In this document: piece by piece, positions 1 through 64,000 of the stretch
How the letters are laid out: each line of letters starts with the position of its first letter
Position numbering within the stretch: position 1 is the stretch's first letter
NCBI GenBank assembly: GCA_965112155.1
Contig: OZ218102.1
Source: Podarcis liolepis
Lineage: Eukaryota
Direction: 5' to 3' (one strand)
DNA length: 64,000 bases
Notes under the pieces: generated by a model
What the model saw: the letters and a program-made list of their open reading frames with translations, nothing else
Database searches by the model: none
Told to the model about the DNA's origin: nothing
Translations under genes and position numbers: made by a program

Positions 1-2954
1 CCTCCAGTTGTATAAACTTAAATTTCCAGTATGCAACAGAATCCCTTTCAGAAAATAGTGTTGATTGAGAGGTGGCCTCCTTGTTGTTTTTGCTGCAAGA
101 AACTAGCCCAGATATCCCCCGGAAATAAATATGCCACTGAGCTACAGCCCTTTCCCAATCATAGGGACCATCTTCTTTCACTATTCTGAATGTGGCAACA
201 CTCTTGGTAGTCACCTGAGGTCCTTCTCTAGATCTCCTGCACCCTGACAATTTAGGCAAGTGGGTACACAGGACAGGGACTTTTCCAGCCATTGCCTCTG
301 GCCTTTTTTCACATCTGGCCTTCCAGCATTATGTCAAAACATTTTTGTTGTTGTTCAGGAAATTTTTCTTTTTGTCTGCTGCATTCTTTTGTCTTGCTTA
401 GCATTCTTTCTTTCCTTCTTCCTGCTGTTGATTTTATTTTTATGATTATTTTTATTGTGTTTCATTGTCTCATTGTTTTTACATCTGGTTTTGTGTATGT
501 GATTGTGTGAGCCTGTTTAGATAAATAAATAATGGGCCAAAACAGCCACTTACAAGCCTGATTTGTCCGTAGACTTTTCATATGCCCCTCTTAAGTATCT
601 GGAGCCAACCATAGGCTGTGTATTATGTTGCTGCTGCTTCAACGGCCCTTCCCTTCACACTTACCTGTGCTATTTTCAGCTGGGATTCAACCACATACCA
701 TCAAATCCAGGTTGCACAATTAAAGCCAATTGGGGGTCTTGTGCAACAAACATGCTTCACCGAAAGATGGGATGTCTTGTAATAAGGAAAGTGATGGGAA
801 AATGGACTGGAAAACGCATAGCAGCAACATCATTTTAGCTCCTTGCAAACAAATCAGAGTGAATCCTCTTTAAATAGCCAACATCATCTACCCTTCCTGC
901 AAACAAATCAAGATGGATGCTCAATAGACAGGATGTCTGGAAGCGCCAGCTAGAGGAATCAGGACTATAGTTGCCTCGTGAGAAAGAATGATGGGCAGAA
1001 GGACCATGGAGGCAGAAAATACTCTCCAGCCGTCTCCAACTTCTTCAAGAGAAGAGAAAGGCGGAGTCTCTGAAGCAGCCCCTGGCAGAGAACCCACCAA
1101 CTACTGTACACACAGCAAACTAAGCTGTGCATTTTATTGAACAATAAAACACTCACCAGGTCATTTACATTTTTATTGGCTGAAATTCCCATCCTTCCCT
1201 GCCCCCCATTCTGACACATGCAGACACTGTTCTTCCAGTGGTTTCAACAAACTGGTGCCAAAATCAGCCTAGTTCAGTTTACCCCTTCCACGCAAATTCC
1301 AGGGTTCCCCTTGCTCCCCCTAAGGCTGCTGCTGTGTACCTATTAGCCCACCCACCACCACCGGGTTCCTGTACGACTGAATGAACGGCATAAATTCTGT
1401 GAATGCTGCCTTGCCAGGCAAGAGAGATGTATCAATGGGGGAAGCTGACTCAGTTGAGTGCTATGCAGCTGTTGAAAGCACAGAGCCCTTAGTTGGCTGC
1501 TGTCACTCAACTCACACCAACCATTTCTCATAGGCCTCCTAACTTCAACCACTTGGTCGAGGCCGGTGAATGCTGAGTGAGCAGCAGGCAGCTGGGTCCT
1601 CGCGTATTGTAGTGTGCCTTATGGGAACTGAGCCTCAGACACTGGAGAGCTGTGATCTAACAAGCTGCTCAGATGTGATTTACGAGCAACCCTCTTTCAG
1701 AAGAGGAATAGTCTTAACGGGCTTTTAACAGTCTGTAACTGGGAGGCTGCATGGAGCTTGCATATACAACTGGCATGAAATATTCCATATAAAATCAGCC
1801 AGCAGCGGCTCCCTGGTGCAGGCATTTCCTACCCTGCTTTGACTCAACGACAACGTGACCTTTTCGCACTCCTGTAATTGGATTTTGAGGACAGCTTTTA
1901 CACATCAGCTCTGCCCACCGTCACTAATGTTATTGCAACCACCCTTAAAAGCTCCCTGCCCTAAGCCCTATTCAAAAATTTCTAAAAATAAACCCTTAAA
2001 AATAAGGACATTCCCAGCCGCCACAAATAAATCGGATTCAGTCTGACATGCATTTTCCCCTACAAGCTTCTTATTGCATTTTCCAGTTTGCACAGTCCAA
2101 GGTGAGCAAAGAATCAGTCAAACGAGGAACTGAGAGGGTTGATGAAACATATCTGCTGCTTCATCCTTTAAGTGAACGGCTGGGAGACTCTCTTCCTTAA
2201 ACAAAGTCTCTCTCCGCCCCCCTCACCCCAACTTGGCTTTCTTTCTTTTTTCTTTTCCCCTTTCTCTGGGATGTGGTTTGAGGGTGGGTGGGATGCAGGT
2301 TTATCCTCTTCTGGAAAGGATATTGGATGTATGCTTATTTTTTATTTATTGCATTTATATTTCACCTTTTCCTCCAAGGAACTCAAGGAGGCCTTCGTTA
2401 TTCTTCCCCCTCCCCATTTAATCACCACAACCGCCCTGTGAGATAGGTTAGGGCTGAAAGGCTAAAAGGGGATTCTATATTTATACTTGTTTTCACTCAG
2501 TTTGCCTGTTTGAGTTTGCCTGTCTTAGTCCACACCTTGCACTCTGCCAAAGTCCTGAACTTTTTTGAATCTGGGCTTATGTTCTCTCCAAGCTCAGCAT
2601 GGAAGATGCATCGGGGGCCACAGCAAAGATAACTCAGTAGAAGATGCAGTTGTGCCATGTGGATTTTAAAAGATAGCACAGCAGTGCCAATGGATTCTGG
2701 TACTGAGGAATTTGCTACCCAGTTGCCTGCTCTGCAGAAAGTGATATTTCCTTATCCATCAATGAACTGATATGCTTGGAGACACCCTGGTTTGCCTTTC
2801 CTGGCCTTGCTGTTCCTGTGCTTTTTCACTAATGGCCAAAGTAGGTGAGCTAGAAGTACCAGAAGGAAGAATTAGAAGTGGCATAAAGCTGAGCCAAATG
2901 TTGAAGGAAGAATATTAACCCCATTTTCCAACCTGTAAACCTCAAAAGCCATTT

Positions 2955-3205
2955 CTGTGGTGGCTCCCAGCTTGTGAAATGCTCTCCTCAGGGAGTCTCG
3001 TCTGGTACCTTCCTTACATATCTTTGGACGCCAGGCAGAAACATTCCTCTTCTCCCAGGCCTTTGGCTAATTAAACCATATATGACCTTTTAAACTGTGG
3101 TGTGGGGTACTGTTTTTGTTTGTTACTATGTTATGTATTTTTGTGTTTTTATATTGTAAACTGCCCTGTGATCCTTGGTTGAAGGGTGGTATAGGAATTT
3201 ACTAA
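2955..3205 (+). mobile_element. L2-type LINE 3' remnant
   Basis: GTGGCTCCCAGCTTGTGAAATGCTCTCC...GTAAACTGCCCTG...GGGTGGTATAGGAA, a typical squamate L2 3' end. A similar copy lies at about 7480-7900. Confidence 0.55.
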
Positions 3206-4280
3206 ATAATTTACATGACCAGTAACATTAGTTTAGGAACAAAATGGATAAGGATTATTAGTATGCAAATTTGGTCTGATTTTTTAATTACCAGGAGCCA
3301 ACATAAAGCAAATAAAGCTACTAGGAGCCATCTTAATTTCTGCTGGCTGAGCATTGACTGAGCCAGAGTGAGGGGGATTTACACTGCTGTATCTACAACT
3401 TGGTCGGGGTGAGAGACTTCTACCAGCATAGCCCCAGCTGAGCCCTGGCTCAGAGGGGTGGGGTGGGGGTGAGGGGGTGGGAAACAAGACCGACCAAATC
3501 CAAACTGTCATCCCAACACATCTTGGGTTTGGGCTGTGCTGTTATTATCCTCAGTACTCAACAGATACACCGTCCTTTGTATAGGAATGAAATCAGCTTT
3601 ATTTATTTTTTTACAACTGCTGAATGAGCTAAAGAAAGAGCCACAGTAATGAATCAAAGCATGGGCTTCTTCTCCCAACACAGCTCGGTTTAAGAAGCAG
3701 CTTCTTGGTCTGTAACTCCAGAGAAAGCAAGATCCTCCAAAATGCAAGGAGAGATCATCTTCGGGGGCCTAGGCAGGCTTGGGCATGTGCAACTGCTGCT
3801 TATCCCAAAGCCTTTAAAAGGCTGTGCCTTACGAAAGAGCTCATCTCACTTAACTCATCATATTGTACATTTCTAACATTTTCTAGAAGACTGCAGTGGC
3901 CCGAAATGTTTGGTGGTTACGCTGAATAATTCTGCAGTTTGTGATCTCCATCCAGATCCAGACAAGAGAAAGGCCACTTGGTGTCATCTCCCAGGAAGGG
4001 ATTTCCCATGTCATTGACTGTCCCTTCCCCAATGAGGTGTTAGGAAATGTCCAAATTGGAATGCTGTCAATGAATTTCAGAAAACTTGAGAGTGGTTTTT
4101 CCGGAACTGATATCCTTCCAATTAGCATGAAGAACCGGCTAAGCATTTGGGCCGGGCTAGATATGCCTCAGTGTTCATTGAGTGGCTGTTCATGAGAAAC
4201 TTGCGGGCTGCCTTAGGAGACCAAGGTACCATGTTACAAACAGACACATAAACACATTGTATGAGCTGAAGAGTCTCTAG

Positions 4281-4550
4281 CAGGGGTTGGCAAGGTTTAC
4301 CTCACCTGGGCCGGTTCACTCCAGTGGAGATCCCTCCGGCGTCTGTGCAGACACAATTTACAGTGTCTGCACATGCACATATGCGATTTTTGGCGCTGCG
4401 GAAGCGAGTCCCCATGCCATGCTGCACCGTTTTAGCGCAGCACATGGGAACTCGCCGAGCGAGTGGCTCAGTTCAGGGGCAGCTCATGGGCCAGTTAAAT
4501 GACCCCTGTGGGCCGCTTGTGGCCCATGGGCCTTAGGTTGCCTACCCCTG
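4281..4550. mobile_element. Non-autonomous hAT element
   Basis: TIRs CAGGGGT(T/A)GGCAA; 8-bp TSD GTCTCTAG / GTCTATAG. Confidence 0.8.
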
Positions 4551-4770
4551 GTCTATAGCAGCAGAAACCCTCAGGCTTATACAGGTTTTTCTTTCTTTAG
4601 TGTTAAAATTGAACTGTCCTGGGTCCAGCAGTCATAACCCCAGAGCAATGGGACAGTGGGAATAGCCTTGCCACGTTGCACATGTACCGTAAGTTGTTTT
4701 TAATGTTTTTAACACTGTGTTTTAATAGTTGTAATCTGCCATGGGACCTAAGGATGAAGGGCAGGCAGAT

Positions 4771-4780
4771 AATGATGGTA

Positions 4781-4813
<33 letters not shown>
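4771..4813. repeat. (ATG)n microsatellite
   Basis: Run of GAT units. Confidence 0.9.
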
Positions 4814-5643
4814 CAATGGGTTTACATATTTTCCCTGTCTTGTTAGTATTGCTAAGGAAAAGAGTATGATCCACTGACTTTTGTTGCTGCTGCTGTTCAG
4901 ATGAGTGTATCCATAGGAATAATACAACAAGTAATGTTTAGCTCCTTTAAAAAGGTCAGTTCTTTTCATTAAAAAAATCAATGCAGAAAGTTATGACATA
5001 GAGTCTGTGTGTGCATGTGTGTGTGCATGCATGATTGTGTGTGTATGTGTTGCTCATTATCTGTGATAAAACAAAAATGAATAAATAGGTGATCCTGATA
5101 TGTGACTATAGTTCACACTGCATAAACTATTGCAATAAGTGGACTCATTTAGGAAATCAGTTGTCTAATTCGGCATTGGGGAAATGAGATTTCTCTGCAA
5201 AAGAAAGCAGTTGAGCAAAACAACTGAGTTGGCTTGGAAATGGTTCTTAATCTTCTTACTGGTGCCAGGATCTGGATAGCATGAAACTGGGGGAGTGGGC
5301 TTAGTAGAATATGGAACATAGTAATATTGCCTAAATTAAAATAGTACAGAAGAATGAGTGATAACAAGCAACTGAATAAGTTTGTGGAAAGGCGGATTTT
5401 ATCTGTGATGTTTTGGAATAAAAATTTTCAGGACCATCTTCAATCTTGTCACTCCTTTGCTTTATTTTAATCACAAACATAGATAACTTCTGCATAAATA
5501 CAGACGTGTACGATTCCTTTTTAAAATAACAATGCAGAATGTTATGGTGCAGACTGCATGTGAATTCTTCATTATCTGTAATGATAACGCAAAAACTGGT
5601 CAGCAGATGAGCATGACATGTGACTACACTTCAAACTAAACTA

Positions 5644-5885
5644 CAGTGGTACCTCAGGTTACATACGCTTTAGGTTACATACGCCTCAGATTACAGACTC
5701 CGCTAACCCAGAAATAGTACCTCGATTTAAGAACTTTGCTTCAGGATGAGAGCAGAAATCGTGCTCCGGTGGCGCGGCAACAGCAGGAGGCCCCATTAGC
5801 TAAAGCGGTGCTTCAGGTTAAGAACAGTTTCAGGTTAAGAACGGACCTCCAGAACGAATTAAGTACTTAACCCGAGGTACCACTG
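5644..5885. mobile_element. Tc1/mariner(pogo)-type MITE
   Basis: 18-bp TIRs CAGTGGTACCTC(A/G)GGTTA (17/18 match); TA target duplication at 5642-5643 and 5886-5887. Confidence 0.88.
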
Positions 5886-7148
5886 TACTGTAATAAGTGG
5901 GCTGGTTTGGAAAATCAGGTTTCTAGCTCCGTATTGGGAGGAATCAGATTTCACTGTAAAAGGTACCAGTGGGTACGTTTTCCTCTTCTGCAATAACTAG
6001 GACAGAGTGAGGCTGCAGGTGATGTGAGGTAGGAAGTAGTGGCAGGAAGGTGTCGGGGGAATCAGCTGGTGTGTGCCTTGCGATCTGCTCTGTCTCAAAG
6101 AATTCTGGGCATTGTAGTTTGTTAAAGGCTGCTGGGATTGTAACTCTGTGAGGGGTAAACTACAGCTCAGAATTCGTTGCAGGTGGGGAATGTGTTCTAA
6201 GGGCATATATTTTTATTTATTAGTGCTACATCCCACCTTTCTCTTCCAAGGATTTCAAGGTGGTTCTACCTGGTTCTCCTCCACCCCATTTCATCCTCCC
6301 AACCTGTGAGGCAGGTTAGCCTAAAGGATGGGGATTAGACCAAGGTCACCCAGTCCCAGGTCACTCTCCCAGGTCATAGTCCAATGCTCTGACCATTATG
6401 CCACACTGTCTGTCCCCCTCGAGATCCTGCGGTCGGTCCACATGACCAGTGTCCTCTGCGGAGGTGGCTGGACTGCCTGGCAGCGAAGGCGCCCACCCGA
6501 GGGCCTCCCTGGGCTTCGCAGCTGCTGCTGCTGCTGCCCCCCGTGGGCGCGTCCGCCCGGACGCTCCGTCCACATTCCCTCGTGAGTTTCCCACATAAAT
6601 CAGCGCGGGCGGAGCGCCGGGAAGGGCACTTTCTCATCGGGCGCTGCTGACAGGCAACGACAAACAGACCGGCCTGAGAATAACCACGGCCCGGGCCGAG
6701 TTTACACAAGGGCAGGCGCTGTGTAAATATGGAGCAGGGATGGGAGGGAGGGAGGGCGAGCCAGCGCCGCCGCCCGCTCCAGGCGAGGTCCTTAGACCCA
6801 CTGGACGGGATGGGGGGAAAGAGGGGGCACGGGAAGGGAGGGGACGCTCCAATTTATCTCCTCGGGGGCCAGGGAGAGACAATGCCCCGACGGCTGTGGC
6901 CACGGAAGTGCAATGCATTAAAATCCAATGGGGCTCACTTGCTTCAGGCCGTGGGGACACGATCCAGCCCAAAGCAAAGGGCTTCAATCCGGCCTGGTTC
7001 ATGGTCAGGGGTGATGAGAGTTGTGACTCTCCAGACGTTGCTGGACTCCAAGGCTGCCAAGCCACTTCTGCGCTTTAAGGGTGCCATCTTGTGCACGTTT
7101 ACCTAGGAGTAAGCCCCTCTGAACTGAAGGTCCGGTGAGGTGGTAGAC

Positions 7149-7284
7149 CAGGCATAGGCAAACTCGGTCCTCCACATGTTTTGGGACTACAAGACCCACT
7201 ATCCCTGACCACTGGTTCTGTTAGCTAGGGATCATGGGAGTTGTAGTTCCAAAACATCTGGAGGGCCGAGTTTGCCTATGCCTG
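7149..7284. mobile_element. Palindromic hAT-type MITE
   Basis: Long TIRs CAGGCATAGGCAAACTCGG...CCGAGTTTGCCTATGCCTG; 8-bp flanks TGGTAGAC / TCATAGAC. Degenerate relatives lie near 32250-32484, 42910-43031 and 56735-56862. Confidence 0.8.
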
Positions 7285-7292
7285 TCATAGAC

Positions 7293-7439
7293 TTCTTCTT
7301 TGGAGGTTTTTGAATGCAGGTTGGGGGGCCATCTGTCATGGATGCTTTTACTTGAGATTCCTGCATTGCAAAGGGTTGGACTAGATGATCCTGGGGGTCC
7401 CTTCCAACTCTGCAGTTCTGTGATGCTATGATTCTATGA
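7293..7439 (+). mobile_element. CR1 LINE 3' end fragment
   Basis: GGTTGGACTAGATGA...CCCTTCCAACTC...(ATTCTRTG)-type tail. Confidence 0.75.
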
Positions 7440-10400
7440 GCTGTGGAATGCCCTCAGGCAACAACAGGTGGAAGCGCGCCTTGTTGGTGGTGGCCCCTGC
7501 CCTCTGGAGCGCCCCCGCGCTCCTCGACGGGGAGACCGCTGGGTGCTTCCGAAGTCCATGAAACACCTCCTCTCTGATTCTACAGCCCTCTGCTAATGTT
7601 GGTATACGTTGTTGTTGTTGAATAGCCGGATTATTCTCCCTCGGTATAACAGGGTCCTTGTTTTGTAACCTTGCCTTATCTAACGATTATGTTTTAGTCG
7701 CTACTTTCCACGCAGCCACATACCCGTGGTTTATTTAATGTTGGTTTTGTTTCATGCCTGCTGTTGCTGTTATTGTTATTATTATTATTATTAAAAATGA
7801 AATGGTTTAAATGTTTCGATGTGCTTTTATTTCTGCCTTCGTAAACCGCTTCTAGATTTATTTGTAATGGTAAGCGGTATATAAAATATAAATAAATAAA
7901 TTGACTGTCTACAACCTACTTTTGAGTAAACGCGCGTCGGTTCCCGCTTTCAGGGGCAAAGGCTTTTAAGTATCTGCTTAATTTCCCCACTGAAATCAAT
8001 GGAAATTCAAAACTCTTCCCTTTGGCCAATGTCTTGCCAACCCGCTGAGTGAATTTTAGTGGAGAACAGTTAAGCCAGTATCAAACCGGGGGCTACGCCT
8101 GTGTTTCAATCCGCGCCGCCTGCCTTAACTGCTCCAGGGATGCCCGCTAGCAATTCCTCGGACCTCACGTGGAAGTCTTTTAAATGCGAGGAGAGAGCAG
8201 ACTAAGCCAAACGAAATTCGTCAAAGGAAGTGCTGCCCTAGTCGCTTTTTAAAAACTAACCAAAGGAACCAGCTCTGCTCTGGGTTCCAAGGTGAACAAT
8301 GCCAGCTGCGAAATCGAGAAGCTAAAGCCCATTAGTCAACCGCTGTCCCGAAAATACAGATACCTGTAATTCAAAAATGGTTCTCTTTTGCCTTCTAGCT
8401 TGCGTGAACAACATTCACACGTGTACGCACACCGTCCGAGAGCGAAGGAGAAAGAGATGGGTGTCCTTTTCCCATACGAATCTAGTTGCTTCCAAACCAA
8501 ATCTTCCCGTACCTATTTGCTTGCATGGGAAAAAGAGTTTAGGTTCGGGTTATAAAAAGTCAAAGGGTCCTGATAAAGCAGCGACCCGATCTAATCGGTG
8601 TTAAGCATGGTGAAGTCTCATTGTTTTCAATGGGCAATCTTTAAACCTCCTTAAACTGTCGCTTTTGAATCAGTAGGACAAGAAAGCGCTTAATTTTCTC
8701 TCTTCTGGATCGCGCGGATTGTATCGCTCTGACGATTTCTGTGCCTTAGTTTATTAATTACTTCCGCCTTTCCATACCATGTCTGAAGGGGGTTTGCAAT
8801 GAATGTCAGTGGCGCAAATACTAACCAATAAAATAATAATAATAAAACTAATAAGGTTCGTGGACCAGATTTGGAAGGGGGAAGGAGCTGGAAGATGGTG
8901 CGGTCTCTGAAGGTGCGCGTGGCTGCATTAGATATGTGGGGCTGTGGGCGCAGAGGTCCTGGGATTGTTGGTGGGCGGGGGGCGCTCAGTCTTCCAAAGG
9001 GCGCACATTTCAGAATTCAGATGACTTGACAGGGCTAAGTCACCTGAACAACTTTTCCCGACCCTGCGTTACTCACAGTTTGCGCGCCTTAGACAGCAGT
9101 CCCACGCATACTGACCCAGGGCGAGACTCGAGTCAACACCGAACACCGTGGGACTTTCTTTCGAGAAAGCATAACATAGGATTGCAGGCACAGAATTAAT
9201 TTCCCCGCCCTTCCAATTAGGAGGGAAGTTCGAATTCTCGCTGAAGATTTTTGTGAATGGGTAGCAGTTATTTTTAATTAAGTACCTCTAGGGCTGCAAC
9301 GGTAGTCCGGCAAATTAATCCACTGAAAATGTTTTGATGAACTAAAAAGATGCCTCGGAATAATCGGTCAACGTCGTGTTTGTTTTAATATATTATTACC
9401 ATAAAACTGCAGGAGGCAAGCGCTATTTTTAAAAAGGCGCTGCCTCCTGAGTGTCAACGAATAAAGGGGTGCCTCTTCTTAGGGGAGAGGTCTGCTCAAC
9501 ACACGTTGGCACATCTAAACAGAAATATAACATATATGTATACATTATATAATGGAAACATATGACCAGTCGAAAAAACGCCCTCAGTTTCAAGGGAACT
9601 TTCGGCTTCCAAGAACCCCTGCTTAAGATCTACCTTGCCGTCTGCTGGAGAGAAATCGGGGCGACCCTCTGTGCAGCCCTCCAAGATCGGCTGTTCTCCC
9701 CAGATTGTTAGACGGGGAGGGCCGAAAGAATCCTGGCTTTTCTAAGGCCACCTAGAGAGATGCCTAGTCTCGCGTTCCTGGCTTCCACGTTTACAGACCC
9801 GCGGAAGCTTCCCAAAGCTGATCAAAGGCGCCGAGCTCGCTAAAATGGGGCGACTTGGATGTTGTTTGTTTATTTGCTTGTTTGTTTCGGGGCCATTAGC
9901 AGCCGGACGTGTCGGCTCTGCCGGGTCTTCTCCCCGGCCTGCGGGGCTGATGGAGCCATTAGAGGCCACGAGGGTGGGGGATCCCTTCTGCGGCGACAGG
10001 GCTTCCTGCTCCGGCCGCGGCTCCAGCCGACATCCCCCTCGCTTGGGCGGACTCCGGCTCCATCCATTACCTTAATCCCTTGTCTAAACAGTGCGCAGCG
10101 CGGCTGGGACAACGAGGCAGCGCTCAAACCAGGAGCGGGCAGCGAAAAAAAGCTAATGGGCTCGAGACAATAACCATTAAGAGCAGCGCCCTCCGTGTGC
10201 CCCCCCCCCCAAAAAAACCCCGACCCACACCCAGCGCGAGCAGGCGCGCAAAGAGGGAGGCTTGGAGACAAGGGGAGCGTGGCTTCTCCCACACCCCTCT
10301 CCGTGCAGCCTCAAGAGTTCCGCAAAATGGTAGGGTTTTGTTTTTGAAGAAAATAAATTTTAAAAGTAGTACGGTTTGAAGGTTTGAAATCCGAGGTGGG

Positions 10401-13400
10401 AGAAAGTCAGCGACGCGCATAGATGGGATCCAACAACAAACTCTCCAAGTCCTGGCGAAGAAAACAGAGAGCCTCGTGGCGCAGTTTGGTGCCATTCAAA
10501 CCAGTGAGTCAAGCAGCCGTATTTGAAAAGATGCAACCGACGTGCGCAAGAAGGTCAGAGATAGCCGGTGGGATTCAGTTTCTTTTTATTTAAAAATAAA
10601 ATATAATTATTAGAATCTCATATATATGTTTTCCTGCAACTCAAAATGCGAACGTTAATGTCATCTGACTCTCCAAAGATGTTCAGAATTTCGAAACAGC
10701 ATTAAGCTTCTAATGCTAGCGTCCTAAGCGGGCCTACAAGGGAGTCGAGGTAATGAGTCCTAATGCAAACTTCGGCTTCCTTTGGGACTTCCTTCGAGTA
10801 TGATCTGGGTCAGGGCGCAAAACAGAAGGGAAGATATTACGCAGGCCGTTCAAGTCAGTGCAAATAATAACAGCAACGTTTACACAGCACTTTTAAAGCG
10901 CGATCCTACGCATGTTTGCTACATAAAAGTGATTGCGCTTTATCATTGAAGTACGCTTCCGTGGCTCTTACTCCCTAGCTCTTTAACATGCATTGATCCT
11001 TACTGACAGCTCGATATTATTGTCCCCATTTTGCAGATGCGAGACTGACGCTGGGAGAGGGCAGCTTGCAAAAAGCCACACAGTTTCTAGCATAGGTGAG
11101 AGATGTGCACCAGCGACTTACCTCTTCAACAAATACCAGGCGCGCGTGATCAGAGCTCTGTATTCTTTCAATATCTGCTTTGTGTGAGAGAGTTTTCGCA
11201 AAAAGCCCGAGGTGCTCGCCTTGTTTCTCGCTCATTTATCCCTTCAAAACATTTATCCAGGCCTGCACGAAACAGCAGGAGGAGCCCAGCGCAGGGCCTA
11301 GCGCGCAAAGAACACCATCTGAAGGGCCAGGATAGCTCCCCGGGCCTGTGGAAAGAGAAACTTTGCCAGGAAGAAGAAGAAGAAGCTCTTCTCAAAGTTG
11401 AAGAAAGTGGTTACAGTCGAGCCTTGGTTTGGAAAGAGCCTGGAGGTGCCGAGGAGAAGGGTAAGCCGAGGAGAAGGAAAGGGGGTCCGGGGGCGCAACG
11501 AGCCTTGCAGAGAAGGGCTGGGCGCAGCTGAGCAAACTCCAGCCCAAACCACCCGAGCAGGGTGCTGTCCTTTCTGCGGCCTGGGCTTACTCTCTGCAGT
11601 CCTCGACGGAAACCATCCAAGCTTCCAATAATCCCCCGCCCCCGTCTCCAGATTCTCCCAGGCGAGTACTTTCAAAATATCTCCTCTGCACGTCTCCTCG
11701 CTGCGGTCGACGGCGCGGTTACAAAGGACGTTTGCCGGGCCAGGGCGGTTGTTTTGTTGTTGCCGTCGTTGCTCTCCAAAGGTAATGCAGGATTTCTGCT
11801 GCAGGCTGCCCGTAGGCAAGCCCCAAGGGGCCCGGCGGGAGAACGCGCCCTGCCCGCGCGAGTCTCTGCCCAGACGCCTTGGAGCGCGCAAATCCTCCTG
11901 CCCAGATGCCGGCCTTTCCCACTGCGTTATGCTGGCCTGGCCCGGCGGAGCTGAACAATCCAGCTGTTCCAGCATCAGCTCAAGAAACCTTTTCCCCAAC
12001 TGTGTGTGTGGGGGGGGGCGGCAGTCAGAGACAACAAGCCCACCATAACGGGGTCCCTTCGGTTGGGAAAGACCCACTGGCCAGACCTTGTTTCCCCATC
12101 CCATTGTGGGCTGCTTGGCTTGGACGCCTTCCTCCACCCTGTCCCCAGACCCTGGCAAATGAGGACCAGGCAGCCCTGAGCAAGACGGCCTCCCTCAGCA
12201 AGCAGGAGGAAGGCTGCCGGGAGTAAAACCAGCGGGATCTGGGCTGGAGTAGGTTAGTCTTGGCCGAGGACGGAACCAGGAGAGGCCAAACCGCGAGGAT
12301 AAAGTGCACATTTTAGGTCTCCCCAGGAGATGCTATCTGGATGGATATACTCCAGTGAAAGAGAAACAACAAAGAAACTCGCGGCACCGGATTAAAGGCT
12401 AACACATTTATTGAAGTCTAAATCTCCTTGGGCCAGAACCCACTTCCTTAGATGCACAAAGTGGTTTCCTAAGTGGATAAGTATATATAGGCTGAACGCA
12501 GAGAAAGGCGCGGGGGCGGGGAGAAATTGTCGCGGGGAGTTGAGCTTAGATTTTTTGGAAAGGGAGACCAGAAGATCAAGCAAGAAGCATTGGTAAGTGG
12601 GTCACGGTCCTATCCAGAATACAGATGACTGCCGCGTGCCAGCCCGTATTAACTCGGACAACGCTCTTCGGGGACCAAACAACATTAGCCGTGCCCGCTA
12701 TGGATCCTTGCTCTGCGCCTCCTTCTAACGCGATGCCTTCTGTCGTCTGCCAACAATGCCCCGCTGCTATTGGCTTGAGCCAGACGGGTCAGTCTCCGCT
12801 CAAGAGAACAAACGGACCCAATCCAGATAGTAAAAAAGAGGAACATCCTCAAACCAGGGAGAGCGTTTAAATCCCCATCAAAATGCTGCGGAAAACCTCA
12901 AGGATCTCCACATACTGACGAGGACGCTTCAAATGTTGATCCCGGCATAAAGCTGCAATAATCGAAATTAATTAGCTAATTTGACGCTGTGGACCATCTC
13001 GGAAGTGGTCAGTTGGCTTCAGAAGTTAATTGGATGCTCTGAATGAGGTGTCAATTGATAGCGTAAAATCATTTTACACCATCGATCTCCAAATGACTAT
13101 TCATCACCAGGCACAGTCAAGCTGGTTGGATAGTGTATTTATTTGACCAAGTCCTGATGCCCAGAGACGGCTAACCTTCTCCGGCCCGCGGGCCGCATTG
13201 ACGACCAGGCCTCCCTCCGAAGGCTACATGCCAACGATGTACGGTATTCGCTGTGCTTGTTTTGACACATCTGCTGTTTTGCATTGTCAAGTCTTTTGTT
13301 GTGTGCCTGTAGGTTAATAAAAAAAAAACCCCACAGCATTTATTTATTTTTGTATACACACACACACACACGCACCGCTATCGGCTTAGGTGACCCGCTT

Positions 13401-15023
13401 CTTGGGCGTCTCAGCGTCTCTGTGGTGAAGACCCAAGTCCCAAAAAGTTTTTGGCCACAATGAAAGTATTCTCGTATTTAAGGTCCACGGGGTACTTTTG
13501 CTTTTGTTGCAACCAGTTAAAAGGGCTTTATAACTTGTCACGGAAACTAGGCTGTTTTCTCACTCAATCTGCTGCTGTAGATTTTCAGCCGATCCTAGGC
13601 CTGTTTACTGAAAAGGAAATAGCGCTGTTGTTCAGCTGAACTTTTTCTTCGGGCTGCCGCCCAAGCAGCGAATCTAAATTGTCAGGAAATATCTGGCTCG
13701 AGAGTTGATCGCGTTGGCTTCCACAATAATGCCCTGCGGATAAAAGGTAGGTGCAGATTGCTGTGCCCGTGTCTCCTGGTTAATTCGTCTACTCAGAAGT
13801 AAACGCCATTGAGTTCAGTTAGGAGACATTCCCCGTCGAGTGTGTGGAGAATTGCAGTCCGAGGACACAGTCCTTTTCCGATGGTAATATCTACAAGTTT
13901 TGCAATAAACGTTTATAATGAAAAATAATAGAATATCATGCAAGCTTGCAGTAATTTAATTTCACAGTAAACTAATCGCACTGCAAGCTTATCGTTATTT
14001 ATTTGCATCAAATCTATTTAGAGGAATTGTTTAGTCAACGTTCCATTTTTTAATTTTTATTTTTGCCTTGAAAAATCTGTTCCACACCTTCATCTCTAAT
14101 TCTTTCAGTCCTTAAACGAAGGAGAATCTTCGGCGTTTCTTGGGCTCCATCAAAACACACAAATGGAGGGGCTGTGAAGGCTCCTTGCCTCATAACAAAA
14201 TTTCTTGACAGGCTGGCAAAAACCGAGGCAGTCGCAAACCTCGTACAATAGAAAGAGTGTCTTCCGTTTATATTGCACAGACACCGAATATAAATGCTTA
14301 TGTCGATGGTTGCATTGACTAAGCGACCACCGCCTGATAACAAGAGGGCACATAAAAATCCGTTGGTTTCAATGGGAACATTAACTCTCTCGGATTGAAA
14401 CCTCGTAGCTTATCCGAGCCGAGGCCACCCTCGAGGGGAAACCCCTTGCCCAAGAGCCCCCTAATAAAAGATAAAAGCCTTCTTTAATCTGTTCTTGAGT
14501 GGAAAGGGAACTTCCACTGGGTTACCGCACTACGTACAGTGCTCTGCAGTCCCCCCCCTTCAAGAAATCAGGAGCAGGGACTTGCTGGCTTCTTATGTTT
14601 GTTTGTGGGGGGAGAACAGAGCCTGGGAACAACCCACCCCCCTTACCGGGCTCTCCGGCAGAGCCTCCCAAGCTACCCTTTGCCACCCCTGTTACTATTC
14701 CCCAGAGAGGACGGAGGGACCGGCGCTTAGGGACAGTGAAGGAGCTTCGCACGAATTTCAGAAACGGTCATTGACACTAATCACGAAACCCTTTCGATCG
14801 CTTTTATTTTAAGAGAGCTGCCCGGAAGAGCCAGAGTGGTCTACCTTCTTCTTTTGGGTTCCCTGAAGCGCTCGCCGGAGCCCAACAAAAACGCACACCT
14901 TTTCCTCGCGAGTGTCCCCGGGGAGTCACTATAAGAAGAAATAAAGAAAATTAAGATGCAGGAGGGAAAAACGAAACTCAAGAGCCCTTTTAACTAACCA
15001 CAGACACATAATAGGAGCAAGAA

Positions 15024-15025
<2 letters not shown>

Positions 15026-15079
<54 letters not shown>
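15026..15079. repeat. (AAT)n microsatellite
   Basis: About 18 perfect AAT units, roughly 1.2 kb upstream of the NKX2-3 ATG. Confidence 0.95.
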
Positions 15080-15599
15080 TCCCAGTACGTAAGATCAGGA
15101 GCTTAGCTTTGAGATGCCGCTTTCGCAGACTGTTTTATATCCATGTTACACAAGCCATCTAAGTTGGTGGCCATAACCACACATTGCAATAATACTTGCC
15201 TCTGGATATTACTGCTACCTATTACTACTATTATTGCTACCTATTATTACTACTACTACTTCTACTACTACTAAACTCATGCATATCTCGTCCTACGCCC
15301 ACATTGGTACTGGCAAGCAGCTGCGTCCTAGGGTTTGTCTTGCCAAAGGTATGCGAAAGACCTGCGTCTCCTCGCGGGCAGGTGACCGCCGGAAGAGATT
15401 TGGCGCTCCCTCCACAGGCCAGTTGCCAAGCGGATGTTGAATGTTAAATTGGACAGATTACCCTGTCCAAGATAGGGCCCTGTCCCTATATTTACTTCGC
15501 CCCGCGACAGGACAGTTCACCCCCCCCACACACACACACACATACCTTCCCGCGTTTCCTAGGTCCCATTTGCCCCAAGAAAGGCGAGTTTCCTCTTGG

Positions 15600-16242
15600 G
15601 CCCTTTCCCCAGGGTGTTCCTTTTTTTTCACTTCCTCCGAAGTTTAAAAAAAGAAAAAACCGCGAGTGGTAAGTCCCCAAGGGACGAGATGGAGGTAGAT
15701 CCGGAACCACAGGAAGGGAAAGCAGCGGCAGCGCTGTTGTCCAGGGAAAGGCGGAGGGGGGGTTGTCTAGCCATGGGGAGGGGTTGTGGGCTACCTCGGT
15801 TCGGACTCCCCCGTAGCGCGGATTTTTCTCCGCCTCCTCTCGCCCCGACGGCTGTGCGCCAACCTGTGTGACCCGACGGCGTGGGTGCCCCGCGTAGCCT
15901 CCCGGTGCAGCCCAGCCTGCAGATTTCTCTTTCCGGCAGGGTCTCTCTCTCTGTGTGTGTCACTTAGGGGGCCGGCTCAAGGCTCCCCCGCCTTCCAATG
16001 GGGGCGCAGCCCGCGCCCCAGCCCGGCCCCTCCTCGCCGTGACGCGCCCGCCCTGGCCGCAGAGGCGGCTCCGAGTCCAGAGGCTGCAGCTGGTCGGCGC
16101 AGAGGCTGCGACTGCAAAGGCGGAGCGGCAGCCTTCCCTTCGCATGGACGCCCCTTAGCCGGGCTTGGCTGGCAGGGCGCGGCGCTCCTGCACCCAAGCC
16201 GGCTCGCTCCCCTCTTTCCCACGCACCCGTCACCCCCTCCCA
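15600..16242 (+). promoter_or_regulatory. NKX2-3 CpG-island promoter / 5' UTR
   Basis: CpG-dense; CCAAT 15995-15999, GC boxes, and an NK2-type site CACTTAG 15961-15967 just upstream of ATG 16243. The island extends through the gene to about 21400. Confidence 0.7.
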
Positions 16243-18939
16243 ATGATGCTCCCCAGCCCCGCCACCTCCACCCCCTTCTCGGTCAAGGATATTCTGAAAC
16301 TGGAGCAGCAGAGTCTCGGGGGCTCCCTCGAGTCGCCCTTCCCGGTCGCCGCCGCCTCCTGCCTGCTGGGGTGCCGCAGCTTCTCCGACGGGGAGGACGA
16401 CGACGAAGACGACGAGAAGCTGCCCTTCCTCAGCTCCATGGCGGCGACGGGGAAGAGCGCCGCGGATGGGGGGCTTTCTCCAGGGAGCTACGTGCAGGCG
16501 GTGCTGCGGGGCACCTGCGAGCCCAAGGCGCTGGCGGGAGAGGGAGAAGCGGCGCTGGATTCCGGAGCCGGTGAGTACCAGCGAGAGCGGGACCGGGACC
16601 CCAAGAGGGAGGCTTTATTGGGGAATCGTAGGGCCAGGCGGGCGCCCAAGTCTCTCTCGGAACGCGGAGCGATTCCCAACCTTTCACATTGCCAGGATAA
16701 CTAATTCCGAAAGTTTCCCCTTCTGGATCGCAGCTTGGTTGCGCGTGCGTGGCTTGGAACCACCGTTTCTCCAGCCAGATGAGATGCTGAAAGCGGGACA
16801 CGCGACATCCGCGTCTCTAGGAGCACGTCGGCAACGGTTCAGCGCTGCTCAGAACTGCTTGGGCACCTCCAAACCCAAGTCGCTTAGGCGGACGCCTCTT
16901 CCCTCCGCTGCAAAATATCTGTGGCTCCAACTCACAGAGAATAAGAGGCTAAGTCCCTTGGAACTTTGAAGGACTTACTTCCGAGTAAACGTGCTTAGGC
17001 TGCTGTCATGTCTCTGAGCGTAAGCCTCCCTGAACACAACGGGACTTCCCGTTGGGTAAAATGCACCGGATTGGGTGGTCACACTGCAGCCCTGTTCGAC
17101 TCGGATGTAAGAGCTCAGTTAGTCCCGCTTCCCCAATGCAAGTTTGCCTCGGAGTGCATCCCAATGCCCCTTACTTGAGAGCAGGTTCTGTGGACCTGGC
17201 TTACAAGAAAGCGTGCTCGGTTCAGCCGGAGACTTAGGCAGAAAGGGGACGACGCGTTTGGCCACGCCGAGCCATCCATCTCCTAAAACAGGCAAGGAAC
17301 CGCTCTGAGGCCCAGCCTCGCAGCCTTGGTGGTCTGGCGGCAAGGAGAGCCGCCTTGGTGGAATGATGGTGCCGCTGGCTCCAAGCCCCCTCTAGGAAAG
17401 CACCCGGGGTGAGGTGGAGCGGAGTGGGTCGAGGGGCGGTCAAAGCGCGAGGGGATCTAGTTGAGGGTCCTTCGCGCCAAGGTTTTGTCCGAGGCGCGGC
17501 AAGCAAAGTCAGTAACGGGCCTGGCCTGGCCTCCCTCCCTCCCTGCAAGGAAGGAGATCGTGTTCGCACTGCGGGATCTTGGGGGGCATAAAGACTGCCG
17601 TCTGCTTCCTAAGTGGGCATAAATCCATTTCCCAGTCCTTGCTTCCTTCCGGCTGCCGTAAGCAGTCCTGGTGGCACAGGGGAAAACACACACACTTCGC
17701 TCCCTCAAGTTTTTCTCGAGTTGGCTGAGCTCCTGCAGAATGCCAGGCGGCGCTGGCTCCTTCGTTTGCAAGGCCGGGAAGCAGCGGCCATATTCCATTG
17801 CGGAAGACTCAACTTTCTATATAATAATATTAATATTAATACTATTACTAATACTTTGCAAGCCGTGTTTCTAATTTGCTCCGCCTATAGAACTACAGGC
17901 GCGCTTTTCCGCTGCAAGCTTATTTTGCGGGAGAAGAGTTTTGGGGTTGTTGTTGCAGCTGTGTCTTTATGCCCTTTAAGGCTGCGGTGATACGCAGCCT
18001 TAACCTGCGCGTAAGCCCCGTTGAACAGAGCGGGACTTACTTCTGGGTTAACCCGCCTAGGAGTGCCCTGTAAGACACCGACGGAATTATGTTGCGAGCA
18101 TTAAAAAAGAAAACGAAAACAGATGTCGGCCCTTCCAGGTGCCGCGCAGCGTGTGCTCTCCTCTCCCTTTAAATAATGTATTCATCTGGCTTGATAAATG
18201 CGTAAATGAGAGGCTTCTGCAAGGTGATAGGGGGGGGGTGTCAATGTGTTGTACCGGTCCCGCAGCCCGCAGCTCCCCGGTTCTTGACTGGAGCATCTCT
18301 CTCTGTTGTTCCCCGTCTTCTGCAGGGAAGGAGCCCACGGAGGAGTCGTCGGAGCGGCCCAAGGCGCGCGGCCGGAGGAAGCCTCGGGTGCTCTTCTCGC
18401 AAGCGCAGGTCTTCGAGCTGGAGCGGCGCTTCCAGCAGCAGCGCTACCTGTCGGCCCCCGAGCGCGAGTTGCTGGCCAGCAGCCTCAAGCTCACGTCCAC
18501 GCAGGTGAAGATCTGGTTCCAGAACCGACGCTACAAGTGCAAGCGGCAGCGGCAGGACAAGGCCCTGGACCTGGGCGGCCCGACGGCGGGGATGCCTCCG
18601 CCGTCGCAGCAGCCTCCGCCTCCGCCGCGCAGGGTGGCCGTGCCCGTGCTGGTGAGGGACGGCAAGCCCTGCCTGGGCGGCTCGCAGGCCTACAGCGCGC
18701 CCTACAACGCCGCCGCCTATCCTTATAATGGCTTCCCCAACTACGCCTACGGCGGTTCCCCCGCGGCTGCTTACGGGGCCGGCTACGGCTGCAGCTACCC
18801 GGCGGCCAACAGCGGGGGCCCGTCGGTGCCGCCGCCTGCGGGGCCCTACATGAACATGGGCGGCTTCGCGGGCGGCGCGCAGCCCCTGCACCAGGGTCCC
18901 GCGGGGCCTTCCTGTAGTCAGGGCATCCGAGCTTGGTAG
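16243..18939 (+). CDS. NKX2-3: NK2 homeobox 3 transcription factor (313 aa, 2 coding exons)
   Basis: Exons 16243-16570 (donor GTGAGT) and 18326-18939 (acceptor TGCAG), phase 1, 942 nt. Protein has the TN motif ([14 protein letters not shown]), an NK2 homeodomain with Tyr54 ([16 protein letters not shown]), the NK2-SD ([15 protein letters not shown]), a Tyr-rich region and the C-terminal GIRAW. The MMLPSP start and adjacency to SLC25A28 identify NKX2-3 rather than NKX2-5/2-6. Confidence 0.96.
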
Positions 18940-19484
18940 CCCCGGCCGACGGAGAGATCGAGCAGCGAGCGCGGTTCAGAGCCACGAGCCCAGTCCCCGG
19001 TCGCTGGCTGGGGCCCGGCGAGGCAGGCGGGCAGCCGGAGAAGCGGCGCTTCCTCCGACGGGGAGACCCGACCACGCAAGAAGGTGCGCCGCGCTAGCAC
19101 AGGACGCGGCTCCATCCTCCACCCTCAGCACCTTGCCAGTCGACAGCCAGCCGTGGTGCAGTCCACGGTGCTAAGCGGCCTCGATCGCTACGCGGCGGCA
19201 CTGGCTCTGCTGGACACTCTTCCCATTTAGACTCTCTTCCCTCACTCCCGGCGGAGCTGCCCGCAGCCAAAGCTCTACTGGGGAAAGGGGCGCGGCGGGA
19301 GACTCCGCGCCAAGGCCGAGCAGGGACGGGAACGGGGGGAGGCCTGGCTCTGCCAGAAAGCAGCTTCGCTTGTACAAAGCCAAAGCCAGGGTGGAGGCCG
19401 CCGCGAGCCACCCGTTTTTGTTGTTGTTGTTGTATCTTAAAAGTGTATCGATGTAGCCACCGCTGCAAGGAAGTTAAAGGATCC

Positions 19485-19490
19485 AATAAA
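19485..19490 (+). terminator. Probable NKX2-3 polyadenylation signal
   Basis: First AATAAA, about 550 nt after the stop codon. Confidence 0.55.
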
Positions 19491-20991
19491 CCAGGTGCAA
19501 TATCCATCGCAGGCTTCGCGCTGGCGGGGCGGGAAAGGCAGGCGAACGAGCGAGCGCGTGTGCGACTTCTGGGTTCCTCCTCTGGCATAAGTGCCCCTTC
19601 CAGGTAGAGCTCCTCTCCTCTTGCGCAGGGTCTAAACAAACCACGCTGCGCACCTAAAATGCGCAAGTGTTGCAGGAAAAGTCGAAGCCACAGAGCCGCT
19701 TTGCCATCATAGACGGCTGTCTCTGAAGCTTCTCCCTCCTTCCTCCTCTCTTCCTTCGACGGCACCCGTTTCCCCCTGCTTAGAGTCCACCTTAGATCCA
19801 TGCAGCTTCTAGCTGTGGGACAGTTATTCTAACCCATCAGCCGAGGTAGATTCATGCCGCCTCCAGCAATCTGGAGGCACGAAAAGTGGGGGGTGTAATC
19901 CGGAGTAACTTAATCCGGAGTCAGTTCCTCCGGAGGGCAGGCAAGCCCAAAGGAAACTCGCCCTGTCAGGACCCGGAGCTGCTTCCAGGAGCTCGAAGGG
20001 CGCGAGGGCTGCGGAGCGTGCGGCTCTCCAGACTACAACTCCGAGCACGATGGGAGTTGGAGTCCTGCAACCTCAGTGGCCCGCAGGCTCCCGGTTCCTG
20101 AAGGGAGAAGGTAGGCCCGTACGCCCGTCGACGGGCGTTGGAAGGGCCGCCCAAAGTCCCCCCTCCGCCTCCCTGTGGCCTCGGCTCTCCTATCATTTGG
20201 ATGCCGCTGTGGAGGCGCCGCGAGACGGGTACCTGCCCGCGGCCGGAGGTGCCTCCTTCCCTCGGGCCTTTAATAGGTGGCCAGCCGGCCGCTGTAATCC
20301 CCTTGTCCCGGGCGAGGAGAGGGTGCCAAGGGGCTGAATGGGGCAGCGCGCGGCGCGGAGAGGCCCATTGTGGCGGCCGGGCCGGCTCTGAAAGGCAGCG
20401 CCTGGAAGGGGCCGAGAAGCGGCGCTTATTGGATTGGGGGACAAAAGGCGGGCCGAGGGGGGCCCCGGACAAAGGGCGAGATTGACGGCCCGCGCTGCCT
20501 CCCCCGCGGCGCCCGGGAGGGCGGGGGAGCTGCGGTTTTGTTCCCCTTTTTTATCCCGGGGGGCGAGCGGGGGATTAGGAGGCGCAGTTCAATGTCGGAC
20601 CCGCCCCCGCCCTGAGTCGGGGTCGAGGAAGGTGGGGAAGCGGGCAGAAGCAGACAGAGAGTGCATATCCCCCCCCCTCCCCAGGAAAGGAAAAGCGCTG
20701 CTGTGTGACTCAGGCCTGACGCGAAGAAATGTGCCTGGGTTACTTAGTGGTTGGGAAAAGGTACTCTGCACATGCTTGAAAGACGCCTCGCCGTCACTTG
20801 CGCTTCGGCCCCGGCCCTCCGGGATGCCCTCGAGATAGATGGGGTAGCCTTCGCCAAAGGCATCGCGGAGGACCTCCCCTCTGGATCTGCCTGCGCTGGA
20901 GACCCTGCTCACTGGGACGGGCAAGGCACGTGGGGGGGGGGGTGTCCGCCCATTCCTTGCTTCAAAGCAGGGTTGTCTTTTCCCACGTGAA

Positions 20992-21175
20992 CAGGGGTGC
21001 CACATTGAATAAAGTATTGGGGGGAGTAAGCCCCGCCCCGCATAACCGATCACATGATGTGGTGCACGCACACATTTGAATGGCAATGCCCATCCATTGG
21101 GGGAGGGAGCCTCCTCAAATATTTTATTGGGGGTGGGCCAAGACCCCCTCGGCCCCTAGGAGTTGGCTCCTATGC
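20992..21175. repeat. Dispersed repeat (DNA-transposon-like), second copy at 23246-23350
   Basis: Shared CAGGGGTGCCA..TTGAATAAA..TAAGCC..CATAA..CATTTGAATG(G/A)CAATGCCCA. Confidence 0.6.
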
Positions 21176-21686
21176 ACATGAATGGCCGCGAAGAGATTTC
21201 TTACTGCTTAGAATAGCCGGATGCAACTGCTGGCTGCTGCGCAAAGGGGAGCTGCTTCGAGCCTGCGCGAGCTGGGCCGCCTTGCCCCGCAAGAGACCCT
21301 GCGGATTGTAGCCCCGGCGGGGACTGTGAGAGGAGCCCCGTCCGCGAACGAACGGCAGCCGCCGGAGGTGAGCCCTTGGCGTTTAAAATGGTCTGGAACA
21401 AGAGCCTAGCGCCGAAGGTATCAGGTTAGCCAGAGGAGGCGGCTCCATTAAGGGTCAATGGGGCGCTGCCTCCACACTTGCAACCGATCCAGAGCGTATC
21501 ACTGCCTGATGAGAACAAAACTACAGGTTTTGTTTTGTTTTTGCTTCGGTTCAGTCTACTGTCTGGGCTTCCTGCTTTCTTCCCTGCCTGTTGCAGATGG
21601 GCACCACCAGCCGCCCGCCACTGAATTAGTTGGCCAGGAAAACAGAATGAAAAAATGTACAGTAAGTTTGGTGAACAAGGAAGAAA

Positions 21687-21700
21687 CCACCAGGGGGCGC
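21687..21700 (+). promoter_or_regulatory. CTCF core motif
   Basis: CCACCAGGGGGCGC is an exact match to CCASYAGRKGGCRS, between NKX2-3 and SLC25A28. Confidence 0.65.
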
Positions 21701-22159
21701 ACCCAAATAGACCTCCCGGATACTGTACCAGTAGTTTGCTTAATGCTGCCCACAATATTAACTGAAGAAATGAAGGGGCTGGGCGGGGGAAGCCATATAA
21801 TCACAGAGTTGGAAGGGATCCTGAGGTAAAAAGTCCAATGGGTAAAAAGAGATTGCACTTGCTGCCCACCAGAGGGAAAACTTTTATGGATCTGCTTATC
21901 ACTCTGTTGGTGGTGGGGTTACTGTAGGAGTCGCTTTGCCTCCTTTCTTTAGGTCTTGGCGATCCTGAGGAAGTTGGGGTGATGGAGAAAGAGGCAGTTG
22001 CCACTCCCATAACCCTGAATCACAGTCTTGAGTGTGCTGTGAGGCAGTTGGCAAATTACACACATCCATTTGACCAGATTTTAAACCTCTTTGATGCAGT
22101 TGATCAGTGCATCTGGCTATTAACCAGAAGTTGGTGGTTCCAGCCAACCCAGGAACAGC

Positions 22160-22238
22160 TGTGGGTGAGATTCTTGCATTGCAGGGGGTTGGACTAGATG
22201 ACACTCGGGATCCCTTCCAACTCTATTCTATGATTCTA
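22160..22238 (+). mobile_element. CR1 LINE 3' end fragment
   Basis: GGGGTTGGACTAGATGAC...CCCTTCCAACTCTATTCTATGATTCTA. Confidence 0.7.
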
Positions 22239-25133
22239 CCCGCTAAAGAAGTTATTAAATAAATAAATAATTTTTTATTTATACCCCGCCCTTCCCGGTT
22301 TAGAAAACCGGGCTCAGGGTGGCTAACAACAAAATTTAAAACACTTAAGTGATGCAACAAAACAGCATAAAATACAGTACAAAACATGAATAACAGTAAA
22401 TTCAGAATTCAAAATCAATTTAGGGGGAAATCCATCCAATAAACATTAGATGATCACCAGGGCTAGCTGGCTAAATTAGTCCTATTTGGGCCAGTGAGGA
22501 GACCAGGGGAGAATTAGCTGTGGGATCCCAGTGTGGGTAATCTTCATAAAAAGGGGGGTGGGAGGGAAGGAAGGGGAATAAAAGATCAGGTTAAGGTTTA
22601 CGTTGTTGGGCACAACTCCCAACTCCCATCAGCCTCAAGCCAACATAGCCTTGTGTGGAGACATAAAATTTTAAGGAGGAAGGGGACAGAAGGAAGGAAG
22701 GTTTCTCCCTGAAGGGAAAGGATCAGAAGAGGTGTTGAAGGAAATCAGAAAATGAGACAAAAGATTACTACTGTGTTTATTAATAATACATAAAGCTGGA
22801 ATAGAATGGAAGGGGAATAAGGCCGCACTAATTATAATAGAATATGATCCAGATAACAGATCCTATTCAGCTCATTTCTTCTGCCTAGTTGATTCTCCTG
22901 CTTTAAGGCAGGGTAGGGAACCTCAGGCCCAGGGGGCAAATGCAGCCCTCCGGGCCTCGCTGTCTTGTCCTCAGAACACATCATACCCCGCTTTGCACTC
23001 CAGATGTTGTCTGTCTTGAACTGCTCTGACTTGCAGCTGCTCTCTGGAGTTTTGGATGGGGGACATCCTCAATCCTATCTAGAGATGTTGAGGACTGAAC
23101 CTGGAGCTTTTAACTGGCACTGCTCTTCTGTCTTTTGCAGCAGCCTGTCAGTAATTAAACAGGTAAAGTCCTCCCCACCATTTACCTTAGTCCCAGGAAA
23201 AGGGGGGGGGAGAGAGAAACTCCCATTGCCAGCCCAAGTTCTGCCCAGGGGTGCCAACTTGAATAAAATACTGGAGGGGCATGTAAGCCATCCCCATAAT
23301 CAACATGACATGATGCACACACACCATTTGAATGACAATGCCCAGTAACTAGGGGGGGGGGGGAGAGATGGCTCCTCTGTTTATGCCTGTTAAGTCACTA
23401 CTGCAGGAAGAGGGATTGATAACTTGGAAGTTATGTACAAGTTCCAAGCCACATCCATAGTTTTCCTGAAAGAATTGGCAAAAGCCACATGCCAGGAATT
23501 CCACTAGTGTGCAGGTACTCTGTGTTTTTCCTGTTGCCCTGCTACCCAGATCTAAGCCATGGCTTGACTTAGCTTTATGTCCATACTGAGGTTCATGGTT
23601 TGTCTTGCTCCTAACAATGCACAAGCTGCAACTAGGGGTTGTTCTTGGCTTACCAATTGTGGTTTGCTTGCAGAAGACAAGCCACAAGGCCAGGCTTGGA
23701 TAGAACACTAAGCTCAACCATGGCTTAGTTTGAGGAGTGTGGCAGCAGGATTTCCCACCTGTACCTGCATGCTTATGCATTCTTGTTTATTCATGGTTTG
23801 AATTACACGTGAACTGGGCCACGGAGAAAATTTTCTCAAAATTAATGTTTACACCGCCTCAAAGATTGAGGGGGAAATGCCAGTCAGGGAGCACTCCTCT
23901 GCATTGCTGCAACAGGTGAGCCTTCTTGTCAGCTTTTCTTTCCCAGGAAGACAATAATTTCCTGTCAAAGTCTACCCTTCCAAGACAGGTCAAGTCAGCA
24001 AGAAGCACAGCTAGCAAAACCATGTATGAACAGGCATTTTGAACATAAGATCTATCTGCCCTTTTGGTTCAACTTCAAAGCTCTAAAACATCAGTTCTCT
24101 CTCCATCACTCACATAACCCTAATGCAACAGAAAGTATGCATTAGGAAATCTAAAATTTGGCTACATCCATCATAAGCCAGTGAAGACAGGTGTATTGTT
24201 TTGAGGTTTCACTTTGCTGCAAAGGGCACACTTAGGAAGCAGACAGGCTGTTCAGTAAGACACTGGCTCAGTCAGAGGTTTGTATTTGCCTCATTTGTGT
24301 ATTCTTCCTCTTCCTAAATGACACATTCCAAATCTTGGGATCAAGAGTAGCAGGAAAGATTGCCACACTTCCCCCCTAAGAAGTAAGATGAAGCCCACTT
24401 GGCCATTCCAAGTTAAAAGTTACCTGGAACCTAAGTGCCGTACTTTTGGAGTTCCTGCAACATGGATGGGCCAGCATCATAGGACAAGGCAAGCAGAGAA
24501 TGCATGCTTCATAACTGCAGATGGATAAATGGTATCCCCCAATATCACCTGTCTGCCTGTTCTCAAACTACAGCCTGACTCTTTCACATTGCTACTCTGT
24601 TTGGTGTGACAGAGGATAATAGGAACAAGAACTTTTTTTTTTACATATGTGCACACATGCACTTGTGTATTTTCCATCACAGTATATATATTACTGGAGG
24701 ACACTGCAAGCCAGTTGAAAGAACACCCAACTGAGGCAGACTGCATCTTTTCCCCTGCTACTATAAGAATGTGTGTTTGAGCTGCGTTGGTAGGTAAGAA
24801 TACTGCTGAAATATATATGGGAGGAACAAGAATCACCTAAAACTGTCAGTTGCCTGGTGCTGGTATCCTGTAGGAACATAGATGCTCTCCAAATACTGTT
24901 TAATGACAATAGAAAGCTGGTTCTTCATGGATCAATATTAGTCATACAAGATGCGGCATTATATGATACTAATCTCACTTCTACTCTCCCACCTACCACA
25001 AGAGGAAACAATTTAGACCACCCTGCTATAGGTTGGTCCAACTGACCTGTAACAAAGCCCTATAGAGCTGCTAAAAAGAGAGCAAGAGATAAGGAGAATA
25101 AGAGCAAACAAGGGCTGTGACGATAAAGCAGAC

Positions 25134-25139
25134 TTTATT
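25134..25139 (-). terminator. Probable SLC25A28 polyadenylation signal
   Basis: AATAAA on the minus strand about 415 nt after the stop, followed by U-rich downstream sequence. Confidence 0.55.
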
Positions 25140-25553
25140 GGAGGTGCCAAGGGCCACAACAATCAAAGCCTTCCCAGAGAGCATGAGGTTTGTGTGTGTG
25201 CTACTAGACAACAGCTCAGCTAACACTTCCCCTGCCTCCATCACCACATAGTCGTAACAGCAACCCGTTCAGGGTATGCAGGTCATCACCCCAAGTTCCA
25301 GTGCGCTCACGGTAGCTCATGGTAGTCTCCACCTCTTTTAAGGGAATACAACTTTTGGGGCAAGGGAGATGCTTGTTAGGTGACAGGCTAGAAAAGGGTA
25401 GGCCAAGCTGCTGCTCATTGTGTACTATCCATTTGGGAGAAGGATGATGGGCTGTGCAAAATGCAGCAGCAGGCAAGAGGCGGCATCGTTATTCCAAAGG
25501 CTTGCTTGTCATCTGAGTCTGGCACCAGCCAATCCAGCGGGTGGAGTCACATT

Positions 25554-28500
25554 TCACTTCCCGGCCAATCGTTCCTCCTTTCGCTTGGTAAGGAAGTATT
25601 TGAAGAACTCATACACAGACCAGGCAATGGCTGTGGAGGGCATCTGGTAAATGACACGTGCTTGTACCCCTCGAAAATAGGCAGTCAGCCCACCCACGCG
25701 GTACACCGTCCTGAATGCATGAGCCATGCCTGTAATGTGCCCACTGATGTTGGTATTCAGTGCCAGGGCCTCCTGGGTATTCAGCAGTGTCTTGCAAACG
25801 TCCAATGGGGTGGTGGCAGCAGCAGCAATGGCCCCTGCACAGGCCCCTGCCACCATATGGGAACTAGGGTTGTACTGTCTGTGGGGATTGAGGTGTTCCT
25901 GCAAAGATTCATATGCCATGAAGTGGATGGCCTGGAAGGGGATGTTCATAGTCAGCTGAGTGGTGTAGCTTCGGTAGAAAGCTCCTGCCCCTTCATTGCA
26001 CCATACAGCACGTACACAGTCTGTTGCTCGCTGGTATGGAGAGTTGTACATCTGCATTCTCTGCTTTACCACTGATCACAAGATGACAGCAGCAGCCCAG
26101 CCATGGAGACGAGAGAAGGGCAGGGAGGAGCAAAGAAAAAATAAATAAGTAAGTAAGTGCAGTGATCTGAACAGTGTGCATTCTATGTAAACACTTGAAT
26201 AGATTCAGGGGCCCCTGCATCCCTTAAACTTGCCTCAGTGTGATCTATCTACCCACCCAGCAAATCCTGCAGAACTCTACAACTCATGAAAAAACAGTAA
26301 TGCCCCAATTCTGGAATTGTGAGACATCAAGTAAAAAACGGGGGTTACTGAAATGTGATCTGATTTTGCCTACGCAATGTAGGGAACACAAATATGAAAG
26401 ACAAGTTGCAATATTGTTTTTATGTCATTTATCAACACCAAGAGCAAGGGCAGACACACAAATACATTCTTTGCTTCAGCCAAAGTCTTGTCCACCACCC
26501 ACCCGCTGCATCCAAAGAACCCTTGTAGCAGGTAAGGCTGCATGTCTGAACTGTATCACAAGCAACATGAAAGCACCCCCTGGTGACAAGAAGGGAACAG
26601 CACAAGCTGCATGAAAGTTGCAGGACCGCTGGGAAGCAACATTACCTTCTGCTGGGTTCATGGCTGCATCATGAAGCAATGTTGCCACACAGCCTGCTGC
26701 GCCTGCAAAACAAGGACTATTACATGTGAAAAGTGGGAAGAAGACCTAAGGAGCTCTCAGAATGTGCCACCGGAGGAGTGTATGCCAGCAAATAGGGACA
26801 CCCACCTCCCAAAGACAGAATGAAAGTTCATTGAGAAATTAGCATCAGTTTTCAGAAAGGGAATATCAGAAATATTCAAGGCTCCAGTGCAGGCAATATT
26901 TATCATATTAATCTCGACCCACATTGGAAGGAATGGGGGGGGGGGAGAATCAGAAGACTAAGACTGCAATCCTAACTCCACTTACCTGGGAGTAAGTCCA
27001 CTGAATTAAATAGGACTTACTTCTGAGTAAACATGGTTAGGATTGCACTGTAAATTATCTATCATCTTTAATTCCTAGAGCAGAGAAGAGCCAAGACCGT
27101 CTTGCAGCTATTTAGGATTCTTGCAGCTATTTAGGATTCTGCTGTCATCCTGCTAACACATCCAACAAGCTTCAGAGTGAGACAGGTTAGTTCCAAAATT
27201 CTAGGATCTCCAGATAATTGGGTCTTCCTATTATCTGTCCAGACTATCAGAGATGAAGGAGCCTCAGAAGCATGCTAGTGTGAAAAAGTAAATGTAAGCA
27301 GACCAGACTCTACAACATGTTACAGCAAGCTTGGGGTTCTCCCCACTCAAAAATGAGGATGCTAAAAGGACAAATGTAAGAGCAGATACAAACATGGACA
27401 CATCTGGGACAGCTGCTTCAAAGGAAGAGCACTATATAAAGTCAAAATGAAATACAAACAGCAACACACCCATTCTTCTATCATATTTCAAACTATCTTC
27501 ACAATAAAAAAAAGTTTCTGTCTGCTCTGGTGGAAACTGCAGCTATCTGCCCCACATTCCCACAATCCCTTCTCATTCACAAATTCCTTTCAAAAGTCAA
27601 TGGCAAATCCTACATTCCTAATGATCATGGTTAGATAATGCTTGGAGTGAAGCAGAACACAGCATCAGGGAAGAATGTCAATAGTAAACAGGATTCAGAA
27701 GTTAGCAATATAAGAGCAGTAAGAAAGAACCAGGCATCCAGTTCTTCATTTCACTAACAGTCCTAGCTGGGAACATAGGGACCCTCAGGGTGGGGCAAGG
27801 AGTCAAGAAGGGACAATACCGTTGGCCACATGACTATTGCCCCCAGCATGGATAATGTCGGTAAGTGTCTTTTTCAACTTTTCGTAGCAGGCGAAATACA
27901 AGGCATGAGCAGGGCCTGCCCCTGTGGCTGTGATGTTCAATCCACGCATGGGTCGCCAGATCCCTTCAGTCCGCACGATCCGCCACAGGGCCTCCAGCAC
28001 ATTCCGGTAGCGAGCAGCAGGTTCCGGTTGCAGGCTCTGCATCCTTGTCTGCCAGCGCAGGGAGGGGAGCAGGTTAGATATGCCAAGGGACTTAGCCTAG
28101 TAAGCGCTCCACACCCAGCTCTCCCAACCCAGGACACTCCTTCCTTTCAGAGCCATTCAGCTGCATTTGATGGCTGCACACAAATGAGTGCTCGCAGGCA
28201 GCCTTTGCAGGTGTCTGCAGATCACCAGGGGAGCTTCCCGCTCGTCAGGACTCTACCGTCTGTACAACACCACCACCTTACCCCATCCTCCCAACCCCAT
28301 GACTGAGACCAAATATTTCTGGAACCAGGTCGGTCGCTTTGGCGGCAAAAGTGAAGGCCTGAAACGTGATCAAGGAAACCGATCTTGCTTCTTGTCAACT
28401 AGTGGCGGCAACACATAACTCTCCTGTCAAGTGATCGTTCGTTGGCACTTCTGCCATTAGCCAGCAAAAGAGCCGAGAACGTGTTTGATCCATCCCTCCC

Positions 28501-29045
28501 CGAAGTCTTTAGCTCCAACGCATTCATCGGGGGACACCTCCTTCGCCTTTCTGTCAACTCTGGGGCTTTTCCCCTTTTTGCTAAATTCGGATCTAGTCGG
28601 ACCGTCCGGTGATGCGGATTAAAGTGCAACACTAATGAAGATCGTGTGCCGGTTAACCGCTCTCAGGTCCTGCCCAGGGACTCCCGCGTCTCGTCTCAGT
28701 CCCCCGCCCCCCGCCAGCACCCGCCCTGCTCCCGGAGAGCGGCTCGGCGCCCGTTCTCACCTTGACACAGTCCACCGGGTACATGAGGCTGTGCTCCAGC
28801 ACCCCCGCCACAGCCCCTGCGAGCATGTGGGTGGAGGCGGCGGAGCCCCGCGGGAGGGCCTCGTAGTCCGGCTCCGGGCCGGCCTCCGTGTCCGTGCCAG
28901 TCCCTCCCGCCCCGCCACCCCCCGCGGGCCACGCCCAACCCGCCCCTCCACCGTCGCCCCCGCCCAGCAGCAGGAGGAGCTGGCGGCCCGGCTCTGCCCC
29001 ACCGCGCTGCCCGGGCCCCGCCGCGCCGCCCGCCCCGAGCTCCAT
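25554..29045 (-). CDS. SLC25A28: Mitoferrin-2, mitochondrial iron carrier (362 aa, 4 exons)
   Basis: Exons 29045-28761, 28048-27820, 26702-26646, 26071-25554; all GT-AG, 1089 nt in frame. Carrier signatures YPVDCVKTRMQ, NPAEVVKQRMQ and [11 protein letters not shown]; ends RKEERLAGK. Confidence 0.96.
26964..27051. repeat. Short squamate interspersed repeat (ACTTACCTGGGAGTAAG family)
   Basis: GCAATCCTAA...ACTTACCTGGGAGTAAG...ACTTACTTCTGAGTAAACATG..TAGGATTGC with terminal inverted ends. Other copies at about 7080, 13785, 16910, 17013, 17980, 31126, 40200 and 44095. Confidence 0.65.
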
Positions 29046-29901
29046 GGCACCGCCGTCGAGTCCGTTGCGGGCTGCACACTCGGTCCTGCGGCTCCCGCTC
29101 TGTCCGCCCCGCCCATGGATGTCACTCATTGGCCGCGGACGGTTTTCGCGCCGCCCCGAGCCAATGTCCATTGGTAGGCTGCGACTCACGCTCGCTTCCA
29201 TTGGCTAACGTCCGTCCTGTCTCCCGCCCATCCAGAGAGGATATTGGGCAATACCTCTTTGACCTTTCGTTCGTTCCTCACCCGATTGGCTACTTTTCCG
29301 CTTTTTTCGAGATACGTGAGGAAAAGGAGAAAATTATTGGCTACGATGCCTGCCGTTCAAAGTGACAGGCTTGTAATAAGGCTGCGCAGTTTTCTATGGT
29401 GCGTGGGGTTTGTTTGTGGATGTTGGTTGGCTTGCTTTCAGTGATGACGTTGCCGTGGGAAGAATATGCCTGTACATTGGTGAACCAAACATGCAGTGTG
29501 AGAGTTGACTGGGGGCTGCGAATGGGCAACAGGGCGCCTGCGCGTTCCGGCGAAGACGAGGCCCACACAAAAAAAGGAGGTGTACGTTGAAAAGCCACCC
29601 TTGGGCCTACGAATTGGGCAATATACGCATGACGTAACGAAAACCCGCCCGAATGACCCTCGCCGGGTTGGCCCAGAGCTTGTGACGTGTTGGAAATTAC
29701 TGAATGACACTTGAGGAGAGTATCGGTCCCGTCCTGGACAGCGCGGCGTGCCCTTCGGAAAGCGCAGCTGGTTGGCTGCCCGCCGCGGGAGGCGTAGCCC
29801 AGGCTGACTCGGTTCCGTTGCGTCAACCTTACCCGGGCTCTGCCATTGGCTGCCGCCCAGCCCGGTCGCCCTGGGACGGCGAGCGCGGGGCGAAGGAAGC
29901 G
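29046..29901. promoter_or_regulatory. Bidirectional CpG-island promoter SLC25A28 / ENTPD7
   Basis: Head-to-head genes; ten CCAAT/ATTGG boxes, GC boxes and CRE-like TGACGT sites (about 29445, 29630, 29683). Confidence 0.8.
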
Positions 29902-30258
29902 GTAAGTCGGCTCCCCGGGGAAGCGGGAGGAAAGGAGCGCTGCCTGTGTGGAAGGGGAACCGCGGCACTGCCGGGCGGAGGAGCCTCCTCTGCGGCCAGA
30001 GGCGCGTCTCTCTCTCTCTCTCTGTGAAGCTGCTGTCAGCATGGGATGAAATGCGGACCATTAATTAACGGACCGATTTTGTGGCCCTTTCAGGGGATAG
30101 AGGCGGGAAGGTGGTCGGCACTGATCCCTGGTTTAACCGCTCCGTCTCTTCCTTTCTTTTTCAGGGTCCAGGATCATCCCGCAACTTGGAGGAGCCGAAA
30201 GAGATGCTACTTCCTCCCGGGACCCGCACTGGAAGCTGACAGACTGCGGAGCGAGCAC

Positions 30259-33200
30259 ATGGCCAGGTGAGGCGATGGGATCGCGGGTCCCCCTCCGGAT
30301 TACCCGCGCCGTCTCCTTTCCGGCATTGCCGGCTTCCTCCTCCTCCTCGTCGTCGTTGTACCCGTGGGCGTGGGTCGCTCCCCGGCTGCTAGGCAGGGCG
30401 GTGGCGACCTTGATGCCGCTGGAAGAGCAGGTGCGCTGTGGGAGCCTTAGGGGCTGGAGTTTGAGACCTCTGGCCCACAAGCGCAGGGGGAGACCAACAA
30501 AGAAATGGAAGGATCCCACAAAGATCTCCTCGATCTGAAAACCAGATATAGCCCAGCACTGATCTGGGTTCGAGATTGCTTGTTGATTGGCATGGCTTTG
30601 GGACAGGGGTTTTGCATTTAGAACAGCTTTGCTGCAGGGATTCTTCCTGAAAGCTTTGGCGTTGCCTTTTGATTTGTGCTCATGGCGCGATCTTCTCTTG
30701 CCGCTCAGAGATTGGGATACACACAGCGTTATCTACCCTTCTCTTCTGCTCCCCTGCCCCTGGTTGACCCTAGTTACAGTGACCCTGTCGGCCTCTTCCC
30801 TTGTTCCCTCTGTGAGGCTGGTATGTCTTAAAAAGCTCTGCTGTTACAGCCAACCTGGCTAGCAGCCACTTAAGTTCAAAGATCACAGCTTGGTGCTAAT
30901 CGGTGCAGGGTAGAAGGGCAGCCCGAACGTGGTCTCTGCAGAGTATCTGTGATTGTTTCCCAGCACTTTAACCCCATTATTATTCAAGTCCCAAATGAAT
31001 GGTTGGGAAAGGGGAAGTGGGAACGAAGAACAGAGTAGCAGAGATTCACCTGCAAGTTAGGAAAGATTGAAAATGTACAATGTACGTCATGCGTGCCATA
31101 CCACAAATCTGTGTTAATGATTATGGCTGCAATCCCGGGGAGTAAGCCCAATGAATATAGTAGGATGTACTTCTGAATGAACATGCATTGTTGGTGATTA
31201 ATTGCAAGCTATTGCTAGCTGACTCAATTGGCTTGTTTAGATGCAAGGTTGCCAATGCCATTAAAATGTCCTTTTAAGACTGCAGCACTCAGTACTCACA
31301 TGGGTCCCGTCTGCTCCTTGTTACATTCCCAGCTGCTTTGGAAGAAGGATCCTCCTGTTCCAAACTTCCAGCTGTAGGCTATGCTGGTTTAGCTGTGTAC
31401 ATTGGAAGCTTTAGCACTTGGATTTCTAAGATCATTTTGTTGGCAAGTACCTGTGGCTGACTGATGAGGCTTTGCTAGACATTTAACAACTGTTTAATCT
31501 GATTTTCCCCTTCTTCCAGGATCAGTTTTTCCTGCCTGTGTCCAGCATCTTGGCACTTCACAGTGCCTTCAGTGAGCCTTTGTCTCCGTCAGCGGCTGGG
31601 CCTGCTGGGCCTCTTACTTGCAGCCAGTATTTTTCTACTTGTGGGAATCACAAATCTATGGCGTTGGAAAACTAGTTCTCGGGACTGGCAGTCTGAAAGG
31701 TGGGTGAATGTGACTGCACTGGCATGAAGCATGCTGAGATAAGGCAAAAAGATGCTTTCAAAGGAGTCAGTCAACTTCCATTGCTTGTATTTCCAAGTTA
31801 GCTAAGCTTTAGCAAAGAATTCTAAATTAATTGCTTCTGAAATGGCTTGTTCATATAGGCGAAAAGGCCACTTTGTACCCCACAAAACGCTTAGAGAGAT
31901 TAGTTAAGAATACGGCACAGTACTGCTCTGAGACAGCTAGGGCAGCCAACAGACTTCTGAGAAACAGTATGTTCTAAAGTAAGGTACAGCAGCACAAAAT
32001 ACCTTTTTTGCACATCTTTGTGAGATAAAGCCAGATATAATTATTTTTTTCCTGCTCTAAAATAGAGGAGAGCTGCAGGAAATGAAATGGGTCTAAGGAA
32101 GCAATTGTCCAGCAAAACAAATTAGTTTATGCATGAAATGAAACCAACCCTAAAGGAAAGTGCTACGCTGTATGGTGTATATTAGGTTTCTTCAGGGTCA
32201 GAAAGTACTGTGTGCCCTTTAATCAAAGCTACGATTATTCTGTACTTTGGGTGTTGTTGGACTTCCAAATCCCATCATGCCTAGCCAACATGACCAATAG
32301 CTGGGGATGATGGGAACTGAAGTTCATCAACGTATGGAGAACCAAGGGTCGCTACCCCTGCTCTAGATGTTGTTGGACTACAAGGCTCATTGTTCCTGAC
32401 CATTGACAATGGCCACTGTTACTAACAGGAGCTGGGAGTCCCAACACCACCTGGGGGGGGGGGACACAGGTTCCTCACCCCTGCTATACATGCTATGCAT
32501 AATGTAGAATCTGGTTTCCTGGAGAAACTGGGGGGAAGGGGAGAGTTAGTAGCACCAAACAAGGCAGCAGTTTCTGTGGCACACAAAGTCCTTCTATCCC
32601 CCTCCTTTCCTCTCTGTTCTTCTACGATCTTGGTCTTGGATTGCAAAATTGGGCATATATTTCTGCATTTTTTGTGTAACACAAATATAGCAGTAGAAAA
32701 GGAGATGCTTGATGGAAAAAACTGCAGAGGAAATGGCAGGGCATATTTCACAGTTCCCATCCAATAGCAAAATGGGAGTGATGGGAAGAAGCCACGTGGA
32801 CTGAGTTCAGCTGGCATTTTCCCACCAACAAAGGCTGAAACCCTTTTAAGCTGGAAGGGGAGGAGGAAGATGCTGCGCTAGTCCTGCTGGGCAGTGCTGT
32901 CACAGGGCTGCTGTTGGCTTTCTTCATTTAGTGAAATGTTGGGAACGAAGGACTGTCAGCGTGTCAACATAAGAACCAAAGTTTAATTGCTGGGAAGTCC
33001 CAAATTTTGAAGGGGTTTTGTCCTTAAATGATGCCCAACGCACGCATATAATGCTCTTCAGTACGTTTGCACAGGGACTGGCAATTCTGCTGCCAGTTGG
33101 TGTTCTGCAGTTGGAAAGTGTGAGGTATCTGGCACAGAAGCAGTTGCTTGAACTGGTTTGCCCACCTTCTTTTACACAGTCCCTGTTTGGGTATTCAGGC

Positions 33201-34362
33201 TTCACATGTAAGCAAACATGTGAGGAGAAGCTGGAGAACTGTGCTGCCAAACCCTCTCCACAGCATCATCTGTACAAAGTTCAGAGCTTTTTCTCTCTCT
33301 CTTTCTCTCTCTGTGTGTGAAGTCCTGATTTAGCAGACTTCTAAATCGCACAAGGAACTGCCATGAGGAGAAGAGGCTTCCCACTTCAGACACCTCACTT
33401 TTCCCTCTGCCCACTCCTCTTAAGATGAGTAAAATTTCAAAATGACTAGATGTGTGACTTGAAGTATTAACACCAGTCTGCTGTTCCTAAAGAAAGGAAG
33501 TTGTCAATAGATATAACACCAGAGGGATAGGAAAGCATAAAAGACAACAAGCAACTCATAAAGAAAACAAAAGGTAAAAAACACACACACAACAAAACTT
33601 CTTAACATTACTAACTGGTTCTTCATTGGTGCTAAATATGCTGGGCAGATTACTAAGAATTAAAAATTACTAAACTAGGAAGTAATTATTTACATTTCTG
33701 TCCGTAAGATGACAAAGAACAGTTCTTTAAGTCAAGGATGAAAGCTGATGATTTTCCATAGGCAATACTGCCTGTCCCCCAGATGTATCTTAAGAAATGA
33801 GGAGATAGTTTTAAGATTCTAAGTTAGGATCCCCCAATCTGAACCAGACTTCTCATGGTCTGCTGGAAAATGACAGTACTTCATCTGAAGCCAGAATTTT
33901 ATTTGATATGCTAAAGAGGGTCTCTCCAGCTGCGGTTCTTTATAAGATTAACAAGTCTAGACTTGTTGATGTTATCACTTTAAAATGGGCCATTAAGATA
34001 AAGGTAGGGTAAATGTTTTGGCAAAAGCCAGCTATTTGCATTTGACAACCACCTTAAACAAGTCATTTTCAGACCAAAGGAGAGATTGGTAATTACTTTT
34101 AATTCACATTTCCTCTAAACTATACATTCACATTGTATACATTCTCTCAGCTTCCCTTATGGCAGGTAGCAACTTGCCTTTAATTTTAAAAGGGCATTCT
34201 GCTGCAGCTTTTGTTTGCATAATATCCAGTAACATCCAGCATTTATTTGCATAACATCCTGCAGTAAATATATTTATTAATTATGGAATGTATATCCTAC
34301 TTTTCTGTCATCATGGAACTCAAGGTAGCATATATAGGATTCCCAGGTGAGCCCATCCTGGC

Positions 34363-34398
<36 letters not shown>

Positions 34399-37300
34399 AA
34401 TAATACCCTGCTCATCTGGCTGGGTTGCCCCAGCCACTCATCAGATGCACACCAGCTTACCTTCAGCAGGTTCATTGCTGGACCTGGGACCAATGCTTGT
34501 GCCTCTTCCTTCAAGAGCAGAGCTGATCCTACAAAATGCATTTAGCTGCATGGCTTTTATTTTTTCGATGTGATGTGGATTGGACAGAATTTTCTTGTTG
34601 GGACAGACTACCAATTACTGTACTCAAATAATGTGACATTCAATGGCTCCTCTAGAACTCAGACTCTGATACACTTCTTGTCCCACCTGACACAGATTAG
34701 AGGGCCAGGCACTGCCTCATCCATGGTAGTCCTACCACATGGCAGGCCTTGGGTCTTCCTGCTTCTCCTCTTCCTTTGCCATTTCCTCCTTCCATGAATG
34801 CTGATGAACAGATGTAAACTAAGACTGATATAGTAGCTTATGCCTTAACTTTTGTGACCTGACCTTCTGTCTGTGATAGGTCTGGCTTCTCCTCCCTCTT
34901 GGATAAGATGCAATTGTATTTGTGCATCTCTTGGCTCCTGTGTCCATGGGGAAATCCAACTGGAATACTTGGGGTGGTGCATGGAATTTGTGAGAGCTGC
35001 TGCTCTAGCTGAGTGCCCAGGGAATCTATGCCCTCTTCTGCAAAAGTCAGGATGTTGGAACATTTGGCCCTATGGCAGTTGGCCGTGGGATGGCCTTCTT
35101 CAAACCCTTGCTTTGTTCCACTGCTGCTGCTGCTGGGTGGGGGAAGCAGCACAGGCTGTGCTGACTGAGCCAGAATTTCCTTCAGCGCAAGAAAGGGGAG
35201 CAGGATCAATAAGAACTGTGGTGGCATGAATTCTCTGTCTAATGGATCTGCAAAACCCACTAATTTGGTTAGTTTTCTTCTTAATGGCTGGACATGCTGT
35301 GGTCTCTCAGTCCTGTTTTCTGATTGCACCGATGAAATGGCACAAAGTGGGTGGGTTGGGATGTCTGCTTCAGTTCTCTGGTTCCTGGGGAGCTGAATCC
35401 AGTGCCTAGGGGGATTCCAATAACTTTCATCTGGTTTCTAGAAGGGGGAACGAGAGCCTCCGCAGGGACTGGATGCACATGCTGGGTCAGCATTGCTTGA
35501 AGCATTTATGGAGAAGTGATATAGGCATTTTGTGTTCCTGTAATTCCTATTATTGCTGTTGTGCAATAATAGACAGCCTCTGAAAAACCAGAGCAGGCGT
35601 TCTATGGAATGCTGGATCTGCCTTTTTATTTTCTTTTAGGGGTGTGAAGACTGGTCTGGTCTCTAACTCTTAACTCCAAATCTTCCTCATTCCCCTTGCA
35701 GGTACCTGGAACGGTTTCATACCTTGGAGGCAACGGACACAAATAACCCATCTCTGAATTACGGGGTGGTTATTGATTGCGGGAGCAGTGGGTCCCGGGT
35801 CTTTGTATACTTTTGGCCACCACACAATGGGAATCCGCACGACCTGCTGGACATCCGGCAGATGCGAGACCGTAACGGCCAGCCTGTTGTCAAGAAGATC
35901 AAGCCAGGTTTGGAGATTTCCAAATGCCCTTTTTTGTTGGTGGCTGTGAACCCACAAGCACCAAGCACCTGGAGGTGGGCAGAGTTGTTCTGTAGAGATG
36001 CCAGCTGAGGGAATATTCCCTTTTCATTGTACAGGGATCTCTACTCTGGCAGCCACTCCAGACAAAGCTAGTGACTACATCAGGCCGCTGCTCAGCTTTG
36101 CTGCTGCCTATGTGCCCAGTACCAAGCACAAGGAGACTCCCCTCTACATTTTGTGCACTGCAGGAATGAGGCTGCTGCCTGACTGGTGAGTGAGCTATAT
36201 TTTTCCAAGACCTGAGCAGAGTAGGCTTGGGAGTGGGGAGCAGGAAGTGCCGGGCCTCTTGAAGCTACAGGTGGACTTGCATCCTGAAGTGGAATGGGAC
36301 AGGGTGTGGGGTGTATCTTCACTATAGCAGTCAAATACAACATTTCCTGTTTCCTAGAGTGGACGCACAGGGGAATGTTGCTCCAAACAGGGAGGACTTC
36401 CTGTCATACCTGCTCTGGAGCATCCTCCCCCTGTGTGCGACCAGGTAGATGGGTGTGACCCTAGCAGACCCTATAAAAGGGCCAGTCATGCAGCCATCTT
36501 CCTCTTTCACTGCTCTTTTGCAACTCCTCTGCTGGCTCTTAGCCAGCAGCACATGGCTCATCCTTACAGAGGATGGAAGCCACAAGGTAGAAAGTCTGAG
36601 GCCTAGCTCAGACTTCTTTTCTCTACAACTGTAACTGTGACTACAAAATAAAGCCTGCCTTCAGGACAATACTGTGAACTGAATGTAAGTAAACTTTATC
36701 ATTACTTTTAAAAGAAGACTGTCATGTCATTATTGTTTTTAAGAGGGAACTAAAGGGGAAATTTACCAGGAACAATCCAATCTGGACAAGCCAGACTGGA
36801 TTGCTCAATTCAAATGATTCTAACAAATCCATCAACTAGCTTCCAGCAATGTGCAAGGGAATGTGCTCTGCTGCTGCTGCTACTACTACTACTACTACTA
36901 ATAATAATAATAATTTATTATTTCTATCCGCTCATCTGGCTGGGTTTCCCCACCCACTCTGGGTGGCTTTCAACAGAACATTAAAAACAGAATAAAACGT
37001 CAAACATTAAAAACTTCCCTAAACAGGGCTGCCTTCAGGTGTCAAGGTGTTCCACAGGGTGGGCACCACTACCGAGAAGGCCCTCTTCCTGGTTCCCTGT
37101 AACCTCACTTCTTGCAGTGAGGGAACCGCCAGAAGGCCCTCGGCGCTGGACCTCAGTGTCCGGGCTGAACGATGGGGATGAAGACTAGCTCACTAACGTG
37201 ACTGAGGAAGGATAATATTTAATCAATATATCCTCTCCTACTATCCACAACATTCCCACACAGGGTTCCCTAACTTGATAGTGAGCAATGGGTCATCTCC

Positions 37301-40300
37301 ACCCCAAGTGGAGCTAAAAATTAAGTCCTGCTTAATGTAGTTGTGTGAGTGTTTGCAGATTCATGGCTGGAAAGAGACCAAGTGAGAAGGGTGACTTGCA
37401 CAGGGGGACAAAAGGACGGGTTTTTGAAATGAGGTGGAGCCTGCTGTTTAGACATCTTGACCATTCAAGACCAGGCAAAGGAGCACTGGAGAAGGGGGTT
37501 CATTTATATTTCAGTAGAAAGAAACGGGAGCTGCTCAGTTTGTCTGCTTGTGGATCTTCGCAGGCAGCAGACGGCCATCCTGGTGGACCTGGTGAGGGAT
37601 GTGCCATTGGAATTTGATTTCCTCTTCTCAGAATCACAGGCAGAAGTGATCTCTGGGAAGCAAGAAGGTAGGTGTTGGGCCAGAAAGCCTCGCTCACTCC
37701 ATCATCACTGTGATGAGGCTGCATTTTAATATTTTAATGTTTCAATATTTTAATGTTGTATTTTAATCTTGTTTTTAAGTTGTATTCATTCAACTTGTTT
37801 TTATTATTGCTTGTTAGCTGCCCTGAGCCCGGCCTTGGCTGGGCGGGCGGGTATAAAAAAAATATATTATTATTATTATTATTATCATCATCATCTTAGG
37901 GAGTTTGGCAAAGGGTGAAGGGAGGGGGGGGGGGAAGGTAGGTAGTGAGGCAGCACTGCGCAGGATCTGGGGGCTTAGCTAGCTGTTACACCAGCTTAAC
38001 TTGTTGTTGGTGGTGCCTGTCCCCTGGGGTTGTTCCCTCCCCTCAAACTTCACAGGGTGCTACTCAAGTCCTGTACCTTCAAGGAACCCAACACTGCTCT
38101 TGATTCTCTTTCTTCCCCCAACCCCAATTTCCCAGGAGTCTATTCTTGGATAGGCATCAACTTTGTATTGGGAAGATTTGACCACGAAGAAGGTGAGACT
38201 GCGGGAAAGGGACAGTGGAGTTGAATGGGTAGGTAGAAGTTTTCTTTTTTGGCTCAGTTCCCTCTTGAGGGAGGGAATCTCCAGCACAGTTTGGTCGATT
38301 CCCAGCAGGAATGGAGATTTGGCTTTCCCACATGACCTGAACTAAGGCCCCTTCCCATTCTGCAGTTTAGCAGGAGCAAGAGAGACTAGAGCTGATCCCC
38401 AGTTCTTCCTGAACTTGTCCCCCCCACCCCCCAAACCATCTCCATTTTCCATTGCTTTGGCAACTCTCTCTTTCTCTTTCTCTCCCTCCCTCTGCGATTG
38501 TAGAGGAAGATGCAGTGATTTCTGTGACCCTGGCTGGCCAGGAAGAAACCCTGGTGCGAAAGAGGACCGTTGGGATCCTGGACATGGGAGGTGCCTCTCT
38601 GCAAATCGCCTATGAGGTGCCGACTTCCACGTCCTTCTCTTCCCCGCAGGAGGTGTGTAGCTTGGGAAGGAAATATGTGCTATGGTCCAGGTTGGGCCCT
38701 GTTTCTTACTCCCGCTCTCCCTCCCCCTGCCACCCTCCCCTCTGTTACTGACAGGAGGAAGCTGCCAAGAGCCTGCTTGCTGATTTCAACCTTGGCTGTG
38801 ACATGCAACACACGAAGCACGTGTACCGAGTCTACGTCAGCACCTTCCTGGGCTTTGGGGGCAACTACGCCCGGCAGCGCTATGAAGAGCTGGTGCTGAA
38901 TCAGACCATCACCCACAACAGGTGATGTCCTCATGCTGCCAGGTTTCAAAAGGCCTGGCTAAAGGCAGCTCTGGATTCCACTGCCCCCAGAAGTCCAAGG
39001 TGTGGCATCCTGGGAGAGGGTGTGTGTTTATTTGTAGAAGGCAGGCTTCCTGAGTGATGAGATCAATGGGAGAAGTTTTTGATGGTCCACATGCATACCT
39101 CTAGCCTGTTTCGGGGTGGCACAGAAGAACTCACCGATCATAACTTGCCGCTGGGGATGTCTGTGTTTTCCCAATCCTGAAGCTTAGGCTCTCGTTGCAG
39201 GTTGCAGGGTGAGCAGCTTGGCGCAAATGCTGGGGTGCCTGTCTTGGACCCCTGCCTGCCTGTGGGACTGGAGGATGTTGTGGAGCATGGCGGCCAGACC
39301 CTGCACATCAAGGGCCAGGGGGACTGGCAGTCGTGTGCGAAGCAAGTGCGCCTCCTGCTGGCGGGAGACAACAGAACCACAGTCTCTCTGCGCAACACCT
39401 ATCAGGCGCCGATTGACTTTGTTAACAGCGAATTCTATGGGTTCTCTGAATTCTACTACTGCACCGAAGATGTGCTGCGCCTGGGAGGACTGTACCACAT
39501 GCCCACGTTCACACGCGCTGCCCAGGTGACTCTAGAATATGTGACCACTTTGCCAGGATAGGCGGTGTTGTTTCTGTGCCCACTCATGTCTTTTGCCTCC
39601 TTCCAGGATTATTGCAGCCTGAGCTGGTCCGTACTGACCCAGAGGTTCCGAGACCACCTATACTCAGCACATGCAGATCTGCACCGTGTCAAGTAAGAAT
39701 CCATTCTTCCCTTTCACAGAGAATGTGCTTGGTCCTTAACTCTTCTTCCATGGACGGTGAAGGGGTGGGGGTAAGATTGCCCCCCAGCAGTCTTCTCAAC
39801 TGATGAGCCTCAGCCCAGCGTATTTGTGATCGAGTCTCTATTCTCTGCTTGCAGGTACCAGTGCTTCAAATCAGCATGGATGCACCAAGTCCTGCACGAA
39901 GGCTTTCATTTCCCCAAGGATTATTCTGGTCTGCGCACAGCCCAGTTGGTGTATGATCGTGAGGTACAATGGACACTGGGAGCCATTCTCTATAAAACTC
40001 GCTTCCTGCCACTCAGGTAATCTAAATTGCTGTCCACTGCATCTTTTCTCATCTTAAGAGTGGTAGAGTTCTTCTGGTTACTTCAGAATCAGTCTTTCAA
40101 ACAAGGTCTTCAGTAAAGAACTGGACCATGGCGCTTGACCTAGGAGTAAAATGCCGGTTTTCTAGCCCTAATTAGAGTGCTCGGTCATCTTAATATGTGA
40201 ACTTGGGAGTAAGCTTCACAGAGTTCAACATGAGGAGGGCTTACTCTCTATAAGCATGCATAGGATTGAGCTTGAAACATGGAAGAGTTCAGTACTCTGT

Positions 40301-40955
40301 GTTTAAAGTCTGAAGTTTCATTTTTTAAACTTGAGAAAGCAAGTGATCTGCCAGCACTGCTTTTCTGAAAAAACAGAAAAGGAGAAAGCAGACGCATGCA
40401 GAGACCTGGTATGTTTTTAAGAGGTACCTAAGGGAGAGACATCAAATGCACGCTCAATGAAGCACAGAGCCTGCATGAAAAGGAAATTGATCCTTTATCA
40501 GTAGGCAACATGGTGTCTTAAATGTTAAAAAACTAAAACCTATGTTTTTGACACCTCTCATCTATTTACAAATGGTCTGTAGGGCATAGGCCTGAGAAAA
40601 GCCAGGTATTTGGGAATCATACTTACTGCAGTATCTGGAATGCTTCTTTGTCTGCTAGTTGCAAGAGATTCAAGCTTAGCGCAGCTTCACATTTCAACTT
40701 CAGACTGATTTTTCTTTGTTTTTCAGGGATCTCCGCCAGGAGAGCATCCACCAACCTCGCAGCCCTTGGCTCCGTCTCTCCTTTGTTTATAACCACTATC
40801 TTTTCTTTGTGTGCATTCTTGTGGTGATGCTTGCAATTGGACTCTACCTCTTCCGTCTGCGCCGCATCCACCAGAAGCAGTTGCACGTGGCACAGCTGGA
40901 CCTGCTGTGGCTAGCAGAGGTGGTGCCGCTGCCAGCGCAGGAGGCAGCCTCCTGA
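30259..40955 (+). CDS. ENTPD7: Ectonucleoside triphosphate diphosphohydrolase 7 (607 aa, 12 coding exons)
   Basis: Coding exons 30259-30266, 31520-31699, 35702-35907, 36035-36185, 37564-37667, 38136-38192, 38504-38652, 38755-38921, 39201-39525, 39607-39692, 39855-40016, 40727-40955; 1824 nt, phases consistent. Apyrase conserved regions DCGSSGSR, TAGMRLL, ISGKQEGVYSWIGINF, DMGGASLQI and WTLGA; N- and C-terminal TM helices. Probable non-coding exon 1 ends at 29901 (GCG|GTAAGT); exon 2 starts at 30165. Confidence 0.95.
34362..34404. repeat. (AAC)n/(AAT)n microsatellite
   Basis: Tail of a reversed LINE fragment. Confidence 0.9.
36371..37257 (+). mobile_element. LTR-like/TIR element with a nested L2-type fragment (ENTPD7 intron)
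   Basis: 10-bp terminal inverted repeat GGGAATGTTG / CAACATTCCC; flanks GCACAG / ACACAG; internal TATAAAA 36472 and AATAAA 36647; reversed L2-like piece at about 36900-37180. Confidence 0.5.
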
Positions 40956-41763
40956 CAAAAGAACTACCTCTCGGTGAACTCTCTCCATGTCTGCCCTATT
41001 GGCAGTGGCTTTTAATGGGCCAGAAGCTGTGATTCTCTTGTGGGCTAGTCCAGAATTCTGCAGGACTCCAGCCCAACCCCAGGGCCTAAACAGTGTCTGC
41101 TCAGACTTGCCCCTAACCCAAGCCGCTCAACCCTAATGGACTCTAGATTTTCCTCCGTGGCTGAAATCCCCAGCCACCGGGGGGAGAATCACACTGCAGG
41201 TGCTGTGAGGCAAGGGAAGCTGATCTCTGTTACCCTTGACAGTGGGCAAAAGGCAGCATAGCTGAAAGTGACCAAAGAAACTTGATTTACTCAGGAAGGG
41301 AGGGAGAAGGACCTTGTGTGGCCAAGAACTGGACAGCTCTCCCGCAAAAGGAAAGAAAGTGGTTCTTTCTGGTGCTTTACTATGAGCACGCCCCCCTACT
41401 TCTGTTGATGTCTGTGATAGGACCAAAAAAGGAGTCATGCAAACAGGATTCCTTGAGGGTAAGAAATAACCTTTTAAAAAAACCAAGGCAGATAATTTGC
41501 TGCCTTCCTTCACACTCCTCCCCACAAATACATTTTGCACACACTCCTTTCAAATCCCATTTACTCATCATTCAGTGTGTCTCAGTGCTGTTGTCCCGGC
41601 ACTGGGGCTTCCAGCAGTTCCAAGTTTCACAGAAGACCACCTTGAACTGTGGAACGCTGTCCCTGGTACTTGTTTTAACAACACCTAGCCCATAAACTCA
41701 ATCAACTATGGGCTATGTTAAATTATGAATTTGTTTTCATACTTGAACTCCAGTTACTGTAGC

Positions 41764-41769
41764 AATAAA
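41764..41769 (+). terminator. Probable ENTPD7 polyadenylation signal
   Basis: AATAAA followed by a GU-rich tract (TGGTTGTG..TTGTTGGTTG). Confidence 0.55.
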
Positions 41770-42193
41770 TTATGCTGAACTGTGTAAGCAGAGTTTCTTG
41801 ATGCTGGTTGTGCTGGAAGCTTGTTGGTTGGTGTAGATCACTACTAGCTGTAAAAACCATAATTTCCCACCTGTGCTCAAGAATGAGAACCAATCTACAA
41901 TTGTAGGCCTAAGGAAAAGAACTTGCTTTATTGCTGTATGGTCCTGAACACAATAGGGTTGCTATCATAAATCCTAGTCTGGAAATTTGCAGTGGCTTAG
42001 TTGCTTACTCCACCCGGATAGTTTACTGAAGTGCTCCTTGTCAGGAAACACACACCAATTTTGATTTCAGCCCAATACCAGTTAGATGCTACGGATGGAG
42101 GCTGGAGTATTACCCTAGCTGACTTTGAAGCACTTCTGGGCCCCATATCAGATCTCTTTAACAGAAGACAAAGAAAGCTCACATACTAAAAAA

Positions 42194-42199
42194 TTTATT
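42194..42199 (-). terminator. Probable ATP6V0E2-like polyadenylation signal
   Basis: AATAAA on the minus strand within the inferred last exon; an alternative lies at 41927-41932. Confidence 0.5.
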
Positions 42200-43221
42200 T
42201 TCACGATACCAGTTTACACTCAATAAATACAAATACACAACATTATAAATAATAGTGGAAGGGGGAATTCTAGGCAAATGCATCTTAGTGCAGCAGCCTC
42301 ACTGCTAATGGACAAAGATAGGGAGAGAACAGATCTATTAGGCGAGCATCACCATGTAAAAGGAAGGAAGGTGTCTTGTATCTTGCCCAAGAGGATGTTC
42401 CAGAGCTCCATCAGCAATTATTCAGTCTTAGCGTTCATTACAGGACTTTCAAAATGCAAACATTTTCCCTAACTGCCAAGAGAGGGACATTTAGTTACAA
42501 CATCAAACCCAAGAGCAGATGCCACCAAGATGCATCAATTAAAACAGGTGGGAGATGGCTAAACAAGTGATATGGTCCCTTCATATGTTTGGGTCCTGGC
42601 CCTACTGCTGTGGGGAAATTCAGAGTGCAAACAAAAGATCCATTGAGTTAGTACTGGAAAGGACAAGGGGTGGAGCTGTTATCTAGCATCAGAAGGAAGC
42701 CTAGGAAAAAGAGAAAAAGATTTCTTAGTATTCACCGTACCCCAGCAGGATAGAAGATATCTGGGAACAATCAACCTGTTGCCCTTTTAGTGAGATTTAC
42801 CATAGCTACCTTTTACAGACAATGAGAAAGTGACCTGTCCTATAGAACCACAGAGTGGCAACACTATTGGAGACAGATTACAGGTACCTTTCTGGTTCTA
42901 TTGGTTAAGCCAGGGATGGGACCTATGATTCTCATGTGGCTGGACTATGATCCCTGACTGGCTATATTGGCTTGGGCTAATAGGAGTCAGAATCCAATAA
43001 CGTCTAGAGAACCATAAGTTCCCCATCCCTGGGCTATGCTATTGACAGGTGAGTCAGGCAAGGAACCAAGGAAGGGAATCTTTGTAAACTGGAAGCAAAT
43101 AGATTCCTTTTTCTTACAAGTTAATAATGAGTTGCATCTAATGTATTTGTGTGTTAGTAAGGTAGGTTAGGTAGCGCTGGATAGAGCAAGTACCTGTTGA
43201 ATTGGTTGATAGTGGTCCAGT

Positions 43222-44628
43222 TCACTCCCACAGGAAGCGCACATACCAGATGGTCTCATTCTTCAGCTGGGGTCCAAACAGTGGGTTGGCCTGGGCCAGG
43301 AGTGCTATAAGCCAGCTGCAAGGGAAAGATAGGAAGGAGACATATAAACTGGATCACAACTCCTTTTGCACTAGTGCTGAAATACAAAAAGTCATATTTT
43401 GCAAATAACTGCTAGGTCATTTTTGCAAGTAACAGTTATTCTTATAAAGAGGACAGTATCACTGTAGGAGGGATATAGAATCTAGGGAGCAAGGTCTTGT
43501 AGTTCTTTAAATGTACTACAAGGAGATAAGATCTGCCCTGGTGCATTATGCCTGAGAGTGTCTAGCTTAGCATAACAGCTGAGCCACACAGGATGTTAGG
43601 GCAGCCAGAACAATCTAGTGCTTTGGTGTATGATCAGAGATGGTCTAAGGCTTGTTATGGGATGCAAAATCCACTCCTTGTTCATATATGGGGTCCTGGG
43701 AGCATCATGCATGAATGATGCTAGGACATATTGGAAGAGACAGTGTACCATGATCCAATATTACCCAAAAGCTTATTTTATGAGAGAGAGGCAGGCTGTT
43801 TATGCACCTATGTGTAGAATAAGGACCTGGCTTGAGCATCTCCAAGGTGGTGTATACAGGAGAGCCTCTTCTATTTGGGATTCCTTCCTAGATTCCCAAT
43901 ATTCAGGAAGCAGCCAGTTAGATAAAGTTATGAGGGTGGTTGATTTCCTGCTGGGTACAACCCAGCCCTACACCCACAACCTATCTCCCCTACGCAATAC
44001 TCACAAGAGATAGCAGGAAATGGCTGTGGTCACCAGCATGGTAATAATCACTCTGTGAAGTGAAAAAAATGAAAAAGGAAAAAGATTAAGTAAAGCTGCA
44101 ATCCTAACCCTACTTACCTGGGAGTAAACCCCCCTGAATATATTAGGAATTACTTCTGAGTAGACATGGATAGGATTGTGCTGTTACTGAAACAATCAAG
44201 GGGGTCACACAGGAGAAAGGATTCCCAGATCAGGCACTCCTCAACGCTCTTCCTCCCTGCTTCCACACCCCGACTCCTATATACCGTGTTCATAAGAGAA
44301 AAATACCCTAGCCCAGCCCTTTGGCTGCTATACTAGTTTGCTATTTGCAGGGTCGTTGGTGTTTCCAACGCGAGGGAGCATTCATAAATGTGACCCCACA
44401 CACACACACTTGGCAGTCTGAAGCGATGCGGAGTCCCATTCACAGCATCCGTGGATCAGGCCGCCTTCAAGGCCAAAGGCGGCTGCGGAGAAGGAAAGCC
44501 TGCGAGTGTCGCACTTGCGGGGGAAGCGGGTGCGGGTGCCTGCTAAAGTCTTTGTGTGTGTCATGTCATCTCCCAATATATCAGTATCTCTATATAGTGA
44601 TCTTTTTGGATATATAGGTCATTCTCAC

Positions 44629-44674
<46 letters not shown>

Positions 44675-44952
44675 CTTCTATCTAGATATAGATACAGATA
44701 TTCTCAAAGCCTTTAGCAGGGACCACCACCACCCTTCCCTCGCAATTATAGATCACAATGCATATATTGATCTATTTGGCGATGGCGATGACCGTGAGAC
44801 CTGGCGATGGATCGGGCGGGCGGAGGCTGCGCGGGCGGGGAGCCTCACCCGCGGTTGGGCCCCTTGGGCACGAGCCAGGGCCCGGCGATTCCCACGAGCC
44901 CCCAGAAGACCGAGAAGAGGATGATCGGCAGCGCGAAGCTGTGCGCCGTCAT
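43222..44952 (-). CDS. ATP6V0E2: V-type proton ATPase V0 subunit e (e2-like), 81 aa, 3 coding exons plus a 3'-UTR exon
   Basis: Exons 44952-44849, 44052-44005, 43315-43222 (104+48+94=246 nt) give [81 protein letters not shown]. The termini MTAHSFALP and WYVRFLWE resemble e2, not e1. Probable 3'-UTR intron 43193-42701 (CAG|GTACTT ... TTTTTCCTAG). Orthology to E2 versus a separate paralog is unresolved. Confidence 0.9.
44632..44673. repeat. (ATCT)n microsatellite
   Basis: About 10 TATC units in intron 1 of the ATP6V0E2-like gene. Confidence 0.92.
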
Positions 44953-45300
44953 AGCGAGGCAGGTTGGGAGCGACCGAAGGGATGAAGGACAAGAAGCCGC
45001 CGCCGCCGAGACCGCAAGAAGAGTGAGTCTCCGCCCCTCCGCCGGTCGCTTCCTTCGCTTCTGGCCCGGTCCGCAACCAATCAGAATTCCGTGCGCCCTC
45101 CCGGTGTTTTTCCCCCTTCGCGACCCCGTATTTTGGAGCCTCGGTTCCGAATGGAGTTGCCTGTGTCGTACCGCCCCCTGCTGCCTCGGAGGGTGTATTG
45201 CGAGGAGCGGAGAAGGCAGGTCGAATCTTACTCGAATCATTGCAGGCAAGGGCATCGTATAGGCGTCCGCCGGGGTTGGGGTAGTTGCTCCCTCTAATGA
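44953..45300 (-). promoter_or_regulatory. CpG-island promoter of the ATP6V0E2-like gene
   Basis: CpG-rich; CCAATC 45077-45082, a GC box near 45031 and a CTCF-like motif at 45171-45184. Confidence 0.65.
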
Positions 45301-47175
45301 GCCATGATCACCAGATTTACAGGTTTTTATTCCCCCCGCCCCGCTTTACAGAAAGGTTATAGAATTTGTAGACCCAGATATGAACAAAAATGTGCAGGCA
45401 CCAATCTCCACCTTGATTTTGTGAGACTTACCCCTCCAACCTTTCAGAGTTTCTATCCATTTTAGGCCATTTCTATAACTCTTAAAAAATACAAAAACTC
45501 CTCTAACTGGTGTACAGAAAACAAGCTGATCAGAAAATTTTACGAATATGATGTTATGTATAAAAATGTTACATTACTGCAACATTACTAATACATAGAA
45601 ACCAGTATCAGTTCCTTCTCCTTCTGACACCCATCCCCTCTCAGTATCCTGGCTCTCACTAAGCGCATTCATTGATTTCTGCCTAATGAATTTCTACCTA
45701 ATGAATGAAGCAATGGATGACATTAAGGAAACTAGATCTAGCCAATTTAATACTTGAGTGAAACACCTGTGTCTCCGCTCTTGGTTTGGTTTAAAGCCTT
45801 TAATGCCGGTCTTCACTGCTTGTGAAGTGAATGCTACCCCACTGAAAACAAGTCAGGAATCCAATACTGGCAAGCAATGTATAAAAGAAAAAGGTAGCAG
45901 CAAAGACAGTAAGTAGTCCATCATCTTTCAAAGTCACATTTCATGGCAAAGAATGTCCCTCCCAGCATCTGCAAACACTTTAAAGGATACTCTGCTGCCA
46001 ATCTGCCATAATTATACCTATATTGAAACAGGCTGGGCTGGGGCTGATTCCATGTTAGGCTCATTTTGCTGGGAGGCAGCGGTAGGGAACCGCAGTAGTG
46101 TAGTACAACTCTGAATTGTAGGGTACATGATAGGGCTTTTTAGGGAAATGAAGCAAAGTGGGAGACTGTGAAGTTGAGTGTAGCAGCACTGCCCAGGAAA
46201 GAATCAGGACTGAGTGAAAAGCCATCTACCCATTGTAGCAGGTCAACCCACTGAGAAGGAAAGGGATAAATGTGTAATACAAGTTTCTCAGGGGTCTACC
46301 CAAGTCTAGGAAGTCACCTGATCCACCAGAATTGTTAGATATGTTCTCTGCTGCTAGTTATGTTTATTTACTCATTTGCAGCATTTACTCCCCCCCACCC
46401 TCCCCAGAAAAAATCCTTTGTGGATATTGATGTTAATGAAACGTGTTCCAAATCAACCCACTCATGTGCCTGTTTGAAAGCTACCACAGGCATCTGGTTG
46501 GCAACTGAGAACAAGATGATGGACTTAATGGAGCCTTTGGTTTGCTGCAGCAGTTTATTATGAAGGTACATTGCATAGGGACATTGTAAGAGCAGTCAGT
46601 TTTAAAATACTGAGATATTGAGAAATATTGAGAAACTATTTTTATTAAATAAGGAAAGGACTGTGGGTCTTCTGCATGGTTAAATTACAGTGCACATTTC
46701 AATATTCTAATGCAAAAAATTGCACTCAAACCCCATTCTGCTAAAGAAAATCCACTAACTAGGCCACCCATCACCCTTATAATACAGTTTTGAAATGCCT
46801 TCATTTGCTATTCATCCAAATTTCTAGGCCCACACACCCCATAATCCATTGTCTATATCAAGCCTACAAAGAATGTAAAAGGCTCATGGCTGTAGCCTCA
46901 TACAGATAGCTCAGCAGGAACCGAGACACACCTCAAGCGACCATCATTCTTGCCAGAGCCCACCTTGTCAGCCTCACACCTTAAGCAAAGGATGGTGATT
47001 CATGTTCACCAAGTTTTGCAACAAAGCACTTCAACTCATGACATCAAGGTGCTGCTCAGCCTCGCCTTCTGTTCAAATCAAGGCTTTCAGGAAGAGGAGC
47101 ATACAACACGTGGGGCAAAGGCAGCAACCGTGAACCTTCAGCACTAGCAGAGGCTGGCTAAATAGGGAAGCAGGG

Positions 47176-50100
47176 TTATTTCGGGATCCGCTTCAGTTCA
47201 TGCATCAGCCACAACGCCACACTGAGCAGTACCAGGGAACCTGATTGATGAGTGGCTGCTAAAGGAGTTGGGACATACAGGAGAAGTGTGCTGATGCCCA
47301 GGGTAACCTGCAGAGGAGCAAGAATAAAATGAAGTTACAGACGTAAGCAAAGTTTGCTTACCAGTATACCTGAAATGTAGAAGTATGTGCAAATACATCT
47401 GCATCGTATTCTTATAGCACAGAATTATACACAAGAAGCTTCATAAGCAATTGGCATAGGGATTTTTATATGTTCCGTCTCTCTCCCACTGTAAATAACC
47501 TGCTACAGGATGAGGTAGCTGTCATAGTGCTTCATGATAAAATGCTAATGAAACTGTACTGATGTTCCCCCTTTGCCTTCTCAGTTTAAACCCAGAAGGC
47601 AGAGAAGGGCAGTGACCATAGCACTGTGCAGTATTTCCACAGAAGAGCACGACTGCAGCTCTATTTCCCCCCTTTGTTCGTCAAAGCCAAATAAATAAAT
47701 AAATAAAAATTGGTCCCCACCAATTTCAGTTTTAAATGCCTGAGACCAGCAACCAAGATAGCATTATCAGTGACGAGAAGGCAGGCACCTACCTGGAAGG
47801 AAGGGGAAACCTGCCATTCCATCAGAGGACACTACTAAGTGACAATTAAAAGGGTGTTTTAAAGGGCATAGTTAATACCTGGAGGTATGCCACAGCCAGT
47901 AAGGAAGCAACTGCCATCCTTGTCCTCCGTGGGAGAGGAATCTTCCTGGAAAACAGGTACAGACCTGTAATGGCTGCGACAGAGGAAACTCCCTAAAGGG
48001 TAAAGAGTAAATATCCAGTGAGGGAACCAGAGAAGCTTTGCAATGACAACAAAGGGCTTAGAAGTGGAGTTGGAAGGGATCTTAAAAGGTCATCTAGTCC
48101 AAAGGCAATGCAGGAACCTCACTACTACAGCATCCCTGACAATCCAGCCTCTGAAAAAGAGTCCATCACTTCTGGGGCAGTCTGCTCCTCTTTCAAAAAA
48201 CTCACGTCATCATGATGTTCTCCTTAATGTTTAGACTAACCCCCCCCTTTGTAACTTGCACCCTTTAATTAGAGACAGTGGAGATGGAAACCAGTACTTT
48301 AGGCATGCAAGCAAGTGCTCTACTCTGAGTTAAGGGGCCTGCATTCCCACATTCCCAGTTACACTGCCACCTGGCATGAACACAAACCCAAGAACGGCAA
48401 CCAATTAAAAAAGAGGTGTTATCTAAGAGCATAAAGAGGAAGAAACATACCAGAATCCTGTGATCAAACTGCACGGTTGTGGGATTCTCAAATATGTTCT
48501 TCAACTTTGGGGAAAAGGCAAGGAGATCATCAGGGATCCAGCGTTCCCCCATCTTGGGAAATGAATTGTATACAAGACCAGCATCCAGTCCTGCCACAAA
48601 TGCCCCTAGAGTTCCAGAGAAGAGAGTCTGTCACACTTGTAAGTATGAATGTAATAGAACAAGCCACCTAAAAACCATCACGGTGAGAGTTTTAGGTCCT
48701 TCCCTCAAGGCCACGAAACAGTTCCCAGTGATGTTGTCTGACCAGCATGAAGAGGAAGCATTTCAGTAACCTGGAATTGAAAAAGTCTAGACCCTCCCAA
48801 TGGGAAATGAAGCAAGAAACATATATCCATGACCATGCTGTCTATTGCTTCTCAAAAGAAAGAGATTGGTGCAAAAGTGTCAGGGACTTTTACCTGAGAG
48901 GGCAGTGAGAAAGATCAGGCCTGATGTTCCATGAGCAAACCTTCTTAGGCGCAGGAGTTGACGGGTTTCTGGTAACTGTCAAAACAGGAGGAGGATCACA
49001 AGAATATGCAATGGCCTTTTTATATATTCTAAAGGGAGTATGTGCAAAGGAAACTAGTGTTCCATAGGCTCAGCATTTATACACGTTTCCAATAAGACTC
49101 CTGACAGAAGAGGAACGTATTTATTTCACTCTCAATGGCTAAGGCAGCAAGGACTTCTGCTCTTCTCACTCAGCTGTTATGCTGCACGGCCCTTAATGGA
49201 CATGGCTTACATCCAATTATATCTATGAACCCAAATCTACCAAATTTTATAGAAATCACCAGGCGTTCTTGGAAGCAGCCAGATAGCATCTGCATGCTTG
49301 ATTTAATCCTGTGAAGTCACCATCCCCAAGACCAGATCCACAGGCACCAGAAGCATCTACTGCCTGGATGTGTAGGGCAAAAGTGCATGGCAATATCTTC
49401 TGTGGCAAGGATGCGGCCTTGCTAGAACTGGGGAAGTTGTGGCAGACTGCACTGTAAGAAATGGAATAGCTCATGCCAGGCTGAATTCTTCTCAGTCTGC
49501 ATTTCTCCTGATATGCTTTCTTAAATAACTACCCTCTTAAGAGGCCATCCTACCAAGTGAACTATGAGGGTGCAGTGTTGTGTGGGCTCTCCTTTCTTCC
49601 CTTTTCGTGTGATGCTCCGAAGCAGTGGCTGTGATCACCATAAAGGGATTGGAAACCCTACCTGAGAAGTGAAACCCTACCTAATATGAGAATTGGCAAC
49701 AGGCGCTAGTTTTGCATGTGATGCAGGAGTGTGTGCCTCCCACTGCACGTTCATTGGCTCCCTCTATGCATGGGAGTGTCAATGCTAACAGAGTTCTTGA
49801 CTGGTAAGCTTTGGTGGTGTTTCTAGGAACGTTATCTCTTTGACATTTCCCAAGATTTGTAATTTTCCTCTTCCAGGCTGAGCACATGTAGCATACAGTG
49901 GCAGTTTGGTCTGCACAGTGGCAGTGTGCCTCCCTCCAAAGGCGCAATTGGTGTACAGGCTTTCTTGGCCCAACTGGGACTCAATACATGCCCCCAGTCT
50001 CCCTCACTTTTTGCTTACCTTGTGCTGCGGCAGCAGTAATGAGAGTCCAGTCCACAGGCTGTAGCAGTAAAGAACAAGTGCAGAGCCCAGGTGTGCGGCT

Positions 50101-53066
50101 AGACGGTACTGACTGACCCGTGGGATATCATGAGAGTCTGGCTTTTCCTCTAATCCACTTTTTACCATATACCAGCCCAATAGGCCCTGCCAAAACAAAG
50201 AAAAAGTACCATAGAGGCATGAAACTAAGACCACTTTTGCTCCTGCCAATATCATGTACATTCTCTTTCAAGGAACTAAGATCTAACAACACTCCAAGCA
50301 CCATGATCTGAAGCTTCTGCTGGGCTTCTGTGCACCAGAGACCTAAGATCACATACAAATCAGCTCCTGGAGCGTGCAAAGGATCAATGCCTTTCATGTT
50401 CTATCTCAGTTATCTTGGGCAGAGTAATTTAATGATTCATTTAACAATTTCAAGGTCCCAGTGATCTTTCCCACCTGGAAGCAGACAAGTCCACAGAGGG
50501 CAACGACACGACCCTTCAGGGACCGGTTGAGGTAACCCTTCCTCCAGAAGTAAGCTGCGGGAAGGATGTAAGCCAGTCCAACAAGCCGTCCCCACATTCG
50601 GTGTGAATACTCCATGTACCAGATGAATTTGAACTCTGTCAGCGTCATGTTGTGGTTCAGGCTGTTAGATTCAGAAAGAAGGTTTATAAAACAACAACAA
50701 ACCCTGCAGTAAGGTGTAGTTGCCCATTCCCCTCTTTCCATGGCAAGTTCTATCAAGAAGTAGCATTCAAGATACTCTTTTTTTCTCATTTCCCTTTTGC
50801 TGGGATAGTAGAATAGGCTCTCCCCCCCCCCATTTAATTTTAGTCTCTAGGAACTTTAGCTCAACCCATGCATACATTTTAAATTCTGGGAATTGCTGGT
50901 AGTTTTGGAATTCTGCTTCCCACTCCTGCTGTGTCCGAGGAGGCTTCATCTCCCGCACAAGATGCCAGTCAACCATTGAAAGCCCAGACTCTGTCAGCCT
51001 GAGAAGGAAAGAACAGCAATGACACACCATTGAGGGAAGATGCTATCAATGTGGGATATAATGGTGTGTGCATGTGTATCCATCTATCTAGAAAAGCAGA
51101 ATGAAGCCACAATGGGAAAATTCAGACACAAATGCAGATGCAAAGTCTGACTACACACAAACATACCGGTGATCAATTAGATGCAAATATATATGTAATC
51201 ACACCTTTTAAATTCTGAAATAGTCTAAATTAACTACCATACCTCAAAAGGTTGTTATGACTGTAAGTACAAAAAGTATTTATTTGTTACCCTTTAATCC
51301 CACCTTTCTTTTACTGCCTGCATTGTTTATCTACAATGCATTTAGAAAATAAGGGTAGACACAGGCATTCAAAGGGCAGAGAGATACCAGAAGTTAGTTT
51401 AGGCCCACACACTGGCATGACCAAGAGGAAGCAATGCCCCTAGGAAGATCTCTGCTGGTTGCAGAAAGATACAATCTATGACAGTTGGAGAACCATAGTG
51501 TCAAGGGTAAATAAAATATAGTAAAGGCTTGAAGAGGAGGTGCTAATTTTCCTTACCTAGTGACACCACCCAACACCACAGCTCCGGCCACAGTACCACT
51601 GCATATTAGAAGCCAGCGCCCTACAGCCCGGTTGGTCACAGCATTGGGGACAGGTGGTACCACCACTCTGGGATGGGAAGCAACTTCTGACACTACACTG
51701 TGTTGTGACCGTCTCTGTGGGAGCTGCCACCACCGTTGACATTGCTGAGGACAGAGAAGGTAGTGAGGAGGCTGTTTATAATTATGCCACCCCACTAAAC
51801 ATACATTTGCAATTCATGACATGGAAGAGGAGCATTACTCAAGATGTATGAACTCTCTTTGCTGTAAAGAGTTCACACCTGTGTTCACTACATCAGAAAG
51901 GTTGTATTAAGTGCCAGACATTATTCTACAAAATACAAGGACAAGGATAAAGGACCAGATCATCAATGGTGCAAGCACAAAAAAACTGGACAACAGGAAT
52001 GTCAACAGCTATTCACTGAGATGCTCAGCAAAACTTATTTTTATTTTCAATATGTTCTTAAGCGTCCTGCTTGTGGAATCTTCAGAAGCACTTGGCTGGC
52101 CACCATTAGCAAAAAGAGGTTGAACTCCAGGGACTCTTAAGTGTGATCCAGTAGGGTTTTCATATGTTATTTAAATGCTGAAAGCATATGGAGGGGAAAG
52201 TGTTCATGTTTTTACAGGGCCTGTGACCATTTAATAAAATGTGATGTTATATTCATAATTGTTATTTTATTTGTTTAAAACATGTATACACTACTCTGTC
52301 ATCTAGGTGGGACCAGAGTAGTTCACGGTATGGAACCTTTTTTAAAAAAAATCCTATACTAAAATACTTAAAACTATGAAGCATTACACCTATTGTTAAA
52401 ATTAGAGAGAGACTTACGCATTTAACTGGTGCACATTTAGCTATATGTGCTTGGCAAATTAAAACATAATTAAAAAGAGGACAAGCGTCCAGGGAAAAAG
52501 ACTTTGGCAATCCCACCTACCATTGAACCTAATGTGTTTTGATGATATGTGAATTTTGATTTAGGCATGATTCCTGGAATGTAACCCCGCATAGGTTGAG
52601 GGCTTGCTGTGGTTATACAAGTGAAATATTTTGGCAGTCACCGAAACTCCTAGTCTTCAGTCTGCCCCCTTTAACGTGTCTGGTTGTGACAGGTGCAGGC
52701 AATAGTCTGTAGTTTTTTTTTAATATCCCCCCATAATTAGAGGTCCCCACGTGAAAATGAGGTAGCATTGATTAGCACCTCCCACAGTGCAAAGGATGCA
52801 CAAGGGCGGAAACTCCTGGCATTTTCCCCAGCAGCGTGTCTTAGCGAGGGTGATAGCAGGTACTCAGCCTGCTCGCAAGGCTAAGAAACGAGGAGCCGCC
52901 GGGGGTGGCTTCGTTTTGCAACCCTCGGCCGATAAAGAGGCATCTTTGACCCGGTCCCCGTTGCTATGGAAACCAAGCGCCGCCCCTGGAGTACCTGGCC
53001 GGGGGACCCCGTTCCTCGTGGGGCCAGCAACAGCCGAGACCCTCTTAGTGCCGCCCGCAAGAGCAT
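47176..53066 (-). CDS. COX15: Heme A synthase / cytochrome c oxidase assembly protein COX15 (406 aa, 9 exons)
   Basis: Exons 53066-52995, 51744-51557, 50998-50876, 50661-50475, 50186-50019, 48975-48894, 48605-48451, 47992-47879, 47307-47176; 1221 nt in frame. Motifs [41 protein letters not shown] and ATHQSGS. The Arg-rich N-terminus looks like a mitochondrial presequence. Confidence 0.95.
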
Positions 53067-53325
53067 CGCTCCTCAAGCTGCAACCCGGAAGCGACTCGCT
53101 CTTGACACGGAAAGGAATCCGAGCTATTTCCGGAAACGCCGCGACCGCGCACTCGGTGACCGCGACGCCACGTGACAGGTAGGACGGCGCCTCCTCTTGC
53201 GTGTGCGCCGCCGCCGCGCGGGAGCCGAGGCCCCAGGGGTGGGCGGGGCTTCCTCCTCAGCCCAGGGCTGGTTTGGCGCAGAACTGCCGACATCCGCCGC
53301 GCCTCCGGAGCGGCCCCGAGGCGGA
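53067..53325. promoter_or_regulatory. Bidirectional CpG-island promoter COX15 / CUTC
   Basis: The two ATGs are about 260 bp apart, head-to-head. ETS CCGGAAG 53085-53091, palindrome TTTCCGGAAA 53127-53136, E-box CACGTGAC 53169-53176, GC box. Confidence 0.8.
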
Positions 53326-56300
53326 ATGAGGAGATGGGACCGGAAGCAGGGCCTGGCAGAAGGGTGTGAGGGTGAGTGGGCGGAGGGACGGCCGGAAGGA
53401 AGCGCCGGGAATCCCGAGGCCGGGGCCGGAAATCCGGGCGGCTTCAAGGCCTCCCTTTCCCCCTCCACAGATGCAAGAGGAGCCAGAAATTATAATACTG
53501 TTGTTCGGGGGGGGGGGGGTTGCCCTGTGCACAGTCACGGCCGCTATGTGCATTCAGCAAAACCAAGTGGGATAGATTTTATTGGCATTTTTACATATCA
53601 GGCCTTTGTGTTTAAAACGTAAAACCCAATTGAGTCCAAAGGGGTCCTTATTCTCAGGTGAGCGTCTGCAGGGTTGTAGCTGTAGGCCTGAGGACTGCAA
53701 TCTTGCCTGCACTCAGTGGGGCTTGCTTGCTTGTTTGCGTATTTATTTATTTAATTTCTATATTTTTAAGGGGGGAGTTGAAGCGCTTTACAAGCTACAT
53801 TGAAGCATCAATTAAAGCAATCCTGAATAAAACATAACGGAATAAAAACAAATATAAAGTGTACTTTCAAAGCGACAGAGTTAATAGGAAACTAAAACAT
53901 TACCTTAAAAGATTTCAAAACAAAGCATAACAAAGGATGTCAACTACAGAATGCACATTTAATGCACTATGTTACTGGCCAAAGTTCCATCTGTTGTTGG
54001 AGTTTCTAGAGTAAGTTCTACATTTGCCTAAGGGAGACTCTGCAAGTTACAGGCTGGCCTTGCTGTCAGCTGTTCCCACGCATCTCAACTTCATCTTCCT
54101 GCTGGAGAACCTGAATCCTCTGAAATATATGGAGAAAGGTGGAAGGGAAGTCAGCCCTACTCAATTTAGTATTCTGAAAGGAGGAAAAATCTGGATCACT
54201 AGCACAGACTTTTTATTCAGAATGTAGAACGCTACTTTAAAGTGAGTCAGACCATAGAGCCATCTAGTTCAGTATTGCTTGCACTGACTTGACAGCAGTT
54301 CTCCAGGGTTTCAAATGGAACAACCTAGCCCTACTTGGACTTACTGGGAAATGAACCCGCGGCCTTCTGAATACAAGGCACTACCGCTGAGCTGTGACAT
54401 ATCCTTGAATCCTCCAAATTGGAGCCCCCCCTTCAAACCCTTATTCCACTTTAGATTTGTGCTAATCTGCAGAAATCAAGGTTCAAGAGTCTCTTTTAAT
54501 GATGCTGTTACATTAAGGACCACCTACTGAATAAACTTGCCAGTGTATTAATTTCTCCTGTGCCCCTTTAAGTAATTTCTCCTGTGCCCCTGTAAGTAAT
54601 GAAGCTGATGAAGAGTTGGGATAGCGGAGGTTTATAATTCTCTCCATTGGAAGGTTCACCTAGTGTTGATTTTTTTCCTTTTTTCTTTTTTTTATTTTGG
54701 TGCCAGATAAACATTTTTTAATTGCACAGGTCTTTTAAAATATTTTAGAATTTTCAGGTTTTTAGTCTGGTGATTTTTGTATGTGCCACTTTCACAGTTG
54801 CTTTTTTGTTAATTATTTGGTATTCTATGTTTATTATTTAATTTTGTATACTACTCTGGGAGACCAGGCTGAAAAGTGACTTATTTGGTAATAAATAAAC
54901 AAACATATAGATAGACAGACAGACAGATCTGTTCAGACAGTGCAACACAGAGGACAAGATCCAGGGAGAGCAAGAAGGCAAGGGGATCAGGAGTTACAGC
55001 AAAAGTAGTGTTCAACTTCCCATGTGTTTTTTCTGTACCTGTTTTGAGCTGATACAGATCAAGCTTGATTTCTTCTTTAAATTCACATGGTGATACAAGT
55101 TTTCTGTTCTTATTGTGTGTTCCCTTTAAAGCAGCTACTGACAGGTTAAGGCTTTTTAAGGTTACTGGTGATGGGGAATCTATGAAGCTTCTGTTTCTGA
55201 GAGCTGTGGATGTGCTTGGGTGAGCAAGATGAAAGAAGCCAGTTAAAAGACAAAGCACTGGAGCTTGAGGTGGAAGGAATCGCCTCTCTCAATCACTGTC
55301 TGTCCCTTTTCTCTGAGACAGAGCCTGATTGCCCCATAACCTCTGGTTGTGTTTCTCTTCTAGGAATGGCCAATGGCTTTCTCATGGAAGTATGTGTTGA
55401 TTCTGTGGAGTCTGCTGTGAATGCAGAGAGAGGAGGTAATCCCATAAAAAAGATGGAAGATGAAAATACTTAAGGATCATTGAGGGGTCTTTCTAGGCCA
55501 GGACACCTCTGGGTACACATGCTATATGTATTGAAAAGAGAGGCACACTTACTTCCCCAAGCGATGTGAAACTGTTTTATGAATCCTTTTAGGCTTGAAA
55601 GGTAGGATATTAAATGTTATAAACTGGTCAATAAGTAAAGACTTCCAAAGTTCTGATCTAGGTTAGTGACACATAGATTCAGGATATGCATTTATATATT
55701 TTAATTGCCTGCAACCCAATTACTCTAGCCTTTGAGAGTAGGGCAAACTGCAAATTTAAATGAATAAATGTCAACTTGTCTTCAGCTGCCTTAACTACTT
55801 AAGTGGTCCTGCTCTGTTTTGCTGCAGTGCATTATAAAACATGGGCTGAGATACTCAAATCGTCTATTAATTGATTTTCTTTCTTAGTTACTGCATGAGT
55901 AGGGGTTGAAGTCTATGTGGATAAGCTAAATACAGGTGACCAATCTCACTCTTGGCTCGAAAATTTCCAGCACTCCTACCCATTGGTTTATTTTATTTAT
56001 TACTTAAATTTGTTAGTTGCTACTTACAAACAAACAGCACCCCCATACCTTAACATACCCAACATAGATACATTAAAACCAAGGGGAGGAGGGAGGGAAT
56101 ACTTAAAAAAACATCCCACCCACTTCTAAATGGCCGCAGATAGTTAAAGGCCAAAGGCCTGCTTATAGAGGAAGGTTTTTGCCTAGCAGCTAAAGACATA
56201 TAATGATGGAGCTGGGTGAACTTCCCTTGTTGGATTATAGCAAGGACCACATGGTTTCTTCATAATGCAGATCTCTGTTAAAATCTTGCAAACCACTTAT

Positions 56301-59300
56301 ATTCAGAGGTTTAATGTGTGACCCTGTTGCAGGTGCTGGCCGCCTTGAACTGTGTGCCAACCTCATGGAAGGAGGAACAACACCTACTATAGGTGAGTTG
56401 GCACATACAAGCAAGATCCAATCCACCATTTCACTGCAAGATGTAGCAGTACTGAGCAGCCAAGCAATGTGGAGAAATGTTTGGACCTCTGCCCTCCAGG
56501 CCCTCTACTCCTGGAACAGAAAGAAAATACCTGTTGTTCTGCTTGCTCTTTTTGTGTTCTTCTGTGTCATCAGCACCTCCTGGTCTTTTTGCAAGACAGG
56601 CTGTTATTTAATCACCCTATTTCACCTTCCCTCCTTCAGCAGCCCCTTCTCCCAAATTCTGCAGAAAGGGTTTGACATCTGCCCTGTTCTCTTCTCCCTT
56701 GCTTCTCTTAGACCCAGTGCTGATGGTCTAGCTCTGGGATGGGGAACGTGTGGCTCTCCAGATGTTGTTGGACTCCAACTCGCCTCAGCCTAAACGGTCA
56801 GTGGTCAGTTGATTGGAGCTGTAGTTCACCAACATCTGGAGGGCATCTTGTTGCCTACTCCAGACATAGGCAGAACTGACCTAGATGGCTCAGTGGTCTC
56901 CCTTTGTATGAGGCATCTTGCTATGTTCCTAAGTTCCTCCGTACCATGTTCTAGGTTTCACTTCTTGTCCAACTCATAGAACAATCCAGTACAAAACTGA
57001 CACCATGTCCCAAACATGTTTGCCTGCAGGCCTTTTGCAAGTGGTGAAGCAGTGTATAAGGGTGCCTGTATTTGTGATGATCCGCCCCCGTGGGGGGGAT
57101 TTCCTCTATTCTGACCGAGAAGTGGAGGTGATGAAAGCAGACATCCGACTTGCCAAACAACATGGGGCTGATGGGTTGGTGTTTGGAGCCTTGACTGAGG
57201 ATGGACGTGTGGATACAGAGCTCTGCACAGCACTGCTGGGTGAGCAGGCTTTACTTTTCAATGGGCTTATTTGGTACTTGAGTAGTGATTGTCATACAGT
57301 GCCACCAGCTAATAATTCCATGGTTCAAATTAAGAAATATTTCCTACAGGCAAGATCCACGAGATACTAGAGCCTGCCTCACTATATTGAGCTATTCATT
57401 CATTTACAGTATAAGAGAACATCTAGTCCACCCTTCATCATGTGATCCCAGGGTGGGTTACAGTTGAATAAAAACAATGCAGCACAATTTATAAAAACAT
57501 ATATAAATGGAGCTTATTAGGGGGGAAACGGCCATGGTGCTACAGTCTCTTCAGTTGCAGAAGTGACGGAACTTCTGACTCCTCACTCCAAAAAAAAGAG
57601 GCTGGGGAAATATTGAAGTTTCACCTGATGCCAAAATGACAACAGCGCTTTAGCACCAGTCGTGCTCCTAGGGCAGTCTACATCAAGCTGGTATCCTCCA
57701 GATGTTTGGGGCTATAACTCCCATTAGCCCCAGCTAATTTGACAAAGGCTGCTCTAGAGGGAGGACATTCCATAGGTCATTCCATAAATGAATGAATTAT
57801 TCAGATAAAGCAGGAGCCAAATGCTGTAATGGTTGGGATGAGTGACCTTTGTTTGTAAGAAGGGGCACTGTGCAGCTCTGATGGAGAGAGTGTTAGGCAG
57901 CCATAAATTCTGTACAGAAGGGAGAATTATCCAGAAGAATAGGAAACTTTTTTGAAAGAATGATAACACTATGGTTTTTCTGGACCCTCAAAAATGCAAA
58001 GAAAATAATTACTAGCTATTTTCTCTATTTAACTGAAACTGACAGTATATCTTCTGAAGAAGAATTAGTCTTTTTAAAATAAATTTTTATTAAGGTTTCA
58101 CAGATTTTTTAAGACAAACACAACAAAGCAAACAACACACAAAAACAAATAACAAGCATAACTTCAAATCCTTATTTTCATATAACTTACTTCCCCGACT
58201 TCCCCATACCTCCCCTTTCTGCATTCCAGTTTCAAATTTTGGTTCAGCAAATCCTTACTCTTAATTTTATCTAATTTATAACCTTTTTCTTTTAACTTAA
58301 TCCTTACAGCTGTGAACCACTTGATTTTTAAAACTGAAGAAGAATTAGTCTTGCTAGGGGAAGCCTGTCCTCTCCCTGCATGCCCCCCAAAATTGGCTCT
58401 AGCTAGGTGAAGTCTATGGGACGCGGGTGGCACTGTGGGTAAAACCTCAGCGCCTAGGACTTGCCGATCGTCAGGTCGGTGGTTCGAATCCCCGCGGCGG
58501 GGTGCGCTCCCGTTGCTCGGTCCCAGCGCCTGCCAACCTAGCAGTTTGAAAGCACCCCCGGGTGCAAGTAGATAAATAGGGACCCCTTACTAGCGGGAAG
58601 GTAAACGGCGTTTCCGTGTGCTGCGCCGGCTCACCAGATGCAGCTTGTCACGCTGGCCACGTGACCCGGAAGTGTCTCCAGACAGCGCTGGCCCCCGGCC
58701 TCTTAAGCGAGATGGGCACGCAACCCCAGAGTCGGACACGACTGGCCCATACAGGCAGGGGTACCTTTACCTTTACCTTTAGGTGAAGCGTGTCCTCTTC
58801 CTGCATGTCCCCCGCCCCCCCCAGAACAGCACACAGAAGGAGGAAAGGTGGGGAAAGTTCTGTGAGGCAAGCTGAAATACAGCAGCTAAACTATTTTAAC
58901 CAGAAGCCAGTATCCATTCACTCCATGGTTCATTATTCCACAGGCTACCTAGGGAAACGAGTGGATACATCTATAGTCTACACCAGAATTACTTTTTAAA
59001 ATAAGTGCATAAGCCCAACATGTGTGAGGGGTTTGATACACAAAATGTGAAAAGAAATGCCATACAAAGAGCTAGCTAGTGGGCAGTCTTAGTGGAAATG
59101 AGAAAGGATGATGAATCCATATTGCAGAAATGGTGTCAGATGACTACAGCCACCTTGGTTGAACCATCTGGAGAAGTTTCCTTTCTTTCCAGGGCCAGTA
59201 GCAGAAGCACTGCCTTCACAAAGCCAACCCCTAAGCAAAGGTATACTAACCATCTGGGATCTGTTCTTTTTGCAGCTGCTTCCCGCCCTCTGCCAGTCAC

Positions 59301-61863
59301 CTTCCACAGAGGTGAGTTTCTGCTTGCTGGTTTCCCACAGGCATCTGGTTGGCCACTGTGAGAACATGATGCTGGACTGGATAGGCCATTGGACAGGTCC
59401 AGCAGACTCTTCTTACAGAGCTTGGAGTGGGGAATGAAAGCCGGACTGCCTACTTGCAGGCTGTAGGCTCAGGCACAATGGCCTTACCTTGGTGAGGTGG
59501 GGGGACTATGAGAATGTACTCTGGGAATTGCACATATTAGGACTGCCTACCAGGGATTTGGGACTAGGCTAAAGCCTGGAATATGTCAGTAGATTTGCCT
59601 TCCAGAACATTTGGCAGTAAAGACTGACATGCTCCATTTTTCTCAGCAGCTTTTGACATGGTCTATGACCCTTTGGCAGCCTTGGAAACGCTAATATCGA
59701 TGGGCTTTGAACGGGTCCTGACTAGTGGCTGTGACAGCACTGTTCTAGAGGGGCTGCCCTTGATAAAACGACTGACAGAACAGGTGAGGTGTCATCTCTC
59801 CCAAATTTGTAACTCTACTGATACACTTTTCTTGCCTACTTAAGAGTGGGCTATCCAAGGAACTGGACAGAGTGTGGTGGGAGCAGAAAAATGCCAGCTA
59901 GCAGTCTTTCATGGTCTTCAGATGGGTGAGGGTTTTTCAATGATTAAGGGTGAAAACTGGCCTCCCCATTGAATATACAGAAACTGTGCCTTGCACCTTC
60001 TGATACAGTAGCTTCTTTCAATATTGCATTAATTCCCATAGGCTACTGCAGTAAATTAGCTCCCTTCTTCTCTGTTAAGTACACAATATGCGCATGGCAC
60101 ACCCGTATCTCACACCTGTCCAGAAGAATGCACAACAGACAAAAGACAACGCAGGAGTCGCTTAGTTATTTTAAAGTTGCTTCCAGTCTCTAACACTGGG
60201 GTGAAGTTGAAGCAGTCCTGCTGATACTGATATGGCAGCATATAGTTTCTGAAGTTCAACCATCCGAGGATGGAGGTGAAACTTGGTAGATCCTCAGTTG
60301 TTTGACTTTGCAGAGGCGAAATATACACAATGATAGACAAGTGTGGGAGCATACTTTCCTAGAGGAGCATGTAAGAAACTCAACGTGACAGTATTACTTG
60401 GAGCAAACCATTTGAAAAGCAGCATTAAAAAAAAGAAATTAAATATTGCAAATAAATACATTCTACATCTTCCTTAACAGAATATTTGTGCTACCCATTT
60501 GGTGTGTTTTCTCCTATAAGCAAGACCACTAAACCCATTTTCTCTTCCTTTTCAGGCTAAGGGCAGGATTGTTGTAGTGCCAGGTAAGACTCTGCAGTGA
60601 GTACCACTTGTTGGCATAGATTCAGAACTCTAGCACCAACCAAGCATGTTGTTAGGCAGCCACACTTGCCCAAGTGGCAAGAAGTCCAGGAACAGAGCTT
60701 TAGGGTGTAATTCCCTTTGGATGAGAGTGCACGAAAGACTTTATAATATTTATTTATTTGCAGATATAAAAACAGACAGAGCTTAGTAGAAATAGATGGA
60801 TGGCACAACTGCTGAAACTGCATTAGGTTAAAGGAATAGTGTAGATACCCACACACAACCCCTCCCTGCTTAACTTGCTGCTGTAGACTCTTTGCCTCTG
60901 TCAATCCAAATTCAATTTGCTTCTAGCTATCTGTCCCTTCCTCAAACTTATAGGTATGGCATTATGAAGGCAAAGATTTCCAGGCATCAAGGAACATTAC
61001 CTAATGTTTCCTTATCGTGTTCCTGAGTGATCACTAACTGTCAGGCAAAACAAAAGCAGTGGGCCATTCGTGCTAATCAGCAGCTAAACTGATAAGATAA
61101 TACATGATGGGCATCTGCTCCCTTCCAGAGGCATATTTAGGAGCTCTACCTGCTTCAGAGCTGCAAGTGCAGCCTGCTTTGACCCTAAAGATTAGCCTCT
61201 GGTTCAGAGCAAAGGGATTTCCCCCATCTATTTAATGACCCAGAATGTAGCTCTGTCTATTCCTGCTTAACTTTATGTTTGTGACTGAGTGATGGGTTCT
61301 CTCCACCAGGGGGAGGCATAACCGAGAGAAACCTGCAGAGAATCTTAGAAGGCTCTGGCGCCTCTGAGTTTCACTGCTCAGCGCGCTCACTCAAAGACTC
61401 AGGAATGAAGTTCAGGTAACTGAGCAAGTTTCTATCCTGACTTACTGAGGGGCCCAAGCCTTGCTTCCATCTCCCGATGCAGCTCCACCGTTTGGGGTAG
61501 TAACTTGACTAAGAACATCTGGGGCACTGGAACCTGACAGGTGCATTTAGCTGGGAGCAAGGCATTGTTGCATTAGGGATAGACTTGTGTCTGTAGTTCA
61601 TAGTTGCAGATGCAATGGGTTAAGGTAGCACCCAAAAGGCAATATGACAGCAGATTATGGCCCAGTGGGTAGGACTTAGGATGGTTCTTATTCCGGCTCT
61701 TCTAGGTCCAGGTTCCAGACAGTAACCAAAGACTTGTTGGTATTCTTTTAGAAACCCTTACATTACCATGGGGGCCTACCTCTCCACACCTGAATATTCC
61801 ATCAAGGTGGCCGATGTGGCTAAAGTGAGGACCCTGAATGCAATTGCAAAGAATATCCTGTAG
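53326..61863 (+). CDS. CUTC: Copper homeostasis protein CutC (267 aa, 9 exons)
   Basis: Exons 53326-53371 (least certain), 55364-55435, 56333-56392, 57030-57239, 59276-59311, 59650-59783, 60556-60583, 61310-61415, 61752-61863; 804 nt in frame. Motifs LMEVCVDS, RLELCANL-EGGTTP, VMIRPRGGDF, TFHRAFD, RVLTSG, PGGGI and EFHCSA. Confidence 0.94.
58073..58333 (-). mobile_element. 5'-truncated L1-type retroposon 3' end
   Basis: Flanked by a perfect 19-bp direct repeat CTGAAGAAGAATTAGTCTT (58054-58072 and 58334-58352); minus-strand AATAAA (58086-58091) and an A-rich tail. Confidence 0.7.
58418..58780 (+). mobile_element. Full-length Sauria SINE
   Basis: tRNA-like head with A box TGGCACTGTGG (58428) and B box GGTTCGAATCC (58481); 3' end GAGTCGGACACGACT with an (ACCTTT)3 tail; AGGTGAAG repeated at 58405-58412 and 58781-58788 (probable TSD). 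Confidence 0.9.
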
Positions 61864-62141
61864 AACAAGCTACTGTGGGCCAGGAAGACCCAGAGCCCTG
61901 TGACCTGCGCAATCCGTAGACTTAGACATTTCAACAGCATCCTTGCCAGCGCTTAAAGGACATGGGTCAATCAAATGAAGAAGCCTCTGCTTGTTTTTCT
62001 CCTATTCCCACTTGCTCCACAGCGTTTTTTCCTCAGATGTCGTAATGCCGTTTTGTCTGTGGGGAGCAAATGATGGGGAGGGGCTTAATTAAAGGGGCAC
62101 TCGCCATCGGGCAACACTCTCCCTGTTAAGGTCTCTTCTTA

Positions 62142-62147
62142 AATAAA
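62142..62147 (+). terminator. Probable CUTC polyadenylation signal
   Basis: AATAAA about 280 nt after the stop codon. Confidence 0.55.
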
Positions 62148-62530
62148 CCCTGAAGCCACTCCATATCACTGTGGCTCTTCTTCCTGTAGAGGCTATGGCA
62201 AGACTTTAAACTGCTCCCAAAGGAAATGGGCCGGGGGGGGGGGAGAGCACATTGGGTGTTGCAGGCTTCCTTCACCCCACCTCAGTTTGATTGGAGTGGA
62301 AGACTACCTCTTTGAAGTACATAGAGGAAAGTGGTAAAGCAATACTGCAATTGCGGGAGGAGGGATCTCTCAGAACAGGGGTTAAGAGAGTGACCACAAG
62401 GTGACCAAGCACTGCAATTCCGTACACCTGACAGCAAAAATTTCATTGTTGTCAAGTTTTGGATCCTGTCCTACAGAAGTCATTAGAGTGGGTGAAGTTT
62501 CTATGTAATTTATATTTAAAAAATTATATA

Positions 62531-62935
62531 TCACTTTTCATAAAAATGCCAGAGTGGTTTGCAACAATTACACATAAAACCATACAACGAAAACCATATT
62601 GAAAAGTTAAAATCAGCAATGAGGTAACTTTTACGGAAAGCTGTATTCTTGATTTCCTGCATGAACCTGTTAATCCTTATTGGCAGAACATTCCACAGTG
62701 CTGGACTGATGACGCTAAAGGCTTGGATGCTTATTGTCAGATTTCCACCAATTTGGGGAATGACCAACGACGCTCCTGCAAATGATCTTAGTGACTGAGC
62801 TGGGATATAAGGGTTCAGGAGGAACGAGGCCAAGGGAAGCCCCACACAGAGCACATTGCAGTAATCCAACCTCACGTTTATCAACACATGGACTACAGTA
62901 GCCAGGCTGCAAGGTTGCCATAAGGGCATCATTTT
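62531..62935 (-). mobile_element. L2-type LINE remnant (ORF2 C-terminus and 3' end)
   Basis: Minus-strand ORF contains RLDYCNVLCVGLP and AFSVISPALWNVLP, typical of L2 ORF2 C-termini. Confidence 0.7.
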
Positions 62936-64000
62936 CTTGCCCTTATGGCATTTGCCTCTATTTGCATAGCTTCATGACAAGCAGGGCAGCTCCTCAGGTA
63001 AGTTAACCTTCCAGAATAATCAGTATCTTGAGGAGGAGCAGAAGTTCAGAGAAGTTCAGAAAATGTTTGATGCTTTATCTGACTCTGGTAAGGGGAGTTT
63101 AGAGATTCAGAGATTGTGTAAGAGATAGTCATGTGGTTTCTGCTGCTAAAGGCCATTGTGGATCTCACACAATGACTCACAAGTAAAGCTAAGCCAAATC
63201 ATGACTTGGCACAAATGCTCTGGCATACAGAGGAGGAGAGACTGTGATTGCTCCTCTGGGCCTGCTGCTTCAAGCTAAGCCTGGGCCCATGTCTGAAGCA
63301 AGACAAACCATGAGCTTAGGCTTACTTTACAACAGCAGGACTACAGAAGGAGCAAAGTAGATGTGAATTCTGAGAACCTGTGTTTCTGCACTGATCTATG
63401 AAATTCAACTCTGCCCCCCTCCACCTTTACAAATAAAAGTACCCTGAGAAAGGGGAACACCGTTGCAACAGCCTACCATTAACACCAATTTGTAGGAAAG
63501 GAATTATTTCACCCTGTGGTAGAACCACACATTGGCCCTTCCCTGTGTCTCAGCGTAAGGCAGAATTGGGAGTTATAAAGTTGTCCATTGTGGAAAGGTG
63601 GTCTTCACTTCCCATTTCCTAAGGTTGTATTGTGTGCTCCTGAATTTTAACAGACAGCTGCCATCCAGATAGGGACATTGTTTATAATATGATGAGATTT
63701 GATTAACTATCTAATAATTAACCACGAGGGATTTAAATTGCTTGTTCTGTGGACATTGGACCCTTTAGTCAGGACTATGAATCACAGTCGGTTCTGGGTT
63801 TATTGATTGTATAAGGAATGAGACAGCAGAATCTCTCTTGGCTTTTTTTAGTTCGTTTCAGGAGCACTTTGGGCAAGGGGGGGGGGACACAATGAGGTCA
63901 GTACTACTGCTGGTAGCTAGGGACAGGTCCAGTTTTTGTCTTTCATCCCGAGTAGTATTTTCATAGTTCCCGGCCCCCCTCCAACCTGGTTTGCTCACTC

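Follow-up and report, generated by a model that had tools for sequence, protein, structure and literature searches.

Within a window of 64,000 nucleotides of Podarcis liolepis DNA (contig OZ218102.1), we found a gene for subunit e of the V-ATPase, ATP6V0E2, between an ENTPD gene and COX15, two genes that we take to be directly adjacent in human. As judged from Pfam domains, the genes of the window follow in the order homeodomain (plus strand), Mito_carr (minus), GDA1_CD39 (plus), ATP6V0E2 (minus), COX15-CtaA (minus) and CutC (plus), with the five neighbouring domains at 18.3, 25.5–28.9, 35.7–40.0, 48–51 and 57–60 kb, respectively. The carrier is SLC25A28, as three of its exons match squamate mitoferrin-2 at 95–99% but mitoferrin-1 at 63–76%; position was the basis for naming ENTPD7, as opposed to ENTPD4, and NKX2-3, as opposed to other NK4 genes. 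Poly(A) signals were seen at 41764 and 42222 (plus strand) for the ENTPD gene and at 42199–42194 (minus strand) for ATP6V0E2, and use of the signal at 42222 would make the 3′ ends of the two genes overlap. Pfam also matched the final ENTPD exon to a membrane protein of astroviruses (E 0.0067, below the cut-off), which we put down to chance similarity between hydrophobic sequences.

Table 1. Features of ATP6V0E2 and of its neighbours in the window
Feature	Position	Strand	Basis
NK4-gene homeodomain exon (NKX2-3 by position)	18326..18651	+	Pfam
SLC25A28 (mitoferrin-2) coding exons	25557..29071	-	Pfam, protein identity
GDA1/CD39 gene (ENTPD7 by position), tail-to-tail with ATP6V0E2	31520..40955	+	Pfam
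ATP6V0E2 predicted last untranslated exon	42194..42473	-	Poly(A) signal 42199-42194, Rhineura homology 42468-42385
ATP6V0E2 predicted 3′-UTR intron, alternative acceptor 42701	42474..43193	-	Sequence, Rhineura homology
ATP6V0E2 exon 3 untranslated end, 28 nt, predicted	43194..43221	-	Donor in sequence
ATP6V0E2 exon 3 coding part, 94 nt including stop, encodes Asn70 sequon	43222..43315	-	Sequence, PDB, PF05493
ATP6V0E2 intron 2, phase 2, GT-AG	43316..44004	-	Sequence
ATP6V0E2 coding exon 2, 48 nt (16 residues)	44005..44052	-	Sequence
ATP6V0E2 intron 1, phase 2, GT-AG	44053..44848	-	Sequence
ATP6V0E2 coding exon 1, 104 nt, residues 1-35	44849..44952	-	Sequence, PDB e2 match, PF05493
ATP6V0E2 5′ UTR and putative CpG-island promoter region	44953..45320	-	Base composition, CCAAT/GC boxes; predicted
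COX15 coding exons found, first exon left unmapped	47879..51744	-	Pfam
CUTC coding exons found	56980..59783	+	Pfam

A preliminary description of this DNA had reported a complete e2-like coding sequence of 81 amino acids in coding exons of 104, 48 and 94 nt, with a CpG-rich start and an origin other than retroposition, and all of this stood. The three coding exons, 246 nt in total, encode 81 residues with zero internal stops, and are bounded by GT donors and by AG acceptors rich in pyrimidines. A processed retrocopy is excluded by the two GT-AG introns in the coding region, which stand at conserved junctions. The start of the gene is spanned by a CpG island (44701–45320; GC 0.61, CpG observed/expected 0.97 versus 0.47 window-wide), a putative promoter, with a CCAAT box at 45077 and GC boxes at 45031 and 45171. 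In a Pfam profile search PF05493 was matched by exon 1 (E 2e-5) and exon 3 (E 3e-4), and both exons scored higher against the e2 than against the e1 chains of PDB (65 versus 42 bits for exon 1; 58.7 versus 49.5 bits for exon 3). The equivalent of the 16-residue exon 2 is skipped in gene models of emu, tuatara and capuchin. The predicted 3′-UTR intron opens with a GT donor 28 nt past the stop (intron start 43193) and has two candidate acceptors, 42701 and 42473, of which the latter is homologous to the acceptor of the Rhineura RefSeq model XP_061492323.1 (68% over 28 amino acids, E 1.5e-10).

Two further features of the gene were noted. Exon 3 contains an internal candidate donor after 43247 (minus strand), just ahead of the stop, the like of which is used in gene models of Rhineura, sea turtle, frogs, whale shark, a teleost and several mammals, leading to unrelated C-terminal tails; in the window its use would yield frames of 74–81 residues. 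This donor is likely a by-product of the codons it lies in. Intron 1 contains a tetranucleotide microsatellite at about 44627–44673.

We compared the window protein with 164 proteins. In 81 of 81 residues it equals the RefSeq ‘subunit e 2' of Podarcis muralis (XP_028586442.1) and Lacerta agilis (XP_033005811.1), both within homolog record P0135 of a PF05493 cluster; no difference from the ATP6V0E2 of these lacertids was found. This identity fits the lacertid origin implied in the preliminary description. Full-length mammalian e2 records agree with it in 68–71 of 81 residues and e1 records in at most 56 of 80. Its alignment to vertebrate e proteins is gapless, with Asn70 kept. Mammalian ATP6V0E2 (human 7q36; PDB 6VQ6_e and 6XBW_e) differs from it in residues but shares its clade, its length and the footprints of its junctions. 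Judged by its protein, the gene is an ordinary lacertid ATP6V0E2, the annotated ortholog of e2. It is not an unnamed gene, a possibility raised in the preliminary description, because RefSeq already gives the protein the e2 name in lacertids.

A quick tree of 95 rows contained two clades, e1 and e2, and no third e clade. In a careful tree of 32 rows, hand-picked to span the groups (81 columns), support was 100/97 for the e1/e2 split, 98/93 for tetrapod e2 and 98/90 for the grouping of sauropsid with mammalian e2. Both trees cover jawed vertebrates. The e1 and the e2 clade each contain cartilaginous and bony vertebrates, and on these trees the e1/e2 duplication predates the split of sharks and bony fish. 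ATP6V0E1, the gene of the NKX2-5 block, likewise matches PF05493, has 81 amino acids, is oriented in the same way towards its NK4 gene and ancestrally has a CREBRF-family gene behind it, but it has formed its own clade since before that split. Additional e2-like records were seen in Scyliorhinus canicula, where a second one lies on another chromosome and is three residues off the first, and in Ochotona princeps (records P0317, P0318 and P0311 cover both species); these are probably lineage-specific copies.

The preliminary description had also proposed a separate paralog that mammals lost, which would give squamates an extra V0 e isoform. The window gene would then be an ohnolog lost in mammals, and mammalian E2 would derive from another ancient copy that reptiles may keep. 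Stated as hidden paralogy, the ENTPD7-linked e gene and mammalian ATP6V0E2 would be different ancient copies, and lacertids would carry both together with e1, that is, three V0 e isoforms. An approximately unbiased (AU) test gives such a history some room: a topology in which all non-mammalian e2 exclude mammalian E2 had a log-likelihood 12.5 lower but was not rejected, with p 0.146 on 81 columns, where the test has little power. Indeed, joining sauropsid e2 to e1 was also kept on the same columns (p 0.152), which indicates that power is low. In addition, the homologs covered were the best 120 of 170 clusters, and 15 of the 29 members of the squamate e2 cluster. However, no third clade appeared among the 95 rows, and mammalian E2 groups with the window gene, with sauropsid e2 and inside tetrapod e2 at the support values given above. 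Tiliqua, Varanus, Rhineura, Sceloporus, Anolis, Ophiophagus and Thamnophis have one e1-type and one e2-type protein each among the matches listed. The four NK4 loci published in PMC12019251 correspond to human chromosomes 10, 8, 5 and 4, and not to chromosome 7, and reciprocal losses would be required in every non-mammalian line. We consider a third paralog, in either wording, very improbable, and favour the two-clade reading, in which the window gene and mammalian E2 are orthologs.

The position of the gene is old. In the tables of PMC12019251 (Nat Commun 2025) atp6v0e2 is placed beside ENTPD7 in chicken, Xenopus and gar, and in the same block in zebra shark. According to Supplementary Data 2 of that paper, chicken ATP6V0E2 lies on chromosome 6, 675 bp from ENTPD7, and Xenopus atp6v0e2 on chromosome 7, 2,228 bp from entpd7; the order is atp6v0e2–crebrfl–entpd7 in gar and entpd4l–crebrfl–atp6v0e2 in zebra shark. 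The strand pattern in the window is that of the chicken, Xenopus, gar and zebra shark tables, and the neighbours and their order are the same; the table rows include no squamate and do not list COX15. The Entrez ids of chicken CUTC, COX15 and SLC25A28 run 423829, 423830 and 423832 (PMC5207668 supplement, PMC12019251), while the chicken Ensembl ids in the PMC5207668 supplement are non-positional for ATP6V0E2. The thorny skate rows of PMC12019251 list no atp6v0e2 in the block; by public records, however, thorny skate e2 is on the same chromosome as SLC25A28.

To extend the comparison, we set public e2 records against SLC25A28 records in the 39 non-mammalian species in which both genes were seen, leaving out species with a single one of them. 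Co-location was read from contigs of equal size to the base or from accessions no more than 15 apart, which are proxies and not gene maps; in merged rows, accessions were allotted to species by their number series. The two genes were on contigs of the same size in 24 of the 27 species with both sizes, and had accessions within 15 of each other in 15 of the 31 with both accessions. By either sign they are co-located in 32 of 39 species, covering lizards, snakes, a tortoise, a finch, frogs, a newt, gar, bowfin, sturgeons, a tarpon, sharks and rays; in Lacerta agilis the e2 accession is three numbers from that of mitoferrin-2. The remaining seven gave no such sign, either through an accession gap only (Tiliqua, Hemitrygon, Leucoraja, Callorhinchus) or because the genes are on different contigs (Polyodon, Conger, Anguilla). 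The last three, a paddlefish and two eels, each have an extra genome duplication. The final 36 residues of one unnamed COX15 model match, at 97%, the last exon of an e2 isoform from the sea turtle Lepidochelys, which places COX15 immediately upstream of e2, and on its strand, in that turtle too. Among the records used, several ray and coelacanth proteins named mitoferrin-1 or mitoferrin-1-like at NCBI (P0231, P0232, P0235, P0224) rank with mitoferrin-2, and those of the rays are on the same contig as e2; they are probably SLC25A28 under a wrong name.

A recent transposition of e2 into the ENTPD7–COX15 gap, specific to lacertids or squamates, would agree with human and mouse, which have no e2 in the block according to the rows of PMC12019251. 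Outgroup coordinates refute it, since e2 stands there in the same orientation in chicken, Xenopus, gar and zebra shark, and it is within 15 accessions of SLC25A28 in snakes, anoles, a monitor, a tortoise, frogs, a newt, bowfin and sturgeons. We therefore leave it practically no probability. The ENTPD7–COX15 gap is the ancient vertebrate site of e2, in line with the earlier proposal of an ancestral E2 site that mammals later left. Both this site and the E1/E2 pairing have been published before, in the Fig. 1A legend and Supplementary Data 2 of PMC12019251.

We then considered how the two e genes came to lie in two NK4 blocks. As listed in PMC12019251, NK4 loci share the neighbours atp6v0e1/2, crebrf/rfl, entpd4/7 and slc25a28/37 and are called ohnologs, which agrees with the preliminary suggestion that an ATP6V0E gene beside NKX2-3, SLC25A28 and ENTPD7 fits the NK paralogon. 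The two blocks share paralog pairs in like order, e1–CREBRF–BNIP1–NKX2-5 in one and e2–crebrfl–entpd7–slc25a28–nkx3.3–nkx2.3 in the other. Human ATP6V0E1–CREBRF–BNIP1–NKX2-5 has the same e-to-NK4 orientation as the window (PMC12019251), and stickleback e1 stays beside NKX2-5 and BNIP1A (PMC5719529). The ancestral order may have been e–CREBRF–(BNIP1)–ENTPD4/7–SLC25A28/37–NK3–NK4. Gar, sturgeon and zebra shark keep a CREBRF-like gene right behind e2, just as e1 keeps CREBRF, and tetrapods would have lost that of e2. In keeping with this, e2 is joined in two gene models of Acipenser sinensis to a bZIP protein (records P0293–P0295) that resembles a ‘CREB3 regulatory factor' record one accession from the e2 of A. 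ruthenus. A tblastn search of the window with two sturgeon proteins found no CREBRF-like remnant in the stretch at 41000–42200 between e2 and ENTPD7 (best E 0.66), in contrast to gar and zebra shark, where crebrfl is kept between these genes. The CREBRF-like gene behind e2 is a second loss from the block, in tetrapods: kept in sturgeons, gar and zebra shark, it is unlisted in frog and chicken and undetected in the window.

It is also conceivable that a small-scale duplication early in vertebrates, and not a whole-genome duplication, brought e2 to the block. The lancelet rows of PMC12019251 show CREBRF, ENTPD4 and BNIP1 together and list no e gene, and the e trees cover jawed vertebrates only. 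Against it, a CREBRF-like gene adjoins e2 in gar, sturgeon and zebra shark, as CREBRF does e1, within a block of several paralog pairs, and both e clades include sharks and bony fish. We regard this origin as improbable; e1 and e2 are likely ohnologs that whole-genome duplication left in the NKX2-5 and NKX2-3 blocks, respectively. If, as modelled in PMC12019251, 1R separated the nkx2.3 locus from that of nkx2.5, e1 and e2 would date from this first duplication.

Mammals differ from this arrangement. Human ATP6V0E2 is at chr7:149,872,968–149,880,713, spanning 7.7 kb (PMC6276090), near ACTR3C (PMC6531610), and ENTPD7 is on human chromosome 10 (PMC12019251); cattle ATP6V0E2 is on chromosome 4, 0.9 Mb from SLC4A2 (PMC2891616). 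The mammalian gene thus lies in another chromosomal neighbourhood than the window gene, and the human and mouse rows for the NKX2-3 block in PMC12019251 list no E2. Dasyurid e2 records are on contigs of at most 316.8 Mb, and dunnart SLC25A28 is on a contig of 684.6 Mb, which suggests that e2 had likely left the block by the time marsupials and placentals diverged. The e2 record of echidna is on a contig of 25.4 Mb. The public SLC25A28 records searched included none from a monotreme, and the supplements of PMC8081666 and PMC11710854 gave no match to the gene names.

The form of the mammalian gene points to how it moved. The isoform records of mammals break off in one of three ways: where exon 1 ends, by omission of precisely exon 2, or through the internal donor of exon 3. 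Since these breaks coincide with the three junctions of the lizard gene, the mammalian introns likely stand in the same places, and retention of introns in mammalian E2 makes a duplication at the DNA level, with loss of the old copy, more likely than retroposition. In the mammal line an intron-bearing copy of e2 would have come to lie at another site (7q36 in human), and the original would then have been lost, likely before the marsupial and placental lines diverged. We think it quite probable that such an intron-preserving move of ATP6V0E2 took place in the mammalian stem and is as yet undescribed. Among the open-licence PubMed Central and bioRxiv papers searched (the top results of the broad searches), none stated or dated it. 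Taken as a whole, we hold with high confidence that the window carries an intact lacertid ATP6V0E2 at a site shared with chicken, Xenopus, gar and zebra shark, that it is likely a whole-genome-duplication ohnolog of e1, and that a move at the DNA level likely took mammalian E2 away from this site.

Subunit e is laid out as two helices, known from structures, and the window protein has two hydrophobic stretches that, from the alignment, are predicted to form them. By analogy with mammalian e2, which is known to assemble into V0 next to subunit a (PMC11269182), lizard e2 would be a small two-helix membrane subunit of V0, packed against subunit a. The N-x-T sequon at Asn70 is kept in the window protein, and its predicted luminal C-terminus would be glycosylated there. 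Mouse synaptic vesicles contain e2 as their e isoform, and its luminal part, together with subunit a, contacts synaptophysin (PMC11269182); rat e2 carries a sialylated N-glycan (PMC8143646). The sequon was kept in 15 of 15 squamate e2 rows, and Asn70 was missing in all 13 squamate e1 rows, a difference between squamate ATP6V0E1 and the window e2; the sequon is also kept in the e1 rows shown for tuatara, turtles, birds and mammals. Going by these rows, in squamates e2 would be the sole e isoform glycosylated at Asn70.

Since the gene is the annotated e2 ortholog, the consequences for V-ATPase biology are little. The E1/E2 pair offers a neat example of one ohnolog moving out of its paralogon in mammals, and human-centred synteny screens would likely miss the pair. 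Human e2 expression is restricted, with a bias towards brain and kidney (review table, PMC6276090), and the move in the mammalian stem would be a candidate cause of this restriction in mammals. If the move did bring a change from broad to brain- and kidney-biased expression, the relocation would be linked to the synaptic-vesicle role of mammalian e2.
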